From contig JAVCCB010000013.1 in the NCBI GenBank assembly GCA_030765685.1, positions 4,761 to 68,760 on the forward strand: 64,000 nt of DNA. Direction: 5' to 3'. Both the position numbers and the translations under genes were made by a program. Positions 1 through 64,000 of this stretch are shown here, in pieces. Every line of letters begins with the position of its first letter. Positions within the stretch are counted from its first letter, which is position 1. Origin of the DNA: Candidatus Tantalella remota. Its GTDB lineage: Bacteria; Omnitrophota; Gorgyraeia; Tantalellales; Tantalellaceae. The notes below the pieces were generated by a model that did no database searches, was not told the DNA's origin, and saw only the letters and a list, made by a program, of their open reading frames with translations.

Positions 1-336
1 ATACGATTTCTCAGAGTCGATACTAGCGAGCTTCTCGAGGGCAGATCTGATGACAAGGCCGAGAGGAACAGTTTTCAGCAGAATACCTATGTTATGATGC
101 TTTTGACGAGGCACATTACCAAAGATACAGCCGAAGACTCCGCGGTGTACAGGCTTTTGAAGTTCTTTATCGGGACGCACTTTTCACTTGATGCGTTATC
201 GGTAAAAGCATATATGGACGCCATCGTGAAGAACCGCATACCGGTTCTCATAAGAGGGCTGCTCTCATACAAACCCGCTGAAGCATACCGGATGCCCGAA
301 TATGACAAGGTGGCTGCAACGCTTATTGCCGCGTAA
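1..336 (+). CDS. 3' end of a CDS that begins upstream of the window; hypothetical protein. Frame 1 is open from base 1 to the TAA ending at 336.
   Basis: Frame 1 is open from position 1 and contains the 80-aa track ORF 94..336 (...IRFLRVDTSELLEGRSDDKAERNSFQQNTYVMMLLTRH...). I recognise no motif. Confidence 0.4.
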   Translation: MRFLRVDTSELLEGRSDDKAERNSFQQNTYVMMLLTRHITKDTAEDSAVYRLLKFFIGTHFSLDALSVKAYMDAIVKNRIPVLIRGLLSYKPAEAYRMPEYDKVAATLIAA

Positions 337-346
337 GGGAAAACCC

Positions 347-712
347 TTATTGTGATTCGACCCACTGCCAGGCATCGCTGAGCTGGTCGTCGGAGAAAGT
401 CCTTATTTCCGCGTTCATCATATGTCCGCAAACGCTTGTTGACCATTCGACCCATTTGTTGCCGCCGACAAGAGCGATCTTATTGAATTTTTTGTGATGT
501 CCGCTGGCGTATTTGAGGTCGTCCCACATGGCGCCCAGTTCGAACCCTTCAAACTCATCAGAAAGATAATAGAGGAAGTTACTTTTGTCATACTCGGAAA
601 GGACGCTGTCAAGTTTGGGGATTATTACATCTTTATAATCCGCGTCCGTGACTTTTCCGCTCGCTTTGACGCCTACGATGTTGTCGTGGCTTTCGGGAAG
701 GATATTTATCAT
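347..712 (-). CDS. SpoIIAA-like / STAS-type small protein (DUF3478-like)
   Basis: Track ORF 347..718 reads KMINILPESHDNIVGVKASGKVTDADYKDVIIPKLDSVLSEYDKSNFLYY..WVE, which resembles the SpoIIAA-like STAS fold. AAGGAGG sits 7 nt upstream of the ATG at 712 on the minus strand. The GTG at 718 overlaps the RBS, so I use the ATG at 712. Confidence 0.6.
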   Translation of the reverse strand: MINILPESHDNIVGVKASGKVTDADYKDVIIPKLDSVLSEYDKSNFLYYLSDEFEGFELGAMWDDLKYASGHHKKFNKIALVGGNKWVEWSTSVCGHMMNAEIRTFSDDQLSDAWQWVESQ

Positions 713-985
713 CTTCACACCTCCTTAGGGTTGTACTACTGAAAGGTTTATGTGATTATTATACTCCTTAGAGCGCGGAACAGACAAGTTTTTTGAGGGA
801 GGTGTCAGTTTGGGAGCCATTTAAGGTTAAGATTAAGATTGAGAAAATCGACTTAAATGCCAGAAAATACCTACTACTAAACCTTAACCTCAATCTTAAC
901 CTTCGTTTGTTTTTATCTCTGTTTCCAGTTCACTATTTACAATTCCATTCAAATTTCGGCCAATATCTGTTAATATAAAGCCACT

Positions 986-1771
986 ATGAGAGATCTTACA
1001 AGAACGGGTATCAAGATAAATTCACGTATAGGCAAGGCAATACATGACTACGGCCTGATAGAGGAGGGTGACCGTATCCTCCTGGCTGTTTCTGGGGGGA
1101 AGGATAGCGTAACGCTTCTGCGTTTTCTGAAGATGATACAGGGGTGGTCACCGGTCAAATTTAAATTGTCAGCGGCACATATATGTACCGATTTTCAGTG
1201 CGGCGTGCGTGTCCACAAAACAGCGCTTACGGAGCTCTTTGACGAAGAAGAGCTTGAATACACTTTTCGTGACGTAAAGGTCCTGGACGAGAAAGGGAAA
1301 ACTTCCTGCTTCTGGTGTTCGTGGAACAAGCGTAAAGCCCTTTTTGAGATAGCCCAGGAAACAGGATGCAATAAAGTCGCTCTGGGTCACCACAAAGATG
1401 ATATCGTTGAAACACTTCTTATGAACCTGCTCTATAATGGTGAAATATCCGCGATCAATCCCAGGCAGGAACTTTTTGGCGGGAAGATAACCCTAATAAG
1501 ACCTCTTTGTTACGTAGAGGAGAGGTTGGTGAAGCAGTTTGTTAAGGAAAAGGGTTATCCCGAACAGCTCCGCACATGTCCGTTCGGCAATGAGTCGAGA
1601 AGGAAGTATATAAAGGATTTTATCCGCGAGACCGAAAAGACCACTCCGAAGGTAAATATTAAAGAAAATATTTTCAGAAGTGTCACCCGCATAAAAGAGG
1701 ATTATATAGATCTCAGATCTGGCGGGGAAGACTCTCCTGAAGCGACTCCTAAGGTTCTTCCATCAGAATAA
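986..1771 (+). CDS. ttcA: PP-loop ATPase, TtcA-like tRNA 2-thiocytidine synthetase family
   Basis: It carries the PP-loop motif SGGKDS (LLAVSGGKDSVTLL). CxxC-type cysteines (CTDFQCG, CFWCSW) and a downstream GHHKDD segment are typical of TtcA/TilS-like N-type ATP pyrophosphatases. Length is 261 aa. Confidence 0.7.
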   Translation: MRDLTRTGIKINSRIGKAIHDYGLIEEGDRILLAVSGGKDSVTLLRFLKMIQGWSPVKFKLSAAHICTDFQCGVRVHKTALTELFDEEELEYTFRDVKVLDEKGKTSCFWCSWNKRKALFEIAQETGCNKVALGHHKDDIVETLLMNLLYNGEISAINPRQELFGGKITLIRPLCYVEERLVKQFVKEKGYPEQLRTCPFGNESRRKYIKDFIRETEKTTPKVNIKENIFRSVTRIKEDYIDLRSGGEDSPEATPKVLPSE

Positions 1772-2007
1772 CCACGTAAAAAGAATATTCCCTAATTGAG
1801 GGCATCCGCCTCAATAGTCCATAAAGAACTTAAAAAGTACCCATACAAGAAATAGGGAATAGTCGACGGACCCCAGCCTGTCCGCCGTAGTCTTGACGAA
1901 GGCGGGACGATGGCCCTCCTATCATCCCGAGCGAAGTCGAGGGATCTAACACGTTGTTATTCAGGGAAGGATTCCCCTTAATGAAATATCCATGCCAATT
2001 GCTGAAT

Positions 2008-2185
2008 ACCCCCGCATTTATAACCTAAATTGTAAACTGGAAACTGTGAACAGTGCGAGATCTAGTAGCTTTTAGATCTGTGTTCAACATATGAGTGTTC
2101 TGTTTGCTGTTCACGGTTCACTACTTTTTTCATAAAAATAGGGTTGCCCCCGCAATTTTAACCAGGTTAGGTTCGACCGGGGTTT
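2008..2185. repeat. Conserved ~180 bp upstream element 'L', copy 1, directly 5' of giant ORF 1. It carries nested palindromes and a TAACCAGGTTA motif.
   Basis: Near-identical to 10248..10445. Shared core: tataacctaaattgtaaactg-aaactgtgaac-gtgcgagatctagtagctttt-g-gttcaacatatgagtgttctgttt-ctgtt-acggttcac ... cataaaaataggg..cccc..aat-taaccaggttag-ttcgacc-gg. It contains the inverted pair GTGAACAG/CTGTTCAC, the AGATCT palindromes and a G-rich palindrome before AACCAGGTTA. Confidence 0.6.
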
Positions 2186-2309
2186 GATGTGACGTAACTA
2201 CTTACCGTATAACTATTTACAAATAGTTAAGAAAAAAATAGCTATCAAGCTTTTTGTTGTGTTAACTCTACCTTTTTGTTATAATAATATATTAATAAAA
2301 AGGAGCGTT

Positions 2310-5300
2310 ATGTTTGATCTGTGGGACAAACATAGGAACTTAGTGAAAGTAACGGTAACTCTTGTAGTTTGCCTGTTTCTTTTGAATACATCTGGGGTCG
2401 CTCAGGAAGAAGTCCAATATCTCATAAATTCCAAAAACTCTATAGTAGATACCGATGATCTTTCTCCAGAATTACGTCTTACACAGGACGCTTTCAGGGA
2501 AAGATATCTTGCCTCCGCGACCACACTCGCGCATAGAGCTACCAACGATTATATACACAAACAGATCCCTAAGGATGGTCTCGCCAGTCTTAAGACACGG
2601 GGCGACTTTGTCTGGGTAAATGATAAAGATAAGCAGACGATAACAATAGTTTCCATCCCAGATCTTTTACGTAACACCGGACAGTTCGCCCATGTAGGGC
2701 TTGGCAGAAAGAACGGTATGCCGGTCATCTATGTTGACGACGATTATTTTTATAACGAAGCGGTTGTCGAACATGACAAGGATGAGATCTCAAAATGGGA
2801 AACAAAACGCCGTGAGCTTGGCAAAGATTATGAGGGGATGCGCGAATGGATACGGGGAAGCGATGAAGCCAAAAAGCTTGCCGAAGAATATCACGCTTCT
2901 TCCCGGGATCTTGGCGAACTCTATGGGGACGTGAGAGAGAACTACCGGGATCTTCTCGATTGGGACAATATCTATGCCGCGTATCTCGCTTTCGGTCTCG
3001 ATGAGGACGACAAGGACGTTAATATCGCGGCAAAGAAGGGCAAGACCAAAAGGGCGAGAAGTGAGAGAAGGCAGAAAGAACGCGAGGAAAGGAAGCTGGC
3101 GGAGAAGAAAGCCCGGACAAAAGCTTCGGACCAAAAAAAGAAGATCAAAAAAAGCCCGGAGGCCAGAAAGGTATCCTTTTATCGAAAAGTGAGTGCGGTT
3201 ATCTGGTTGGGGATGGTCGTTTTTGCTGTTGTTATCGTATTTAAAATAGTTGATGTGAAGAAGAAAGAGGCCATGGTCACCCAATGGAGGGAAAACGCCA
3301 GGGTTACTCAGAGTATGGAAGCTCTACATCATCTTAATGAGGATGAGGAGGCATTTGTTCAGAAAATAGTCGAAGTTTCTAAAGATTCGGACCCCAGGGA
3401 TCTAAAGGCTTCTGCCGAGGTATTTCAAAAGCTGCTGCAGTTTGCCGTAGGAAAAAATATTCGGGATCCGGAACTTCTATACAGAAAGGCATCGGGGCGC
3501 AGGGTTTTACGGGAGATGCTGCAGGGCCCGGGACCCTTAAAGGAGGTCGGTGGACACAGGACATTTCCATACGGAGACCTTGTGTACGTCAGTATGGGTG
3601 AATGGGCAGTGACCGATCATCTCGATAAAGGGTTCAAGCTGGCCACGTCGGCACTCGCCACCTGTAAAGGTGTGGTTCTTTATGATCCTGATACAAAAAC
3701 AGGGGCGCTATGCCACAATGATCTGGACTGGATATTGTCGGATACGATTGATGCTATGTTTACAAAAATGGGAACTCCCTCTAATGTTAAAGTCTGGGTG
3801 ACCGACAATGTTACATTAGAGGACCGCAAGGCGATCGCGGCTGTGTTGGGGAGTGATTCGTATGATTTTGCTCCCCTACCTAAAGCCTTTTTATTTAATA
3901 CTCGGACTGGGAAGGTAGAGTGTTTTGAGAATAGTAAAGACATGCTAAACGGGGGACAGAGAGTATTATCGGACCTGAAAAAGAGGATAGATCTGCATAA
4001 GACCCGTACCGCTCTTATGATTGAAAAGTGTTTTATGCGATATGACAGGGGCAATCCTCAGAAACAGGTTCGGGAAGGTGTTGATGGATATGCTGATGGC
4101 AGAATAGCCGGGATCCCGGCTGAAGACTTTAAGGAGATACGGGCAGTAGGGGATAAGCGTATTCGAAGGTTTCGTAAACAATTTATGGATAATTTTATTT
4201 TTGACCCGGTAGATGACAACCAGGGAATCGTATTTTTAAGGGCTCCGGAGGGGTTTAGATACAGGTGGTCTTATCACCCCGGATATGCGCGAACTATTAT
4301 TTTACGAGATGACGCGACAGAGGGGGATATTGCGAATGCCATGCAGGGTATTTTGGCGGATTCCTTCTGGCTCATAGGTATTCCGATAGAAGAATATACA
4401 GGGTTCATTGGCCAGTCAAAAATGGACCGAGGAGAATATGCTTCAAGGGGGGGGCGTACGGCATTTGGTGACGGCGAATTTTCAGAGGAAAGAAAAGTAT
4501 TTATTCTTGGACAGGAACATCTGGATCCCTACATGGTGCATTTGTTCGGGAAGCTTATATGGGAGGACAAGGACGGTCTCGAGAGTGGGCCTGATTCTTG
4601 GAAGAACCGAGAATGGCGGGGAAGTCTTGATATGATACTTGGGCACGAGGATATTCATCCCTATCTAGAAGTATATAGAAATGATGTGAAGTCGATAGAA
4701 CGGCTGGTCAGGGACAAGGGTAACCGGGTTACGGCATTGGGGTCGGAGAACAGTGGTAAATATGTTGCATGGCTGGAAAAAAGAGCTAAAAAGGATGAAC
4801 TGAAAGAGCTTGAGGGAATACTGCGCAAGAGAGGCGTAAAGGATTTCCGAAGTAGAGCGCATGAAATAATGTTGCTAACAGAGGGTCCTGTTGCGTATAT
4901 GCAGCTTACGCGGAATCCCGCGCTTAAGGGTATAAAAATTATAGGGTTAGATGACGAGAACTTAAAAAAACAGACTATGCGTGTCGTTGGCAATATGATG
5001 CGCGCTCTGGAGTTATTAAGTACGCTAACGCGTGCGAAATCCGATTTTGCCGCTTTTCACAAAAAAATTGAAGAAGTAACGGCAGAAAAGTACGGGGTGA
5101 TTTCAAAAAAAGAAAAGATGGAACTTTTAGCCTGGTTCAAGAACCCGGCAGAGAGGAAATTGGTGCAGGAAATACTGGACTCTTTGCAGGAGATGGTTCG
5201 TCTGGGGGAGGAAAGGAGTGTTATTTTCGCGAAGAAAATAGCCGCGGAAAAAGGGGACGTGGTAACATGGATGGGAAAAGCGCATATAGGGGGCACCCGT

Positions 5301-8300
5301 AGAACGCTTACCGCGAATAAGAATCAGAAATTCAAAGTTATATCTTCTCACGGAGCGTTTATACATGCAGGCCCGCGCGGGAAAAGAAAGACTATAGAAA
5401 GGGACGGAAAGTCCCAAAAGTCCGCCCCCAAAGGTTCTCCCGCGCGTCTCTTGATGACTCTGCGTGATAACCCCGAACTTTTGGTTGTTGCATGCTCCGA
5501 CACAGGTTTTACGGCTAAAGATATAACACCTCACAGACAGAAAATAGACGGCACATCATTTTCGAAGACTACCGTAAATAAGGAAATAGAAGTCCTTAAG
5601 GCTCTCGGGATATTGGTTCCCGCGGCCGATCGGTATCATTATCGTCTGTCTAACGGGATACGCGGCCCGGACTCAGGTTTCGTTAAGCGCCTTATCAACG
5701 CCGTTATCGAGATAGAACATCAGGTAGGCGAAAAAGGCGAGAAAAGACCGCTATACCGTTACAATATCCCCAAAGAAAAACGCCCTGCCGTAAAAAAACT
5801 TGTTAATAAGATCATAGATGATGAACTTCTTTTAGAGCTTCTTATCCAAGAAGAGGGTGATCTGCCGTCATGGATCGTGAATTCACTCTCTATGGTATAT
5901 AGGAGCATTGATGACGAAAAACAGAAAGCGCAGCTTCTGAACATTATAAAGGAAGGGTTTGATTATGATCTACTGATGAGTCAGCTCGAGGACCTTCGCG
6001 CGCCTCCGGGTGATGAAAGATATACCGAAGAGTTTGCCAGGGCTTATCGCGCCAGAGAACTCTTTAGCATGGCCTATGATTACAGCCATGGACCCGCGAT
6101 CTTCACCAAACAGGTTTTTCTTGACGCGATAGTAAAATTATTGAACAAACGGCCTTCCGCGATAAGGCTCTCAGACCTCAGCTATGACGACCTTTTGGCG
6201 CTTGCTCCGGACAGGGAAGATAATTATGAAAAGCTGCATATTACCAGAACTCATAAATATGCGCTTCTCATTGCGAAGGAACTGGGGCTGAGAAAAGAGC
6301 TTGTAGAGATGATCGGCCGGACAGCGGCTGTTCATGATATAGGAGGATTGGTAGGACCAATACAGGTAGGTGATATTGAAGCTACCATACGCCGTAGCAC
6401 CGAGGTAATTAAAGAATACGGCCTTCCGACTAAAAGTTCCCCGGAGAAGTCCCTTGCGGCGCTTGACGCTCTTATTAAGGAAAGACCGGAGTTGGCAAAA
6501 TACCGGCTTGGAGACGATAAAAAATTCTATTTGAGTATGGCGTACATGATCGCAGGGGCTTATGCCGCGGACGGCGCGCCAATAACCTGGGACGATCTTG
6601 AGAAGATCGCCATAGAGTTCAGTCATGAACGATTGGGCACGGACAGGCTACGACAAAACGGTATTATCCTGACACCTGCCGAAGAGTTTATTATAAACAA
6701 TCATTTCTTTTACCCGTCGGATATGATGGGTATCGAAGAGAAAGCAGTTGCCGAAGGCATGACAGCCGAAGAGCTTAAACTTTTACTGGATATTCTTATA
6801 TTTTGCGATATCTGGGAGAACGGCAACCACGCTACCCGGCTTAAATTACGGCGCAATATTGCATATCAGCCGTTCGTAAGGACATTCGAACTTTTTGGAC
6901 AGTTTTATGGAAACACCTCTGAGATTGGCCCGGAACCGGAACAGGCTATGATGCGTCTGGTCGCGAAAAAAGATCCCGCTGTGGTCGCTCTTCTAAAAGA
7001 GCAGCGGCCCGACGATTCGACAGACGCGATCAAGGCCGGAGAATACGATGAGGTAGCTGAGCTTTTGCGAGTTTCTGAAAGAAGGAACATACTGAATGTG
7101 CCTTCCGAAGAAATACTGGATATAAGTGACGGCTATGTCAGGGACCATATAGAGAGGGTCTCCAAGATCGCGCTCAGAATGGGGAGGGAAGTCGGAATTT
7201 CAGACCAGGAGATGAACATCCTGAGAGCGGCCGTGTACGGACATGACGCAGGTCCAAGGCATACACCGGAGGATTATGCTATTCTTGAAGGCTATGGGGT
7301 AGATTTTAAAAAGTCTAAGATCATGAAGCGCGAAGAGTTTATAAAATACGCGGAAGCTAAAAAAGGCTCCGCTCTTACCGAAGCACAGTTTTTTGTGCTT
7401 GATGATATATACAGGCACGGCGAGAATTTTGTGGAATATTTAAGCAGAAGGTACGTTGTCCCGCAGGAAGTAGACCTCCTAATACGGCACCATAAGGATT
7501 CTGTGGAATATGTTGAAAAGTTTGGCAGTATGAAAAATGAAATATCCGTTCCGGCGGAGCGGCTTCGCCTTCTTCTCGAGATACTGATAACGGCAGATAT
7601 GTTTGAAAACGCGAATAGCAAGCTTAAGATGCAGATGTCAGGGCAGGGGGATGTTAACTCCTTTATGCAGAGTTTTGAGGATCCGGATGTTTTCAGCATG
7701 TTATATCAAGGCAAGGGTATAACGGATATGACAGCAAGGGATATTCTTATTTCGCTTATAGTGGCAGAAGATGAAGAACTGTTAAAGGTGGTGTTTGAGG
7801 GCAGGGGCAAGAAAGGCCTTATGCCGGATGACCGCGTCTTCATAGAAGGGCAAAGAAGGCGAAAATCCGGGAGAGGCAAAGGCTCTCCCGCGGACCTTCT
7901 TGAGACAATAATGGATGATCCGCGGCTTTTTGACAAGGTGATAGGAGAAACGGGTATAACAGTTGACGGGATGACAGGGGTAAGAGGGTTTTCGCGAGGG
8001 GTTGTTCAGGAAGAGTTCAGGATACTTAAAAAATTAGGAGTTTTAGTTACTGGGCATAAGAGTCCTTTTATGCGATTTAATCATACGCTTAGAGCTATGC
8101 CTCTCGCAGACCTGAAATATACTATTAATGCCATAAAAGAGATCGAATATCAGGTGGGAAGGACTGGTGATAAGAGACCTTTGTACAGGGCGACAATTCC
8201 CAAAAGGGATATGGTGGCGGTACTGGAAATTGTAACGCGTGAGATGGGGTTTCGCCCCGAAAGAGCCGAGAGAGAGGGGGATAAAGACACTCTAGAACGA

Positions 8301-10142
8301 TTAAGGAAAGTTGTGAGGGTGCGCGAACCTTCGGTGCGAGATACAATAACCAGCGAGGAACAGATTATAGAGATCATAAATGAGGCTGTTGTTGCGCACG
8401 GGTCAGAAATTGTGCGGGCAGGAAGCATTGAGTCAATAGTTTCTTATCGGGTGCATGATCACAAGTATATGGAGAATCCTCTGACAATAAAGATGCTCAG
8501 GAGAGCGTTTTTGGCGGTGTCGACGCTTAAGGATGACGACGGGAACCATAAGTTTTTTGGTGGCAGTTGGGTGGAGGCAAGAAAGCGAGCCGGGGTAACA
8601 GACTTGATCTCAATGCCCCCCGGATATAGGGGAGTATGGGGCTGGTCTGAAGAGAGAGTGCTTGATGCTATCAAGGCGGCGTGTACAAAACATGGAGAGA
8701 AAGCAGCCGCGGGGGGCAATGTTCAGAAAATTAAAATAGGATGGAAAAGGCGGGCGACCGGGGTGGATCCGCTATTGAAGGAGCTGAAACAGGCGTACCA
8801 GGCGGTTTTTAATTCACGTACCAAGGAGCCTGGATACAGACTGTTTGATGGTGAATGGTCGATAGCAGTACGGGCAGCTGGTTTTTCGTATACGACTAAG
8901 AAAGATCTTGAGGTTTGGTCGGAGGCCAGTATCATTGAAGTTATTAAAAAAGCTGTAGATATGCACGGGGAGTCGATTTTGTTGGGGGTTCAGGGGATTC
9001 ATAAAAAATATAGTAAGGATTCAATTCCCGCTGAGCTTTCTCTTTTATATCGGGCCTGGGGGGCAAGTACGTATAAGAATTTGGGTGGCAGAGGAACACC
9101 GTCTTATTTTGATGGTACCTGGGCGGGTGCGGTCACCGCTGCGGGATATGACTATTATCGCATTAATTGTCCGAAAGGAAGTGGGGAATATATTTTGAGG
9201 AACATCAGAGATAACGAAGAGCTTTTACAAAAAGCATTGATGCCAAAGGGTATAAGAGTTTCTGCGGCCCCATCTTTTGAGAGGGGAATAAGAATGCTGG
9301 TCTCTGCCGGGATTTTTATCCCGGCCTCGGTACGTGGTAATTACAGGTTGTCCCCGATGATGCGAGGGGAGGATATAAATTATACAAAGACTATGATAAA
9401 TGCCCTGATAGATATGGGGTATAATATCAAGCTCGAGTACGAGGCTCCATATGTAGATTCCAGGTTGCAATGGCGACGGGCATTGAGACAAAAGACTCTT
9501 AACAAAGCACAGCTTAAAACTATAAAACAGCTTGCTAAGACCGTAGTGCTCGAACAAATAGGATATATGCAAAAAGCTGCTATACCGGAGGGTAAGGTGT
9601 TGTGGCATCTGATAGACAAAAGTATATTGTCGGAAGGGCAGGATTATTCTTTTGCCCAAAAAATAAACAATGCTTCCAGGAGTTCCGGTTCTCCGGAACG
9701 GATCTTTATAGTCGATGGGCGTTGGCCGATCAATGAGGTTATAGCGTCCATAAAAGAAGACTGCCCCAACGCGGTTTTTGACATAGCGCTTGGCGATCGG
9801 GAGAAAATATCTGAAGTGCCCGAATTGCAAGGAGTAGAGCAGATCAGGATGCTTGTCTTTGAGACTTCCGACGGTTCCGACTATACCCATTTGGAAGCTG
9901 TTGTGCAGGCCCTTAGAGCTCTTCACCTTTCAAAGAACAGGGTAATACCTCATCTTCTCGAGATATTGTCTGTCTTGAAGGGGAGCGCGTACAAGGGGGA
10001 AGTGCCGGATATGTCGGTTCTTGATGATCCCCGTGAATTTGCGAGACAGTTCATATTTATTTTGCCGCCGGTCAAGGGCTTGCCGATCGATGATATTCCG
10101 AAACTCAACGACCATCTTCTCAAAGTGCTCATAGCCGCGTAA
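2310..10142 (+). CDS. Giant membrane-anchored multidomain protein (~2610 aa). It has an N-terminal signal-like segment, a Lys-rich stretch followed by a TM helix, two HD-type phosphohydrolase domains, duplicated winged-helix-like modules and triplicated GxW..AAG modules.
   Basis: The ORF is continuous from 2259 to 10142. AAGGAG lies 5 nt before the ATG at 2310 (MFDLWDK...).
- Anchor: hydrophobic TVTLVVCLFLLNTSGVAQ; lysine-rich run then VSAVIWLGMVVFAVVIVFKIV.
- HD signatures: ...HKYALLIAKELGL..AAVHDIGG...LDILIFCDIWEN and ...HIERVSKIALRMG..AVYGHDAGP..HHKD..LEILITADMFEN.
- Possible metalloprotease motif: HExxH (ILGHEDIHPY).
- Duplicated ~130-aa winged-helix-like modules: ...SFSKTTVNKEIEVLKALGILV...EIEHQVGEKGEKRPLYRYNIPK and ...GFSRGVVQEEFRILKKLGVLV...EIEYQVGRTGDKRPLYRATIPK. 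Confidence 0.85.
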   Translation: MFDLWDKHRNLVKVTVTLVVCLFLLNTSGVAQEEVQYLINSKNSIVDTDDLSPELRLTQDAFRERYLASATTLAHRATNDYIHKQIPKDGLASLKTRGDFVWVNDKDKQTITIVSIPDLLRNTGQFAHVGLGRKNGMPVIYVDDDYFYNEAVVEHDKDEISKWETKRRELGKDYEGMREWIRGSDEAKKLAEEYHASSRDLGELYGDVRENYRDLLDWDNIYAAYLAFGLDEDDKDVNIAAKKGKTKRARSERRQKEREERKLAEKKARTKASDQKKKIKKSPEARKVSFYRKVSAVIWLGMVVFAVVIVFKIVDVKKKEAMVTQWRENARVTQSMEALHHLNEDEEAFVQKIVEVSKDSDPRDLKASAEVFQKLLQFAVGKNIRDPELLYRKASGRRVLREMLQGPGPLKEVGGHRTFPYGDLVYVSMGEWAVTDHLDKGFKLATSALATCKGVVLYDPDTKTGALCHNDLDWILSDTIDAMFTKMGTPSNVKVWVTDNVTLEDRKAIAAVLGSDSYDFAPLPKAFLFNTRTGKVECFENSKDMLNGGQRVLSDLKKRIDLHKTRTALMIEKCFMRYDRGNPQKQVREGVDGYADGRIAGIPAEDFKEIRAVGDKRIRRFRKQFMDNFIFDPVDDNQGIVFLRAPEGFRYRWSYHPGYARTIILRDDATEGDIANAMQGILADSFWLIGIPIEEYTGFIGQSKMDRGEYASRGGRTAFGDGEFSEERKVFILGQEHLDPYMVHLFGKLIWEDKDGLESGPDSWKNREWRGSLDMILGHEDIHPYLEVYRNDVKSIERLVRDKGNRVTALGSENSGKYVAWLEKRAKKDELKELEGILRKRGVKDFRSRAHEIMLLTEGPVAYMQLTRNPALKGIKIIGLDDENLKKQTMRVVGNMMRALELLSTLTRAKSDFAAFHKKIEEVTAEKYGVISKKEKMELLAWFKNPAERKLVQEILDSLQEMVRLGEERSVIFAKKIAAEKGDVVTWMGKAHIGGTRRTLTANKNQKFKVISSHGAFIHAGPRGKRKTIERDGKSQKSAPKGSPARLLMTLRDNPELLVVACSDTGFTAKDITPHRQKIDGTSFSKTTVNKEIEVLKALGILVPAADRYHYRLSNGIRGPDSGFVKRLINAVIEIEHQVGEKGEKRPLYRYNIPKEKRPAVKKLVNKIIDDELLLELLIQEEGDLPSWIVNSLSMVYRSIDDEKQKAQLLNIIKEGFDYDLLMSQLEDLRAPPGDERYTEEFARAYRARELFSMAYDYSHGPAIFTKQVFLDAIVKLLNKRPSAIRLSDLSYDDLLALAPDREDNYEKLHITRTHKYALLIAKELGLRKELVEMIGRTAAVHDIGGLVGPIQVGDIEATIRRSTEVIKEYGLPTKSSPEKSLAALDALIKERPELAKYRLGDDKKFYLSMAYMIAGAYAADGAPITWDDLEKIAIEFSHERLGTDRLRQNGIILTPAEEFIINNHFFYPSDMMGIEEKAVAEGMTAEELKLLLDILIFCDIWENGNHATRLKLRRNIAYQPFVRTFELFGQFYGNTSEIGPEPEQAMMRLVAKKDPAVVALLKEQRPDDSTDAIKAGEYDEVAELLRVSERRNILNVPSEEILDISDGYVRDHIERVSKIALRMGREVGISDQEMNILRAAVYGHDAGPRHTPEDYAILEGYGVDFKKSKIMKREEFIKYAEAKKGSALTEAQFFVLDDIYRHGENFVEYLSRRYVVPQEVDLLIRHHKDSVEYVEKFGSMKNEISVPAERLRLLLEILITADMFENANSKLKMQMSGQGDVNSFMQSFEDPDVFSMLYQGKGITDMTARDILISLIVAEDEELLKVVFEGRGKKGLMPDDRVFIEGQRRRKSGRGKGSPADLLETIMDDPRLFDKVIGETGITVDGMTGVRGFSRGVVQEEFRILKKLGVLVTGHKSPFMRFNHTLRAMPLADLKYTINAIKEIEYQVGRTGDKRPLYRATIPKRDMVAVLEIVTREMGFRPERAEREGDKDTLERLRKVVRVREPSVRDTITSEEQIIEIINEAVVAHGSEIVRAGSIESIVSYRVHDHKYMENPLTIKMLRRAFLAVSTLKDDDGNHKFFGGSWVEARKRAGVTDLISMPPGYRGVWGWSEERVLDAIKAACTKHGEKAAAGGNVQKIKIGWKRRATGVDPLLKELKQAYQAVFNSRTKEPGYRLFDGEWSIAVRAAGFSYTTKKDLEVWSEASIIEVIKKAVDMHGESILLGVQGIHKKYSKDSIPAELSLLYRAWGASTYKNLGGRGTPSYFDGTWAGAVTAAGYDYYRINCPKGSGEYILRNIRDNEELLQKALMPKGIRVSAAPSFERGIRMLVSAGIFIPASVRGNYRLSPMMRGEDINYTKTMINALIDMGYNIKLEYEAPYVDSRLQWRRALRQKTLNKAQLKTIKQLAKTVVLEQIGYMQKAAIPEGKVLWHLIDKSILSEGQDYSFAQKINNASRSSGSPERIFIVDGRWPINEVIASIKEDCPNAVFDIALGDREKISEVPELQGVEQIRMLVFETSDGSDYTHLEAVVQALRALHLSKNRVIPHLLEILSVLKGSAYKGEVPDMSVLDDPREFARQFIFILPPVKGLPIDDIPKLNDHLLKVLIAA

Positions 10143-10152
10143 AGGATAGCCT

Positions 10153-10243
10153 ATGTAGGACGCGAATTTTGAGAATTGTGAAGAGAGAATAGGAATTGCT
10201 ACACCATTCTCAATTCTCCATTCCCGGACACTCTGTTTTACGC
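10153..10243. repeat. Conserved ~95 bp downstream element 'R', copy 1, immediately 3' of giant ORF 1. It is an imperfect hairpin.
   Basis: tgtaggacgcgaattttgagaattgtgaagagagaataggaattgctacaccattctcaattctccattcccggacactctgtttta matches 15212..15307 over nearly its full length. Inverted arms are GAGAATTG/CAATTCTC. Confidence 0.6.
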
Positions 10244-10247
10244 CAAC

Positions 10248-10445
10248 TACCCCCTCATGTATAACCTAAATTGTAAACTGTAAACTGTGAACGGTGCGAG
10301 ATCTAGTAGCTTTTGGAGCTGTGTTCAACATATGAGTGTTCTGTTTACTGTTTACGGTTCACTGCTCCATTTTTTCACTTTTTTACATAAAAATAGGGGG
10401 TACCCCCGTAAATATAACCAGGTTAGTTTCGACCAGGTTAAAAGC
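10248..10445. repeat. Upstream element 'L', copy 2, directly 5' of giant ORF 2
   Basis: Roughly 90% identical by eye to 2008..2185, over ~180 bp. It includes the GGGGGTACCCCC palindrome and two TAACCAGGTTA-type motifs (ataaccaggttag, gaccaggttaaaag). Confidence 0.6.
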
Positions 10446-10567
10446 TATTCTAAGTCATTATTACAGAAAGACTTATATGAGGTTAAAAATGCAATAGTTA
10501 TAACTATTTATTGACCTAACTACCTTTTTGATGGTATAATGGCGCCATATTAATTTTATTAACGCAC

Positions 10568-13500
10568 ATGTATATAAGTAGCGTATATGGAGGTACGTCG
10601 GGAAAGATGGCATCAAACAAGGTATCACAGCACATTATTACAAATGTAATAACAAATATTATTATTATTACCTTCACCCTTACAAGCATTCCTTGTCTTG
10701 AAGAGGCACACGCTCTTTCGCCGTGGGCCGGTTCACAAAGAGTGGCTGTACGCCGTGCCATGCTCGATCGCGCCATAGATAATGCCAAGGTAAGCTATGC
10801 TGAAGAAGGCGATCCTCTATTGAAGGATACGAACGGTCTTCTTCTTTCGCATGGCAAAATACTTCTTTCACCTGAACTCAAAAACGACTCCCTAAAAAAA
10901 CTTAGAGTTATTTTTCATGAAGAGATCGAAGCAGTGATGCAGATCCTTGCCAGGCAGGATCGCGCCAGATACAGTCATCTTATAAATATGATCCTTTCGG
11001 ACAACGCTATAGTGACTGCCTACAGGAATGCTTTTCCTTCAAAAAACACAGATATTGTTTCCGATGAAATGCTTTGCAACGATATCATCGCCAGCGCTTT
11101 CGAGCTTCTGCTTCTTTTTGAGGAGAGCGCTGTTTCATCCAAAGAAATAACAAAAGAGGAAAGAGCGTTTATCGAAATTATTCGTCCGGCGATCGACGCC
11201 AACAAGCACAGTTACTTTACCGGGATGTTCTGGGACCAGTACGCTCGCGAGCTCCACATACGTGCGGCCATAGCTAATGGCCAGAAGTTCACCCAGGCCC
11301 GGCAGGGCACTGGTGAAGTGGGTCTGGTTGTCGGCCAGGACGATGAGAGCGTGGTGCAGGCCGATGTCGCCGCCTCTTTGGCCGAGGAGGAAGCTTTAAT
11401 TGAAAAGCTGAGGGAGGATCCACTGAGCTCTATCTTCGGACGTGATGCATATTTAGAGAACATGCTATTGGAGTTCCTGAGCCAAAATGGCGGAAGAGCC
11501 GCTTTTGATGAAGTAAGGGCGGCAATGGTAGAGTATCCGGAGAGGATAGTAAGGGTTGTTTTGCACGACCTTGTTAAAAACGGTCGTGTAGAGATAGAGG
11601 CGCGTCCTGGCAGGCCGGGGATATTAAATCTTCTTGCGGGAGGGGGAGGGGGAGATGTAAAAGTATCGCAGGAAAGGGAAAACAAACATCGTGATGAGAT
11701 CAAGAAGAGGTTCGAGGATTATGAAGGAGAAATATACTATCCCACGCCATGCGCTGATTTTGGGTCTTTTGTGATACTCGTCGCTATGTTTCCGAAAGTC
11801 AGCAGATTCGTTTACAGGGACGGATTCTATATGGATGAAGTGTCTTACGATATACCCTCCCCGAAGGACATAAACCAGGTCTCTGCGTTTCTCGGAGAGA
11901 AGCTGGCCAGGCTTGAAAAGGGTCAGGTAGCCACGCACGAGATACTGGTGGTAGACGACAGAACACTTGATATCAAAGTGTCATTTAAAAAAGCTTTGCC
12001 TTACGCGGGTAGAACTGTCCACATCAGGTATGAAGTCGGAGATATTTTTGAGAATGACAACACGTACGGCATGGTATATGTTCGGCAGCCGGGACTTGCC
12101 GGTCAAATAAGCGCGAAACCGGCTTTCTGGGAAAAGATGAAAGCTAACACTTCTAAAAATGGTCTGATCCTTGTCAGCAGTGAGTTGACTCATTTTCCAT
12201 GGTCAAGAGGCCTGGAAAGTCTCCTTGATATAAAATACGCTCCAGGAGACTGGATCACCGTTTACCGGGATCCGGCGGAGCCTTCCACGGACGAACGGGA
12301 CTCCAGGGAAGGCACCTCTTCCCGTCAAGGGGCGGGAGAAGAAGATCCGGGAATTGCGCCACAAAAGGATATGCCGTACAAAAAATGGTATGTTACCGCC
12401 CGGCATCTCTATGATGAGACAGGCAAAAAGGTGGCTGTTGAACTTGCACGACGGTCTCTCGCTGATGTGTTTGCCGTGTATTTCTACATGGAATTGGATT
12501 ATTACGAGGGAACCGGACGGCGTATAGTTGCTCATATTCCCGCGGCACCTTTTTATTTTTTCAGTATAGCATCGAAGAGCAAGTTCAAGCACGTCAATGT
12601 GGTCATAGGTAATGTTTTGTCGAACGCCCTTAAGTATGGAGGAACCGAAGATGTTACAGTCAGGCTCCAGCCGCGAGGAGCGGATCTTCATATAGAGATC
12701 GAAGACCACGGCAGGGGGATACCAGCAGAAGAGATAGGGCATCTGACAGAGCTGGAATATAGAGGGAGCAATGTCGGGGATAAATATGGATGTGGCGACG
12801 GGCTCGCGCTCACAAAAGAGTACTTAGAAAAGTTAAATGCCACAATGGATATCAGGTCTGAAGTCGGGAAAGGGACCATTGTATCCATAGATATTCCGGA
12901 TGCGTTGGAGCGCAGCCTATTGCCGGATGCGGAGACTGTACAGCATCTTATCGCAAGGCAGGCCTCCGCCGCCGGCACTAAAGCTCGACAGGGAAATGGC
13001 GAGAACGATATTTCTTCTGAGGATAAAGGGGCAACGACCGACGGTGTTTCAAATATGGAATTATATTTGTCCGAGGTGCTTTCGGTGCAGAATGGAACGT
13101 TTATGCTGCTTGTGGAACGTTTTTCGAGAGGCGCCAAAATATCGATGAAAGAAGCGAGCTGGTTAGCCGCGTTGCTTGTATGTGATGTGGAAAAACTCAC
13201 ACCGCTAGATCAAATGAAGGTTGGCGAAAGGCTGGAATATCTTGAGTTCACCATTAAAATATTAGAGGATCACTTAAAAGGTAAGCCTACTTCACGAAAC
13301 ATCAGCCTTCAGATGATCAAACGCGCGAAACTCGCGTTTGAAAACAAAGGTGCCTTCGCGCGCCAGGGAGAAGGAGAGGAAGATCCGTCGTTTGCCGCTG
13401 ATCTTTACGAGAGAACCGATGCCCAGCTCGTTTTCCCGGCCGGGTTCCGGGCCGACGATGCCAGGAGAAAAGAGCAGCTCCATGCGACTATCACAGAGCT

Positions 13501-15202
13501 TTATGAACTGCTGAAATATGAAAAAGAAACCGTATCTTTTCCGGGAGAACCTCTCATGCGGATAGATCTGGGATCGGATAGCGTAACTCTTTCGGATGGC
13601 GTAGTGTTGAGGGACATAGATATTTACGACAATCGCTTTTGTCCCGTATTTTTAGTGCCGGGCGAAGGACGGTATGTAAAAGTGGACTTCAATCAGAATC
13701 CGCGTTTTTACGGATTGTACAAGACTCTATTTTATCTTCTGAAGGGGAATGAGCTGGATCTTATTTTTCCTTTTGATTCTGATCCATCTCCAAAGGGCGA
13801 CGGGGCGTGGGATTCGTGGCATACTGATATGGATTGGCAATTTGTTGGCCGGACAAATCCCTATCCAAATGAGATAGACCCGCTTGTGGTCGAAGCGGTA
13901 ACCAAGGCCATTTTCGCCCTCGGCCTGGACGGAGATCCGGAGGGGATAACAGTGCTGGATATATTCGGTGGTTCCGGACGAATGATAGAAAAGTTGGATG
14001 GGAATATTTCAAAGAGGTTTGATGGTCTGGGGGCAGAAAAACCGGATATGAAATATTTCGTAATAGATCGTAATAAAAGCAACATTGATCACGCCCATGC
14101 GCGTTTAAGTGGACTTGATGTAACTATACTTAAGCGTGACATGACAGTTGTTGATAATATAGCCGAGGAGATAGGAAACGTGGCCCATATCGTGGTATGT
14201 GAGGGCGGCCTGACGTATCAGGTTGTAAACCGGGACGAGGCCGAACAGATCGCCGGGAGGGTCTACGACGTTCTTGTTCCCGGTGGAGTTTTTGTGGTAA
14301 CCGGATATAACCCAAGTCTTTTATCCGCCCCTGATTTTGAAAAAATAGGATTCCGTGTTTTGAATAAAAGTATTCCCAAAAATACTTTGAATTATGACAA
14401 AACTGCCCAATTCTATGTTTTGATGAAGCCTTTATCTCAGGTGACGGACAAGAAAAATGCGGATGATGTTGATGAAATAAGAAGTGAGCCTATGCGGATA
14501 AACTCCGTAGAAGATATTCCGTTCGAGGACGCTGTCCAGGCGCTTGCCGCCACTGTGGAAGACGAATGCGCGGGGTATTCCGCTCATTTAAGAGGTAAGT
14601 TGACAAATGATGAGCGGTCAGGACAGAGTCTCATACTTTATGCCGATGATATGCTCGAAGGCGCGGCCATACTTGACTTGAACAGGACTTTAAAAAATAC
14701 CCTCGGGAGCGGCAACATCTTCGCAGGAGGTAAGATAATCATTTTCGCGAGAGAGAAATCTAACGGTATTATACTGGAGAAGATGATCAACGACGCAGCT
14801 CCATCTGTGGAAACTCTGATGATCAGCACGGAAGAGCTTGCCCGTCGTAAGAATATTTGTGAAGGGGAAGAGGATGAGATAAAGGCGCTTGTCCAGTTCG
14901 CTAAAACAAAAGGGGCGAATGATATACTCGCCCTTATAAAGGGTCCGGTAAAAGACCTTGATACTGTTGAAAAACTTGCTCCGCTTGCGAAAAAACTGAA
15001 CGTGCCTGTAGTCATCATGGAGGGAGGAGAACGGGTGGTTTACTCTTTTGCCCAGGCCATAGCGTTGGCGATCACCATGAAGCAGGACGAAGGCGCGAAA
15101 GGGTGGCTTATAGTACTCCCGCCGGTCCGCCGTATTACCGACGACATGGAATTGCAGTACCAGCAGTATCACGCGTCACGCATGGCTCGCGTGGCAGTAT
15201 AA
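10568..15202 (+). CDS. Giant multidomain protein (~1530-1544 aa): N-terminal hydrophobic anchor, four RQGxGE(E/N)D motifs, a GHKL/HATPase_c-type ATPase domain, and a C-terminal Rossmann-fold SAM-dependent methyltransferase-like domain.
   Basis: The ORF is continuous. An alternative start at 10607 gives MASNKVSQHIITNVITNIIIITFTLTSIP.
- HATPase_c boxes: N box VIGNVLSNALKYGG; G1 IEDHGRGIP; G2 GCGDGLALTKEYLEKLNA ... GKGTIVSIDIP.
- MTase motif I: VLDIFGGSGRMIEKL (a DxFxGSG, RsmD-like Rossmann signature), followed by acidic D/E at the end of beta-2 (FVIDRN).
- Repeats: ARQGTGEVG, SRQGAGEEDPG, ARQGNGENDISSED, ARQGEGEEDPSFAAD. Confidence 0.85.
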   Translation: MYISSVYGGTSGKMASNKVSQHIITNVITNIIIITFTLTSIPCLEEAHALSPWAGSQRVAVRRAMLDRAIDNAKVSYAEEGDPLLKDTNGLLLSHGKILLSPELKNDSLKKLRVIFHEEIEAVMQILARQDRARYSHLINMILSDNAIVTAYRNAFPSKNTDIVSDEMLCNDIIASAFELLLLFEESAVSSKEITKEERAFIEIIRPAIDANKHSYFTGMFWDQYARELHIRAAIANGQKFTQARQGTGEVGLVVGQDDESVVQADVAASLAEEEALIEKLREDPLSSIFGRDAYLENMLLEFLSQNGGRAAFDEVRAAMVEYPERIVRVVLHDLVKNGRVEIEARPGRPGILNLLAGGGGGDVKVSQERENKHRDEIKKRFEDYEGEIYYPTPCADFGSFVILVAMFPKVSRFVYRDGFYMDEVSYDIPSPKDINQVSAFLGEKLARLEKGQVATHEILVVDDRTLDIKVSFKKALPYAGRTVHIRYEVGDIFENDNTYGMVYVRQPGLAGQISAKPAFWEKMKANTSKNGLILVSSELTHFPWSRGLESLLDIKYAPGDWITVYRDPAEPSTDERDSREGTSSRQGAGEEDPGIAPQKDMPYKKWYVTARHLYDETGKKVAVELARRSLADVFAVYFYMELDYYEGTGRRIVAHIPAAPFYFFSIASKSKFKHVNVVIGNVLSNALKYGGTEDVTVRLQPRGADLHIEIEDHGRGIPAEEIGHLTELEYRGSNVGDKYGCGDGLALTKEYLEKLNATMDIRSEVGKGTIVSIDIPDALERSLLPDAETVQHLIARQASAAGTKARQGNGENDISSEDKGATTDGVSNMELYLSEVLSVQNGTFMLLVERFSRGAKISMKEASWLAALLVCDVEKLTPLDQMKVGERLEYLEFTIKILEDHLKGKPTSRNISLQMIKRAKLAFENKGAFARQGEGEEDPSFAADLYERTDAQLVFPAGFRADDARRKEQLHATITELYELLKYEKETVSFPGEPLMRIDLGSDSVTLSDGVVLRDIDIYDNRFCPVFLVPGEGRYVKVDFNQNPRFYGLYKTLFYLLKGNELDLIFPFDSDPSPKGDGAWDSWHTDMDWQFVGRTNPYPNEIDPLVVEAVTKAIFALGLDGDPEGITVLDIFGGSGRMIEKLDGNISKRFDGLGAEKPDMKYFVIDRNKSNIDHAHARLSGLDVTILKRDMTVVDNIAEEIGNVAHIVVCEGGLTYQVVNRDEAEQIAGRVYDVLVPGGVFVVTGYNPSLLSAPDFEKIGFRVLNKSIPKNTLNYDKTAQFYVLMKPLSQVTDKKNADDVDEIRSEPMRINSVEDIPFEDAVQALAATVEDECAGYSAHLRGKLTNDERSGQSLILYADDMLEGAAILDLNRTLKNTLGSGNIFAGGKIIIFAREKSNGIILEKMINDAAPSVETLMISTEELARRKNICEGEEDEIKALVQFAKTKGANDILALIKGPVKDLDTVEKLAPLAKKLNVPVVIMEGGERVVYSFAQAIALAITMKQDEGAKGWLIVLPPVRRITDDMELQYQQYHASRMARVAV

Positions 15203-15211
15203 TAGCAGCTA

Positions 15212-15307
15212 ATGTAGGGCGCGAATTTTGGGAATTGTGAACTGGGAATAGGGAATTGCTTACTATTCTCAATTCTCTATTCCCAATTCCCGGACACTCT
15301 GTTTTAC
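15212..15307. repeat. Downstream element 'R', copy 2, immediately 3' of giant ORF 2
   Basis: tgtagggcgcgaattttgggaattgtgaactgggaatagggaattgcttactattctcaattctctattcccaattcccggacactctgtttta, the same element as 10153..10243. Confidence 0.6.
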
Positions 15308-15419
15308 CAGCAGCTAAAGCTTTGTCCATGATCGCCGCTCAAATTCCTTCACAAAACCGTTAATACGGTGTAAAATACGCTACAAACCTGGTAAACATTT
15401 AATTAACAAGGAAATCATA

Positions 15420-15575
15420 GTGATTATTATACAAATAGGTGCTGTCGCGTTGCTTGGTGTCCTGATAGGGCTGTGCTATTATTTTGACAGGCAGGCGATG
15501 ATCCTTCCGGCGAGCCTGACATTTATTGCCATCGTTGCCTATACTTTCGCGCTTACAGTGTTCCTGCAGCCGTAA
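15420..15575 (+). CDS. Small hydrophobic membrane protein (51 aa, GTG start). It is absent from the ORF track because it is short.
   Basis: Hand translation gives VIIIQIGAVALLGVLIGLCYYFDRQAMILPASLTFIAIVAYTFALTVFLQP* with two predicted TM segments. aaGGAaatcatag precedes the GTG. It lies between the R element and the HD-GYP gene. Confidence 0.3.
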   Translation: MIIIQIGAVALLGVLIGLCYYFDRQAMILPASLTFIAIVAYTFALTVFLQP

Positions 15576-15642
15576 ATAAGCCGCATGAAAAAGTGATTTC
15601 GACAGTTTTTTCTGATAACATTTTAACGGGAAGCGAGAAGAT

Positions 15643-17091
15643 TTGGATAACAAAAAACGCTATTTCGTGAGTCTGAAGACAAAAGCGGCGCTCATGGCGC
15701 TTATCGCGGGACTCGTTATTATTTACCTTAGCAACTTTTACTTTTCCGCAAAAGCGGAAAAGATCCTTTACCGATATAGCCTCCAGAGGATGAACGCTTT
15801 AGCGCAGCTCTTTGCCCTTAATGCCAGCCAGGGGAAACTTTTGCAGAACAGGGGAATAGCGGAACGTTTGTGTTACAGCGTCAACGAAGACCCTGATGTG
15901 TTATTCGCGCTTGTTATAGATGAGGACAAAAAAATATTTGCGGGCAATTACGCGGGGATCCCGGGAAGTTATTTTAAGCGCATAACGGAAGTCCTGAGTT
16001 CCAGCGAAAAAGATTTTTCGAAGAAGACGGCTATCCTTGAAGAGGAGACGGGCAACGGCGGAGGACTTATGATCCAGCCGATATATTCCGCGAGTATGAA
16101 AGCCACGGTAGGAAGCGGTTTTATTGAAGACCAGGGGTCTGTGAGGAAGATACTTGGATACAGCGTTATCGCGTTCAGCCTGGAAAATATCAAGACCGAG
16201 ATAAGGGCTATGCGGACCAAAATAGTGGCTCTTTTATCCGTAGCCCTTGTCCTGATAATAATAGTCTTTTACGCCTTGGTAACGCTCCTTACCCGCAACC
16301 TGAGACGTCTCTTGGAAGCTGCCTCCCGCCTTGAGAAGGGCGATCTCACAGCGCGTGTTAATATCCAGTCACATGATGAGATCGAAGAACTCGCTGACGG
16401 GTTTAACAAAATGGCGGGTCAGATGGAGGACTCGAACACCGAACTTAAAGACGCGCTTGTGAAGATACAACAGTCTTCACTTGAAACCATTTACAGGCTT
16501 TCGCTTGCGGCGGAATACCGTGATTGGGATACCGGTCATCATCTTTTGCGGATGAGCCATTATGCGAAAGCTATTGCCAAAGAGATGGACCTTGAGCCAA
16601 AGTATACTGAAGCTATCCTTTATGCGTCACTCATGCACGATGTCGGGAAGATAGGCATTCCTGATAACATCCTGCGAAAACCGGGAAAACTTACGCCTCA
16701 GGAATGGGATGTGATGAAGCAGCACACGGTCATTGGGGCGCAAATATTGGAGAGGTCTGAAGCTGAATTCATAAAGATGGCAGAAGGCATAGCTTTATCA
16801 CATCATGAGCGTTGGGACGGGAGCGGTTATCCGCGGGGGCTTAAAGGGGATGAGATCTCTCTCGCGGCGAGGATAGTAGCTGTTGCCGATGTTTTTGAAG
16901 CAATAACTTCCAAGAGGCCTTACAAAGAGGCTTTTTCTGTAGAGACCGCGTTCAACATAATAAAAGAAGGACGAGGGACGCATTTTGATCCAACGGTCGT
17001 CGATGCTTTCTTCGAGATCAAAGATGAGATCCTTAATATAAAGAATCGGGATTACCATCCGGAAGACCCCCGGATACACGACGAAAAATAA
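15643..17091 (+). CDS. HD-GYP domain c-di-GMP phosphodiesterase with an N-terminal periplasmic sensor and a HAMP linker
   Basis: Two TM helices bracket a ~170 aa extracytoplasmic region. HAMP-like segment: LLEAASRLEKGDLTARVNIQSHDEIEELADGFNKMAGQM. HD-GYP signatures: LMHDVGKIGIPDNILRKPGKLT...HHERWDGSGYPRGL. TTG start at 15643. Confidence 0.8.
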   Translation: MDNKKRYFVSLKTKAALMALIAGLVIIYLSNFYFSAKAEKILYRYSLQRMNALAQLFALNASQGKLLQNRGIAERLCYSVNEDPDVLFALVIDEDKKIFAGNYAGIPGSYFKRITEVLSSSEKDFSKKTAILEEETGNGGGLMIQPIYSASMKATVGSGFIEDQGSVRKILGYSVIAFSLENIKTEIRAMRTKIVALLSVALVLIIIVFYALVTLLTRNLRRLLEAASRLEKGDLTARVNIQSHDEIEELADGFNKMAGQMEDSNTELKDALVKIQQSSLETIYRLSLAAEYRDWDTGHHLLRMSHYAKAIAKEMDLEPKYTEAILYASLMHDVGKIGIPDNILRKPGKLTPQEWDVMKQHTVIGAQILERSEAEFIKMAEGIALSHHERWDGSGYPRGLKGDEISLAARIVAVADVFEAITSKRPYKEAFSVETAFNIIKEGRGTHFDPTVVDAFFEIKDEILNIKNRDYHPEDPRIHDEK

Positions 17092-17105
17092 CAGGGAGCT
17101 GTGAG

Positions 17106-17348
17106 ATGGGATTTGTTATGTCACTTGTTTTTATATTGTTTGCGTCATGCAGCCTTTACCTGGGCCTCTTTCTTTACAGCAAGCCTGAACGGGCCATCGA
17201 GTTGCAGCAGGGTTTTTACAAAAATATAAACTGGCGCATGGAACCCATTTCTATACAGCGAGAGATAAAAAGCACCAGGTTTATGGGCGTGTTCCTTATG
17301 GTGGTAACGGTTCTTATGATCGCATATGTGTTTGTGAACGGAAGATGA
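17106..17348 (+). CDS. Small membrane protein (80 aa, two TM helices)
   Basis: MGFVMSLVFILFASCSLYLGLFLY...FMGVFLMVVTVLMIAYVFVNGR. It immediately follows the HD-GYP gene on the same strand. Confidence 0.4.
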   Translation: MGFVMSLVFILFASCSLYLGLFLYSKPERAIELQQGFYKNINWRMEPISIQREIKSTRFMGVFLMVVTVLMIAYVFVNGR

Positions 17349-17379
17349 CAGGCAGATTTTCGGCCTGCGGGGAGTATCT

Positions 17380-17532
17380 ATGAATAAAGAAGGATCTCTG
17401 AGCGATTGGGGCGTGAAAATGTGCCCCGTACGGAACAAACAGTGCCTGGAAGACGAGTGCGCGTGGTGGCGGGAAGAAGAAAAGGCATGTGCCGTGAAGA
17501 TTATTCCGGGGATGCCGGAACACAAAGGATAA
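17380..17532 (+). CDS. Possible small Cys-containing protein (50 aa)
   Basis: Hand translation: MNKEGSLSDWGVKMCPVRNKQCLEDECAWWREEEKACAVKIIPGMPEHKG*. It is below the track length cut-off and has no clear RBS. Confidence 0.25.
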   Translation: MNKEGSLSDWGVKMCPVRNKQCLEDECAWWREEEKACAVKIIPGMPEHKG

Positions 17533-17536
17533 TGCT

Positions 17537-17680
17537 ATGGATATCTGGAAATACTGCAGTTGCAATGCTGCATCTATATGCCCTTTTTGCAAGATGTTGA
17601 TGGTCGTCACGCTTGCAGTGTTGGCTGCGATATTTGGATACCTGGTAGGAAAAAGGAAGGGTAACAAGCCTGGATGAACC
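17537..17680 (+). CDS. Possible small membrane protein with an N-terminal Cys cluster (47 aa)
   Basis: Hand translation: MDIWKYCSCNAASICPFCKMLMVVTLAVLAAIFGYLVGKRKGNKPG*. A CxC..CPFC motif is followed by a TM helix. Confidence 0.25.
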
Positions 17681-17684
17681 CATC

Positions 17685-18503
17685 ATGAAGATCCTTCTGG
17701 TAATTATACTGGTTTTTTCGTTCTCAATAGCCTGTTCCGCTCAGCAGGATGATGTGCAAATGCGTATTTTTAACGTTAAACACGGGGATACGGATTCAGT
17801 ATATCAGGTGCTCGACCATATGAAGAGTCCCGATGGAAAAGTCACGGCGCATACTGCTACGGGAAATATAATCGTTATTGATCATCCCGCGAATCTTCAG
17901 CAGATGACCGTTGTGATGGCGAAGGTCGATGTTCGTAAAGAACAGGTGATGATAACCGTAGTCATCGCCGATGTGGGGCGGATCTTTATCGAAAAGGGCG
18001 GCCTCACTTTAGGTCAGTCCGTTCTGACTCCGGAAAATTTTGGAAAAATCCAATATCTTCTTGAGCAAGGGGAAGATTCCCTCGTTAAGACGGAGATGTC
18101 AGTAAGGACATTGAGCGGAAAACCCGCTAGAATACAGACGGGAACCAACAAAGAGTTCGTTAATACATGGTCAGTCAAGGGCGGAGTGCTTGTGATCGTT
18201 GCCGCCGCTGAAAGATTTGCCGGAGACATGCTTGAGGTCATTCCCCGAGTCAATAGCGATGGGACAATAGAAGTAGCGATGCGGCCTGAGGTGAGCGAAT
18301 TCCGAACAGACAGCGTAAAACATGAGCGATCCGCTTTTACGCGGGTTAGCGTCAAAAATGGAGAAACGATAGTCGTCGGAAGCATAGACAGTTCCGGGGA
18401 ATATCGCCGCCAGTCAAAGCTTCTGCACGCGGAACCCACGATCGCGGAGAGAACGACGGTGGACAATATTGTTATGATGTTTCTTACAGTGGATATATTA
18501 TAG
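17685..18503 (+). CDS. Short secretin-like outer-membrane protein (GspD/PilQ secretin C-terminal-domain-like) with a signal peptide
   Basis: Signal peptide MKILLVIILVFSFSIACSAQ. The N-terminal segment (VQMRIFNVKHGDTDSVYQVL) resembles secretin N domains. The central segment (LVKTEMSVRTLSGKPARIQTGTNKEFV) and C-terminal pattern (RVSVKNGETIVVGS...TVDNIVMMFLTVDIL) resemble the secretin domain (RxxDGETxVIGG...ELLIFITP). At 272 aa it is much shorter than canonical secretins. Confidence 0.5.
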   Translation: MKILLVIILVFSFSIACSAQQDDVQMRIFNVKHGDTDSVYQVLDHMKSPDGKVTAHTATGNIIVIDHPANLQQMTVVMAKVDVRKEQVMITVVIADVGRIFIEKGGLTLGQSVLTPENFGKIQYLLEQGEDSLVKTEMSVRTLSGKPARIQTGTNKEFVNTWSVKGGVLVIVAAAERFAGDMLEVIPRVNSDGTIEVAMRPEVSEFRTDSVKHERSAFTRVSVKNGETIVVGSIDSSGEYRRQSKLLHAEPTIAERTTVDNIVMMFLTVDIL

Positions 18504-18523
18504 GCACGGGTTTAGGTGAAAAA

Positions 18524-19171
18524 ATGAAAATAAAGATTCTTGTATTTTTGAGTCTCTGTATTATGCTCACGGGGTGTTCGAGTCCGCGCGCAGGACAGAG
18601 CTATATGGTTGAAAACATCAAGGAAACTCATTTGAAGGGCCTTACGGACGCGCAGGCTCTGGAGATGTTCCGTCGCATATATGAAACGCCTGTGGATGAT
18701 CCGATAGACCAGTCTGCCAAAGATATAACAATAACTGCTTTTCTGAACGCTTTTCGATCCATGCGCTCGCCAGAAATACGTTCATCGGACGTCTTAAAGA
18801 TAAAGCACAAGAGGGTAGATCTGCGCAAATGGAATGAGCAGGATCTTACGAATACCTACCAGGGTCTTGACGCGCGATTGCGCCGGGTAAAGAAAAAAGT
18901 ATCTGATCCCGGAGCTGACGACGAAAAAAGCCTTTACTGGTCCGTCCAGGACTTCTCCAGCGCGCCCGCGCTTCCGGAAGATGTTTCTGAAAAAGAAAAA
19001 GAGAATACTCCATTGACCATTATCCGGCTGACCGCTATGTATTCGGTAGGTGATGAGCTCAGTCAGAGGGGCGAGACGGCTAAAGGGTGGTCTGTATTTA
19101 AAAGTTCGCTGGGGTTGGCAACAAGCATAGCGGCGAGAGCGGCCATGCTCCTGGCGGGTTTTATTCTATAG
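18524..19171 (+). CDS. Lipoprotein, hypothetical
   Basis: Lipobox LTGCSS after a hydrophobic h-region (MKIKILVFLSLCIMLTGCSS). 215 aa. Confidence 0.6.
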   Translation: MKIKILVFLSLCIMLTGCSSPRAGQSYMVENIKETHLKGLTDAQALEMFRRIYETPVDDPIDQSAKDITITAFLNAFRSMRSPEIRSSDVLKIKHKRVDLRKWNEQDLTNTYQGLDARLRRVKKKVSDPGADDEKSLYWSVQDFSSAPALPEDVSEKEKENTPLTIIRLTAMYSVGDELSQRGETAKGWSVFKSSLGLATSIAARAAMLLAGFIL

Positions 19172-19173
19172 GG

Positions 19174-19446
19174 CTAATCCTCCCGGAGATTCCGGTACAT
19201 GAACTCGTCTTCCATCGGATCTTCAGGATACCACGGATCATCATCGAAAAAGGGCGGAGGAACAGACTCTTCGAAAAGCTGGTTCTGGGTTTTTGGCGGA
19301 ACGGTGTTGACCAGCGCGTTTCCGCCGTCCACATCGTTGTCGAACTGCTTGAGTGCCGCTTCTCTCTCTACATCCTCATCCGAGTGAACGTTTCCGCAAA
19401 AGAACATCAAGCTGAAGATAAAAATAAAAATTTTACACTTAGTCAT
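19174..19446 (-). CDS. Small secreted acidic protein (90 aa)
   Basis: An internal Met of track ORF 19174..19653 gives MTKCKIFIFIFSLMFFCGNVHS|DEDVEREAALK...PPPFFDDDPWYPEDPMEDEF. That is a signal peptide followed by a very acidic, Pro-rich mature region. The longer version overlaps glmM and is rejected. Confidence 0.4.
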   Translation of the reverse strand: MTKCKIFIFIFSLMFFCGNVHSDEDVEREAALKQFDNDVDGGNALVNTVPPKTQNQLFEESVPPPFFDDDPWYPEDPMEDEFMYRNLRED

Positions 19447-19462
19447 ATTTATTATGTGCGGG

Positions 19463-20812
19463 TTATTTGAGTTTCTCGCTGACCAGGTCGGCGATTTTTT
19501 GAGCCAGCGCTTTCGTCTCGTTTTCTGTCGGCCCTTCCACCATGACACGGCACATGTTCTGAGTCCCTGAGTAGCGGACCAGTATGCGCCCTTTGTCGGC
19601 GAGTTCTTTTTCCGCGGCCAGAATGGCGTTTTTGATCTCAGGAATTCCGTCAAGTTCGGGTTTTTCTTTCACGTCCACGTTTACTATTATCTGCGGATAG
19701 GTCTCCATGCAGCTCCCCAGAGATGAGAGTGATCTACCCTCATCTTTCATTACAGCCAATATCTGAAGCGCCGTAAGCATCCCGTCTCCGGAATTATGTT
19801 TATCAAGAAAAATGATATGACCGGAATCTTCTCCGCCAAGCACCGCGCCGTTCTTTACCATCTCTTCACGCACGTATCTGTCACCGACTTTTGCCTGTAT
19901 GTTAGTTATTCCCATTTGATTAAAAGCCTTCGATAATCCAAGATTGCTCATCACAGTTGAAACGACCAGGTCGTTATCCAGCTCGCCTTTTTTCTTCATA
20001 TGATTCGCGCAGATCGCCAGCATCTTATCGCCTGTCAGCACCATTCCTATTTCATCGACGGCTATAAGCCTGTCTCCGTCTCCGTCAAAAGCGAAGCCGA
20101 CGTCCGCTTTTTCTCTTACGACCGTCTCAGCCAGTTCTTCGGGGTGGAGAGCGCCGCAATTATGATTGATGTTCATTCCGTCGGGGGAAGTGTTTATGGC
20201 TATGGTTTTAGCCCGCATCTCAGTAAAAAGGGTGGGTGCTACGCGATATGTAGCTCCATTAGCGCAGTCGAGGACTACCTTGAGGCCTTCCAGGTTCTCG
20301 TGCCTTGGGAAGGTATGTTTTAAAAATACTATATACCTCCCGCGGGCGTCTTCTTCTTTCAGGACTTTTCCTATTTTTTCCGGAGGGCATAAGAGATCCT
20401 TCAGTTTTCCCGAAAAGACAAGGTCCTCGATCTCTTCTTCTTTTTTATCGGTAAGTTTGCCTTCCTCGGCAAAAAAGATCTTGATGCCGTTATCCTCGAA
20501 AGGGTTGTGGGAAGCCGAGATGACTATCCCGCATTCGGCGTCCATGTTCTCTGTGATAAAATCTATTCCGGGAGTGGGCATAGGGCCTACAAGGATAACG
20601 TCAGCTCCCATAGAAGTAAGACCCGAAACGAGCGCGCTTTCGAGCATGTACCCGGAAAGTCTGGTATCTTTGCCAACTACTACTCGGGTGTGCCTGCCGG
20701 GCTTCCGCGCGAGGTGGGCAACGGCCTGTCCGACCTTAAGCGCTATCTCGGAAGTCATGGGTTCCTGATTAGTAATACCTCTAACACCGTCGGTCCCGAA
20801 CAACTTACCCAT
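19463..20812 (-). CDS. glmM: Phosphoglucosamine mutase
   Basis: N-terminus MGKLFGTDGVRG. The active-site serine region SASHNPFEDNGIKIF and the metal-binding GDGDGDR segment are present. Length 449 aa. Confidence 0.9.
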   Translation of the reverse strand: MGKLFGTDGVRGITNQEPMTSEIALKVGQAVAHLARKPGRHTRVVVGKDTRLSGYMLESALVSGLTSMGADVILVGPMPTPGIDFITENMDAECGIVISASHNPFEDNGIKIFFAEEGKLTDKKEEEIEDLVFSGKLKDLLCPPEKIGKVLKEEDARGRYIVFLKHTFPRHENLEGLKVVLDCANGATYRVAPTLFTEMRAKTIAINTSPDGMNINHNCGALHPEELAETVVREKADVGFAFDGDGDRLIAVDEIGMVLTGDKMLAICANHMKKKGELDNDLVVSTVMSNLGLSKAFNQMGITNIQAKVGDRYVREEMVKNGAVLGGEDSGHIIFLDKHNSGDGMLTALQILAVMKDEGRSLSSLGSCMETYPQIIVNVDVKEKPELDGIPEIKNAILAAEKELADKGRILVRYSGTQNMCRVMVEGPTENETKALAQKIADLVSEKLK

Positions 20813-20815
20813 TTA

Positions 20816-21634
20816 TCAGCTCCTTTTTTGCAGATCCTGTTGCTGTCTTAATTTTATTATTGTGTTCGCCGGGTGATATCCGCCAACCGTAGAATTCGGA
20901 TATACAAGTACATTCCGTGAAAGAAGAGTCCCCGGACTTGTTACGGAATTGCAGCCCATCTCAACACCATCGCCAAGAATAGCGCCAAACTTTTTCAAAC
21001 CCGTTTCGTATCTTTTTCCGTCCACCTTCAAAACTACCTGTTCATTTAATATTTTCAGATTGGCGAGCTTTGTTCCGGCGCCCAGATTCACTTTTCCGAG
21101 GATGCTGTCACCTATGTACGCGAAATGTCCCGCCTTGCTTCCGGCGAGCAGGACAGAGGACTTTACTTCTGTAGCGTGCCCTATGACACAACCCGGCCCT
21201 GTAATGACATCACCGCGGATATACGCTCCCTGGCGCACCTCGGTATTGTCTCCTATTATCGCGGGGCCCTTGATCATGGCTCCCGACTCTATTATGGATC
21301 CTCTGCCGAGCTGGATGCCCTCATCCATAAGAACGGCGCCGGCATATATTACTGACGCTCCGTCAAGCTCTTTATCATTCACCGTCACTCGCAGTTGTCC
21401 CTTTGAAGCCGCTCCGCTTGCGGTAAATTTACCTTCGACCAGGGCGCCTTTATGAATCACCGCTGTGGTCACAAGGGGAGAACCGCAGGTAAGAATAGGG
21501 GGAATATTAGGAACGATAACCTTGCCTATATAGGATTTAAGTAAGGAAAGAGCCTCCCATACGTTCTCTACTCCATCGAAAAGCTTGTTGAATGGTGTTT
21601 TATCGAGATCAAAAAAATCTTCTGGGCTTAACAT
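20816..21634 (-). CDS. Left-handed beta-helix (hexapeptide-repeat) acetyltransferase, GlmU C-terminal-domain-like
   Basis: Hexapeptide repeats throughout. The segment SKAGHFAYIGDSILGKVNLGAGTKLAN...FGAILGDGVEMGCNSVTSPGTLLSRNVLV parallels the GlmU acetyltransferase domain (SKAGHLTYLGDAEIG..VNIGAGTITCNYDG...IGDDVFVGSDTQLVAPV). Its stop is 3 nt from the glmM start, which suggests an operon. Confidence 0.65.
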   Translation of the reverse strand: MLSPEDFFDLDKTPFNKLFDGVENVWEALSLLKSYIGKVIVPNIPPILTCGSPLVTTAVIHKGALVEGKFTASGAASKGQLRVTVNDKELDGASVIYAGAVLMDEGIQLGRGSIIESGAMIKGPAIIGDNTEVRQGAYIRGDVITGPGCVIGHATEVKSSVLLAGSKAGHFAYIGDSILGKVNLGAGTKLANLKILNEQVVLKVDGKRYETGLKKFGAILGDGVEMGCNSVTSPGTLLSRNVLVYPNSTVGGYHPANTIIKLRQQQDLQKRS

Positions 21635-21817
21635 AATCTCCTCTTGGTAGTTTTGTTACCGAAGTATATTAAAACACAACTTTGGGTTTGTTGCAATGAG
21701 TTCTGCGCCCGGCGGCATGGAATAAAGGTTTTTTGTATTTATTGTTGCTCTTAGACGCGTTAAAGGGGTATAATATCACTAATCGGTGATAATTATCTTT
21801 TTAAACAAGGGGGAAAC

Positions 21818-22039
21818 ATGAAAAAAGCATTAACTATCCTTATCGTCTTTGCGCTGGTAATGAGCTGCGCGATAGCCTTCGCGGCTGAAGACACATCCAC
21901 CACTACCACAGGTCAAGGTGGCTTTTTCAACGACGCGGCAGATCTGTTCAGAGTACAGATAGCGGACACGCCGAACCAGAAATCCAAGACCAACAGGATC
22001 TTTGAACAGACTCCTGGTCGCGGAAACAAAACAAAATAA
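21818..22039 (+). CDS. Small secreted protein (73 aa)
   Basis: Signal peptide MKKALTILIVFALVMSCAIAFAAED. Thr-rich. Followed by tandem hairpins and a terminator. Confidence 0.45.
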   Translation: MKKALTILIVFALVMSCAIAFAAEDTSTTTTGQGGFFNDAADLFRVQIADTPNQKSKTNRIFEQTPGRGNKTK

Positions 22040-22075
22040 GTCAAAATAGCGGGAACAAGCAGTTCCCGCGAAAAG

Positions 22076-22105
22076 GCCTGTCCCCGAAAGGGGCAGGCTT
22101 TTTTT
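22076..22105 (+). terminator. Intrinsic terminator. It is preceded by a second hairpin at 22049..22069.
   Basis: gcctgtccccgaaaggggcaggc followed by ttttttt. The upstream hairpin is gcgggaac-aagca-gttcccgc. Confidence 0.6.
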
Positions 22106-22203
22106 GTATCCTTCAGCGGCTTGAATTCTGTAAGATGTAGTGTATATTTACTGTTGGTCTATCTATATGCTTTGAAGGTTGTGGTTTACATAAGGGAGAA
22201 ACA

Positions 22204-22551
22204 ATGAAGAGAACAACAGCTATTATTTTGACGATGTGCATCATGGCCGCTTTTGTTACCGCCGGTTGTGGCGCCCAAAAAGCCGGCTCAAGTACGGCCG
22301 CCATTGATTATTCCAAAACACTGGCGACAGTTCAGGAAAAGACAACATACTTGGTAGGGCAGGCTAAATCATTCTACAATTCAAAAGATTTTCAGGGATC
22401 AGTCGATATCGCGCAGTACGTTCTTAGGTATCTTGATAAGGATTCAGCTGCGGCCAAATCACTTCTCCAGAAAGCTCAGGAAGGATTGACGGCACAGCTT
22501 AAGCAAAAAGCGGAAGAAGTGAAAAAAGGTTTTGCGGGATTCGGACAGTAA
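22204..22551 (+). CDS. Lipoprotein, hypothetical (115 aa)
   Basis: MKRTTAIILTMCIMAAFVTAGCGAQ (lipobox TAGC). GGAGAAAC RBS region. Confidence 0.55.
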   Translation: MKRTTAIILTMCIMAAFVTAGCGAQKAGSSTAAIDYSKTLATVQEKTTYLVGQAKSFYNSKDFQGSVDIAQYVLRYLDKDSAAAKSLLQKAQEGLTAQLKQKAEEVKKGFAGFGQ

Positions 22552-22587
22552 ATAGATAGAGCAGGTTCATGAAATAAGGAGGGTCAT

Positions 22588-22908
22588 ATGAAAAAGGTTT
22601 TAGCAATTATTCTGGTTCTGGCTATCGCACTTAGCTGTACGCCCGCGTTCGCCGCTTCAAAAGGGATGAAGGGCCCCAGCGCATCCGCGCTCGCTAATGC
22701 CAGCGACAGATCGGCAGTAGATAAAGTGGGTGACTGGATCGCCACAAGGGGAAAAACGTCTAACGAGGCACAGAAGGTGATAGCTGAAAGACAGACCAAG
22801 AGAATGGCGAAAAAAGCGGAAAAAGAAGCCAGAAAAAAAGCCAAACAGGCTGAGAAGCAGGCAAAGAAAACTTCTAAGGACATGAAGGGCAAGTTCGGCA
22901 AGAAATAG
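22588..22908 (+). CDS. Small secreted Lys-rich protein (106 aa)
   Basis: Signal peptide MKKVLAIILVLAIALSCTPAFAAS. The C-terminus is highly basic (KKAEKEARKKAKQAEKQAKK). AAGGAGGG RBS. Confidence 0.5.
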   Translation: MKKVLAIILVLAIALSCTPAFAASKGMKGPSASALANASDRSAVDKVGDWIATRGKTSNEAQKVIAERQTKRMAKKAEKEARKKAKQAEKQAKKTSKDMKGKFGKK

Positions 22909-22951
22909 TTATTATTTTTACAAATCGCAGTAAAAACGAAAGGAGCTCAGA

Positions 22952-23119
22952 ATGGGGACAATTTTAGGTCTTTTAATTCTCGTGCTTGACATCATCGCGA
23001 TAGTGGATTGTGTAAAGAGTGACTGGGAAACAGGGAAAAAGGTTCTCTGGATAGTCCTGATCCTCGTACTGCCGCTCGTCGGTATGATACTGTATTTTCT
23101 CCTGGGAAAAAAGAAGTAA
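22952..23119 (+). CDS. PLDc_N-type small membrane protein (55 aa)
   Basis: Hand translation MGTILGLLILVLDIIAIVDCVKSDWETGKKVLWIVLILVLPLVGMILYFLLGKKK* matches the phospholipase-D N-terminal domain family pattern (LDIIAI ... KxLW..LI..LPxxGxxxYF). AAAGGAG RBS at 22938. A probable terminator hairpin lies at 23148..23180 (gggcgttc-tcgaaagg-gaacgtcc-tttcttt). Confidence 0.55.
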   Translation: MGTILGLLILVLDIIAIVDCVKSDWETGKKVLWIVLILVLPLVGMILYFLLGKKK

Positions 23120-23220
23120 GCAATTTCCGGCAGAAAAACGATATAAAAGGGCGTTCTCGAAAGGGAACGTCCTTTCTTTGTCTCCCCACGATACCAGCGA
23201 AGAAGTTTAAGGTTCAGGTT

Positions 23221-23310
23221 AAATCGTCATCCCCGAATGCGACCGAGGGGCATAGGTCCCCGAGGAAGTGCCGAATGCCACAGGGCTTCGGCCTCTGAGC
23301 GGGGATCCAA
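23221..23310. repeat. ~90 bp intergenic repeat, copy A (aatcgtcatccccg...cggggatccaa), with 8-bp terminal inverted ends
   Basis: aaatcgtcatccccgaatgcgaccgaggggcataggtccccgaggaagtgccgaatgccacagggcttcggcctctgagcggggatccaa matches 30950..31039 by eye, in the same orientation. Inverted ends are ATCCCCG/CGGGGAT. Confidence 0.6.
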
Positions 23311-23427
23311 CAAAAACATTATTTATATTTCATTCCCGCTTCCGCGGGAATGACGTCTTTCCATCATCCATTCCCAATTCGCTATTCCCACCTTTACCTT
23401 AACCTGTATTACATGTAAAATGCATGT

Positions 23428-24321
23428 ATGGACAGGAAGATCATAAGCGTTAGCAGGAGAACCGATATTCCCGCGTTCTATTCCGAATGGTTCATGAACC
23501 GTGTGAGGGAAGGGTATTGCACGGTCGTTAACCCCTATAATGCCGCTCAGATCTCACGTGTAAGTCTTGCTCCCGAAGATGTGGAGATCTTTGTGTTCTG
23601 GACAAGAAATGCCGCTCCGCTGATGGAAAACCTGGAAGAGCTCGACAAGAGAGGTTATAAGTACTATTTCCTCTATACTGTCCTTGGGTACCCGAAAGAG
23701 ATCGACCCCTTTTGTCCCACGCTTTCTGAGGTAACAGAGACATTCATTGCACTCAGCAGGATGATCGGAAAAGAAAAAATGGTATGGCGGTACGATCCTG
23801 TGTTGCTTTCCAACAGGACCACACTCAAATGGCATAAAGAACAGTTTTCCCGTATCTCTGAACTTCTTTTAGGTACATTTGAAAAATGCGTATTCAGCAT
23901 TATTGATCCTTATCGCAAAACGACGTCGAGGATCAGCAGAGAAACATCGCGGTCCTTTGAACTTCAGGAAGACGTGTTCGAACCCGAGGCATACCTGCCG
24001 CTTGTCTCATTCATGTCAGAAACAGCAAAGAGGGTGGGTTTTCAACTTTCATCCTGCGCCGAAGATATGGATCTCTCGGAATATGGCGTCTCCCACGGTA
24101 AATGCATAGACGGTGATCTCATCTCCCGGATCACGGGACATCCTGTCTTCGGAAAAAAGGACCCGAACCAGCGTAAAAACTGTAATTGTGTCGTTTCCAA
24201 GGACATCGGTGTGAACAATACATGCATTTACGGCTGCAAATACTGTTACGCGACCAGATCTCAGGAAAAGGCTGGAGAGAACTTCAAAAAACATGATCCC
24301 GAATCGATATCTCTGCTCTAA
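23428..24321 (+). CDS. DUF1848-family protein with a C-terminal Cys cluster
   Basis: N-terminus MDRKIISVSRRTDIPAFYSEWFMNRVREGYC. C-terminal cysteines CNCVVSKDIGVNNTCIYGCKYCYA. The family assignment is from memory of DUF1848 and is not certain. Confidence 0.5.
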   Translation: MDRKIISVSRRTDIPAFYSEWFMNRVREGYCTVVNPYNAAQISRVSLAPEDVEIFVFWTRNAAPLMENLEELDKRGYKYYFLYTVLGYPKEIDPFCPTLSEVTETFIALSRMIGKEKMVWRYDPVLLSNRTTLKWHKEQFSRISELLLGTFEKCVFSIIDPYRKTTSRISRETSRSFELQEDVFEPEAYLPLVSFMSETAKRVGFQLSSCAEDMDLSEYGVSHGKCIDGDLISRITGHPVFGKKDPNQRKNCNCVVSKDIGVNNTCIYGCKYCYATRSQEKAGENFKKHDPESISLL

Positions 24322-24623
24322 CGCGACACGATGTTGTCGCTTGTTTATGATAAGATGGAAAATAGAAGTGTGTTGATAGTTCGTAGTTTATAGTTTGTTG
24401 ATCCAGACAATGAACTATAAACAAAAAATAATGAACACGTTATTCAGATCCAACCTGGCAGAAACTAACCTGGTTAAGGCTTTATGAAAGAGTTAGGGTT
24501 AGTTCCTGGTATGCGCCCGGTAACCGTGTAGAAACTAACCAGGTTATAAATGCGGGGGTAGTGAATTTCACAATAGCCTGAATTCTTGCGCTATTGACCA
24601 GCAAAGGGTTATAATACCTATCA

Positions 24624-27600
24624 ATGAAAAAAATTAAAAGCATACAAAGTATCAATCCTATATTATTCCAACTGAAGAATATATGCGCGAAATATCCCCG
24701 CGATGAGAAGATTTTGATAACACCTGATTACCGCGTAGCCCAGCAGGTCCTACAGGCGCTTGCCAGAAGCGGAACACCCTGGATGAATTTTCAACTCGCC
24801 GCGGCTTCTGCTCTGGCGCATGACGCGGCAGAAGAAGCGATAATCTCAGGCAACCTGCAACAAATATCCGGTCCGGGAATACTTACCGTAATTGATGATA
24901 TTTTCAACGATCTGGCAGATAAGGGAAAACTTAAATATTTCGAAAAACACCAGACCAATATAGGGATAATACATGCTCTTACCAGCGTTGTTATGGAACT
25001 CCGAACAAAGGGAATACATCCAATAAATATAAAGGGTAAAGACCTGACAAATAAGGATAAAGCATATGATGTAAAGCTTATTTTGTCGGAGTATGAGCGT
25101 GTACTGAAGGCGAAGGGGCTTATAGACAAGGCGGAGCTTACCGCTCTGGCCATAGGTGCACTTGAAAAATCTCCGCCCGCGCGAGGGAAGAAGTATGTTA
25201 TTTTCTCCCGCTACTACATGAGCGGTCTTGAGCGGGACTTTATAGAAAAACTAACAGGCAAAGATCTTTTGATCATAGATGACGGGCCCGTGTTCGGTCT
25301 GCCGGCACCTAAGGGATTTTGGGAGACCGGAACGTCCGCTAAAAAGATAAATAGTTCATCCGATATCGAACGGTTGAGCTGGGCATATGCCTGTGGTGAA
25401 GCTCCAAAGATAAGGAAAGACGGTACTCTTGATCTTTTTTCTGCCATAGGTTTTCGTAATGAGATACGGGAAATATTCAGGCGGGTAGCCCAAGATGACA
25501 CCCCTGTGGATAAAGTAGAGATAGTGTATACCGATCCGGCGACATATATAAGGGAGATCTTTTCTTTCTGCGAAAAACTAGGGATACCGGCTACTTTTGC
25601 CGAAGGTATTCCCGGCAACACAAGAAGTCCCTTCAGGGCAATATCAGGTTTTCTTCTTTGGATCAAACACGATTTCGCGGAATGTTATCTGCGCAGGATA
25701 TTTGAGTCTGAGGACATGGATCTTTCGTCTTTGGGTGGAAAAAATATCCCGGACAGTCCGACTCTGGGACACATGTTGAGGATATCCGGTGTTGGCTGGG
25801 GAAGGGAAAGATATTCCTACATACTGGCAAAAAAACAACAGGAGTACGCGAAGAGAGCCAAAAAACCTTCTTATGATGACAAGGCCGAACTGGCAGACGC
25901 TAACGCGAAAAAAGCTGACAATTTTGATCTGTTAAAAACCCTTTGCGCGGATATCATAGAAATGGTCCCAAAAATAGATTCTTCCGGCAAAATAGATCTT
26001 TTGGGTCTCACTAGAGGGTGTATACGATTTCTTAATAACTATGCTCAGGGCTCTCTGGGGTTGGATGCGTCTTTTATAAAAGACGCCGTAGTTCGTCTCG
26101 AAATGATAGGACGATTCGCCTCGGGGTCGATGGATGTAGAAGAGGCCACTGAAAAACTTCTGGGTACTATTGCGACTATAAAGGTCGGAGCTTCCGGCCC
26201 CCGCCCTGGAAGCGTACATGTCTCTTACTACAAACAGGGCGGCCGGTCCGGCCGGCAGCACACATTTGTCACCGGACTTGATGAAAGTCGTTTTCCAGGG
26301 AGAGGGCTGCAGGACCCGGTTCTTCTTGACTCTGAAAGAGTCGTTATCAGCGGCGATATGGAGGTGTCCGCGGATAAAGTGAGAAAAAACGTTTACGACA
26401 TGGCAAGCATGTTATCCGGTCTCAGGGGCGCTGTCACAGCAAGCTTTTCATGTTTCAACGTAAGTGAAGAGCGTAACGTATTTCCATCATCTGTCATGCT
26501 TCAGCTTTATCGGATCAAGGAGGGAAACCCCGCTTCCGATTATGAGGACCTGCTTAAGTCACTTGAACCTGCCGCCGCTACCGTATCGCCTGATGAAGGA
26601 TCCATTCCTCTGGATGTTACTGAATGGTGGGTAGACAGGCTTTCTGATAATGGCGTTTTAAGTGACGGAACTGAAAGCATCTGTGGTATCTATCCGGGGG
26701 TAAAACACGGTCTTGCGGCGGAGAGGGCCAGGGACAGTGAAGAATTTACCGAATATGACGGAAAGGTCTCACCTCAGGGGGAAGAACTCGATCCGCGTGA
26801 CGATAAAGAAAAGGTTCTTTCCTGCTCAAGGCTCGAAGCCGCGGCGACATGTCCGTACAAGTATTTTCTCGCCAACGTGCTCGGGGTGGCTAAGCCCGAA
26901 GAAACGGTCAAGGACCCCGCTTTATGGCTGAATGCGAAGGAGAAGGGAAGCCTTCTCCATGAGGTATTCGAAAATTTTACTAAAGAAATACGTACTGCCA
27001 AGGGGGTGCCGACTCTCTCACAGCAGAGAAAGGTACTTGGAAAAATACTAAAAAATGTCATAGAAAAATATAAAAAGATGGTGCCTCCTCCGAGCGATGT
27101 TGTTTTTGAGGGTGAGTGTGTACAGCTTGAGAGGGATACCGATATATTCCTCAGGCTTAATGAACAGCTTAAGACAAAAGCAGTCCATGAAGAACTTGCC
27201 TTCGGCACAGGGGACGCGGACCCGGTAAAAGTATCACTTGGTAACGGGAAAAACATCTATCTTAGAGGGTTTATTGACCGGGTAGACCGCGCAGGCAAAC
27301 ATGAATATCATGTGTGGGATTACAAGACCGGCAGTGCGGGGAAGTATGAACGACGGCAGTATGTAGATAAAGGCAAACAGCTGCAGCATGCTCTTTACGC
27401 GGACGCCGCCGAGACCATGCTGATCAGAAGTGGCGAGGACCCGTTGCCAAAAGTAACGCGTTCTGGATATCTTCTGCCTTCGGAAAAAGGGGCGGGAGAT
27501 GGAAAGGGCGGTGTGTTCAGCCACGACCCGTCAAAAAAGAAAGAGTGGCAGGGCGCTCTTAACACGCTACTTGAAATATTGTCTTCCGGAGGATTTCTTA

Positions 27601-27740
27601 TGCCCGCTAAAGTCAACTGTTCATTTTGCGATTATGCGGTTATTTGCGGTGATAAAAAGACCCATGAAAGATCGAAGACAAAGGAAAAAAGCGATAATAT
27701 CTGCATAAAGCTATGGGGGGAGCTTCAAAATTATGCCTAA
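24624..27740 (+). CDS. addB: AddB/RexB-like PD-(D/E)XK nuclease subunit with a C-terminal Fe-S cysteine cluster
   Basis: C-terminal RecB-family nuclease motifs: ...CSRLEAAATCPYKYFLANVLG...GFIDRVDRAGKHEYHVWDYKTGS...CSFCDYAVICG. That is four Cys, as in the AddB Fe-S domain. No convincing Walker A. It overlaps the addA start by 8 bp. Confidence 0.7.
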   Translation: MKKIKSIQSINPILFQLKNICAKYPRDEKILITPDYRVAQQVLQALARSGTPWMNFQLAAASALAHDAAEEAIISGNLQQISGPGILTVIDDIFNDLADKGKLKYFEKHQTNIGIIHALTSVVMELRTKGIHPINIKGKDLTNKDKAYDVKLILSEYERVLKAKGLIDKAELTALAIGALEKSPPARGKKYVIFSRYYMSGLERDFIEKLTGKDLLIIDDGPVFGLPAPKGFWETGTSAKKINSSSDIERLSWAYACGEAPKIRKDGTLDLFSAIGFRNEIREIFRRVAQDDTPVDKVEIVYTDPATYIREIFSFCEKLGIPATFAEGIPGNTRSPFRAISGFLLWIKHDFAECYLRRIFESEDMDLSSLGGKNIPDSPTLGHMLRISGVGWGRERYSYILAKKQQEYAKRAKKPSYDDKAELADANAKKADNFDLLKTLCADIIEMVPKIDSSGKIDLLGLTRGCIRFLNNYAQGSLGLDASFIKDAVVRLEMIGRFASGSMDVEEATEKLLGTIATIKVGASGPRPGSVHVSYYKQGGRSGRQHTFVTGLDESRFPGRGLQDPVLLDSERVVISGDMEVSADKVRKNVYDMASMLSGLRGAVTASFSCFNVSEERNVFPSSVMLQLYRIKEGNPASDYEDLLKSLEPAAATVSPDEGSIPLDVTEWWVDRLSDNGVLSDGTESICGIYPGVKHGLAAERARDSEEFTEYDGKVSPQGEELDPRDDKEKVLSCSRLEAAATCPYKYFLANVLGVAKPEETVKDPALWLNAKEKGSLLHEVFENFTKEIRTAKGVPTLSQQRKVLGKILKNVIEKYKKMVPPPSDVVFEGECVQLERDTDIFLRLNEQLKTKAVHEELAFGTGDADPVKVSLGNGKNIYLRGFIDRVDRAGKHEYHVWDYKTGSAGKYERRQYVDKGKQLQHALYADAAETMLIRSGEDPLPKVTRSGYLLPSEKGAGDGKGGVFSHDPSKKKEWQGALNTLLEILSSGGFLMPAKVNCSFCDYAVICGDKKTHERSKTKEKSDNICIKLWGELQNYA

Positions 27741-30700
27741 AGTGAAGCCGCCGGACCAGAAAAACAGGGAAAGAATAGCAAAAAAGCTTAATAAAAGCTT
27801 TTTTGTCGAAGCCGGTGCCGGATCTGGAAAAACGCGCAGTCTTATCGATCGCATGGCGGGCCTTATTTCTGAAGGAGAAGCGAAGGTAGATAACATCGCG
27901 GCCGTTACTTTTACACGCAAGGCCGCCGCGGAACTGCGCGAAAGGTTCCAGATACGTCTTGAAAACATTTTCTCAGGAACAGATGTTTCTTCCATGGGAA
28001 AAGATAGGGTGAACGAAGCGCTTGCTCACCTTGACAGGGCATTTATCGGTACGATCCATGCTTTCTGCGCGAAACTCCTCCGAGAAAGATCGGTCGAAGC
28101 GAGTATTGACCCCGGATTCCAGGAAATACAGGAACAGGATAACATCGTTTACGCGCTCCGGGTGTGGAACGAATATTTGGAAAACGAGAGTATAAAGGGT
28201 AATAAAATGATATCCTGGATGAGGGAGAACGGGGTAGACACGCAAGAGCTTCATAGCGTTTTTCTCAAGAGGTCCGAGTATACCGATGTCATTCCGGTAG
28301 TTGACGATGTTTCTAAACCCGATCTAAAAAAGGATAAGGAAACCATAAAGAGATTCCTTACTTCCCTCAGAAAACACATGCCTACAGATGAACCGGCGGT
28401 CGGATGGGATGAGACACAGTCCGTTGTGGTCAGGTCCCTGCGGCTTATAGATATTGGGTACTTGAAGGAGGACCGTAAATTTATCCACCTACTGCGGTTT
28501 CTTTTAAAAAAACACGGGTTCACACAACGCAAGTGGAAAGACTACACAACAAGAGACCCGAAAGACATTAAGGCTGATTTTATAGAGTTCCAGGAAACTG
28601 CAGTCGCTGGCGCACTGAGAAAATGGGGAGAATATCTCCATAAACCGCTGATGGAATTCGTAGAGGGCGGTGTTGGTGAGTACAAAAAGTGGCGCGAAGA
28701 ACGGTCTCTACTGAATTTTCAGGACCTCCTTACTCTTACAGCAGGTCTTCTACGCAAGAGCCGTGAAGCCCGAAAATATTTTAAAGCAAATATCACGCAT
28801 CTTCTTGTAGATGAGTTTCAGGATACCGATCCGATACAGGCTGAGATCATACTCCTTCTTACAGGAAAGAGCGACACCGAGGATGATTGGCGTAAGGTCA
28901 GCCCCCGGCCGGGGTCACTTTTTGTGGTAGGAGACCCGAAACAGAGTATTTACAGGTTTAGGAGAGCCGATATAGATATCTACAACCTTGTGAAGAATAT
29001 CTTCAAAAAGAACGGTGACGGTATCCTTGAGCTTACGGCAAACTTTCGGTCGCTGCAGCAGATAGGAGACATCACGGATTCCTCATTTAAGAGTATCTTC
29101 CCCGAAGAGGACAGCAAGCACCAGGCAAAATTCGCGCCTCTTAACACCGCAAGAGACGTGGATAAAAAATTCGACAGCGGTATCTACAAAAACCCTATAC
29201 ATAAGATAACACGCAACAAGATAGATCTTATTGCCGTACAGGACGCGCACGACATCGCTCAATGGATCAATGCGGCTCTTCAAGGGGATATAAAATTACA
29301 GCGCACAGAAGATGAGCTCAGGGCAGGGCTTACCCCCAGGCCTGTTCCCGAAGATTTTATGATAATAACAAAAACAAAAAAACGCCTGCCGTGTTATGCC
29401 GCGGCTCTGGAGAAACTTGGCATCCCATATGAGGTCACCGGCGGCGAGAGTTTCAACGTATCCGAAGAGCTTAAAGAAATACACAAGCTCCTGAAATGTG
29501 TTAGTGAACCCTGTGATCCGGTGATCCTTATCGCTGTATTGCGCGGGCCGCTTTTTGGGGTAAGTGACGACGAACTATATAAGTTCATGCTCTCCGGCGG
29601 GGAGTTCTCTTACATCAAGGACCTGCCTGACGGATGTAAGGCAATTTGTAACGCATACAAGCTTCTCAGAGAGATGCGCGTTATTTCCCTGTCTGGATCA
29701 GCGTTTATCGCTGTGGAAAAAATAGTCGAGTTGGTAGGGATAGTACCACTGGCGGCGTCCAAAGAGATGGGATCCACTAAAGCGGGGAATATACTCAAAG
29801 CTCTCGAACTCTTGCGGGAGCCGCAGCCGGGACAGGCTGGGAGCTTTGCGGATCTTGCCGATACTCTTGGAACGTTCCTTGAAACAAAAGGCAAAGAAGA
29901 AATGAGCCTGTTTCCCGGCGCTACTAATGCCGTAAGGATAATGAACCTTCATAAGGCAAAAGGGCTTGAAGCACCCGTTGTTTTTCTGGCGGATCCTACG
30001 GGAGAACCCAATGAGCATGATCCGGTGATCCATATAAGCCGTACGGGCAGGGATTCCAAGGGGTATTTCGCTATCGCGTGTCCAAAAAGTCCCTTTTCTT
30101 CAGTGTTGAGATCGTTCGCGATCCCCCTGGAATGGAAAAAACAGGTAGAGGAAGAAAAAAAATATGAAAGAGCCGAAAGAAAACGCCTTGAATATGTGGC
30201 AGTTACCCGCGCCAGGAACATCCTTTGCATAAGTGAGTATTTCCCGGATAAAACAAGAGCCTCTCAAGCCTGGGACTGTGTCAACGGTTTTGCCGAAAGC
30301 GTTACGAATATTACCAGTGACCCGGTTCCCTCGAAGAAAAAAAACACTTTTGCTATAAAGAAAAATGACTGGGAAAAGGAAAATCTTAAGATCAAAGAGA
30401 TGGTCGACCGTATTAACGAAAGTTCCTATGTGCTCACTAGTGTTACCCGTCAGGCAAAAGGTAACGCGACTTTTGAAGGGGGGGGCGGCGGAAGCGGCAG
30501 AGGCTGGGGCAATGTGGTCCATAAAGCTCTCGAAGCCTGCGGTCGCGGTAAACGCGACAAGCTGGAACTCCTCGCCGTGAACTGGATGGAAGAGGAAGAC
30601 ATCCGGGAAAAGGATATATTCCGGCTCCTGCGTCTTGTGGACAGTATAATGGAAAGTGATCTCTGGAAACGTCTTCTTGATTCAAAAGAAAAATACTTTG

Positions 30701-30927
30701 AAATGCCGTTCTCTCTCGCGGAAGGTGACACGGTACTCGCGGGTGCGATCGACCTCGTATTTAAAGAAGACGGGGGGTGGGTCATAGTAGATTACAAGAC
30801 AGACAATTATGAAAAAGACCCCGGTCGCAAAAAAGCCTATGAAAAACAGCTCGCCATCTATGCCGAACATTGGGAAAACATAACCGGCGAACCTGTCAAA
30901 GATAAATTACTCCGCCACGTAACCTGA
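27733..30927 (+). CDS. addA: AddA/UvrD-like ATP-dependent helicase-nuclease subunit A
   Basis: Walker A EAGAGSGKTRSL. DEAD-like box VDEFQDTDPIQ. Helicase motif VI region VAVTRARNIL. C-terminal PD-(D/E)XK nuclease motif GAIDLVFKEDGGWVIVDYKTD. Confidence 0.85.
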   Translation: MPKVKPPDQKNRERIAKKLNKSFFVEAGAGSGKTRSLIDRMAGLISEGEAKVDNIAAVTFTRKAAAELRERFQIRLENIFSGTDVSSMGKDRVNEALAHLDRAFIGTIHAFCAKLLRERSVEASIDPGFQEIQEQDNIVYALRVWNEYLENESIKGNKMISWMRENGVDTQELHSVFLKRSEYTDVIPVVDDVSKPDLKKDKETIKRFLTSLRKHMPTDEPAVGWDETQSVVVRSLRLIDIGYLKEDRKFIHLLRFLLKKHGFTQRKWKDYTTRDPKDIKADFIEFQETAVAGALRKWGEYLHKPLMEFVEGGVGEYKKWREERSLLNFQDLLTLTAGLLRKSREARKYFKANITHLLVDEFQDTDPIQAEIILLLTGKSDTEDDWRKVSPRPGSLFVVGDPKQSIYRFRRADIDIYNLVKNIFKKNGDGILELTANFRSLQQIGDITDSSFKSIFPEEDSKHQAKFAPLNTARDVDKKFDSGIYKNPIHKITRNKIDLIAVQDAHDIAQWINAALQGDIKLQRTEDELRAGLTPRPVPEDFMIITKTKKRLPCYAAALEKLGIPYEVTGGESFNVSEELKEIHKLLKCVSEPCDPVILIAVLRGPLFGVSDDELYKFMLSGGEFSYIKDLPDGCKAICNAYKLLREMRVISLSGSAFIAVEKIVELVGIVPLAASKEMGSTKAGNILKALELLREPQPGQAGSFADLADTLGTFLETKGKEEMSLFPGATNAVRIMNLHKAKGLEAPVVFLADPTGEPNEHDPVIHISRTGRDSKGYFAIACPKSPFSSVLRSFAIPLEWKKQVEEEKKYERAERKRLEYVAVTRARNILCISEYFPDKTRASQAWDCVNGFAESVTNITSDPVPSKKKNTFAIKKNDWEKENLKIKEMVDRINESSYVLTSVTRQAKGNATFEGGGGGSGRGWGNVVHKALEACGRGKRDKLELLAVNWMEEEDIREKDIFRLLRLVDSIMESDLWKRLLDSKEKYFEMPFSLAEGDTVLAGAIDLVFKEDGGWVIVDYKTDNYEKDPGRKKAYEKQLAIYAEHWENITGEPVKDKLLRHVT

Positions 30928-30949
30928 CCACGTTGAAAATAAAAAATCA

Positions 30950-31039
30950 AAATCGTCATCCCCGCATGCGACCGAGGGGCAAAGGCCCCGAGGAAGTGTC
31001 GAATGCCAGAGGGCTTCGACCTCTTAGCGGGGATCCAAT
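30950..31039. repeat. ~90 bp intergenic repeat, copy B, in direct orientation with 23221..23310. Together they bracket DUF1848-addB-addA.
   Basis: aatcgtcatccccgcatgcgaccgaggggcaaaggccccgaggaagtgtcgaatgccagagggcttcgacctcttagcggggatccaat. Confidence 0.6.
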
Positions 31040-31630
31040 GATAATATGACTTTTATGTGATCCCGGATATTCGCCTTCCTCCTTCCTCCTTCGCCAAGCT
31101 GTTCAGGTTTTATCTGGCTACGGCGGACTTTGTCGCTAAAGCTATAGCGGACAGGGCGACGAATTCCGAGATGACGTTCGTTCTGTCCCAATATCCCGAT
31201 AACCCAGTCCCTGATGTCCAGATAACCTGGTTTCCTGGTTTAGTCAGTTGTTTTGGGTGTAGCAGCTGGTATGGTCTGTAGTTAAAGGGGCTGGTCTAGA
31301 CCAAAAAAACAAACTGGAGCTCATACCAGTTTTCAAAACTAACCCAATAACTGCACTGTTTTCGTTAATTGTTGATCGGTTGCGTCTTTGGAATCGTCAA
31401 AGGGGTTGCGGTGGCGGAAACCGCCACCCTTTAACGCCAGACGATTCGATAGCCGTAACCCTACAACGTAATCCGAGTTCGTCCCTGATATCCCGATATC
31501 CTAGTCCCTGATTCCCAGATCTCCGGATGTCCTGTTCCTACGAGCATCTCTTGTCCGCCGTAGCCTTGGCGAAGGAGGAAGAATTCAGCATCTAGAATCT
31601 AGATCTGACCACAGACGACAGATCACTTGT

Positions 31631-31740
31631 CAGGTTAAGATTGAGATTAAGAGCGTTTGGAACTTGCCCGATACTGGTACCGAGTATCGAGTACCGGGTA
31701 TCGGGTTTCTCTGTACCCGGTACTATTCTCGATTCTCTGA
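31631..31740. repeat. Intergenic mosaic repeat (GGTTAAGATTGAG + GCGTTTGGAACTTGCCCGATACTGGTACC...). An inverted copy lies at 57481..57556.
   Basis: The reverse complement of 57481..57556 (caggttaagattgagagcgtttggaacttgcccgatactggtacccaggacccggtactattcccgattccctga) aligns with caggttaagattgagattaagagcgtttggaacttgcccgatactggtaccgagtatcgagtaccgggtatcggg...ccggtactattctcgattctctga. Confidence 0.55.
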
Positions 31741-31862
31741 TCCGTTCCCAGTTCACTGTTTACAGTTCACTGTTTCCCACTTCTTATTGACATTTTCCCC
31801 GTCATGTATAAGAATAACCATAATAGTATAAATATGCATCCCTACAAAAGACGAGGTGCCCA

Positions 31863-32594
31863 ATGAAAAAGACCGTTCTGATCGTTTTAACTCTCGCATC
31901 AACAAGCCTCCTATTAACAGGCTGTCAACAAATAACCAACTACAGCAGTATTGAGAACAGTGTACCCACGCTTAGCGCGCAGGGCACTGGCAAAATAGAG
32001 ACCACTCCTGATGAGGCAATAGCTCAGTTTGGCGTAACAAGTGATAGCAAAAGCCTTTCTAAAGCATACAAAGACAATACCGAAAAGATGAACGCTGTTA
32101 TCTCCGCGGTCAAGACTATGGGTGTAGAGGCAAGAGATATCCAGACCTCTTCATATCAGGTGATGCCGCTTTATCCTAGAGATGAGAACGGCCGGCAGAT
32201 ACCCGGGAAACCGTCAGGGTTCAAGGTTCGCCAGCAGCTTACCGTGAAAATACGTGATATCGGGAAAACCGGTGATGTTATCGACAAGGTCATTGCCAGC
32301 GGTTCGAATACGTTTAATAACCTGAGTTTCGATTCAAGTAAGATAGAAGACCTTAAAAAAGAGGCTAAATCCAAAGCGGCGAAAGACGCGAGGGAGCAGG
32401 CTGAGTTCCTGGCAAAAAACATTGGCGTGAAGATCGGCAAAGTGCTTAAGGTAAATGCTTCTTCCATTCAACCGTATTATGCCAGGAATGTTATGGCTTT
32501 TGAGTCGGCAAAGGCAAGGTCTCCTCAGATAGAAGCCGGGTCGATGGAAGTGTCAGCTAATTGTAACGTTGTTTTTGAAATAATACAGGATTAA
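31863..32594 (+). CDS. Lipoprotein, SIMPL (DUF541)-like periplasmic protein
   Basis: Lipobox LLTGCQQ. The size (243 aa) and overall pattern fit SIMPL/26-kDa periplasmic immunogenic protein family members. The assignment is from memory and tentative. Confidence 0.45.
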   Translation: MKKTVLIVLTLASTSLLLTGCQQITNYSSIENSVPTLSAQGTGKIETTPDEAIAQFGVTSDSKSLSKAYKDNTEKMNAVISAVKTMGVEARDIQTSSYQVMPLYPRDENGRQIPGKPSGFKVRQQLTVKIRDIGKTGDVIDKVIASGSNTFNNLSFDSSKIEDLKKEAKSKAAKDAREQAEFLAKNIGVKIGKVLKVNASSIQPYYARNVMAFESAKARSPQIEAGSMEVSANCNVVFEIIQD

Positions 32595-32616
32595 CGTTAA
32601 GATACGGGAGGTTCTA

Positions 32617-33570
32617 ATGCGTATTTGTCCGCAATGCGGTGAAATGTCCGATAAATGGAGGCTCTGTGGAAAATGTGGTATACGGCTTGAAGATTACAGG
32701 CCTGATCGCAAGAGCGGAAAAGCGTCGCCGCCGAAAACAGAGGTGAAACCAGCGCCGGCGCCCGAACCGATGGATGACAGGCTGTCCTTGGTAGACAAGC
32801 CTCATCTTGCAAAAATATCGGCAGAGGATCCCCCTGTGCAAGAAGAACCATTTTCCGAACAACCTGCTCCCGAGGCTCCACTCGCTCCTCCGGCACCAGA
32901 GATGCCGAAGGAAAAACCATATATAAAGGAAAGAACTTTTCACCAGCCCCCGACGGGTACCCCGTTTGCAGGGGAAAGAAGTTTTGCGAGTTCCCCGGCA
33001 CCGGGCGAGAAGGAGACGTCCATCCGGGGAAGTTCCGAGGGAACGATAAAAGTGCACATGCAGCTCAGCCTGGGAACACTTATCAAGACCATAGCGGTTG
33101 TCCTGATGGCTATAGGCGCATTTTTTATTTTACTTTCCCTGGCTATGCTGATCCAGCAGAAAATATACCAGGTAAGTGGGACACATCACCTGGGAGCATT
33201 CTTTAAAAATCACCACGGACTTGCCGGCATAAATGATATGCTCGCTCTTTTGATGCGAGGGCACTTATCGGCAGCCGTCTGGTGGGGCATAGTCCTTGCC
33301 GGAGGCGGATATATGCTTTTTGGCCTTAAACAAGCCGCACGGTGGCTCTTTATAATGTGTTCTGTTCTAAGGCTGGTACATCTGGCCGCGTATTTCTATC
33401 TGCCTGTGTTTTTCAGTACAGTCTTATATGGCTACGCGAAGCATCCCTATTTTGACGCCGGTGCCAAGATCTCGGCGATAGTGTTCACGTTCATCTACTC
33501 GGGGTTTATTTATTTGTTGACCCGACCCGCGATAGTCGCGCAGTTTGAGGGGGCTAATGATACTGATTAA
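32617..33570 (+). CDS. Zinc-ribbon membrane protein: N-terminal CxxC..CxxC, Pro-rich linker, C-terminal multi-TM domain
   Basis: MRICPQCGEMSDKWRLCGKCG. Pro/Ala/Glu-rich linker (PAPEPM...PAPEAPLAPPAPEMP). Four hydrophobic helices at the C-terminus. Confidence 0.6.
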   Translation: MRICPQCGEMSDKWRLCGKCGIRLEDYRPDRKSGKASPPKTEVKPAPAPEPMDDRLSLVDKPHLAKISAEDPPVQEEPFSEQPAPEAPLAPPAPEMPKEKPYIKERTFHQPPTGTPFAGERSFASSPAPGEKETSIRGSSEGTIKVHMQLSLGTLIKTIAVVLMAIGAFFILLSLAMLIQQKIYQVSGTHHLGAFFKNHHGLAGINDMLALLMRGHLSAAVWWGIVLAGGGYMLFGLKQAARWLFIMCSVLRLVHLAAYFYLPVFFSTVLYGYAKHPYFDAGAKISAIVFTFIYSGFIYLLTRPAIVAQFEGANDTD

Positions 33571-33582
33571 TGTGGGGGCGAA

Positions 33583-34185
33583 ATGTCTGAGATGATAAAA
33601 ATAGAAAAAATGGTTCTGGACCCGGTCTTGCCATTGTCTGTAATAGGCAGCAAAACGGACGGGCAGGTCAATTTTATGGCGGCATCCTGGTTTACCCGGC
33701 TGGAAGTCGATCCATACCTTTTCGGCGTATCCGTACAGCAAAAACATTTCACCTACAAGGCCATAATGAACACCCGGGCGTTCTCCATCAATATTCCCGC
33801 GGATACAATGGTACAGCAGGCGGACGCCGTAGGACAGTTGTCAGGGAACGACTACGACAAGAGCGAGACTTTTGAAGCGTTCTATGGCGACAATGAGAAC
33901 GCGCCTATGGCAAAAGGTAGTGTGGTCTCGATGGAATGTGAACTGGTCAATATAGTAGATATCACTAAACGTGACGCAGAGCATCCCAACGCGCACACTT
34001 TGTTTATAGGGGAAGTTAAGAACGTATGGGCAAATGAAGAAGCCCTCGATGAAAACGGATTAAACACCGGGAAGATCTCACCGGTCCTGTGGACCTGGTC
34101 TCCGATGAACTACTGGACACTAGGAGAGAAGACAGGACGAGCATGGGATCCGGAAAACCAGAAACTTATCAAAAAAAAGAAATAG
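33583..34185 (+). CDS. Flavin reductase-like FMN-binding split-barrel protein
   Basis: PVLPLSVIGSKTDGQVNFMAASWFTRLEVDPYLFGVSV matches the flavin reductase domain pattern (..NxMTASWxxxxSxDPPLxxVsV). Confidence 0.7.
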   Translation: MSEMIKIEKMVLDPVLPLSVIGSKTDGQVNFMAASWFTRLEVDPYLFGVSVQQKHFTYKAIMNTRAFSINIPADTMVQQADAVGQLSGNDYDKSETFEAFYGDNENAPMAKGSVVSMECELVNIVDITKRDAEHPNAHTLFIGEVKNVWANEEALDENGLNTGKISPVLWTWSPMNYWTLGEKTGRAWDPENQKLIKKKK

Positions 34186-34196
34186 CAGGAGGGGAA

Positions 34197-34649
34197 ATGG
34201 GAAATAAGAGGGAGGAGCTTCTTAACGAGGCCATTAAGGCGGAATCAAATATGGCACAGCTTTACAGGGTTTACCAGGAGATCTTTACCGAGGACGCTGA
34301 GTTCTGGGGGCAGCTTGTGGAGGAAGAAAAACAGCATGCTTCGATCATCGATATCGGCAGGAATGTCCTCACTGAAGATGACCTGTCGAAGACCTTTCTC
34401 TATAACAACCTTGAAGAGTTGAAAGCGGCCAATAAACTCGTAACTGACATGTCCGTTATGTACAAGGAAGATCCTCCTTCGAGGGAAGACGCGTATCATC
34501 GGGCGATAGAACTTGAGGAAAGGTTTTTCGAGTCCTTCTACCAGGACGCGATAACAGGCGAACCCGGGTCTGAAGAGAAAAAGATCATACAAAAACTTAA
34601 CAGTGACAGCAAAGATCACGCGGCAAGAATAAGGGCGCTGCTGGGATAA
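34197..34649 (+). CDS. Ferritin-like / rubrerythrin-family diiron-type helical protein (150 aa)
   Basis: The start is reassigned to the ATG at 34197 (AGGAGGGGAA RBS). The track ORF 34089 start overlaps the flavin reductase 3' end. E..ExxH-type motifs: EAIKAESNMAQLYRVYQEI...EEEKQHASI. Confidence 0.45.
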   Translation: MGNKREELLNEAIKAESNMAQLYRVYQEIFTEDAEFWGQLVEEEKQHASIIDIGRNVLTEDDLSKTFLYNNLEELKAANKLVTDMSVMYKEDPPSREDAYHRAIELEERFFESFYQDAITGEPGSEEKKIIQKLNSDSKDHAARIRALLG

Positions 34650-34686
34650 CAACAAGCCCTACAGGATCTTTAAGAAAGGAGCTATT

Positions 34687-36279
34687 ATGAAACATTCAAC
34701 AGAAGAAAAAAAGTATGAAGCACTAAGTCCGTTCGAACTCAAGAACAAGCTTATAGCTATGTCCCAAACGCATCACGAGAAAATGATGCTTAACGCGGGT
34801 AGGGGAAACCCCAACTGGGTAGCTATCGCGCCGCGTGAAGGATTTTTTCAGCTGGGGTTTTTCGCTCTCGAAGAATCGCAGCGAACCCCGCACAGGCCGG
34901 GCCTCGGCGGCCCTGCGATAAACGAAGGTATCGCCGACAGATTTAAGGAGTTTCTGGGAGCAAACGCGGGCAAGCCCGGAGTGGATTTTCTTGGCGACAT
35001 CTTTAAATACGTATGTGACGACCTTAAGATAGACGGAGCGGCGTTCCTTAACGAGATGGTCGACGCTATTTTGGGAGATCATTATCCCACGCCCGACAGG
35101 ATGCTCTCTATTTCTGAGCAGATCTCCCACAAATATCTTGAGCAGGAGATGTTCGCCGGCGACAGTTCTGTCGGAAAATTCGATCTTTTTGCCACAGAGG
35201 GCGGCACAGCGGCAATGGATTATATCTTCACCAGCCTTATGGAGAATAAACTTCTCCATAAAGGGGACAAGATCGCGCTCGGCACTCCGATATTCACTCC
35301 GTATCTTGAGATACCGAAACTGAACGATTATGAGTTCATCGAAGTAGAAGTAGCGCAGGATGAAAATTCTGACTGGCAATATCTCGACACTGAGCTAAAA
35401 AAGCTGGAAGACCCGGCGGTCAAAGCCTTTTTTCTGGTAAACCCGTCCAATCCGACTTCCGTCAGTGTAGCCAGCGAGTCGCTGGATAAGATAGCGAAGC
35501 TTGTGAAAGAAAAAAGGCCTGATATCATACTGCTTACCGATGATGTCTACGGTACTTTTGTTAATGGTTTCAGGTCTCTTGCCGCGATCGCGCCGTACAA
35601 TACGATACTGGTCTATTCGTATTCTAAATATTTTGGCGCGACAGGCTGGAGACTGGGTATTATAGGTCTCAGTGAAAACAACATCTTTGACAAGGCCATC
35701 GCGGCCCTGCCCGAAGCGGACAGAAAAGCGCTTCACGAGAGATACAGCTCAGTGACCCTGTACCCTGATAACATGAAACTCATCGACAGGATGGTAGCTG
35801 ACAGCCGGTCCGTGGCGCTCAATCATACCGCGGGATTATCAACGCCGCAGCAGGTACAAATGGTGCTTTTTTCACTGCTTTGCCTGCTCGATGAAAAGAA
35901 CGAATATAAGGCACAGGCTCAGTCTATAGTGAAAAAACGCTTCGAGACGCTGTACAGCGCGATAGGAATGGACGGTCCAAACAATGACTGGGATGCCCGT
36001 TACTACACAACGATCGATGTCCCGAAACTGGCAAAAGAAAGATACGGAGAGGATTTCGCCTCACATATGGTCAAAGACCATGAACCCATAGATTTTGTAT
36101 GGCGTTTGGCGGATGAGAAATCCATTGTTCTTATGGACGGAGGCGGGTTCGACGCGCCGAACATGTCCGTAAGGGTGTCTTTGGCAAACCTGGACGACAG
36201 CGCGTACGACGCGATCGGTAAGGGGATAAGCGATCTTTTAGCGGAGTATCATGCCAGCTGGGAAGAAGAAAAAAAATAA
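34687..36279 (+). CDS. asdA: Aspartate 4-decarboxylase (L-aspartate beta-decarboxylase), PLP-dependent class-I aminotransferase fold
   Basis: 530 aa. N-terminal NAGRGNPNW motif. PLP-lysine region YSYSKYFGATGWRLG. The size and motif set are typical of AsdA. It lies immediately upstream of an AspT-type antiporter. Confidence 0.8.
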   Translation: MKHSTEEKKYEALSPFELKNKLIAMSQTHHEKMMLNAGRGNPNWVAIAPREGFFQLGFFALEESQRTPHRPGLGGPAINEGIADRFKEFLGANAGKPGVDFLGDIFKYVCDDLKIDGAAFLNEMVDAILGDHYPTPDRMLSISEQISHKYLEQEMFAGDSSVGKFDLFATEGGTAAMDYIFTSLMENKLLHKGDKIALGTPIFTPYLEIPKLNDYEFIEVEVAQDENSDWQYLDTELKKLEDPAVKAFFLVNPSNPTSVSVASESLDKIAKLVKEKRPDIILLTDDVYGTFVNGFRSLAAIAPYNTILVYSYSKYFGATGWRLGIIGLSENNIFDKAIAALPEADRKALHERYSSVTLYPDNMKLIDRMVADSRSVALNHTAGLSTPQQVQMVLFSLLCLLDEKNEYKAQAQSIVKKRFETLYSAIGMDGPNNDWDARYYTTIDVPKLAKERYGEDFASHMVKDHEPIDFVWRLADEKSIVLMDGGGFDAPNMSVRVSLANLDDSAYDAIGKGISDLLAEYHASWEEEKK

Positions 36280-36313
36280 TTACCTGAGACTAAAATAATA
36301 TTGGGAGGTGTCT

Positions 36314-37999
36314 ATGTTACACAGTATTGTTGAACTCTGTCGTGAATACCCGCAGGTAGTTCTTTTTCTTGCGCTCGCGATCGGCTATTCTATCGGCAAG
36401 ATCAAGATATTCGGGTTCACCCTGGGGTCTACGGCAGGGTGTCTTTTGGCCGCGCTTGTTCTGGGGCAGATGAATGTTTCAGTCCCGCCGCTTGTGAAAA
36501 CCATAGCATTCGCTCTTTTTATTTTTGCTATAGGATATAAGGTCGGCCCCCAGTTCTTTGGCGCTCTAAAAAAAGACGGCCTTAATTACATATGGATATC
36601 TCTGGTGGTAGCTTTAGTCGGCCTGGCGAGCGCGATAATCTTCGGAAAGATCTTCGGGTTAGGAAGGGGGCTGACGGCGGGCCTTCTTTCAGGAGCCATG
36701 ACGCAATCGTCGGTTATCGGTACCGCTGAAGGAGCGATCTCCCACCTGACAGTGTCGTCCGCGGCTAAGGCGACCATGACAAGCAATGTAGCCGTAGCAT
36801 ATGCTATAACTTACATCTTCGGCACAGCTGGCCTGGTTCTTTTCATGAAGATCGTTCCAAAAATGATGAGGATAGACCTTAAAGCCGAGTCCCGGAAACT
36901 GGAAGCTGAACTTTCCGGAGGAAAAGTCGACCCAACAGAAGAAAACCCGGATCTCTTTAACTGGCACAAGCGGCTTGGTCTTCGGGCGTACAGGGTCGAG
37001 AACGCGAACGTAGCCGGCAAAACCGTGCAGGAACTGAAGGGCATGTTCTCTGTCAATGTCGCGGTAGACAGGATAAAGCGCGGAACGGAGATAATCGAAC
37101 CCAAGCTTGATACCGTCCTGCAGTCAGGCGACATAGTCGGGATCGTGGGCCGGCGTTCTGAAATAATAACCGGAGAGAAGATCCTAGGCCCTGAGATCTC
37201 AGACAAAGACATTGAAGCTCTTGTTGGAGAGATCCTCAGGATAGTGGTTCTAAAAAAAGAAGCTGTTGGAAAAACTCTGGGAGAGGTCAGCGACACCGTG
37301 GGTCACGGCTGTTTCTTAAGAAAATTCACCAGGCAGGGGCATGAGCTGCCTATCTCAAAAAACATCCATCTTAGCAAGTGTGATGTCCTGGAAGTCGCCG
37401 GGTCAAAAACGGATGTTGAGAACTTTACCAAAGCTGTCGGGTACCCCGAACGGACTACCATTACCACGGATCTCGCGATGGTAGGTCTTGGATGCATGCT
37501 GGGGACTCTTCTGGGGATCGTTTCAGTACCCATTTTTGGTATACCGATAACACTTGGTGTCGGTGGCGGGGTTCTTGTCTCGGGGCTCGTTTTCGGTTGG
37601 CTAAGAGCCGTTCATCCCACCTTCGGACAGGTTCCCACCGAGACCCAATGGGTATTCACGGATCTGGGATTGAACCTTTTTATCGCTTGTGTAGGGCTTA
37701 TCGCTGGGCCAAGGGCTCTCCATGCCCTCCAGACGACAGGCGGGACGCTGTTCTTTCTGGGAGTTGCCGTAACGCTTATCCCTGCAGTAGCGGGTCTTTT
37801 ATTCGGCAAATACATCCTCAGGTTAAATCCTGTTCTTCTTTTCGGGGCGATAACGGGGGCTGAAACATGTACGGCATCTCTTAACGCTTTGAAAGAAGAG
37901 TGTGACAGCGCGGCACCGGCACTTGGATATACGGTCTGCTACGCGTTCGGCAATGTTATCCTGACAATATGGGGAACTGTAATAGTTTTTGCAATGTAG
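36314..37999 (+). CDS. aspT: Aspartate:alanine antiporter (AAE family, YidE/YbjL duplicated transporter with two central TrkA_C/RCK_C-like domains)
   Basis: N-terminus MLHSIVELCREYPQVVLFLALAIGYSIGKIKIFGFTLGSTAGCLLAALVLGQ is characteristic of the AAE family. There is an internal soluble region (~aa 200-380) with two RCK_C-like repeats, and a second TM bundle at the C-terminus. GGAGG lies 5 nt before the ATG at 36314 (the track start 36308 is a GTG). Confidence 0.8.
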   Translation: MLHSIVELCREYPQVVLFLALAIGYSIGKIKIFGFTLGSTAGCLLAALVLGQMNVSVPPLVKTIAFALFIFAIGYKVGPQFFGALKKDGLNYIWISLVVALVGLASAIIFGKIFGLGRGLTAGLLSGAMTQSSVIGTAEGAISHLTVSSAAKATMTSNVAVAYAITYIFGTAGLVLFMKIVPKMMRIDLKAESRKLEAELSGGKVDPTEENPDLFNWHKRLGLRAYRVENANVAGKTVQELKGMFSVNVAVDRIKRGTEIIEPKLDTVLQSGDIVGIVGRRSEIITGEKILGPEISDKDIEALVGEILRIVVLKKEAVGKTLGEVSDTVGHGCFLRKFTRQGHELPISKNIHLSKCDVLEVAGSKTDVENFTKAVGYPERTTITTDLAMVGLGCMLGTLLGIVSVPIFGIPITLGVGGGVLVSGLVFGWLRAVHPTFGQVPTETQWVFTDLGLNLFIACVGLIAGPRALHALQTTGGTLFFLGVAVTLIPAVAGLLFGKYILRLNPVLLFGAITGAETCTASLNALKEECDSAAPALGYTVCYAFGNVILTIWGTVIVFAM

Positions 38000-38025
38000 C
38001 AAAAGTTACTTCGAAAGGATGAGCT

Positions 38026-39084
38026 ATGAAATTTATTAAATTTTTTGTTGTAGCCGTGGGGTTCCTTATGGCTTTCGGTATTATTGCATCAGTCGCGCAG
38101 GCGGAACTGCCGACTGTAGCAATTGTATCCACAGGCGGAACTATAGCCGAAAAAGTTGATCCAAAGACCGGGGGAGCTGTTCCCGCGCTTTCGGGAAAAG
38201 ATCTTACAGAAGCCGTACCGGGCCTGGGAAAATTGGCGAATATCGAAGTTACGAGTTTTTGCAACATAGACAGTTCTCAGATGTCTCCGGGGATATGGGC
38301 AAACCTGTCAAAAAAAGTCGATGAAGTCCTCGCCGATCCAAAGGTGAGAGGCGCGGTCATAACTCACGGTACGGACACCATGGCCGAAGGAGCTTATTTC
38401 CTGGATCTTACGCTTAAAAGCAATAAGCCTGTCGTTTTTGTCGGAGCCATGCGTGACGCGTCAGATCTTTCACCGGACGGACCCGCGAATATCTACAATG
38501 CCGTACTCCAGGTACTTTCGGATAAGGCGAAAGACTGGGGCGTAACGGTGACCCTAAACAACTATATAAACTCCGCACGTGACGTAAGAAAGACTAATTC
38601 CGTGAACGTCCAGACTTTTCTTTCAGGGGAAAAGGGATATCTGGGATATATCTCAATGGGAAAGGTGCTTCGTTATAACGACCGTCTTGACCGTCAGAAG
38701 TTTCCGGTTCCGAAAAAACTCCCTAAGGTCGTACTCCTCTCGACTTATTCCGGCGCCAACGGCAGTCTTCTGCGTTACGCGGCAGACCAGGGCGCGGAGG
38801 GCATAGTCATAGAAGGTGTGGGCGCGGGTAACGTAAACGCCGAAGTATTCAAGGCAGTTCAGTACGCGCTAGCGAAAAATATTGCTATTGTTCTTACTAC
38901 ACGGGTATACCATGGCGGCGCTTTTCCCATTTATGGAGATAAGGGCGGCGGAAGGACCTTGCAGGAATCCGGTGTTATCATGGGCGGTAATCTCACCGGC
39001 CCCAAAGCGAGGATCCTCCTGATAATGGCACTGCCCGAGGTTGAAGGCGACAACGCCAAGCTTCAGAAATACTTCAAATATTGA
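38026..39084 (+). CDS. Periplasmic L-asparaginase (type II) with a signal peptide
   Basis: Signal peptide MKFIKFFVVAVGFLMAFGIIASVAQA. Asparaginase signature TGGTIAEK plus GAVITHGTDTMAE and the C-terminal motif IVIEGVGAGN. Confidence 0.85.
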   Translation: MKFIKFFVVAVGFLMAFGIIASVAQAELPTVAIVSTGGTIAEKVDPKTGGAVPALSGKDLTEAVPGLGKLANIEVTSFCNIDSSQMSPGIWANLSKKVDEVLADPKVRGAVITHGTDTMAEGAYFLDLTLKSNKPVVFVGAMRDASDLSPDGPANIYNAVLQVLSDKAKDWGVTVTLNNYINSARDVRKTNSVNVQTFLSGEKGYLGYISMGKVLRYNDRLDRQKFPVPKKLPKVVLLSTYSGANGSLLRYAADQGAEGIVIEGVGAGNVNAEVFKAVQYALAKNIAIVLTTRVYHGGAFPIYGDKGGGRTLQESGVIMGGNLTGPKARILLIMALPEVEGDNAKLQKYFKY

Positions 39085-39111
39085 TGTTGAGTAACAAGCC
39101 AACACATAAAA

Positions 39112-39141
39112 GCGGCCTGGTTTAATACCAGGCCGCTTTTT
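39112..39141 (+). terminator. Intrinsic terminator after the asparaginase gene
   Basis: gcggcctggt-ttaata-accaggccgc followed by ttttt. Confidence 0.7.
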
Positions 39142-39268
39142 GCTAGCCTTCATGCGCATAGAAGATTAAGACTGAGGTTAAGGTTGAGTTGCAATTCTTC
39201 TTCTGGGCTTTGCCTAAATCTCAACCTTAGCCTTAACCTGTTTATTCATTTGTGATTTTTAGCCAAAC

Positions 39269-39862
39269 ATGATAAAATTTTATCTGATAAATATGAAAAA
39301 AACATTATACATACTGGTAATAGGGGTTATTCTCATCTGTTTTTCGACGATTACGTACGCGCAAAGCATAAAACCCGAGCTTTCCTTTGATAATGAGACC
39401 TATTATCTCAAGTATTCGGAGATCTCCCCGATGTCCGATGGGTATATGAACGAATACCTTCGCAATGATGAGACGCTGGACTCCTGGAAACAGCGGGTGG
39501 CTGTGTACCATTTTCCGAATCTCGACTCACCGCTACAGGCAGCTAAAGACCTGGCAATATCTCTTAAACAAGCGAATCCGGACACAAAGTTCCAACTTCT
39601 GGAGAACAAGAAGACGGGCGAGACCATTCTCGACTTCTTCGTAGTATCAAAAGAAGAACCTGTGATGCACGAATACAATGTCTTTCGGTATTCTACGGAA
39701 AAAGGTATGGACGGCCTGGTCGCTTACCAGTTCGCTTACAGAACGTACGGACAGGAGTCTTTCAACACTTTCAAAAAAGCATTCAAGAAAAACCGGCCTA
39801 AATGGGTCAATCTTATCGCTAAAGTCAAAATACCCCCGGTAATAGAAAAACCGATCAACTAA
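39269..39862 (+). CDS. Secreted hypothetical protein (197 aa)
   Basis: Signal peptide MKKTLYILVIGVILICFSTITYAQS. No recognisable motif. Confidence 0.55.
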   Translation: MIKFYLINMKKTLYILVIGVILICFSTITYAQSIKPELSFDNETYYLKYSEISPMSDGYMNEYLRNDETLDSWKQRVAVYHFPNLDSPLQAAKDLAISLKQANPDTKFQLLENKKTGETILDFFVVSKEEPVMHEYNVFRYSTEKGMDGLVAYQFAYRTYGQESFNTFKKAFKKNRPKWVNLIAKVKIPPVIEKPIN

Positions 39863-39889
39863 CTCTTTCACAACACTAAGACAGGCATT

Positions 39890-40714
39890 ATGAAGATAAA
39901 CATAGCATACTTCACGTCGACGGGTAATACCTTATGGCTTGGGATGAAAGCTAAAGAATTAATGGAACAAGAGGGGCACGAAGTATCTTTATTCGAGATA
40001 ATCAAAGACGCCGCCTTTTTTGATATTCAAAATTGTGATATGATCGGATTTTTGTATCCTGTATGGGGGTCAAATCCGCCCGACCCCATGGTGGATTATC
40101 TTGAGAAAATGCCGGAAGGGAAAGGGAAAAAAATGTTCTTTGTCGGTAACTGTTGCTCCTTTACCGGAGACACCGGTCTCAGATGGAAGAAAATTCTTGA
40201 GAAAAAAGGCTATGACGTCTTTTATCTGGATCATATTATAATGCCTACCAATATGAATATTCCATGGCTTCCAGAAAACGCGATAAAAAAGGTTCCGGTT
40301 GGGGTAGAGTTACGAAAGATACTCTCTGAAGCTGAAATAAAACTGCGGGAAGTATGTGATTCTATCCTGAAAGGCAAAAATAAGGTTGAAGGAAGAGGGC
40401 CCATATCCAGATTGGGCGGTTTTATGCAACGAAATTTCTACTGGACAGCCGATTGGTACAAATCCCGGTACATGGTAAACAAAGAACGTTGCGTAAAATG
40501 CGGCTTGTGCTATAGGGTCTGCCCGACAGGAAACATCAAAAGGAGTGAAGATGGAGAGATAAGTTTCGATGGAAAGTGTATTTTATGTATGAAATGCTAT
40601 AACCTGTGTCCTGTAGACGCCGTTCTTGTTTGCGCGCGAAGTATTGATGATAAAGGATACAGAAGATATAAAGGCCCCGACAAGAACATAAGACCGGTAG
40701 AATACAGAAAATAG
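39890..40714 (+). CDS. Flavodoxin-like domain fused to a 2x[4Fe-4S] ferredoxin domain (EFR1-type)
   Basis: N-terminal flavodoxin motif INIAYFTSTGNT. C-terminal CVKCGLCYRVCP and CILCMKCYNLCP. Confidence 0.7.
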   Translation: MKINIAYFTSTGNTLWLGMKAKELMEQEGHEVSLFEIIKDAAFFDIQNCDMIGFLYPVWGSNPPDPMVDYLEKMPEGKGKKMFFVGNCCSFTGDTGLRWKKILEKKGYDVFYLDHIIMPTNMNIPWLPENAIKKVPVGVELRKILSEAEIKLREVCDSILKGKNKVEGRGPISRLGGFMQRNFYWTADWYKSRYMVNKERCVKCGLCYRVCPTGNIKRSEDGEISFDGKCILCMKCYNLCPVDAVLVCARSIDDKGYRRYKGPDKNIRPVEYRK

Positions 40715-40857
40715 TAAGCGCGGTATTTGCTCATTCTGAGGATAGGTCCGCAAATAACACCCCACCCGGCAGAGTAAGGTTAAGATTTAGGTTAAGGTTT
40801 AGTTTTATGTGTTTTCTTAATCTCAACCTCAAACTCAACCTTTCTTACACCTGTTTA

Positions 40858-41838
40858 CTATATTCCTTCCTTTATTCTCGTGATTTGTTTTGCGAGGTCG
40901 TTTATTTCTGTTTGCCAGTAATCGTTCGTGCCCCAGCCGGGGGCGAGGGCACTGAACCCGCCGTCGGCTACCTGATGGGCGCACCATGCTGTGAAATGGA
41001 TGTAGCGCATCGCTCGTAGCGGCTCTATGAGTTTAAGGCTCGTGCGGTCAAAATCTCTGAACGTTTCATATCCTTCAATAAACAGGTTCAGTTCATGCCT
41101 TGAATCCTTAAGATATCCCGGAAGCAGCATCCATACGTCATGTATCGGCGTCCCCATGGCCATGTCATCAAAATCTATGATATAGAACGATTCATCAGAA
41201 CGGTAGATGATATTTGCCGAATAACAGTCACCGTGTATCCTGATTAGAGGTTTACCTTCAAAAAGAGGGCCTATCAGACCCAGAAGTTCTTCTGTTATAT
41301 CCGTAAACTGCCCGGAGAAACCCGAGGGAACCAGGCCGCGGTTCTTGATGAAATCTATATGGTCGCGTGTGACGCTATTTGGGGTGAGGGTGATGCGGTC
41401 TTTTGGTGTTCGTTTAGCTCCCACGTTATGTACCCTTGCCATGAGTCGTCCAAGCTCAAGCCATTGTTCCTCTGAGAATTCATCACAGTTACGGCCGCTT
41501 TTTTTGGGAAAGACAGCGAACATGATATCCCCGGCTTTACCAATAGTCTTTGAATCCTTCAGTAGTAGGGGAGCAATGACTGGTATTTCGTCTTGCTCGA
41601 GTTCCAGGAGAAAATCGTGCTCGTCCTGAAGCGCTTCTTTTGACCATCTACTCGGGCGATAAAATTTAATGACAACACCGGCCCCATCTTCCGAGGCAAG
41701 CTCGAAAATACGGTTAATATAGCTCTTATAAGGACGGCACAATCCGGTCATGCGCGTTCCAAGCTCTTCTTCGGCAAAAGCGATGATCGTCTCATGCGTC
41801 AGCGAAGCAAAATGTGGTGTCTGGTCTGTTGTGTTCAT
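40858..41838 (-). CDS. APH-fold protein kinase, SrkA/YihE (stress response kinase A)-like
   Basis: 326 aa. Catalytic loop IHGDCYSANIIY and DFDDMAMG (Brenner motif HGDxxxxN ... D(F/L)DD). Confidence 0.7.
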   Translation of the reverse strand: MNTTDQTPHFASLTHETIIAFAEEELGTRMTGLCRPYKSYINRIFELASEDGAGVVIKFYRPSRWSKEALQDEHDFLLELEQDEIPVIAPLLLKDSKTIGKAGDIMFAVFPKKSGRNCDEFSEEQWLELGRLMARVHNVGAKRTPKDRITLTPNSVTRDHIDFIKNRGLVPSGFSGQFTDITEELLGLIGPLFEGKPLIRIHGDCYSANIIYRSDESFYIIDFDDMAMGTPIHDVWMLLPGYLKDSRHELNLFIEGYETFRDFDRTSLKLIEPLRAMRYIHFTAWCAHQVADGGFSALAPGWGTNDYWQTEINDLAKQITRIKEGI

Positions 41839-42139
41839 GTGTCACAGTATATCGTATATTGCGGGTAAAGGGAACGCTAAACAGTCATCAGTGACCAGTC
41901 ATCAGGGATCAGTCCCGGGTATCGGGCAATCAGGTAATTGGGGACTGGGGTATCAGGGAAAGGTTAGCAAACTGCTTTTGTCCCTAATGTCCCAATATCC
42001 TGATAGCCTAGTCCCCAATATACTAATAACCTGATATCCTTATTTTCTGCATCCGAATAACGACCCCCAAACACTGGGATGACAAGATCGACTAAATACT
42101 ATATACTACATACTAAATAGCGACCACAATAAGGATATT

Positions 42140-43366
42140 ATGACTATAATTATCGGCGGTGGACCGGCCGGGATGATGGCTGCGATAAGTGCCGGGTCTC
42201 ATGAAACGGAAGTCACGCTTATAGAGAAAAATGAATATCTCGGAAGAAAACTCCTGATAACGGGCGGAGGGCGGTGCAATCTGACTAATGCCTGCTCTGG
42301 AGAAGCCTTTATATCCCGTTATTCTAAAACGGGAAATTTTTTAAGGAACGCTTTTCGGGGTTTTGACAATACTGACCTTATATCATTCTTTTCCGAGAGA
42401 GGATTAGGGATAAGAGCCGAAGATGACGGAAGGATCTTTCCCGTAACAGATAAGGCGTCGAGCGTCCTGGATATTCTTATAGAAGAATTGGAAAAGCTTA
42501 AAATAAACGTTCTCAGCAAGACAAGCGTTAAGGAAGTACTTCTTTCAGGAAATACCATAAAAGGTGTCTTATGCGCGGATGGCACAAGGCTCGAGGCAGA
42601 TAAGGTCATTATCGCTACCGGAGGGGTCTCATACAAGGCAACAGGATCTACCGGTGACGGGATCAAAATGGCGGAGAAACTGGGGCACAAAATAATCCCG
42701 CTTAAACCGGCACTCGTGGCTTTGACTTTAGAAAGCACTGTTCCCAAAAGGCTAGAAGGGGTCTCCCTCGATGATGTAAAACTCATATATAGATCTGAAA
42801 AGAAAAAAGTCGTATCTCAAAAAGGGAGTATAATTTTCACAAAAGATGGCTTGTCCGGCCCCGTAACGCTTTCTTCAAGTTCTAAGGTGGTGGATTGGCT
42901 GGAGGACGGTAAAAAGGTATCTCTCGGGATAGACATACTGCCTGATCTTTCTTCCGAAGGCTCAGAAAAAATGCTTATAAAGATATTTTCAGAGGCTTCT
43001 GGAAAAGGGATAAAAAATATACTGAAAGAGTTTGTGCCTGTACGGGTCGGCGAGATCCTGCTGGAGCTTTCAGGGATCCCGCAGGATAAACAGGCCAGTC
43101 AAATAACATCGAAGGAAAGAAAAAGTCTTTTAATGCTTTTAAAGAGTTTAAAATTCGAGATTGCTAATACCGTATTATTTGAAAGGGCACGAATAACGCG
43201 CGGAGGTGTCTCGACTAAAGAGATAGACCCCAGGACAATGGAGTCAAAGAAGATAAAGGGTCTTTTTTTTGCCGGAGAGATGATAGATGTAGACGGTGAT
43301 TGCGGCGGTTTTAACCTCCAAGCGGCGTTTTCGACGGGATATTTGGCGGGGAGTTCCGGAATCTAA
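42140..43366 (+). CDS. HI0933/YhiN-family NAD(P)/FAD-dependent flavoprotein (BaiN/aminoacetone-oxidase-like)
   Basis: IIGGGPAGMMAA dinucleotide motif and the family signature TGGGRCNLTN. 408 aa. Confidence 0.8.
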   Translation: MTIIIGGGPAGMMAAISAGSHETEVTLIEKNEYLGRKLLITGGGRCNLTNACSGEAFISRYSKTGNFLRNAFRGFDNTDLISFFSERGLGIRAEDDGRIFPVTDKASSVLDILIEELEKLKINVLSKTSVKEVLLSGNTIKGVLCADGTRLEADKVIIATGGVSYKATGSTGDGIKMAEKLGHKIIPLKPALVALTLESTVPKRLEGVSLDDVKLIYRSEKKKVVSQKGSIIFTKDGLSGPVTLSSSSKVVDWLEDGKKVSLGIDILPDLSSEGSEKMLIKIFSEASGKGIKNILKEFVPVRVGEILLELSGIPQDKQASQITSKERKSLLMLLKSLKFEIANTVLFERARITRGGVSTKEIDPRTMESKKIKGLFFAGEMIDVDGDCGGFNLQAAFSTGYLAGSSGI

Positions 43367-43474
43367 ATGGTACGGGTTAAATAGCGGAAGACTACGTCAT
43401 TTAAGCCGCCTTTTTTCTTTTATGGATAAAACGCTTGTGCTAAAATACTTTAACCAAAATAAGGAGGTAAAGAT

Positions 43475-44287
43475 ATGCAGGAAGTAATGAACAAGATCTA
43501 TGAGTATATTGCAACATACGGACTTAATGTACTCGCCGCGGCACTAATATTTTTTATAGGTAGATGGCTGGCAGGAGTTGTAGCGAATCTTCTGGAAAAG
43601 ATGATGAATAAAACAAATCTGGACGCGACCCTGGCAACCTTTGTTAAGAACATCGCATACGTCGCTTTGCTTATTTTTGTCTTCATCGCGGCTTTGGGGA
43701 AACTTGGGGTGCAGACGACTTCATTTATAGCCGTCATCGGTGCCGCCGGTTTGGCCGTAGGCCTCGCGCTGCAGGGTTCTCTGGCAAACTTCGCGGCAGG
43801 AGTGCTTCTCATAATGTTCAAGCCTTTTAAAACAGGTGATTTTATTGAAGGCGCGGGCACGATGGGGACCGTTAAAGAAGTACATATTTTCAATACGATC
43901 ATAAGCACCCCAGATAACAAGAAAGTGATAATACCGAACGCCAAGATAACGAACGATAATATCACAAATTTCAGCGCTATAGACCAGAGACGTATTGACC
44001 TTGTATTCGGCATCTCATATGACGATGATATCAGAAAAGCAAAAGAGGTCCTTCTGGGCATTATCAGCAGCGACGACAGAGTGCTGAAAGATCCGGAACC
44101 TGTGGTAGCCGTCTCCGAGCTCGGCGACAGCAGCGTAAACATGGTATGCCGTCCATGGGTAAAGCCCGAAAATTACTGGGCTGTGCGTTTTGACACGCTT
44201 GAAAAAGGAAAAATAGAACTCGAAGCGGCCGGTATTACCATACCGTTCCCGCAAAGTGATGTCCATCTCTTTGAGAAAGAAAAGTAA
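43475..44287 (+). CDS. mscS: Small-conductance mechanosensitive channel
   Basis: Three N-terminal TM helices. Pore helix region GLAVGLALQGSLANFAAGVLLIMFKPFKTGDFIE. C-terminal beta domain. Strong RBS AAGGAGG. Confidence 0.85.
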   Translation: MQEVMNKIYEYIATYGLNVLAAALIFFIGRWLAGVVANLLEKMMNKTNLDATLATFVKNIAYVALLIFVFIAALGKLGVQTTSFIAVIGAAGLAVGLALQGSLANFAAGVLLIMFKPFKTGDFIEGAGTMGTVKEVHIFNTIISTPDNKKVIIPNAKITNDNITNFSAIDQRRIDLVFGISYDDDIRKAKEVLLGIISSDDRVLKDPEPVVAVSELGDSSVNMVCRPWVKPENYWAVRFDTLEKGKIELEAAGITIPFPQSDVHLFEKEK

Positions 44288-44349
44288 ATCAACACTCGCG
44301 AATATCTCCCGCCTTGCAAAAACAAGGCGGGAGACGCACCTCACCTCAT

Positions 44350-44450
44350 AAATCCAAAACCCAAAGCCCAAAATCCTAAGTAGCTATTTGGGTTTTGCCA
44401 TTTGGATTTCATTTGATATTTGGATTTAATAATTTGGATTTCCCAAATAG
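44350..44450. repeat. AAATCCAAA / TTTGGATTT hairpin repeat family, copy 1. Other copies are at 45012..45135 and 50311..50400.
   Basis: aaatccaaaacccaaagcccaaaatcc...atttggatttcatttg-tcatttggattt is shared by all three loci. Each sits 3' of a gene or between convergent genes. Confidence 0.55.
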
Positions 44451-44522
44451 CATAAATGCTACTTTGGGGGAACTTTTTTCGCGCTTTCTTCGTCAAAGAT
44501 AGTAGAAGGAGGGAGGTACGCT

Positions 44523-44996
44523 ATGAGAAAAGTTTTTATTATCAGTTTTATCGTGTTATTCAGTATATCTTTCGTGCTCCCTGCCGGGGCACAATCCAAG
44601 TATTCTTATATAGATATTATAAAATCGGGGCTTCTGGGAGCCGGAGCGGGTGCTCTTGGAGGTGCAGCTTCCGGAGCCAAAGGCTCGGACGTCTGGAAAG
44701 GCGCTCTCGCGGGTGCCGGGGTGAACATCATAGGAGGCGCGCTTCTTGATTCGATTACCCGGCAGAACACCAACACATATACTCAAGGCTATTCAAGCCC
44801 CCAGCCTCAGGTATATGTGCAGGCCCCACAGCCCCGATACACACAGCAGCAGGCAGTCTACGCACAACCACAGCCTGTATATGCCCAGCAACCCTCATAC
44901 GATACACCAAGATCGCAATATGAACTGGGTTTCGAGGCAGGGTACTTCAAAGGGTATAAAGAGGGCTACGCCCAGGCGTTAAGAGACGCGGAGTAG
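44523..44996 (+). CDS. Secreted glycine-zipper protein with a Gln/Pro/Tyr-rich C-terminus
   Basis: Signal peptide. GAGAGALGGAASGAKG...GALAGAGVNIIGGALL glycine zipper. Then PQPQVYVQAPQPRYTQQQAVYAQPQPVYAQQPSY. Confidence 0.55.
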   Translation: MRKVFIISFIVLFSISFVLPAGAQSKYSYIDIIKSGLLGAGAGALGGAASGAKGSDVWKGALAGAGVNIIGGALLDSITRQNTNTYTQGYSSPQPQVYVQAPQPRYTQQQAVYAQPQPVYAQQPSYDTPRSQYELGFEAGYFKGYKEGYAQALRDAE

Positions 44997-45230
44997 GTGA
45001 CAAGATGTATATAAATCCAAAAACCAAAGCCCAAAATCCAAAAGAATCTCTAAATCCAAAATCCCAAGTAGCTTTTTTTGTTTTTGTCATTTGGATTTCA
45101 TTTGTCATTTGGATTTAGTTATTTGGATTTTAATTGCGTTTTAGTTCTAACCCAATTTGTCTTTCCTTAAAATAACCGTATATTTATAGTATTAGTATTA
45201 TATCTGTTCCGAGTACAACAAGGCAGGGGA

Positions 45231-46043
45231 ATGATACGAACCGATAAAAATACGGGGATAATATACAGGCAGTGGGATCGCCCTGATCCGGAAGCTGCTT
45301 TCCTGCTCGTTCACGGTCTTGGAGCTCATGCTGGCAGGTGGAGATTTCTCGCGGATTTTTTTCTTAAGAACGGTATCTCTTCATACGCGCTGGAACTGCG
45401 AGGTTTCGGCGAAACCGAGGGTATCAAAGGCCATATAGACTATTTCGACACATATTTTGAAGATATACGGGCTCTGCGAAGCATTATCGCGCGGGAGAAT
45501 CCGGGCAAGAAGATATATCTCGTCGGTGAGAGTCTCGGGGCTCTTATCTCTTTCCTTACTGTCGCTGAAGAGGATAATATATTCAACGGTCTCATTTGCC
45601 TTGCCCCGGCATTTAAAGCCCGTCCGGCAGTTTCTGCGATAAAGTATCTTAAAATAGCCTGGTCGGTAGCATTTGATCCTAAAAAGCATTTCAAGATGCC
45701 GTTCAATTCCGCTATGTGCACACGTGACGAAGAGTACCGCAAGATAATGGATGCCGACGACCGGGAACATCGAGTGGCTACGGCAAGGTTTCTTTTTAAA
45801 ATGATCACCGCGCAGACAATAGCGTCTTTTGAAAAAGGAAAGATCGACATTCCCTCGCTTTTTCTGCTGGCCGGCAAAGACAAACTGGTCGTAAACTCCG
45901 TAACGAAGCGTATGTTCAATGGCCTTCAAGCCGAAGACAAAACAATAATCGAATACCCTGAGATGTTTCACGCTCTTTCTATAGACCTGGGAAAAGAGCA
46001 GGTATTTAAAGATATTCTTAAGTGGGTACAAGGAAAGAGCTGA
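45231..46043 (+). CDS. Alpha/beta-hydrolase (lysophospholipase/monoacylglycerol-lipase-like)
   Basis: HGLGAHAGR oxyanion region. Nucleophile elbow GESLGA (GxSxG). C-terminal His region. Confidence 0.75.
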   Translation: MIRTDKNTGIIYRQWDRPDPEAAFLLVHGLGAHAGRWRFLADFFLKNGISSYALELRGFGETEGIKGHIDYFDTYFEDIRALRSIIARENPGKKIYLVGESLGALISFLTVAEEDNIFNGLICLAPAFKARPAVSAIKYLKIAWSVAFDPKKHFKMPFNSAMCTRDEEYRKIMDADDREHRVATARFLFKMITAQTIASFEKGKIDIPSLFLLAGKDKLVVNSVTKRMFNGLQAEDKTIIEYPEMFHALSIDLGKEQVFKDILKWVQGKS

Positions 46044-46054
46044 GGAGGCACCTG

Positions 46055-47533
46055 GTGAAATACATTTTAGCTATAGATCAGGGGACAACGGGTAGCCGCG
46101 CGGTGGTATATGATAAAAAAGGCTGCAATATCGCCAGTGCTTATCAGGAGTTTCCTCAATATTTCCCCAAACCGGGATGGGTGGAACACGACCCCGAAGA
46201 GATCTGGAAAAGTGTAAACAGTTCTGTGCAGAAAGTGTTGCGCATAGTCTCGCCTTTGTCTATAGCCGCCATAGGTATTACAAATCAGCGAGAGACTACC
46301 GTAATATGGGACAGGAAGACCGGGAAACCTGTACATAACGCGATAGTCTGGCAATGCAGACGCACGGCGGCGCGATGCGACAAGTTGAAGGCAAACGGCG
46401 GCGTAAAATTTTTTGAAAAACGGACCGGATTGCCTGTTGACGCGTACTTTTCAGCCACGAAGATAGAGTGGATACTTAAGAACGTGAAAGGGGCCTTATC
46501 CCGGGCGAAAAAAGGCAGGTTATGTTTCGGGACCACCGATTCGTGGGTATTATGGAAACTTACCGGCGGAAAAACGCATGCCACCGATTACACCAACGCG
46601 TCACGCACTATGATCTTCAACATAGAAAAGCTTAAATGGGATAAGGATATCCTTAAAAAGCTGAATATCCCCGAAAGTATACTTCCGGAAGTAAAGAAGT
46701 CTTCAGGAAAATTCGGAGAAACCGTAAAAACAGGCAAACTTCCCGCGGGTATCCCGATATCGGGAATTGCCGGAGACCAGCAAGCGGCTCTTTTCGGCCA
46801 AACATGTTTCTCCCCGGGAACGATGAAAAATACTTACGGTACAGGATCGTTTATACTCCTCAATATAGGCAAAAAAAGACCCATCTCAAAGTACGGACTT
46901 ATAACGACGCTTGGTTGCGGCACGAAAGGAGAACCTGTTTATGTTCTTGAAGGAGCTATTTTTATTACCGGCGCGGCAATACAGTGGCTGCGTGACGGCC
47001 TGAAATTGTTCCCTCACGCTTCTCATTCGGAAAAATGGGCTGAATCTGTCCCCGACAACGGCGGTGTATATTTTGTCCCGGCACTTGTGGGGCTTGGTAC
47101 TCCTTATTGGGACCAGAACGCGCGAGGCAGTATTTACGGAATAACACGGGGCACGACAAAAGGCCATTTTGCCAGGGCCGCCCTGGAAGCAATGTGTTAC
47201 CAGACAAAAGACGTTCTCGAAGCTATGAAAAAAGATTCGGGTCTACGGATCATGGACCTGAAGGTGGACGGTGGCGCGGTGGCAAATAATTTTCTCTGCC
47301 AGTTCCAGGCGAATGTTCTTGGCGTCAGCGTTATCAGGCCAAAAATGATCGAAACGACGTCATGCGGAGCGGCATATCTTGCGGGACTCGCGATCGGATA
47401 TTGGAAAAATACGGGGGAGATAAAAAAGAACTGGGGCAAAGACAGGGTATTCAAACCCCGCATCTCCAGAAAAAAAGCTGAGAGACTTTATTCCGAATGG
47501 CTTGAGGCCATAGACAGGACTCTTACGAAATAA
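46055..47533 (+). CDS. glpK: Glycerol kinase
   Basis: ILAIDQGTTGSRAVVYD N-terminal ATPase motif. FGTTDSWVLWKLTGG. 490-503 aa. GTG start at 46055 with AGGAGG 5 nt upstream (the track start 46022 has no RBS). Confidence 0.9.
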   Translation: MKYILAIDQGTTGSRAVVYDKKGCNIASAYQEFPQYFPKPGWVEHDPEEIWKSVNSSVQKVLRIVSPLSIAAIGITNQRETTVIWDRKTGKPVHNAIVWQCRRTAARCDKLKANGGVKFFEKRTGLPVDAYFSATKIEWILKNVKGALSRAKKGRLCFGTTDSWVLWKLTGGKTHATDYTNASRTMIFNIEKLKWDKDILKKLNIPESILPEVKKSSGKFGETVKTGKLPAGIPISGIAGDQQAALFGQTCFSPGTMKNTYGTGSFILLNIGKKRPISKYGLITTLGCGTKGEPVYVLEGAIFITGAAIQWLRDGLKLFPHASHSEKWAESVPDNGGVYFVPALVGLGTPYWDQNARGSIYGITRGTTKGHFARAALEAMCYQTKDVLEAMKKDSGLRIMDLKVDGGAVANNFLCQFQANVLGVSVIRPKMIETTSCGAAYLAGLAIGYWKNTGEIKKNWGKDRVFKPRISRKKAERLYSEWLEAIDRTLTK

Positions 47534-47534
47534 A

Positions 47535-48977
47535 ATGATTAAATACGACGTTCTGATAATAGGAGGCGGTGTTACCGGTGCTGCTATCGCACGCGAACTC
47601 TCGCAGTATAAGCTTACCGTCGGACTTCTTGAGAAAGAAGAAGAACTGGCCTTCGGCGTATCCAAATCCAATAGCGGTATAATCCATCCAGGAACGCAGA
47701 ATCCTCCTGATTCTTTAAAAGGCAGATTATGTGTCGAAGGGAACCGGCTCGTGCGGGAAATATGCAAAGAGCTGGGCGTCCATTTCAAGGAAGTAGGCGA
47801 GCTTATCGTAGCCTTTAATGACGAAGAGACCTCGAGGCTTCTGAAACTCAAAGAAGAAGGCGAACTCCTTGGCGTTCCGGATCTTAAAATAGTCGACTCC
47901 CACTGGCTGAGAAAGAATGAGCCAAACCTCAACGATAAGGCGGTTGCCGCTCTTTACGCGCCGACGGCGGGCATAATAAGCCCTTATCGTCTTGTATATG
48001 ATCTTGCCGAGAACGCCGCTAAGAACGGCGTAGAGTTCCATATAAGCGCCAAAGCGGAAACTATCGCGTATTCACCTGACGAGGAACACCGTTTTATCGT
48101 CAACACGCCGAAAGGCGCGTTCAACGCGCGATATATTATCAATGCCGCGGGGCTTTTTGCGGATAATGTCTCCAAAATGGTCGGTGTGGACGACTTCACC
48201 ATACATCCCCGGAAAGGCGAAGAGTTCCTTCTGGACAAAAAAAGAGAGCATATAACAAAACATCTTCTTTTTCCGCTGCCGACAAAGACTTCAAAAGGTA
48301 TTTTGGTCATAAAGACTGCCGACGGGAATCCCATGATAGGCCCGACCGCTGAGGACGTGGACGATAAAGACGACCTTTCGACGTCTAATGAGGGGCTCGC
48401 CAAAGTACTTGAAGGTGTCAAAAAGATGCTTCCCACCGTCAATGAGAACGATATTATCGCTTATTTCGCGGGGCTACGGCCCGCGTCGGGACATGATTTT
48501 ATCATAAGACATGAAGATAAAGTCCCGGGGTTCGTGAATGTAGTGGGCATACAGTCGCCGGGCCTCACGTCCGCGCCGGCTATAGCGCTTATGGTTCTCG
48601 ATATCCTTAAAAATAACGGCCTCCCTCTGAAAAAGAAGTTTGTTTTTCATAAACATCGCAGAAGATCGGAGCACCTTTTCGAGGATCCGGTATCGCGGAT
48701 AAAAAACCTTATAGATATGGATGCCGCGTATGGCGATATAATATGCCGCTGCGAGATGGTATCCGAGAAAGAAGTCTCCGATGCTATAGACCGCGGTGCT
48801 ACGACTCTTGACGGGATAAAATTCAGGACTCGCGCGCAGGCCGGGCGCTGCCATGGTGGTTTCTGCACAACACGTCTTATGAAAATACTTGCAGAGAAAA
48901 CCGGCAAGCCGCTTACTTCCGTGACAAAAAGAGGTTGCGGGTCGGAAATTGTAAAAAAGGACAGGGTTGATGGTTGA
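47535..48977 (+). CDS. FAD-dependent glycerol-3-phosphate dehydrogenase, GlpA-like, with a C-terminal BFD-like [2Fe-2S] domain
   Basis: DVLIIGGGVTGAAIAREL FAD motif. C-terminal CRCEMVSEKEV...CHGGFC. Confidence 0.75.
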   Translation: MIKYDVLIIGGGVTGAAIARELSQYKLTVGLLEKEEELAFGVSKSNSGIIHPGTQNPPDSLKGRLCVEGNRLVREICKELGVHFKEVGELIVAFNDEETSRLLKLKEEGELLGVPDLKIVDSHWLRKNEPNLNDKAVAALYAPTAGIISPYRLVYDLAENAAKNGVEFHISAKAETIAYSPDEEHRFIVNTPKGAFNARYIINAAGLFADNVSKMVGVDDFTIHPRKGEEFLLDKKREHITKHLLFPLPTKTSKGILVIKTADGNPMIGPTAEDVDDKDDLSTSNEGLAKVLEGVKKMLPTVNENDIIAYFAGLRPASGHDFIIRHEDKVPGFVNVVGIQSPGLTSAPAIALMVLDILKNNGLPLKKKFVFHKHRRRSEHLFEDPVSRIKNLIDMDAAYGDIICRCEMVSEKEVSDAIDRGATTLDGIKFRTRAQAGRCHGGFCTTRLMKILAEKTGKPLTSVTKRGCGSEIVKKDRVDG

Positions 48978-49947
48978 ACGTGATCTGGTCATAGTAGGAG
49001 GAGGCCCCGCCGGGATGGCGGCTGCCGTTTCAGCGTATGAGAACGGGGTGAAAGATATACTCCTTCTCGAACGTGACCAGCATCTCGGCGGCATACTCAA
49101 CCAGTGCATACATCCAGGGTTTGGCATAGATTATTTTAACGAGATACTTACCGGCCCCGAATATGCCGACAGATTCATCAAAAAGACCGAAAGTATCCCG
49201 CAGATAGATGTTAGCCTGCAATCTTTCGCGGTACATCTTGAAAACGATAAAACTCTCACCTACATAAAACCGGGGAAGCTGGAGATAGTCAGGCCTAAAA
49301 CTATTATTATGGCTACGGGTTGCCGTGAACGTACCCGTGAGATGATACATATTCCGGGCACAAGGCCTTCGGGAGTATTTCCGGCGGGACTCGCGCAGAA
49401 ACTTATCAACATAGAAGGGCTATTGCCCGGGAAAGACGCAGTTATCGTGGGTTCCGGAGATATAGGCCTTATTATGGCCCGGAGATTCCTTCTGGAAGGC
49501 GCCAGAGTAAAAGCAGTTATCGAGATACAGAAAGAAACACGCGGACTTAAACGTAATGTCGTCCAATGCGTCGAAGATTTTGGTACACCGCTGTATTATG
49601 GCCATAAAGTGTCCGATATATACGGGAAAGACCGGGTAGAAAAGATACGCGTAGTCAAAGTTGACGAAAATTTCGCGGATGTTCCCGGATCTGAGTTTGA
49701 GATAGAATGCGATACTGTCCTTATTTCTGTAGGTCTTATACCGGAAAACGAGCTCATAGAGATGGCGGGTGTCGCTGTAGACAAGAGCACTAACTCCCCG
49801 GTATCTGAAGAGCTCAACAAAACGTCCATCCCAGGACTTTTCGTATGTGGAAATTCTTATAAAGTCTACGATATAGTCGATTCGGTATCGCGCGACAGCG
49901 TAATAGCCGGCAGGCTTGCGGCGGAGTATTTGAAAGGCCTTAAATGA
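48967..49947 (+). CDS. FAD/NAD(P)-binding oxidoreductase, partner of the GlpA-like enzyme
   Basis: LVIVGGGPAGMAAA and a second Rossmann motif IVGSGDIGLIMA. It overlaps the upstream gene by 11 bp. Confidence 0.65.
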   Translation: MMVERDLVIVGGGPAGMAAAVSAYENGVKDILLLERDQHLGGILNQCIHPGFGIDYFNEILTGPEYADRFIKKTESIPQIDVSLQSFAVHLENDKTLTYIKPGKLEIVRPKTIIMATGCRERTREMIHIPGTRPSGVFPAGLAQKLINIEGLLPGKDAVIVGSGDIGLIMARRFLLEGARVKAVIEIQKETRGLKRNVVQCVEDFGTPLYYGHKVSDIYGKDRVEKIRVVKVDENFADVPGSEFEIECDTVLISVGLIPENELIEMAGVAVDKSTNSPVSEELNKTSIPGLFVCGNSYKVYDIVDSVSRDSVIAGRLAAEYLKGLK

Positions 49948-50306
49948 AGAACCAGCTCACATGTATAGAATGTCCCGCGGGATGCGCGATATCGGTGACC
50001 ATCGAGAACGGAAAAGTCGTCAAAGTCGAAGGAAATAAATGCGCAAAGGGCGAGGCTTATGCTATAACTGAGATTGAAAATCCCGTCAGAATACTTACCT
50101 CCACGGTACTCACAAAAGATATGCCGCTTAAAATGGTCCCCGTCAAGACCTCCGCGCCGATACCTAAAGGACGGATGTTCGAAGCGATGGAAGAGGTAAA
50201 GAGGGTGCGTGTTAGCGGCCCCCTGAAGGTGGGAGAGACCATCATCCCTGATATCGCGGGAACAGGGGTGGCGCTGGTAGCGACAAGGGAACTCACAAAA
50301 AGTTAA
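49944..50306 (+). CDS. DUF1667-like small Cys-motif protein
   Basis: CIECPAGCAISV motif. 120 aa. It co-occurs with the two FAD enzymes as in known glpK-linked three-gene sets (recalled, not searched). Confidence 0.55.
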   Translation: MKNQLTCIECPAGCAISVTIENGKVVKVEGNKCAKGEAYAITEIENPVRILTSTVLTKDMPLKMVPVKTSAPIPKGRMFEAMEEVKRVRVSGPLKVGETIIPDIAGTGVALVATRELTKS

Positions 50307-50425
50307 ACTTTAAATCCAGAATTCAAAGTCCAAAATCCAAAATATCTATTTTGGATTTTTTTGTTTGGATTTCATTTGTCCTTTGGATTTTGTCATTTGT
50401 GTTTCCCCGCGCGAGATACGAGATA

Positions 50426-51586
50426 CTAACTCCTCGACCATTTCTCCAAATTCTCCAATATCTCTTTCTTAACGCTTTGAGGGATGACGAGATTTTCGTC
50501 AAGTTCAGCGTGGATCTTTGCAACTATTTCTTTTTCCTCCACATCGGGAAGGGGTTTAGGTTCTAGGGCTTCTTCGGGCCTGTTTTTATACCAGTCCACC
50601 GCGACGCGCAGTATATCTTTAATAGAACTGTCTTTCAGCTCCCATCCGGAAGCTTCGATAAAAGCGTGAGATGAAGCGAGCAGCTTGTCCGGGTCTCCGG
50701 GCCTTCTGGCAACATGTTCGGGGACTGCTTCAACGCCAAGAGCTCTTCCGACTTCTTTCACGACCGCGTCTACGGTAAATCCGCTTCCCGAACCGAGATT
50801 ATACGCCCGGTTGATAGTCTCATCGGGCATCTCAAGCGCTATTCGATGGGCCCGGGCCAGGTCAACTATGCTTATATAGTCACGCAGGCACGTCCCGTCT
50901 TCGGTATCATAGTCGTTACCGAAGACTTTCACTTTCTGGCCTTTTACGGTCCAGTCTATAGCATTAGGTATAAGATGTGACTCAGGATAATGCGATTCTC
51001 CGAGTTCTCCGTCCAGAGAAGCGCCGGCGGCATTAAAATACCGGAGGGCCACCCATTCGATACCGTACATATCCTTGTAAGAGCCAATCATGCGTTCCAT
51101 AGCCAGTTTTGTGTAACCGTAAGGATTAATGGGGTGGGTGAGGCAATCTTCTTTTATAGGAACACTGGCAGGCCTGCCATAAACAGCGCATGAAGAAGAA
51201 AAAACTATACGTTTCACCCCCGCAGCGGCCATCGAGTCGAGAAGATGAACAGTATTGATGATATTGTTATAGAAATACAGCCCCGGATGCTTAACGGATT
51301 CTCCGACTTCCGCGAAAGCGGCAAAATGTATAACGGCCTCGATATCATTGTTAGTAAATGCTTCTCTTAGGAACTCGATATCGCCAAGATCACCTTCTTC
51401 AAGAATAAACTTCCTGCCTTGTTTTTCTGCAAATGCCGCGTTGCGCTCCACTGTGAATCTGCGGCCTTTAATAAAACTGTCCAGGACCACGACATCATAG
51501 CCGTTGGCCAAGAGTTCCCGCGCCATTACACTACCTATATAGCCCGCGCCACCCGTCACAAGTATAGTCTTTTTCATGTCTGTCAT
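50426..51586 (-). CDS. galE: UDP-glucose 4-epimerase with a ~50 aa C-terminal extension
   Basis: ILVTGGAGYIGS NAD motif. The Yxxx K catalytic region is present (YGYTKLAME). Confidence 0.85.
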   Translation of the reverse strand: MTDMKKTILVTGGAGYIGSVMARELLANGYDVVVLDSFIKGRRFTVERNAAFAEKQGRKFILEEGDLGDIEFLREAFTNNDIEAVIHFAAFAEVGESVKHPGLYFYNNIINTVHLLDSMAAAGVKRIVFSSSCAVYGRPASVPIKEDCLTHPINPYGYTKLAMERMIGSYKDMYGIEWVALRYFNAAGASLDGELGESHYPESHLIPNAIDWTVKGQKVKVFGNDYDTEDGTCLRDYISIVDLARAHRIALEMPDETINRAYNLGSGSGFTVDAVVKEVGRALGVEAVPEHVARRPGDPDKLLASSHAFIEASGWELKDSSIKDILRVAVDWYKNRPEEALEPKPLPDVEEKEIVAKIHAELDENLVIPQSVKKEILENLEKWSRS

Positions 51587-51711
51587 TTAGCTCCTCAATA
51601 AAGGGTATCAGGTTATCAGGATATTTGGGACTAGGATATCTGGATATCAGGGACAAGCCGCCCCTCGTATATTTTCCCCGATCCCCTGATCTCCCGATAC
51701 CCTGAGTCAAT

Positions 51712-52872
51712 TCACCGGTCACTGGTTATTTCATGCGCCCCCTGAGAGGGGACTGAGACATATACTTCCGGCTGTATACCGGTTGATTCTTCATATCGGT
51801 CAAATATATCTTTGGTAAAGGCGTCTGCAGCGCTTTTTTCTACAAGATTTACCGTACATCCTCCGAATCCGCCGCCTGTCATGCGCGCGCCAAGACAGCC
51901 CTTAAGGCCTCGGGCGATATCCACCATACGGTCAAGTTCCGGGCAGCTTACTTCATAATCATCTCTGAGACTGTCATGTGAAGCGTTCATCAGCTGTCCA
52001 AAACGGACAAGGTCGTTCTCAGACAGGGCTTTTATCGAAGCAAGAACACGTTCGTTTTCGGAAATAACGTGATGGCAGCGTTTGAGGATCATTTCCGGCA
52101 TATCTTCCGACATTTTTTCAAGATCCGAGGAAGTCACGTCGCGGAGAGTCTTGATAGACGAAAGATCTTTTTTCAACACTTCCACGCCTTGTTCACATTC
52201 GGCACGTCTTTCATTATACGCAGACGCCCCAAGCTCGTGTTTTACCATGGTGTTACATATGACGATCTTCACTTTGTCTGAGGGCAGGGGAACCTGGCTG
52301 TATTCCAGCGACCTGCAGTCCAGAAAAAGGGCATGGCCTTTCTCTCCGCAGACTGAGATAAACTGGTCCATTATGCCGCAGTTCATCATGACAAAGGTGT
52401 TTTCGGCACGCTGTCCAAGGAGAGCCAGGTCTTTGGAGGAGATCTCTTTATTAACGGTACTCAAAAAGGCGAGGGCGGATGATATCTCTATTGCTGCCGA
52501 CGAACTCAAACCGGCACCGACGGGAACCGAACTCGATATAAGCATATCGGCTCCCGGAAGTTTCATGCCGTCCTCCTCAAGAACACAGGCTACACCCGCG
52601 ACATAATCGCTCCAGTGATCCCTTTTTTCACTGTTTTTATCTAGAGAGAAGGTTACCGGATCGGACATATCTTCTGAACGGATGGTTACGTTACGGTCCT
52701 GGCGCGAAGTTATGGCGACAACAGCGTTATACTCAAGTGCCATTGGAAAGACAAATCCGTCATTATAGTCGGTATGTTCGCCGATGAGGTTGACCCGCCC
52801 CGGCGCAGAGAAGAGGCGGGGAGAACCGTAAAAATGGCGGCTGAATTCCGCCTTTATCTCATTGATATCCAT
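51712..52872 (-). CDS. galK: Galactokinase
   Basis: Galactokinase signature APGRVNLIGEHTDYNDG. GHMP motif PVGAGLSSSAA. Confidence 0.9.
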   Translation of the reverse strand: MDINEIKAEFSRHFYGSPRLFSAPGRVNLIGEHTDYNDGFVFPMALEYNAVVAITSRQDRNVTIRSEDMSDPVTFSLDKNSEKRDHWSDYVAGVACVLEEDGMKLPGADMLISSSVPVGAGLSSSAAIEISSALAFLSTVNKEISSKDLALLGQRAENTFVMMNCGIMDQFISVCGEKGHALFLDCRSLEYSQVPLPSDKVKIVICNTMVKHELGASAYNERRAECEQGVEVLKKDLSSIKTLRDVTSSDLEKMSEDMPEMILKRCHHVISENERVLASIKALSENDLVRFGQLMNASHDSLRDDYEVSCPELDRMVDIARGLKGCLGARMTGGGFGGCTVNLVEKSAADAFTKDIFDRYEESTGIQPEVYVSVPSQGAHEITSDR

Positions 52873-52884
52873 CTCTATCCTTTT

Positions 52885-53895
52885 TTATTCATTACCGACA
52901 ACAACAAAAACACCCGAGCCTACCCAGTATTGTTTGCCGTCAGGACCCGTGACGATCTTGTCATACGATACTTTCCTGTACAGTTTCCCATCATCACTCG
53001 GATCCGTCATTTTGTATGCCGACCAGGCATACCCGTTCTTTATAAGCGTCTGTTTGCGCTGTGCGACATAATCTTTTACCGTCTTCGGGTGTTCTCCCGA
53101 TGCCGCCTTAGCTAGAGCATCACCGAAAGTGGAGCTGTAAACGGGATAAACGTAACCGGGAAACTTCGCGGGAAAATTGCTTATATTCGAACCCAGAAAA
53201 TCAGGGTGTTCTGGATCTGAAAGCATCTTTCCATCAACTGAGAAAACGTATATATACGAATCGTTAAGTCGGAAGACCGAATCTTTGTCTTCCAGTATCT
53301 GGAAAGCTTTTTCGCCGTCCTGCTTGATGATGTCGCATGCCGCGTTGACAAGGCTGACCAGAAAATGTTTTTCCTGCTCAAGATTAGTGCTGCCCGCGCC
53401 TATCGCGTAATGCTTCCCGTCGGGGGAGATCGCTATCGTGCTGGCATGGGGCGCTGTGCCAGCTTCTCCGGTGATAAAACCAAACCAAACTTTGTTTTCT
53501 TTCGCCTGGTCGTGTTTTTCCTTTGCGTCTTTTACAAAATGTCTGCCGTTGACCCTGCGCATGTCTATCGCGTCCTTGCCGACAGTCGTCACGTCAGGAT
53601 AAAGTACGAACACACCTTTTTCCTTACTGCCATCAGTAGCTTCAGCCACAAAGATCGCGGCTTCGTTGCCAAGCCATTTTTTGTTCGCATTGCGGAATTG
53701 CTGAAAAGCCTTGTCGCCATGTTTTTCGATAACGTCTTTGGCGTCCTTGACTTTCCTTTTCACTTCAATGATCTCGATACTGCGCACCCTGTCTTCGACG
53801 GGCAGGGACTGCGTGATATACTGGGCGAAGGCGGAGGAAGCCGTCATTTGAAGGCTTATCACCGCCGCGATAAAAATAAAGACTGTTTTTTTCAT
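52885..53895 (-). CDS. Periplasmic protein with two Cache-like repeats
   Basis: Signal peptide. Repeated HGDKAFQQFRN...GVFVLYPD and DGEKAFQILED...YIYVFSVDGKMLSDPEHPDFLGSN segments, which are single-Cache-like. Confidence 0.5.
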   Translation of the reverse strand: MKKTVFIFIAAVISLQMTASSAFAQYITQSLPVEDRVRSIEIIEVKRKVKDAKDVIEKHGDKAFQQFRNANKKWLGNEAAIFVAEATDGSKEKGVFVLYPDVTTVGKDAIDMRRVNGRHFVKDAKEKHDQAKENKVWFGFITGEAGTAPHASTIAISPDGKHYAIGAGSTNLEQEKHFLVSLVNAACDIIKQDGEKAFQILEDKDSVFRLNDSYIYVFSVDGKMLSDPEHPDFLGSNISNFPAKFPGYVYPVYSSTFGDALAKAASGEHPKTVKDYVAQRKQTLIKNGYAWSAYKMTDPSDDGKLYRKVSYDKIVTGPDGKQYWVGSGVFVVVGNE

Positions 53896-53908
53896 GACTA
53901 CTCCTTTT

Positions 53909-55333
53909 TTATTGGCGGCCTATCTTGATCAGCCGTTTACCAGACATAAGATTTTCTTCTATCTTTTCCAGCGGTACGCCCTTGGTCTCCGGCACAAAAA
54001 TGAAGAGGACGATTATAAAAATAACGTTAAGTCCTCCATAAAGCCAGAAGGTATGTGCCGGGCCGAGCACATTGAGCAGGGTAAGGAACGTGGCTCCCAC
54101 TATAGCGTTGCACAGCCAGTTCGTCGCCGTACTCACGGTAATACCCAGGTCTCTTCCACTAAGCGGAAATATTTCCGCGCAGATGACCCATATTATGGGC
54201 CCGGCACTCATCGCGAAACCTATTATGAACATAAGAAGCGACCCTACCGCGGCGTACTGAATAAGGTGAGACCCTTGTATCCCAAGGTGGAACATAAGCC
54301 CCAGAGAACCCATGCTGCATCCCATCACGACAAACCCGGCAAACAATATAGGTTTACGTCCAAGTTTATCAACGAGAGCTATGGCTATGAATGTAGCAAG
54401 TACGTTGATAAGCCCAACAAGAACGGTTCCCCACATGGCCTGCGAGGTAGTGGAAAACCCTGCCAGTTTGAATATCCTTGGAGCGTAATACATAACGACG
54501 TTCATCCCGGTGAACTGTTGTATGGCCTGAAGACCGATTCCAAGAAAAATGACTTTACGAAACTGTTTATTCGAGACCAACAGCTGCCATCCGCTTTGTT
54601 TTGACTCGAGAGCCTGTTCTATATCCTTGAGTTCCTCTTCGACCTCGTCTTCATGACGCAGTTTTGCCAAAACTTCTCTGGCTTTTTTTCTGTTACCGTT
54701 TAGGACCAGCCATCGCGGGCTTTTGGGCAATATCATGACCCCAAAGAACATGATAGCAGAGGGGATTACCAGCACACCAAGCATAAGGCGCCAGTGACCG
54801 CCGTAACTCAGGAACGTATCACTGAGATACGCGCTTAAAATACCTATAGTTATCATCAGCTGATACATCGATATCTACGCTCCTCTTACTCTCGGACACG
54901 CCATCTCCGATAGATAGAGTGGGGCGGTGAACGACGCGATACCGACAGCAAGACCAAGAAACAGCCTGACGCCTATCAAAACGGGCGTGTTGGGCGCGAT
55001 CGCGGAAAAGAACGCGCCAATGGCAAAGACTACCGCGCTCACGATCAAAGCGTTTTTCCTGCCGTATTTGCGGGAAAGAGCGCCGCTTATGATCGTACCT
55101 ATCAGAGCTCCTACCAGCAGTGAGCTCACGATGATCTCCTGAGATACGGTACCCGCGTTGAAGTGCTTAGCAATGAAAGGTAATGCTCCTGAAATAACAC
55201 CGATATCGAGGCCGAACAGGAGTCCAGCCAACGCGGCCATGAGACCTACAATATAGACCAGTACCTTACATTTTCGGACCTCCTTAAACTCTTCGGCAAT
55301 TACAGCGTCTGATTGAACAAAGTTGTTGTCCAT
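53909..55333 (-). pseudogene. MFS sugar-porter family transporter (GalP/AraE-like) interrupted by a single in-frame TAG
   Basis: Track ORFs 54875..55333 (N-terminal part, ...PLYLSEMACPRVRGA*) and 53909..54868 (MYQLMITIGIL...PETKG) are in the same frame. They are separated only by a TAG (plus strand CTA at 54875..54877) and then ATA TCG. The sugar-porter signatures run continuously across the stop. Confidence 0.7.
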
Positions 55334-55387
55334 GCACGTTTCTCCTTTCGTTTATTGAAAAGCTTTACTTTTTATCAGTATATCACA

Positions 55388-56341
55388 TCATTTCAGTTTG
55401 ATTCCGTACTTGGCGTCAAAGCCCTGAGCTTTTTCCAAGACTATCAATCCGTCATGGTTGTTAAAAGCGTTAATGCTGCACGTCATCGGCTCTATCGCCA
55501 CCGACATCCGGTCCGGCGGGGTATAGATCTGCAGGTAATTATATTTATTCTCACCGGTATCCTGCCACAAGACAAGTTTGAGGTCCTGACCTGGATCATA
55601 AAGTTCAGTTATGTGCCTATTGTCATCGCCGGGGCGTATCTTTAAGCACGTATCAAGGTCAAGACTGCCGATGGACCTCTGCTCGTTAAAAAGGACGTAC
55701 GGTTCAGTGAACCCCATGGGGACGTGCCGGTCGTCGACTTTTACCCGGTGTTCGGCATCGAGCCGGAGCAGAAGACCGTCTATCTTTCTGTGAAGAGTAA
55801 GGAAAGGATGCCACCCATCTCCCAAAGGCATCTCTTTATCCCCCAGATTCTCGACGCGTGTACGGCACATGAACCCCTCCGTCGCGTGAAGCGTATAATC
55901 CAGAAAGACTTTGAATGGGAAGGGATATCCGGGGAGAGAACCGTCATATAAAAAGAAAAAATTTACCCGCGCGTGATCATCGTACTCTTCCGGATCTTCG
56001 GCAATAAATTCCATCTTGTAAATAAACCCGTGACAGGCATTATGCTCTTCCGGGTAATTAATATCCATAAAATAAGTTTCCTCCCCGAAAATGTATTTGC
56101 CGCCCTTAAGGCGGTTAGGAAAGGGAAGTAGATGTGCACCCTTAAAGACATTTCTGTCGATAAATTCCTCCAGAGTGTTATTGCCCTCGAGTACAGAATA
56201 AAGGGTGCCATTCTTTTGAAGGACGAGTTCATCGACGTTAGCGCCGAAATGAGGGATAATAGAAACATATTCGCCGGTATCAGGGTTTGTTATTCTAACG
56301 CTTTCTAACCCATCGAAAATGTCTTCTTTCACACTAAACAT
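55388..56341 (-). CDS. galM: Aldose 1-epimerase (galactose mutarotase-like)
   Basis: 317 aa. Pattern N..G..FH.G..GF....W is characteristic of aldose epimerases. It sits in the Leloir operon context. Confidence 0.7.
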   Translation of the reverse strand: MFSVKEDIFDGLESVRITNPDTGEYVSIIPHFGANVDELVLQKNGTLYSVLEGNNTLEEFIDRNVFKGAHLLPFPNRLKGGKYIFGEETYFMDINYPEEHNACHGFIYKMEFIAEDPEEYDDHARVNFFFLYDGSLPGYPFPFKVFLDYTLHATEGFMCRTRVENLGDKEMPLGDGWHPFLTLHRKIDGLLLRLDAEHRVKVDDRHVPMGFTEPYVLFNEQRSIGSLDLDTCLKIRPGDDNRHITELYDPGQDLKLVLWQDTGENKYNYLQIYTPPDRMSVAIEPMTCSINAFNNHDGLIVLEKAQGFDAKYGIKLK

Positions 56342-56369
56342 ATCTGTAAGATCGATAGCCTTTCTCTTT

Positions 56370-57392
56370 TTAGTTTCCTATGACCTTCCTTAATCTCTCG
56401 GCTGCCTGTTCGGCGGTTATATCACGCTGGGGTTCTCCGAGCATCTCATATCCGACCATGAATTTTTTAACTGTCGCCGAGCGAAGAAGCGGGGGATAAT
56501 AATGTGCGTGTAGCTGCCAATACGGATGATCATATTCAATGAAAGGGGCGCCGTGCCAGCCCATGGTGTACGGGAAGGATGTCCCGAAAAGTTTATCGTA
56601 ACCTGTCAGATGTATCTTCAATATCTTCGCAAGCAGATCCCGCTCATCGTCCGAAAGGTCTATGATCCTTGAAACACGCCTTTTTGGCAGGAGTATGGTC
56701 TCAAAGGGCCATACCGCCCAGAAGGGGACAAGAACAGCCCAGCGTTCGTTCTCGAGGACCACACGTTCGCCTGAATCCAGTTCTTTTTCCAGATAATCCG
56801 TCAGAAGAACGGTTCCATTTTTCTCGAAATATTTCGCCTGCGTCCGGTCTTCTTTATTTGGCTCGTCCGGTAAAGCGCTGCCGGCCCAGATCTGGCTGTG
56901 CGGGTGGGGATTAGAACAGCCCATTATGGCGCCTTTGTTCTCAAAAACCTGTACCCATTTATATGTTTTGCCGAGTTCCATTGTTTGTTCGGCCCATGTA
57001 TCGACTACTTTTCTGATCTCTCCGGTTGACATACCAGCAAGCGTAAGGTCGTGTCGGGGAGAAAAACAGATGACCCTGCAGGTTCCGTTTACCCATTCGG
57101 TCCTGAAGAGCGGGTCTGAGACATCTATGGAAACTTCTTTCTCGGGGAGGAGAGCCGCGTAATCGTTCGTGAATACATAAGTGCTGTCGTATTTGGGGTT
57201 CTTCTCACCACCGGCTCTGGTATTGCCTGGACAAAGATAACATTTTTCGTCATATTCGGGACGTGTATCGGGGGGGAGAGCTTCTTTCTCGCCAAGCCAT
57301 GGGCGCTCAGCACGATGAGGGGAGACCAGGATCCATTCCCCGGTCAGAATGTTATATCTGCGATGCGGACTGTCTTTCGGTCCTGTTGCCAT
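56370..57392 (-). CDS. galT: Galactose-1-phosphate uridylyltransferase
   Basis: Zinc-site [12 protein letters not shown]. Active-site HPHSQIWA (HPH motif). 340 aa. Confidence 0.9.
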
Positions 57393-57744
57393 CTTCCTCC
57401 GTTAGAAATAATCTTATTAAATATAAGTATACTGTTATCGGGGGGAAAAGCAAAGACTGTAACAGTAAACTGGGAACGGATCAGGGAATCGGGAATAGTA
57501 CCGGGTCCTGGGTACCAGTATCGGGCAAGTTCCAAACGCTCTCAATCTTAACCTGCCAGAACTAACCAGGTTAAAACCGTAGCGCCTAATATCCCCTTAA
57601 CCTGGTTAAGATCTGTGCAGGTTAAGTTCGGCTATTCCTGTATCATGAGTATGGCAGGGTTTACCCTTGCCAAAACAGGCCATTAGAGTAATAATATTTA
57701 TAATTATATACAGGATTTGACACAAAACAAGAAAAGAGTACGTT

Positions 57745-59064
57745 ATGATGAATAAATCAAGAAGACCCCTGATCATAGGAATACCTCAAGAAGCGAGGGA
57801 CTCAGAGCGAAGAGCGCCCCTTACGCCTTCTAATGTAAAATGGCTCATCGACCAAGGCCTTAAGGTAGAGGTCGTATCCTGCCCGAAACGCATTTTTGAA
57901 GACAAAGAATACAGGGATGCCGGAGCCACGGTAGTCAAAAAGACCAAAAAAGCGAACTTTATGGTCGGAATTAAAGCTCCCGAACCGGAAAACCTGCTCC
58001 CGGGTAAGGTCTACATGATCTTTTCGCATACAATGAAAGGTCAAAGGGACAACATCTCTCTCTTAAAGGAAATGTTGAAAAAAGGGGTCACGCTGATCGA
58101 TTACGAGAAGATCCGCGATAACAGGGGTAAGCGAATAGTGTTTTTCGGGAGGTTTGCCGGTATCTGCGGACTTGTAGACAGCCTTCATTATTATGGCAAA
58201 AAAATGGCCCTCAAGGGCATAAAGACACCTTTCCTACAGATCAAACCCAGCTGGAAGTACCGCGATCTGGAACATCTTAAAGAAGGTGTCTCAAAAGTGG
58301 GAGAGATCATCGCGACAAAGGGGCTTAGCAAGCGCATAACGCCGTTCATCATAGGGATGATCGGCAGAGGCAACGTCTCTAGCGGAGCGCAGGAAGTCCT
58401 TGCTCTGATGAACTCTATCGAGGTGCATCCCCAGGACATGCGAAAATTCATAAGAAGCAAAAACGATGACGGGAAGCATATTTACTCCATCGTCTTTTAT
58501 CGGGAAGAGAAGCTGCGCCACAAAGCCAAGAAGAAGTTCTATTTTGAGGAGTATCTCGATCATCCCGGAGTTTTCGAATCAAATATGGACAAATATATCT
58601 CCGAGCTGAACATGCTCGTGAACACCAGCTACTGGGATGACCATTACCCGCGATTGATAACGAAAAAAATGATACAAACATGTTCTAAAAGAAAGAACTT
58701 TCGCCTGCAGTTCATCTCCGACATATCCTGTGATGTGGAAGGAGCCGTAGAGTTGACGTACAAGACGACGACCCAGAAAAAACCGGTTTACACATATGAC
58801 CCCGTGACTAACAGCTTTAAAGATGGCGTTAACTCCCGCGGAATATCTATCCTCGCGATAGATAATCTGCCCACTGAACTCCCCGCGGATTCGTCAGAAA
58901 ATTTCAGCGACATAATAAGGGAATATGTATATCAGGTGGCCGCGCATGGGTCCAAAGATATAGTTGATCACATCGCCTTGCCTCGGGAGATACGGGAGGC
59001 TACGATAACCCAGAGAAACAGCCTGACGGACAGCTACCAGTATTTAAAATGGCACCTGCAATGA
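57745..59064 (+). CDS. Alanine-dehydrogenase/PNT N-terminal-domain protein, saccharopine-dehydrogenase / LOR-like
   Basis: N-terminus RRAPLTPSNVKWLIDQGLKVEVV matches the AlaDh_PNT_N pattern. 439 aa. Confidence 0.55.
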   Translation: MMNKSRRPLIIGIPQEARDSERRAPLTPSNVKWLIDQGLKVEVVSCPKRIFEDKEYRDAGATVVKKTKKANFMVGIKAPEPENLLPGKVYMIFSHTMKGQRDNISLLKEMLKKGVTLIDYEKIRDNRGKRIVFFGRFAGICGLVDSLHYYGKKMALKGIKTPFLQIKPSWKYRDLEHLKEGVSKVGEIIATKGLSKRITPFIIGMIGRGNVSSGAQEVLALMNSIEVHPQDMRKFIRSKNDDGKHIYSIVFYREEKLRHKAKKKFYFEEYLDHPGVFESNMDKYISELNMLVNTSYWDDHYPRLITKKMIQTCSKRKNFRLQFISDISCDVEGAVELTYKTTTQKKPVYTYDPVTNSFKDGVNSRGISILAIDNLPTELPADSSENFSDIIREYVYQVAAHGSKDIVDHIALPREIREATITQRNSLTDSYQYLKWHLQ

Positions 59065-60134
59065 CAAAAAACACTAGAAAAAAAAGTTCCCTGACAATAC
59101 TTGCCATAGGCGATATCGCCGATTTTGATTCTTTCTGCAAACTCGACAAGGAAAAACGATACATCAATAAATGCGGGATAGAATACAAAGCTATCGACTA
59201 CGACCACATACTCAAAAAAGGGGAACTGGACATACTCACAAAAAACACCGTTATTTTTCCTTTCTTTCCGTTCAAATACTGGGACAAGAACATCGAACAC
59301 AAAAAGTACCGCGGTCTTTACGGAAACATTTCTTTCAGTAAAAAGTTTCTTACTTTCTGTAAACTCGTTGACCGCAATATCGACATGATGTTCGCCGGCA
59401 AAAAATATATTTTCATGAACGACCTCCAGAAATGCGCTCTTTATCGTGACAAAAAGACGGTAATGACACTTCTCAAGAAGAAAGGGGTAAAAGTTCCCGC
59501 GACCTTCTACACGAAAAGTGCGAAGAGGATAAAAGACCTGCTTTTTCGCGGAAAGAAGATCTTCATCAAACCGAGATGCGGATCTATGGGGAAGGGGATA
59601 ACGTATCTGGAAGAGGGTTCCTGGAAAACCAATTTTAAGGTAAGGAAAAACAAAATAAGTAACCGGCATTCCGATTACGGCTGGAAGTTCAGGAACGTGA
59701 CGGGCAATTCCTCGTTCCTAAGAGACCTACTTCGAAGGGATCTGCAGATAGAAGAAGCAGTAGATACCCTCGTTATAGGTGACCATAAAGTGGATTTCAG
59801 GGTTTACGTGTTCTCCGGGAAAGCCCTCTACGTATATCCGCGGCTCAACTCCAGGGATTCCGTTACAACAAACATATCCCAGGGTGGTAAAGGCCGTCCG
59901 GGTATCCTAAAAAAGATCCCCAAAAAAGTGGTGGCCATGATAGAGAAAGAAAGCGTTAAGGCCGCAAAAGCGCTCGGCCTCGGTCTAGCGGGCGTAGACG
60001 TCGTGGTCGACCAGGACATGAAGAACGCTTACATCGTAGACATAAACATGTTTCCGGGATTACCTAAAAGACGTACTATCAACTTAGCCCGGGTTATGGT
60101 AGACGAAATAGCGAGCAAACGAACTAAATACTGA
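59049..60134 (+). CDS. ATP-grasp fold protein (YheC/YheD- or RimK-like)
   Basis: KIFIKPRCGSMGKGI...DFRVYVFSGKALYVYPR...QGGKG...VVDQDMKNAYIVDINMFPG. It overlaps the upstream gene by 16 bp. Confidence 0.55.
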   Translation: MAPAMTKNTRKKSSLTILAIGDIADFDSFCKLDKEKRYINKCGIEYKAIDYDHILKKGELDILTKNTVIFPFFPFKYWDKNIEHKKYRGLYGNISFSKKFLTFCKLVDRNIDMMFAGKKYIFMNDLQKCALYRDKKTVMTLLKKKGVKVPATFYTKSAKRIKDLLFRGKKIFIKPRCGSMGKGITYLEEGSWKTNFKVRKNKISNRHSDYGWKFRNVTGNSSFLRDLLRRDLQIEEAVDTLVIGDHKVDFRVYVFSGKALYVYPRLNSRDSVTTNISQGGKGRPGILKKIPKKVVAMIEKESVKAAKALGLGLAGVDVVVDQDMKNAYIVDINMFPGLPKRRTINLARVMVDEIASKRTKY

Positions 60135-60154
60135 ATACTATATACTAAATACAA

Positions 60155-60580
60155 ATGGAGGACATGATCATTCAACGAGCCGCCGAAACCGACTGGCCTT
60201 ATATAAAAGAAAAGCTGGTAAAATATATGCTGGACTCTGACGATGCAGACTGGCCTCAGTTCTTTGTCGCGAAAGAAAACGACAAGACAATAGCTTTCGC
60301 CAGGCTGAAAGATCACGGCAGCTATTTTGAACCCGCTTCTGTGGGGGTGGACTACTATCACAGAAAGTCTGGTATCGGAACAGAAATTCTCACGTTCCTT
60401 GTCGGAGAGGCTAGAAGGCTGGCTCCTGAAAAAGAAATTTACGCGGTTACACACCGTCCGGAATTTCTGAAGAAAAGCGGCTTTGAAGAAATCTCCGATG
60501 GTCCGAAAGAGATGGAATGGAAACGGCAGAATAAATGCATCCATCCGGAGGATGCCGCTATATTGAGATATGCAGGGTAA
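60155..60580 (+). CDS. GNAT-family N-acetyltransferase
   Basis: 141 aa. HRKSGIGTEILTFLVGEARRLA (motif A, Q/RxxGxG/A). The alternative start at 60164 sits directly after GGAGG. Confidence 0.7.
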   Translation: MEDMIIQRAAETDWPYIKEKLVKYMLDSDDADWPQFFVAKENDKTIAFARLKDHGSYFEPASVGVDYYHRKSGIGTEILTFLVGEARRLAPEKEIYAVTHRPEFLKKSGFEEISDGPKEMEWKRQNKCIHPEDAAILRYAG

Positions 60581-60702
60581 ATTGTGAACAGTAAACAGAA
60601 TTTGGGAAGAGGGAATGGAGAATGGAGAATGGGGAATAGTGGCACAATTCCCTGTTCCCTATTCACGATTCCCAAAAATTGTGCCCAGGATTATCTATAA
60701 CT

Positions 60703-60990
60703 ATGAAATGTACTAAGTGCAAAAAAGGACTGATGATCGAAACCTCTATGCGGAAACTGGACATCTCTGTAAAGTGGCTTCTCATTTTTATTTTAGTAAT
60801 TATCATCTATTTTGTGGTTTACGGAATGTTATCTCGCAAATCCGGATCAGACAGCGCAATGCCCATCTTTGTGGGATTATCGCCATTGGTATTCGGCCCG
60901 CTTGTCATGCAATTCAGGCGAAGAAAAAACGTCCACGGCTGGAAATGCCCTGTTTGCGGAAATTTCATACGGGAAAAGGACGTTGGCTGA
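60703..60990 (+). CDS. Small zinc-ribbon membrane protein
   Basis: MKCTKCKKG...TM helix...WKCPVCGN. Two CxxC pairs flank one TM segment. Confidence 0.45.
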   Translation: MKCTKCKKGLMIETSMRKLDISVKWLLIFILVIIIYFVVYGMLSRKSGSDSAMPIFVGLSPLVFGPLVMQFRRRKNVHGWKCPVCGNFIREKDVG

Positions 60991-61117
60991 GAAGTCATAG
61001 CTTACGAGTCACTTCTAAGTCACCTGTGCGCGATACCCCATAAGCAAGATATCTCTGGACAAAAAACGTTTCGTAAATACCTTTCAATAGCTTATAATGA
61101 TAGAAAAGGGAGAGCTG

Positions 61118-61417
61118 ATGAAGAAGAAACAGGTAAAAAAGATTCTTGCCGGCATGGGGATTGTGAGCCTTATCTCAAGTGTAGGGTTCCTGACTTCCGC
61201 GCAAGCGGGACAAAGCGGGTCCTCCGATTCAGGATCTTGCGGGAAGGGTTCTTGCGGCTCAAAAAACGCCACTACCGAAGCGTCAGCAAAGTCTTCCTGC
61301 GGGAAGGGTTCCTGTGGTAAAGGTGCTGCCGGGGCAAACGCGAAAGGCTCATGCGGGAAAGGCGCCGCCAACACAGCCGGCGCTACTGAATTTTCCGGAG
61401 AAGACATTCCGTATTGA
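61118..61417 (+). CDS. Small repeat peptide: an N-terminal hydrophobic signal- or leader-like segment followed by a Gly/Ser/Lys/Cys-rich region with three SCGKGSCGKG repeats. It is a candidate precursor for the adjacent radical SAM enzyme.
   Basis: MKKKQVKKILAGMGIVSLISSVGFLTSAQA|GQSGSSDSGSCGKGSCGSKNATTEASAKSSCGKGSCGKGAAGANAKGSCGKGAANTAGATEFSGEDIPY. AAGGGAGAG lies before the ATG at 61118. Confidence 0.55.
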   Translation: MKKKQVKKILAGMGIVSLISSVGFLTSAQAGQSGSSDSGSCGKGSCGSKNATTEASAKSSCGKGSCGKGAAGANAKGSCGKGAANTAGATEFSGEDIPY

Positions 61418-61458
61418 TCAAGAGCCGATCAGCTCTATAGTTACAATGGGGGGATGGG

Positions 61459-63078
61459 ATGATCATCCCGCCCCCCATTCAGCATTACCTCAAAACGGTT
61501 CTTATGCACACTACTCATAAAGAACAGCTCGAAGATCTCTATCCTGTATCCTGCTCGATACTCGAACATGATCTTATAGAAAGGTTAGCTTCCAAAACAA
61601 ATGAACCTTTCGACCCCGAGGATCTGGCAGATATTTTAGAATTCTTCTGCAGCGATGACAATATTCCGGACTTCATCCCTGAACTCGCCCGTCTGGAATG
61701 GACTTTCAATAAAGTAAAAACTTCAGATGTCGATCTGCTCGCAGACTCGGACGCAACAGAAATAAACCCATCTCTTGAGGTGGTCGATCTTTCATGGAAA
61801 CTTTCCTCATTTCTCACTGGTAGCCCGACTGCAAGTCCCGAAAAAAACAACGAATGGGCGCTCATCTGGAAAGACCCCACAACCGGTGAGGTCAGGGTCA
61901 AGGCGGCCTCAAGCGAAGATTTACTCGCCCTTAAGATGATCGCGGAAGACCTTGCTCTGGACAAAGCCGCAGAACAAGGGAATGTTCCAGTAGAATGTAT
62001 ATGGATAATATTCTCTAACGCGACTAAAGAAGGAATACTTATCGAACCACGCTCATGCATTAGAAGGCGTGTCGGCTCATCTGACGACCCCGAGGAATTT
62101 CAGAGCGCGGATACTTTTACTCTGCAATGGCACATAACAAATACCTGTGACCTTCATTGTAAACATTGTTACGACCGCAGTGAAAGATCACCGCTCACGC
62201 TTAACCAGGCGCTGGGTATCCTCAACGATATGCGTTTCTTCTGTAAAAAAAGGCATGTCCAGGGGCACGTATGTTTCACCGGCGGCAACCCCTTCATGCA
62301 CGTAGATTTTTTTGACATCTATGCTGAGACCGTCAAACGGGGGTTTTCCACATCTATCCTGGGAAATCCCGTCCCCCGTGAGAAGATCCAGAAACTTATA
62401 AATATACGTAAACCCTTTTATTTCCAAGTAAGCCTTGAAGGGCTTGAAGAACATAATGATCACATCCGTGGTAAAGGGCATTTCCTGAGTATTATCGAAT
62501 TTTTAGAGGTTTTGCGTGACTTAAACGTGTCCACTGCCGTAATGCTTACTCTTACAAAAGATAATATAGACCAGGTTATACCTCTGGCAGAAAAACTGCG
62601 TGGCCATACTGAATATTTCACCTTTAACCGTCTTTCAAGAGTGGGAGAGGGCGCCAACCTTTTTCTCCCTACGCCTAAAAAATATGAGGCTTTTCTGGAA
62701 CTTTATGTAAAAGCTTCTGAAAACAATCACATTATAGGATTCAAGGACAACCTTATAAACATAACCCTGCATAATCAAGGAAGTCCGACCTTTGACGGCT
62801 GCACGGGTTACGGTTGTGGCGCGGCGTTCAACTTTCTTACAGTCCTGCCTGACGGAGAAACTCACGCGTGCCGTAAATTTCCTTCACCGGTAGGCAATGT
62901 GGTAACGCACACCATCGCTGATGTCTACGATTCCCGGAAAGCCGCACTTTACCGAAAAGGACCCAGTGAGTGCACGGGCTGCGCTCTTGTAAGATCCTGC
63001 AAAGGATGTATGGCTATCTCGCACAGCCAGGGGCTTGATGTTTTTAAGAATAAAGACCCATATTGTTTTATACGTTGA
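61459..63078 (+). CDS. Radical SAM enzyme with a C-terminal SPASM/twitch auxiliary Fe-S domain (peptide-modifying maturase-like) and a ~200 aa N-terminal extension
   Basis: Radical SAM motif CDLHCKHC (Cx3Cx2C) near aa 225. Gly-rich SAM motif GGNPF. C-terminal Cys-rich region CTGYGCGAAFNF...HACRKF...CTGCALVRSCKGC (Cx2Cx5Cx2C), typical of SPASM domains. Confidence 0.8.
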   Translation: MIIPPPIQHYLKTVLMHTTHKEQLEDLYPVSCSILEHDLIERLASKTNEPFDPEDLADILEFFCSDDNIPDFIPELARLEWTFNKVKTSDVDLLADSDATEINPSLEVVDLSWKLSSFLTGSPTASPEKNNEWALIWKDPTTGEVRVKAASSEDLLALKMIAEDLALDKAAEQGNVPVECIWIIFSNATKEGILIEPRSCIRRRVGSSDDPEEFQSADTFTLQWHITNTCDLHCKHCYDRSERSPLTLNQALGILNDMRFFCKKRHVQGHVCFTGGNPFMHVDFFDIYAETVKRGFSTSILGNPVPREKIQKLINIRKPFYFQVSLEGLEEHNDHIRGKGHFLSIIEFLEVLRDLNVSTAVMLTLTKDNIDQVIPLAEKLRGHTEYFTFNRLSRVGEGANLFLPTPKKYEAFLELYVKASENNHIIGFKDNLINITLHNQGSPTFDGCTGYGCGAAFNFLTVLPDGETHACRKFPSPVGNVVTHTIADVYDSRKAALYRKGPSECTGCALVRSCKGCMAISHSQGLDVFKNKDPYCFIR

Positions 63079-63169
63079 CAAAATACTATACCAGCAACTA
63101 AAACCAAAACTATTGACTAAAACGAGATAGGTTTTACTATATACTAAATACTAACCTACGGGAGCTTTC

Positions 63170-63754
63170 TTGAATTTCGGTTTCTTGCTATTTAACGGAA
63201 TGGAAGAGCTTGACCTTGTCGGGCCCTGGGAAATGATCACCACATGGGGTGCCTATGCCGGGGGACCGGACAACTGTCTTATGATAGCCGAGACACCGGA
63301 ACCTGTTAGATGTTACAACGGAATGAACGTTATACCTCATGCTACTATAGATATCGCGGCAAAACTCGATTATCTGCTTGTCCCGGGCGGAATGGGAACA
63401 CGAAAAGAAGTCAACTACGCGGCGCTTGTGGATTACGTCACCGCTCAGGAAAAGACCTGTAAAGCGATCCTTTCTGTTTGTACGGGGGCATTTATCCTGC
63501 ATGCCGCGGGCCTCCTGCATGGTAAAAGAGCTACTACACACTGGATGTCATTAAATCGATTAAAAGACCTGGGCGATGTTGAAGTCGTGGAAGAACGTGT
63601 AGTCAAAGACGGAAAAATATGGACCTCCTCAGGCGTTTCCGCCGGCATAGATCTGGCCCTGGCTTTCATAAAGCATGAATCCGGGGAAGACGCGGCCGGG
63701 AAAGTGCAGGCCCTCACCGAATATTATCCCTCAGGCAAGAAATACGGGAAATAG
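63170..63754 (+). CDS. DJ-1/PfpI-family (class I glutamine amidotransferase-like) protein
   Basis: TTG start with GGGAG RBS. Nucleophile elbow ILSVCTGAFILHAAGLL and the downstream His (ATTHW). Confidence 0.8.
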   Translation: MNFGFLLFNGMEELDLVGPWEMITTWGAYAGGPDNCLMIAETPEPVRCYNGMNVIPHATIDIAAKLDYLLVPGGMGTRKEVNYAALVDYVTAQEKTCKAILSVCTGAFILHAAGLLHGKRATTHWMSLNRLKDLGDVEVVEERVVKDGKIWTSSGVSAGIDLALAFIKHESGEDAAGKVQALTEYYPSGKKYGK

Positions 63755-63851
63755 CCTCCATTATCCAAAGACCTTTCCTTAACCCTAAATTAACACTCAG
63801 GGGGTATACTTAAAGTAGTTGAGTACGGGTATTCTTAGGAAGGAGGAGAAG

Positions 63852-64000
63852 ATGGAAACCAGGGATCTTACCAGCTGCTGGGACTTTTTCAAATGTGAGC
63901 ATACCGATTGCCCCGCTTATGGTAAAAAAAGCCACTCATGCAGATGCTGGATCATCGCCTCTAAATATGTCGATTGTCCCGCCGGAGTTGGCATCACCGA
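63852..64000 (+). CDS. 5' end of a Cys-rich small protein; it continues past the window
   Basis: GGAAGGAGGAG RBS. METRDLTSCWDFFKCEHTDCPAYGKKSHSCRCWIIASKYVDCPAGVGIT... has 8 Cys in 50 aa. Confidence 0.4.
   Translation, partial: METRDLTSCWDFFKCEHTDCPAYGKKSHSCRCWIIASKYVDCPAGVGIT

Follow-up and report, generated by a model that had tools for sequence, protein, structure and literature searches.

The closest known system to the locus described here is SbtA/SbtM (NCBIfam TIGR04081 and TIGR04082, the enzymes being formerly named 'selenobiotic family peptide radical SAM maturase'), of which a Geobacter enzyme was characterised by the Bandarian laboratory. According to the chemistry as given in a 2022 perspective and a 2024 review, SbtM is a maker of thio(seleno)oxazoles; the Geobacter product shows a mass change of -4 Da and absorbance at ~304 nm, the modification is placed at Gly-Cys/Sec, and Cys works like Sec (PMC9204691, PMC11002830). 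In the same accounts, each Cys of the characterised family member becomes 4 Da lighter and its thiol can still be alkylated (PMC9204691); the substrate has Gly before the Cys/Sec, where the precursor of the present locus has Ser.

Peptides with 5-thiooxazoles are also known from the bufferins and captophorins (BufABC, HvfABC/oxazolin, FonABC/fontiphorin, gonophorin), metallophores that are made by an MNIO (multinuclear non-haem iron oxidative enzyme, DUF692) together with DUF2063/PME1 partners. Metal binding has been reported for 5-thiooxazole peptides with Sec signal peptides and DUF2063 partners (PMC11626156, PMC12668002).

Identity of the gene pair

In the window, i.e. the whole 64-kb stretch of DNA analysed here, the two-gene cassette at 61118..63078 on the forward strand is very probably an sbtA-sbtM pair, and thus belongs to a RiPP class already described (Table 1). 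The class is represented by curated models, one biochemically characterised member and the GenBank annotation of this very enzyme: the 539-aa protein is identical to an entry named SbtM that derives from Candidatus Tantalella remota, a MAG of the Omnitrophota. Against TIGR04082, an equivalog-level model with a cutoff of 350 bits, it scores 680.9 bits, with residues 27-537 covering profile positions 1-516 of 516, and it has >3000 homologues at E<1e-20.

Table 1. Features of the sbtA-sbtM locus (positions in the window)
Feature	Position	Strand	Evidence or remark
Shine-Dalgarno-like GGGAG	61108..61112	+	read from sequence; 5 nt before sbtA start
sbtA, 99-aa SbtA-family precursor	61118..61417	+	TGA stop 61415-61417; TIGR04081 and leader HMM
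Signal/leader region, aa 1-30	61118..61207	+	n-region KKKQVKK, h-region ILAGMGIVSLISSVGFL, c-region TSAQA
SbtA core peptide, aa 31-99, G/S/A/K-rich	61208..61414	+	five S-C-G units
Hairpin enclosing sbtM start codon	61449..61475	+	RNA folding compared with shuffles
sbtM, 539-aa thio(seleno)oxazole-forming radical SAM/SPASM maturase	61459..63078	+	TIGR04082
SbtM N-terminal domain, aa 1-216	61459..62106	+	helical bundle and beta3-alpha3 winged-helix, DUF2063/PME1-like (predicted fold)
CX3CX2C motif CDLHCKHC (C230, C234, C237)	62146..62169	+	binds radical SAM [4Fe-4S] cluster
SPASM / auxiliary-cluster region	62800..63066	+	eight Cys

The sbtA ORF comprises 100 codons (99 aa and the TGA stop), and its product reads MKKKQVKKILAGMGIVSLISSVGFLTSAQA followed by GQSGSSDSGSCGKGSCGSKNATTEASAKSSCGKGSCGKGAAGANAKGSCGKGAANTAGATEFSGEDIPY. 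A small ORF on this strand had been noted in the sequence-only reading and is confirmed, with the ATG at 61097 (106 aa) now replaced by that at 61118, which is preferred because GGGAG lies 5 nt upstream and the resulting peptide fits the family. From this start SbtA scores 33.5 bits against TIGR04081 (cutoff 30.5 bits). An independent, non-circular leader HMM, trained on 25 precursors from outside the Omnitrophota, has the sbtA ORF as its sole match among the six-frame translations of the window (33.5 bits, E 1.9e-9). The region of aa 1-30 aligns with the family consensus MDkkeLKKiLAGlglAGLiAGagL, and the hydrophobic N-terminus, earlier read as either a Sec signal or a leader, resembles a Sec signal peptide; the same stretch is the part of SbtA that is conserved and defines the family. 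Sequence features suggest that signal peptidase I may cleave after AQA.

The core contains five Cys (residues 41, 46, 61, 66 and 79; codons at 61238, 61253, 61298, 61313 and 61352), each within S-C-G-(K/S), and all five are predicted thiooxazole sites. They form the tandem doublets SCGKGSCGSK and SCGKGSCGKG and one single SCGKG, so that the S-C-G-K/S repeats reported earlier are present, as two doublets and a single and not as three full 10-mers. At the DNA level, a 23-nt unit occurs at 61235 and 61295 with 87% identity. The motif had not been recognised from a described RiPP class, but it does belong to one: SCGK/S is what the SbtA motif [S/G]-[U/C]-[S/G]-G becomes when Cys is used. No CxPxR motif is present in SbtA, and exact-sequence look-ups in the protein collection did not find the peptide.

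The enzyme lies directly downstream on the same strand as described before, the gap being 41 nt (61418..61458). The 64-nt region 61412-61475 folds with -24.2 kcal/mol (z = -2.14; 8 of 200 shuffles were as stable), and the hairpin around the sbtM start codon may perhaps tune translation of SbtM relative to SbtA.

In SbtM, Pfam identifies Radical_SAM at aa 226-379 (59.7 bits) and SPASM at aa 453-517 (28.5 bits), which together with CDLHCKHC confirms the Cx3Cx2C motif and C-terminal SPASM-like domain seen earlier. C230, C234 and C237 are invariant among 22 aligned homologues, as are C448, C453, C471, C505, C508, C514, C517 and C536 of the SPASM region. The family scan upheld the proposed enzyme type and gave SbtM (TIGR04082) as the sub-family in place of a thioether/cyclophane type.

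The ~215-aa N-terminal domain is family-specific, precedes the radical SAM core and aligns in all homologues. Its relation to DUF2063 is visible only by fold comparison of the predicted structure; the Pfam DUF2063 signal in the N-domain family is faint (best E 0.008, 4 of 33 members), and the N-domain profile has no match below E 0.1 among PDB sequences. The domain is presumed to be the module that binds the precursor, and precursor recognition, already suggested for this extension of ~200 aa, is consistent with the predicted DUF2063/RRE-like fold. A role in binding the leader is not assured, because the signal peptide of bufferins is dispensable for modification (PMC11626156).

Conservation of the pair in other genomes

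Co-occurrence in other genomes had been named as the check that could refute a RiPP precursor/maturase pair at this locus. The comparison was run and strongly favours the pair, and the claim is borne out: an SbtA-like ORF adjoins sbtM in 77 of 80 related loci (73 detected by HMM and four by eye), and enzyme and peptide are the only conserved neighbours. In a set of 77 precursor ORFs that includes the one of the window, selenocysteine alone is used by 46, cysteine alone by 20 (the window peptide among them) and both by 10. The modification context is [S/G/A]-[U/C]-[S/G]-G in all of them, and Ser is the commonest residue at position -1 of Cys/Sec. The SCGKGSCG motif is not a chance feature: it is also present ahead of sbtM in further Omnitrophota (L012, L019, L022), in Lentisphaerae (L034) and in Elusimicrobiales (L077). 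A lipobox is found in about two thirds of SbtA precursors, in place of which the window peptide carries a signal peptidase I type site (between AQA and G). The 'selenium RiPP' family is therefore common well outside Geobacter and Desulfobacteria, roughly one in four of the precursor ORFs sampled is wholly without selenium, and the majority of precursors resemble exported peptides or lipoproteins.

The flanking Cys-rich genes, to which the sequence-only reading had drawn attention, do not belong to the system and are not conserved near sbtM in the 80 loci. Neither the zinc-ribbon membrane protein (60679/60703..60990) nor the fragment from 63852 has informative family matches, and both were rejected as partners; the latter contains 6 Cys in 49 aa inside the window, not the 8 Cys in 50 aa reported. 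Also rejected were the ATP-grasp, GNAT and AlaDH-like genes on the upstream side and the DJ-1/PfpI gene on the downstream side, none of which is conserved with the pair in the same loci. No metal-homeostasis genes were found in the 64-kb window, and DUF692 (MNIO) had no match among the Pfam-scanned window ORFs, which comprise most of the long ones.

Expected product and alternative explanations

From the class assignment and the [S/G/A]-[U/C]-[S/G]-G context, a 5-thiooxazole with -4 Da per Cys is expected, not thioether or cyclophane crosslinks. Following published SbtM biochemistry (PMC9204691), the enzyme would grip the precursor in the cytoplasm, probably by its conserved N-terminal region and via the DUF2063-like domain. 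Reductive cleavage of SAM would then lead to abstraction of Cys C-beta hydrogens over two successive oxidations, and a ring would form between the Cys backbone and the carbonyl of the residue before it, which is Ser in this peptide. The resulting 5-thiooxazole would retain a free thiol(ate), with a mass change of -4 Da for each site (PMC9204691). Modification of up to five sites in SbtA would amount to about -20 Da. The N-terminus could subsequently serve as the Sec signal, and a cut after AQA would free an extracytoplasmic peptide of 69 aa, rich in Gly, Ser and Lys. Solely by analogy with MNIO-made bufferins, oxazolin and fontiphorin, paired thiooxazoles (C-G-K-G-S-C) may chelate copper or another soft metal.

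The sequence-only reading favoured a RiPP with thioether or cyclophane crosslinks, of the sactipeptide, ranthipeptide, SCIFF or triceptide type, in which the SPASM enzyme would join the sulfur of a Cys to carbon in a different residue, with -2 Da for each link. The general architecture, a radical SAM/SPASM enzyme beside a Cys-rich peptide, would suit such chemistry, and SbtM has weak matches to models of this type that reflect shared domains: PapB (71.4 bits, cutoff 340), StsB (55.8, cutoff 625), AlbA (44, cutoff 850) and SkfB (37.7, cutoff 300). However, these and related models reach 36-72 bits against cutoffs of 300-850, as compared with 680.9 against 350 for SbtM; all radical SAM models other than TIGR04082 among the matches listed cover the protein only from about residue 204 and are far under their cutoffs. 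Moreover, the core offers no conserved acceptor residues, just G/S/K/A flanking each Cys, and the characterised relative, as reviewed, loses 4 Da per Cys with an alkylatable thiol (PMC9204691), which leaves this chemistry unsupported and very unlikely. Somewhat less remote, yet still improbable, is another product of the same family, either an oxazolone-thioamide (also -4 Da) or, by an anSME-like first oxidation only, a thioaldehyde/formylglycine. In related MNIO products, these two heterocycles of -4 Da were mistaken for one another and needed special NMR to be separated, the proposed first step of SbtM is described as resembling anSME chemistry (PMC9204691), and each Cys of the window is preceded by Ser where the tested peptide had Gly. 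Against this, the SbtM product absorbs at ~305 nm, now held diagnostic of 5-thiooxazole (PMC12668002), and Ser at -1 is a normal substrate context because it is the commonest residue there across natural SbtA precursors.

It could also be supposed that the small ORF is an exported, low-complexity Cys/Gly-rich bystander and that SbtM acts on a substrate encoded elsewhere, e.g. as a sulfatase maturase. The plausible Sec signal peptide of SbtA would fit, as would the failure of exact look-ups to retrieve the peptide from among annotated proteins, but the same arrangement of a leader and Cys/Sec-repeat ORF adjoins sbtM across many phyla, the peptide lies above the cutoff of the SbtA model and lacks a sulfatase motif, and no anSME model occurs among the best 25 of 54 family matches of SbtM; we regard this explanation as extremely unlikely. 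Just as hard to credit is the idea that the TGA at 61415 encodes selenocysteine, in which case the precursor would be longer and contain selenium. UGA is recoded in most relatives and TGA is indeed the stop codon of sbtA. However, relatives of the Sec type carry a SECIS hairpin (GGUGC-loop-GCACC, 14-17 nt downstream) after every in-frame UGA, and a hairpin of this kind is absent after the terminal TGA of sbtA; an Rfam scan of 60000-64000 gave no SECIS and nothing else relevant. The residue context would be Y-U-S-R, not [S/G/A]-U-[S/G]-G, and read-through would soon meet a second TGA overlapping the sbtM start. Read-through was thus rejected on account of the wrong residue context and the missing hairpin. 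At the predicted modification sites, SbtA of the window has TGC/TGT codons only, and the missing selenocysteine is compatible with SbtA membership because 20 of 77 precursors are Cys-only and the enzyme accepts Cys. Within the 64-kb window, to which this search was confined, neither tRNA genes nor selenium-utilisation genes were found.

Comparison with known systems

Like the rest of its family, SbtM of the window matches the equivalog model over its full length and combines the N-terminal domain with a radical SAM core and SPASM. SbtA shares with its family the leader sequence, the Cys in a context of small residues and Gly, and the two-gene layout. Unlike most SbtA peptides, it is without selenocysteine and SECIS, a trait common to the Cys-only precursors; a further difference is that its Cys stand in tandem SCGKGSCG doublets.

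The maturases of sactipeptides and ranthipeptides (AlbA, SkfB, PapB, CteB) resemble SbtM in having a radical SAM core and SPASM, Cys-containing substrates and often an N-terminal RRE. They differ in forming thioether links (-2 Da) and in an RRE that is PqqD-like and lacks the DUF2063 helical subdomain, and SbtM scores far under the cutoffs of their family models. TglHI (3-thiaglutamate pathway) and MbnBC (methanobactin) are MNIO enzymes with RRE-containing partner proteins; they differ from SbtA/SbtM in chemistry (Cys excision and oxazolone-thioamide, respectively), in the catalytic subunit and in precursors that lack a signal peptide.

The bufferins and captophorins invite a closer comparison. 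It is tentatively proposed, at somewhat less than an even chance, that SbtA/SbtM is an oxygen-independent counterpart of these metallophores, which would share with it the 5-thiooxazole, a precursor with a signal peptide and Cys/Gly/Lys repeats, and a homologous DUF2063-type module, the catalytic subunit having been swapped in evolution. This link was not found in the literature covered, which for the chemistry of SbtM comprised the 2022 perspective and the 2024 review. If the proposal is true, the DUF2063-type module of SbtM has a radical SAM oxidant as its fusion partner where the other systems pair it with an O2-dependent multinuclear iron enzyme, so that recognition module and type of substrate were kept while the catalyst was exchanged. 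Anaerobes among the Omnitrophota, Desulfobacterota, anammox Planctomycetota and Nitrospirota would then make exported, often lipid-anchored thio-/seleno-oxazole metal chelators. The predicted DUF2063-like fold of the N-terminal domain would tie SbtM to MNIO-made copper-binding thiooxazole peptides and, should this tie hold, suggests a testable function, namely that in anaerobes these peptides chelate metals outside the cytoplasm. There are also differences: the MNIO catalyst is unrelated to the radical SAM/SPASM enzyme, the DUF2063-like module forms part of the enzyme itself in SbtM whereas it is a separate protein in bufferin and captophorin systems, and the pair in the window, unlike those systems, has no DoxX or MNIO gene nearby.

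Identity of the precursor-maturase pair

The sbtA-sbtM pair belongs to the SbtA/SbtM thio(seleno)oxazole family, which is already described, and is unexceptional within it. SbtM scores 680.9 bits (cutoff 350) over all 516 profile positions of NCBIfam TIGR04082 ('thio(seleno)oxazole modification radical SAM maturase SbtM'), and other radical SAM/SPASM families (ACGX, PapB, mycofactocin, AlbA, SkfB and others) match only from about residue 204, far under their cutoffs. The thioether or cyclophane chemistry proposed in a sequence-only reading therefore has no support, as TIGR04082 is matched above its cutoff and PapB, AlbA and SkfB fall far below theirs. The GenBank entry identical over 539 aa is SbtM of a metagenome-assembled genome of Candidatus Tantalella remota, phylum Omnitrophota, and more than 3000 SbtM homologues have E<1e-20. 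Since the ORFs, the Cys motif units, the CX3CX2C motif (C230-x3-C234-x2-C237) and the Pfam domains Radical_SAM and SPASM were all found, the observation of a small peptide ORF followed by a radical SAM/SPASM enzyme is confirmed with small corrections only; the RiPP pair was correctly spotted, its class is already known and its enzyme is already annotated as SbtM.

The window SbtA is a genuine Cys-only member of the family. A length of 100 codons, as proposed earlier, holds (99 codons plus TGA), with the start moved by family fit from ATG 61097, which gives 106 aa, to ATG 61118. Begun there, SbtA scores 33.5 bits against the precursor model TIGR04081 (cutoff 30.5); begun two codons downstream, it scores 27.4 bits, slightly under cutoff. 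A leader HMM built from 25 precursors, all from outside Omnitrophota, found the sbtA ORF as its sole match (E 1.9e-9) in the six-frame translated window. The peptide comprises MKKKQVKKILAGMGIVSLISSVGFLTSAQA followed by a Gly/Ser/Ala/Lys-rich core of 69 aa, and has a signal peptidase I type site (AQA|G) in place of a lipobox. All five core Cys lie within S-C-G-(K/S), in two tandem doublets (SCGKGSCGSK, SCGKGSCGKG) and one single SCGKG. The repetition reported earlier is thus real, and is detectable at the DNA level too, though not as three SCGKGSCGKG units. The Cys codons are TGC or TGT only. The terminal TGA was considered as a Sec codon and rejected, its residue context being wrong and the SECIS-like hairpin of Sec-type relatives being absent. 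Opposite sbtA, the low-complexity antisense ORF at 61084..61407 is its shadow. The stretch separating sbtA from sbtM contains two small hairpins (61421-61436 and 61449-61475); the latter encloses the sbtM start codon and a G-rich ribosome-binding stretch (z -2.1), and might lower SbtM translation relative to the precursor.

Conservation and diversity of sbt loci

In a one-genome-per-species scan, 571 sbtM-encoding stretches were obtained and 80 related loci retained. Co-occurrence, which the sequence-only reading had set as its refutation test, was borne out: an SbtA-like ORF was identified by HMM in 73 of the 80 loci, nearly always immediately upstream on the same strand, and four of the seven HMM-negative loci do carry one, which the HMM missed where the ORF has a non-ATG start or the contig ends. 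The upstream sequence was too short for judgement in one locus, and no SbtA-like ORF was found within 700 nt upstream of sbtM in the other two. Clustering of all ORFs from the 80 loci and the window identified only the enzyme and the peptide as conserved, and sbtA-sbtM is a two-gene cassette. The next commonest neighbour, absent from the window, is a DUF547 protein (12/80 loci). It was observed, often convergent, beside sbtM at L034:3409-4245, a Lentisphaerae locus (PF04784, 91 bits), and at 11 other loci, and may be an accessory of some sbt cassettes. Two SbtA-type precursor genes occur near a single sbtM in three loci (L048, L055, L068); the L055 pair consists of a Cys-only copy and a mixed Cys/Sec copy.

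Of the 77 precursor ORFs compared, one is the window's own and 76 come from 73 related loci; 46 have in-frame UGA only, 20 Cys only and 10 both. Ser, Gly or Ala precedes the Cys/Sec, and [S/G] then mostly G follows, a context that the window S-C-G-K fits. The SCGKGSCG doublet was also identified in Omnitrophota (L012, L019, L022), Lentisphaerae (L034), Elusimicrobiales (L077) and an unclassified MAG (L004). In Sec-type relatives (L005, L006, L011, L014, L026 and others), a GGUGC-AGGUR-GCACC hairpin, which looks like a bacterial SECIS element, lies 14-17 nt after each UGA (for instance L005:4695-4740). The hairpin sequence itself encodes the conserved peptide segment 'GAGGT/GAGST' and would explain its conservation; RNA structure, and not the function of the peptide, may be what constrains this segment. 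After the last UGA there is often only Ser-stop, so that the hairpin lies in the 3' UTR. In 49 of the 77 ORFs, about two thirds (for instance L005:4599-4820), a lipobox (L-x-[GAS]-C) follows the hydrophobic segment, and such precursors are predicted from their sequences to be lipid-anchored RiPPs. An A-x-A signal peptidase I type site takes its place in the window peptide and in some other copies from Omnitrophota.

Neighbouring genes

The sequence-only reading had pointed to flanking Cys-rich genes, whose involvement is not supported; in the ORF clustering of the 80 loci and the window, the zinc-ribbon gene and the 63852 fragment are bystanders, as are the ATP-grasp/GNAT genes and a DJ-1 gene. 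The AlaDH/PNT-like, ATP-grasp and GNAT genes could form a small ligase pathway, with no conservation beside sbtM across the 80 loci. The 63852 ORF has no match in Pfam or NCBIfam and is likewise not conserved there.

Features of the window
Feature	Position	Strand	Remarks
sbtA	61118..61417	+	ATG 61118, 99 codons and TGA stop; start favoured by family fit and GGGAG 5 nt upstream
sbtM	61459..63078	+	539-aa ORF; start 41 nt past sbtA stop
AlaDH/PNT-like protein, YheC/D-type ATP-grasp ligase, GNAT acetyltransferase	57745-60580	+	three co-directional genes just upstream of cassette
Cys-rich ORF	63852-64000	+	open at window end; C-W-x4-C-x4-C-P ... C-x-C-W ... C-P; 6 Cys/49 aa
MFS sugar transporter, two adjacent ORFs	53909-55333	-	152 aa (Sugar_tr positions 2-138); 319 aa (positions 142-451)
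Two very large ORFs	2259-10142, 10568-15202	+	2627 aa and 1544 aa; hardly any recognisable domains
DUF1848 protein; adjoining AddB/AddA-like nuclease-helicase pair	23428-24321; 24624-30927	+	DUF1848, 329 bits

Outside the cassette the window encodes ordinary functions, among them an asparaginase, a glycerol kinase, the AddAB-like nuclease-helicase listed above and a Leloir galactose cluster. The split transporter, which sits inside the galactose-utilisation cluster (galM, galT, galK and an epimerase, 50.4-57.4 kb), points to a frameshift, pseudogene formation or an assembly error. One very large ORF has a sub-threshold HD match and the other a HATPase_c domain. No selenium-utilisation, metal-homeostasis or tRNA genes were found in the 64-kb window, and no genes of multinuclear non-haem iron oxidative enzymes (MNIO, DUF692) among its Pfam-scanned ORFs, which cover most long ORFs.

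Putative recognition domain, chemistry and related systems

Residues 1-216 of SbtM (N-domain) were modelled with AlphaFold2 from an alignment of 33 sequences (pLDDT 89.1, pTM 0.81); the model predicts a helical bundle, then three strands and three helices. The model and the fold comparison, with which Foldseek agrees, support at the fold level the earlier guess that this extension is a recognition domain, the predicted fold being of the DUF2063 type; MbnC and lasso-peptide RREs stand lower down the comparison list. Pfam DUF2063 is touched by just 4 of 33 SbtM family members (best E 0.008) and NGO1945_C by one of 33, and a PDB profile search with the N-domain gave no match.

A Geobacter SbtM is reported to remove 4 Da per Cys or Sec, with a new absorbance near 304 nm, and deuterium moves from Cys C-beta to 5'-deoxyadenosine; the product keeps an alkylatable thiol, its NMR is consistent with an oxazole formed by the Cys backbone and the carbonyl of the residue before the Cys, and the iron and sulfide content of the enzyme is sufficient for three [4Fe-4S] clusters (PMC9204691; PMC11002830). 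By homology, the window SbtM would carry out this reaction at up to five SbtA Cys sites; the peptide would then be exported by Sec and lose its signal peptide.

MNIO-made versions of the same heterocycle bind copper in bufferins (PMC11626156) and in oxazolin, fontiphorin and gonophorin (PMC12668002), and by analogy we infer metal chelation by modified SbtA. As bufferin modification proceeds without the signal peptide (PMC11626156), caution is warranted on what the N-domain binds. The resemblance of the N-domain to the MNIO module was not mentioned in the literature searched, which did not cover the primary SbtM paper. MNIO systems, which share the heterocycle of the SbtM product and signal-peptide-bearing precursors, use the same type of recognition module as that predicted for SbtM, and the modelled DUF2063-type N-domain would thus link a radical SAM enzyme to the MNIO thiooxazole metallophores.
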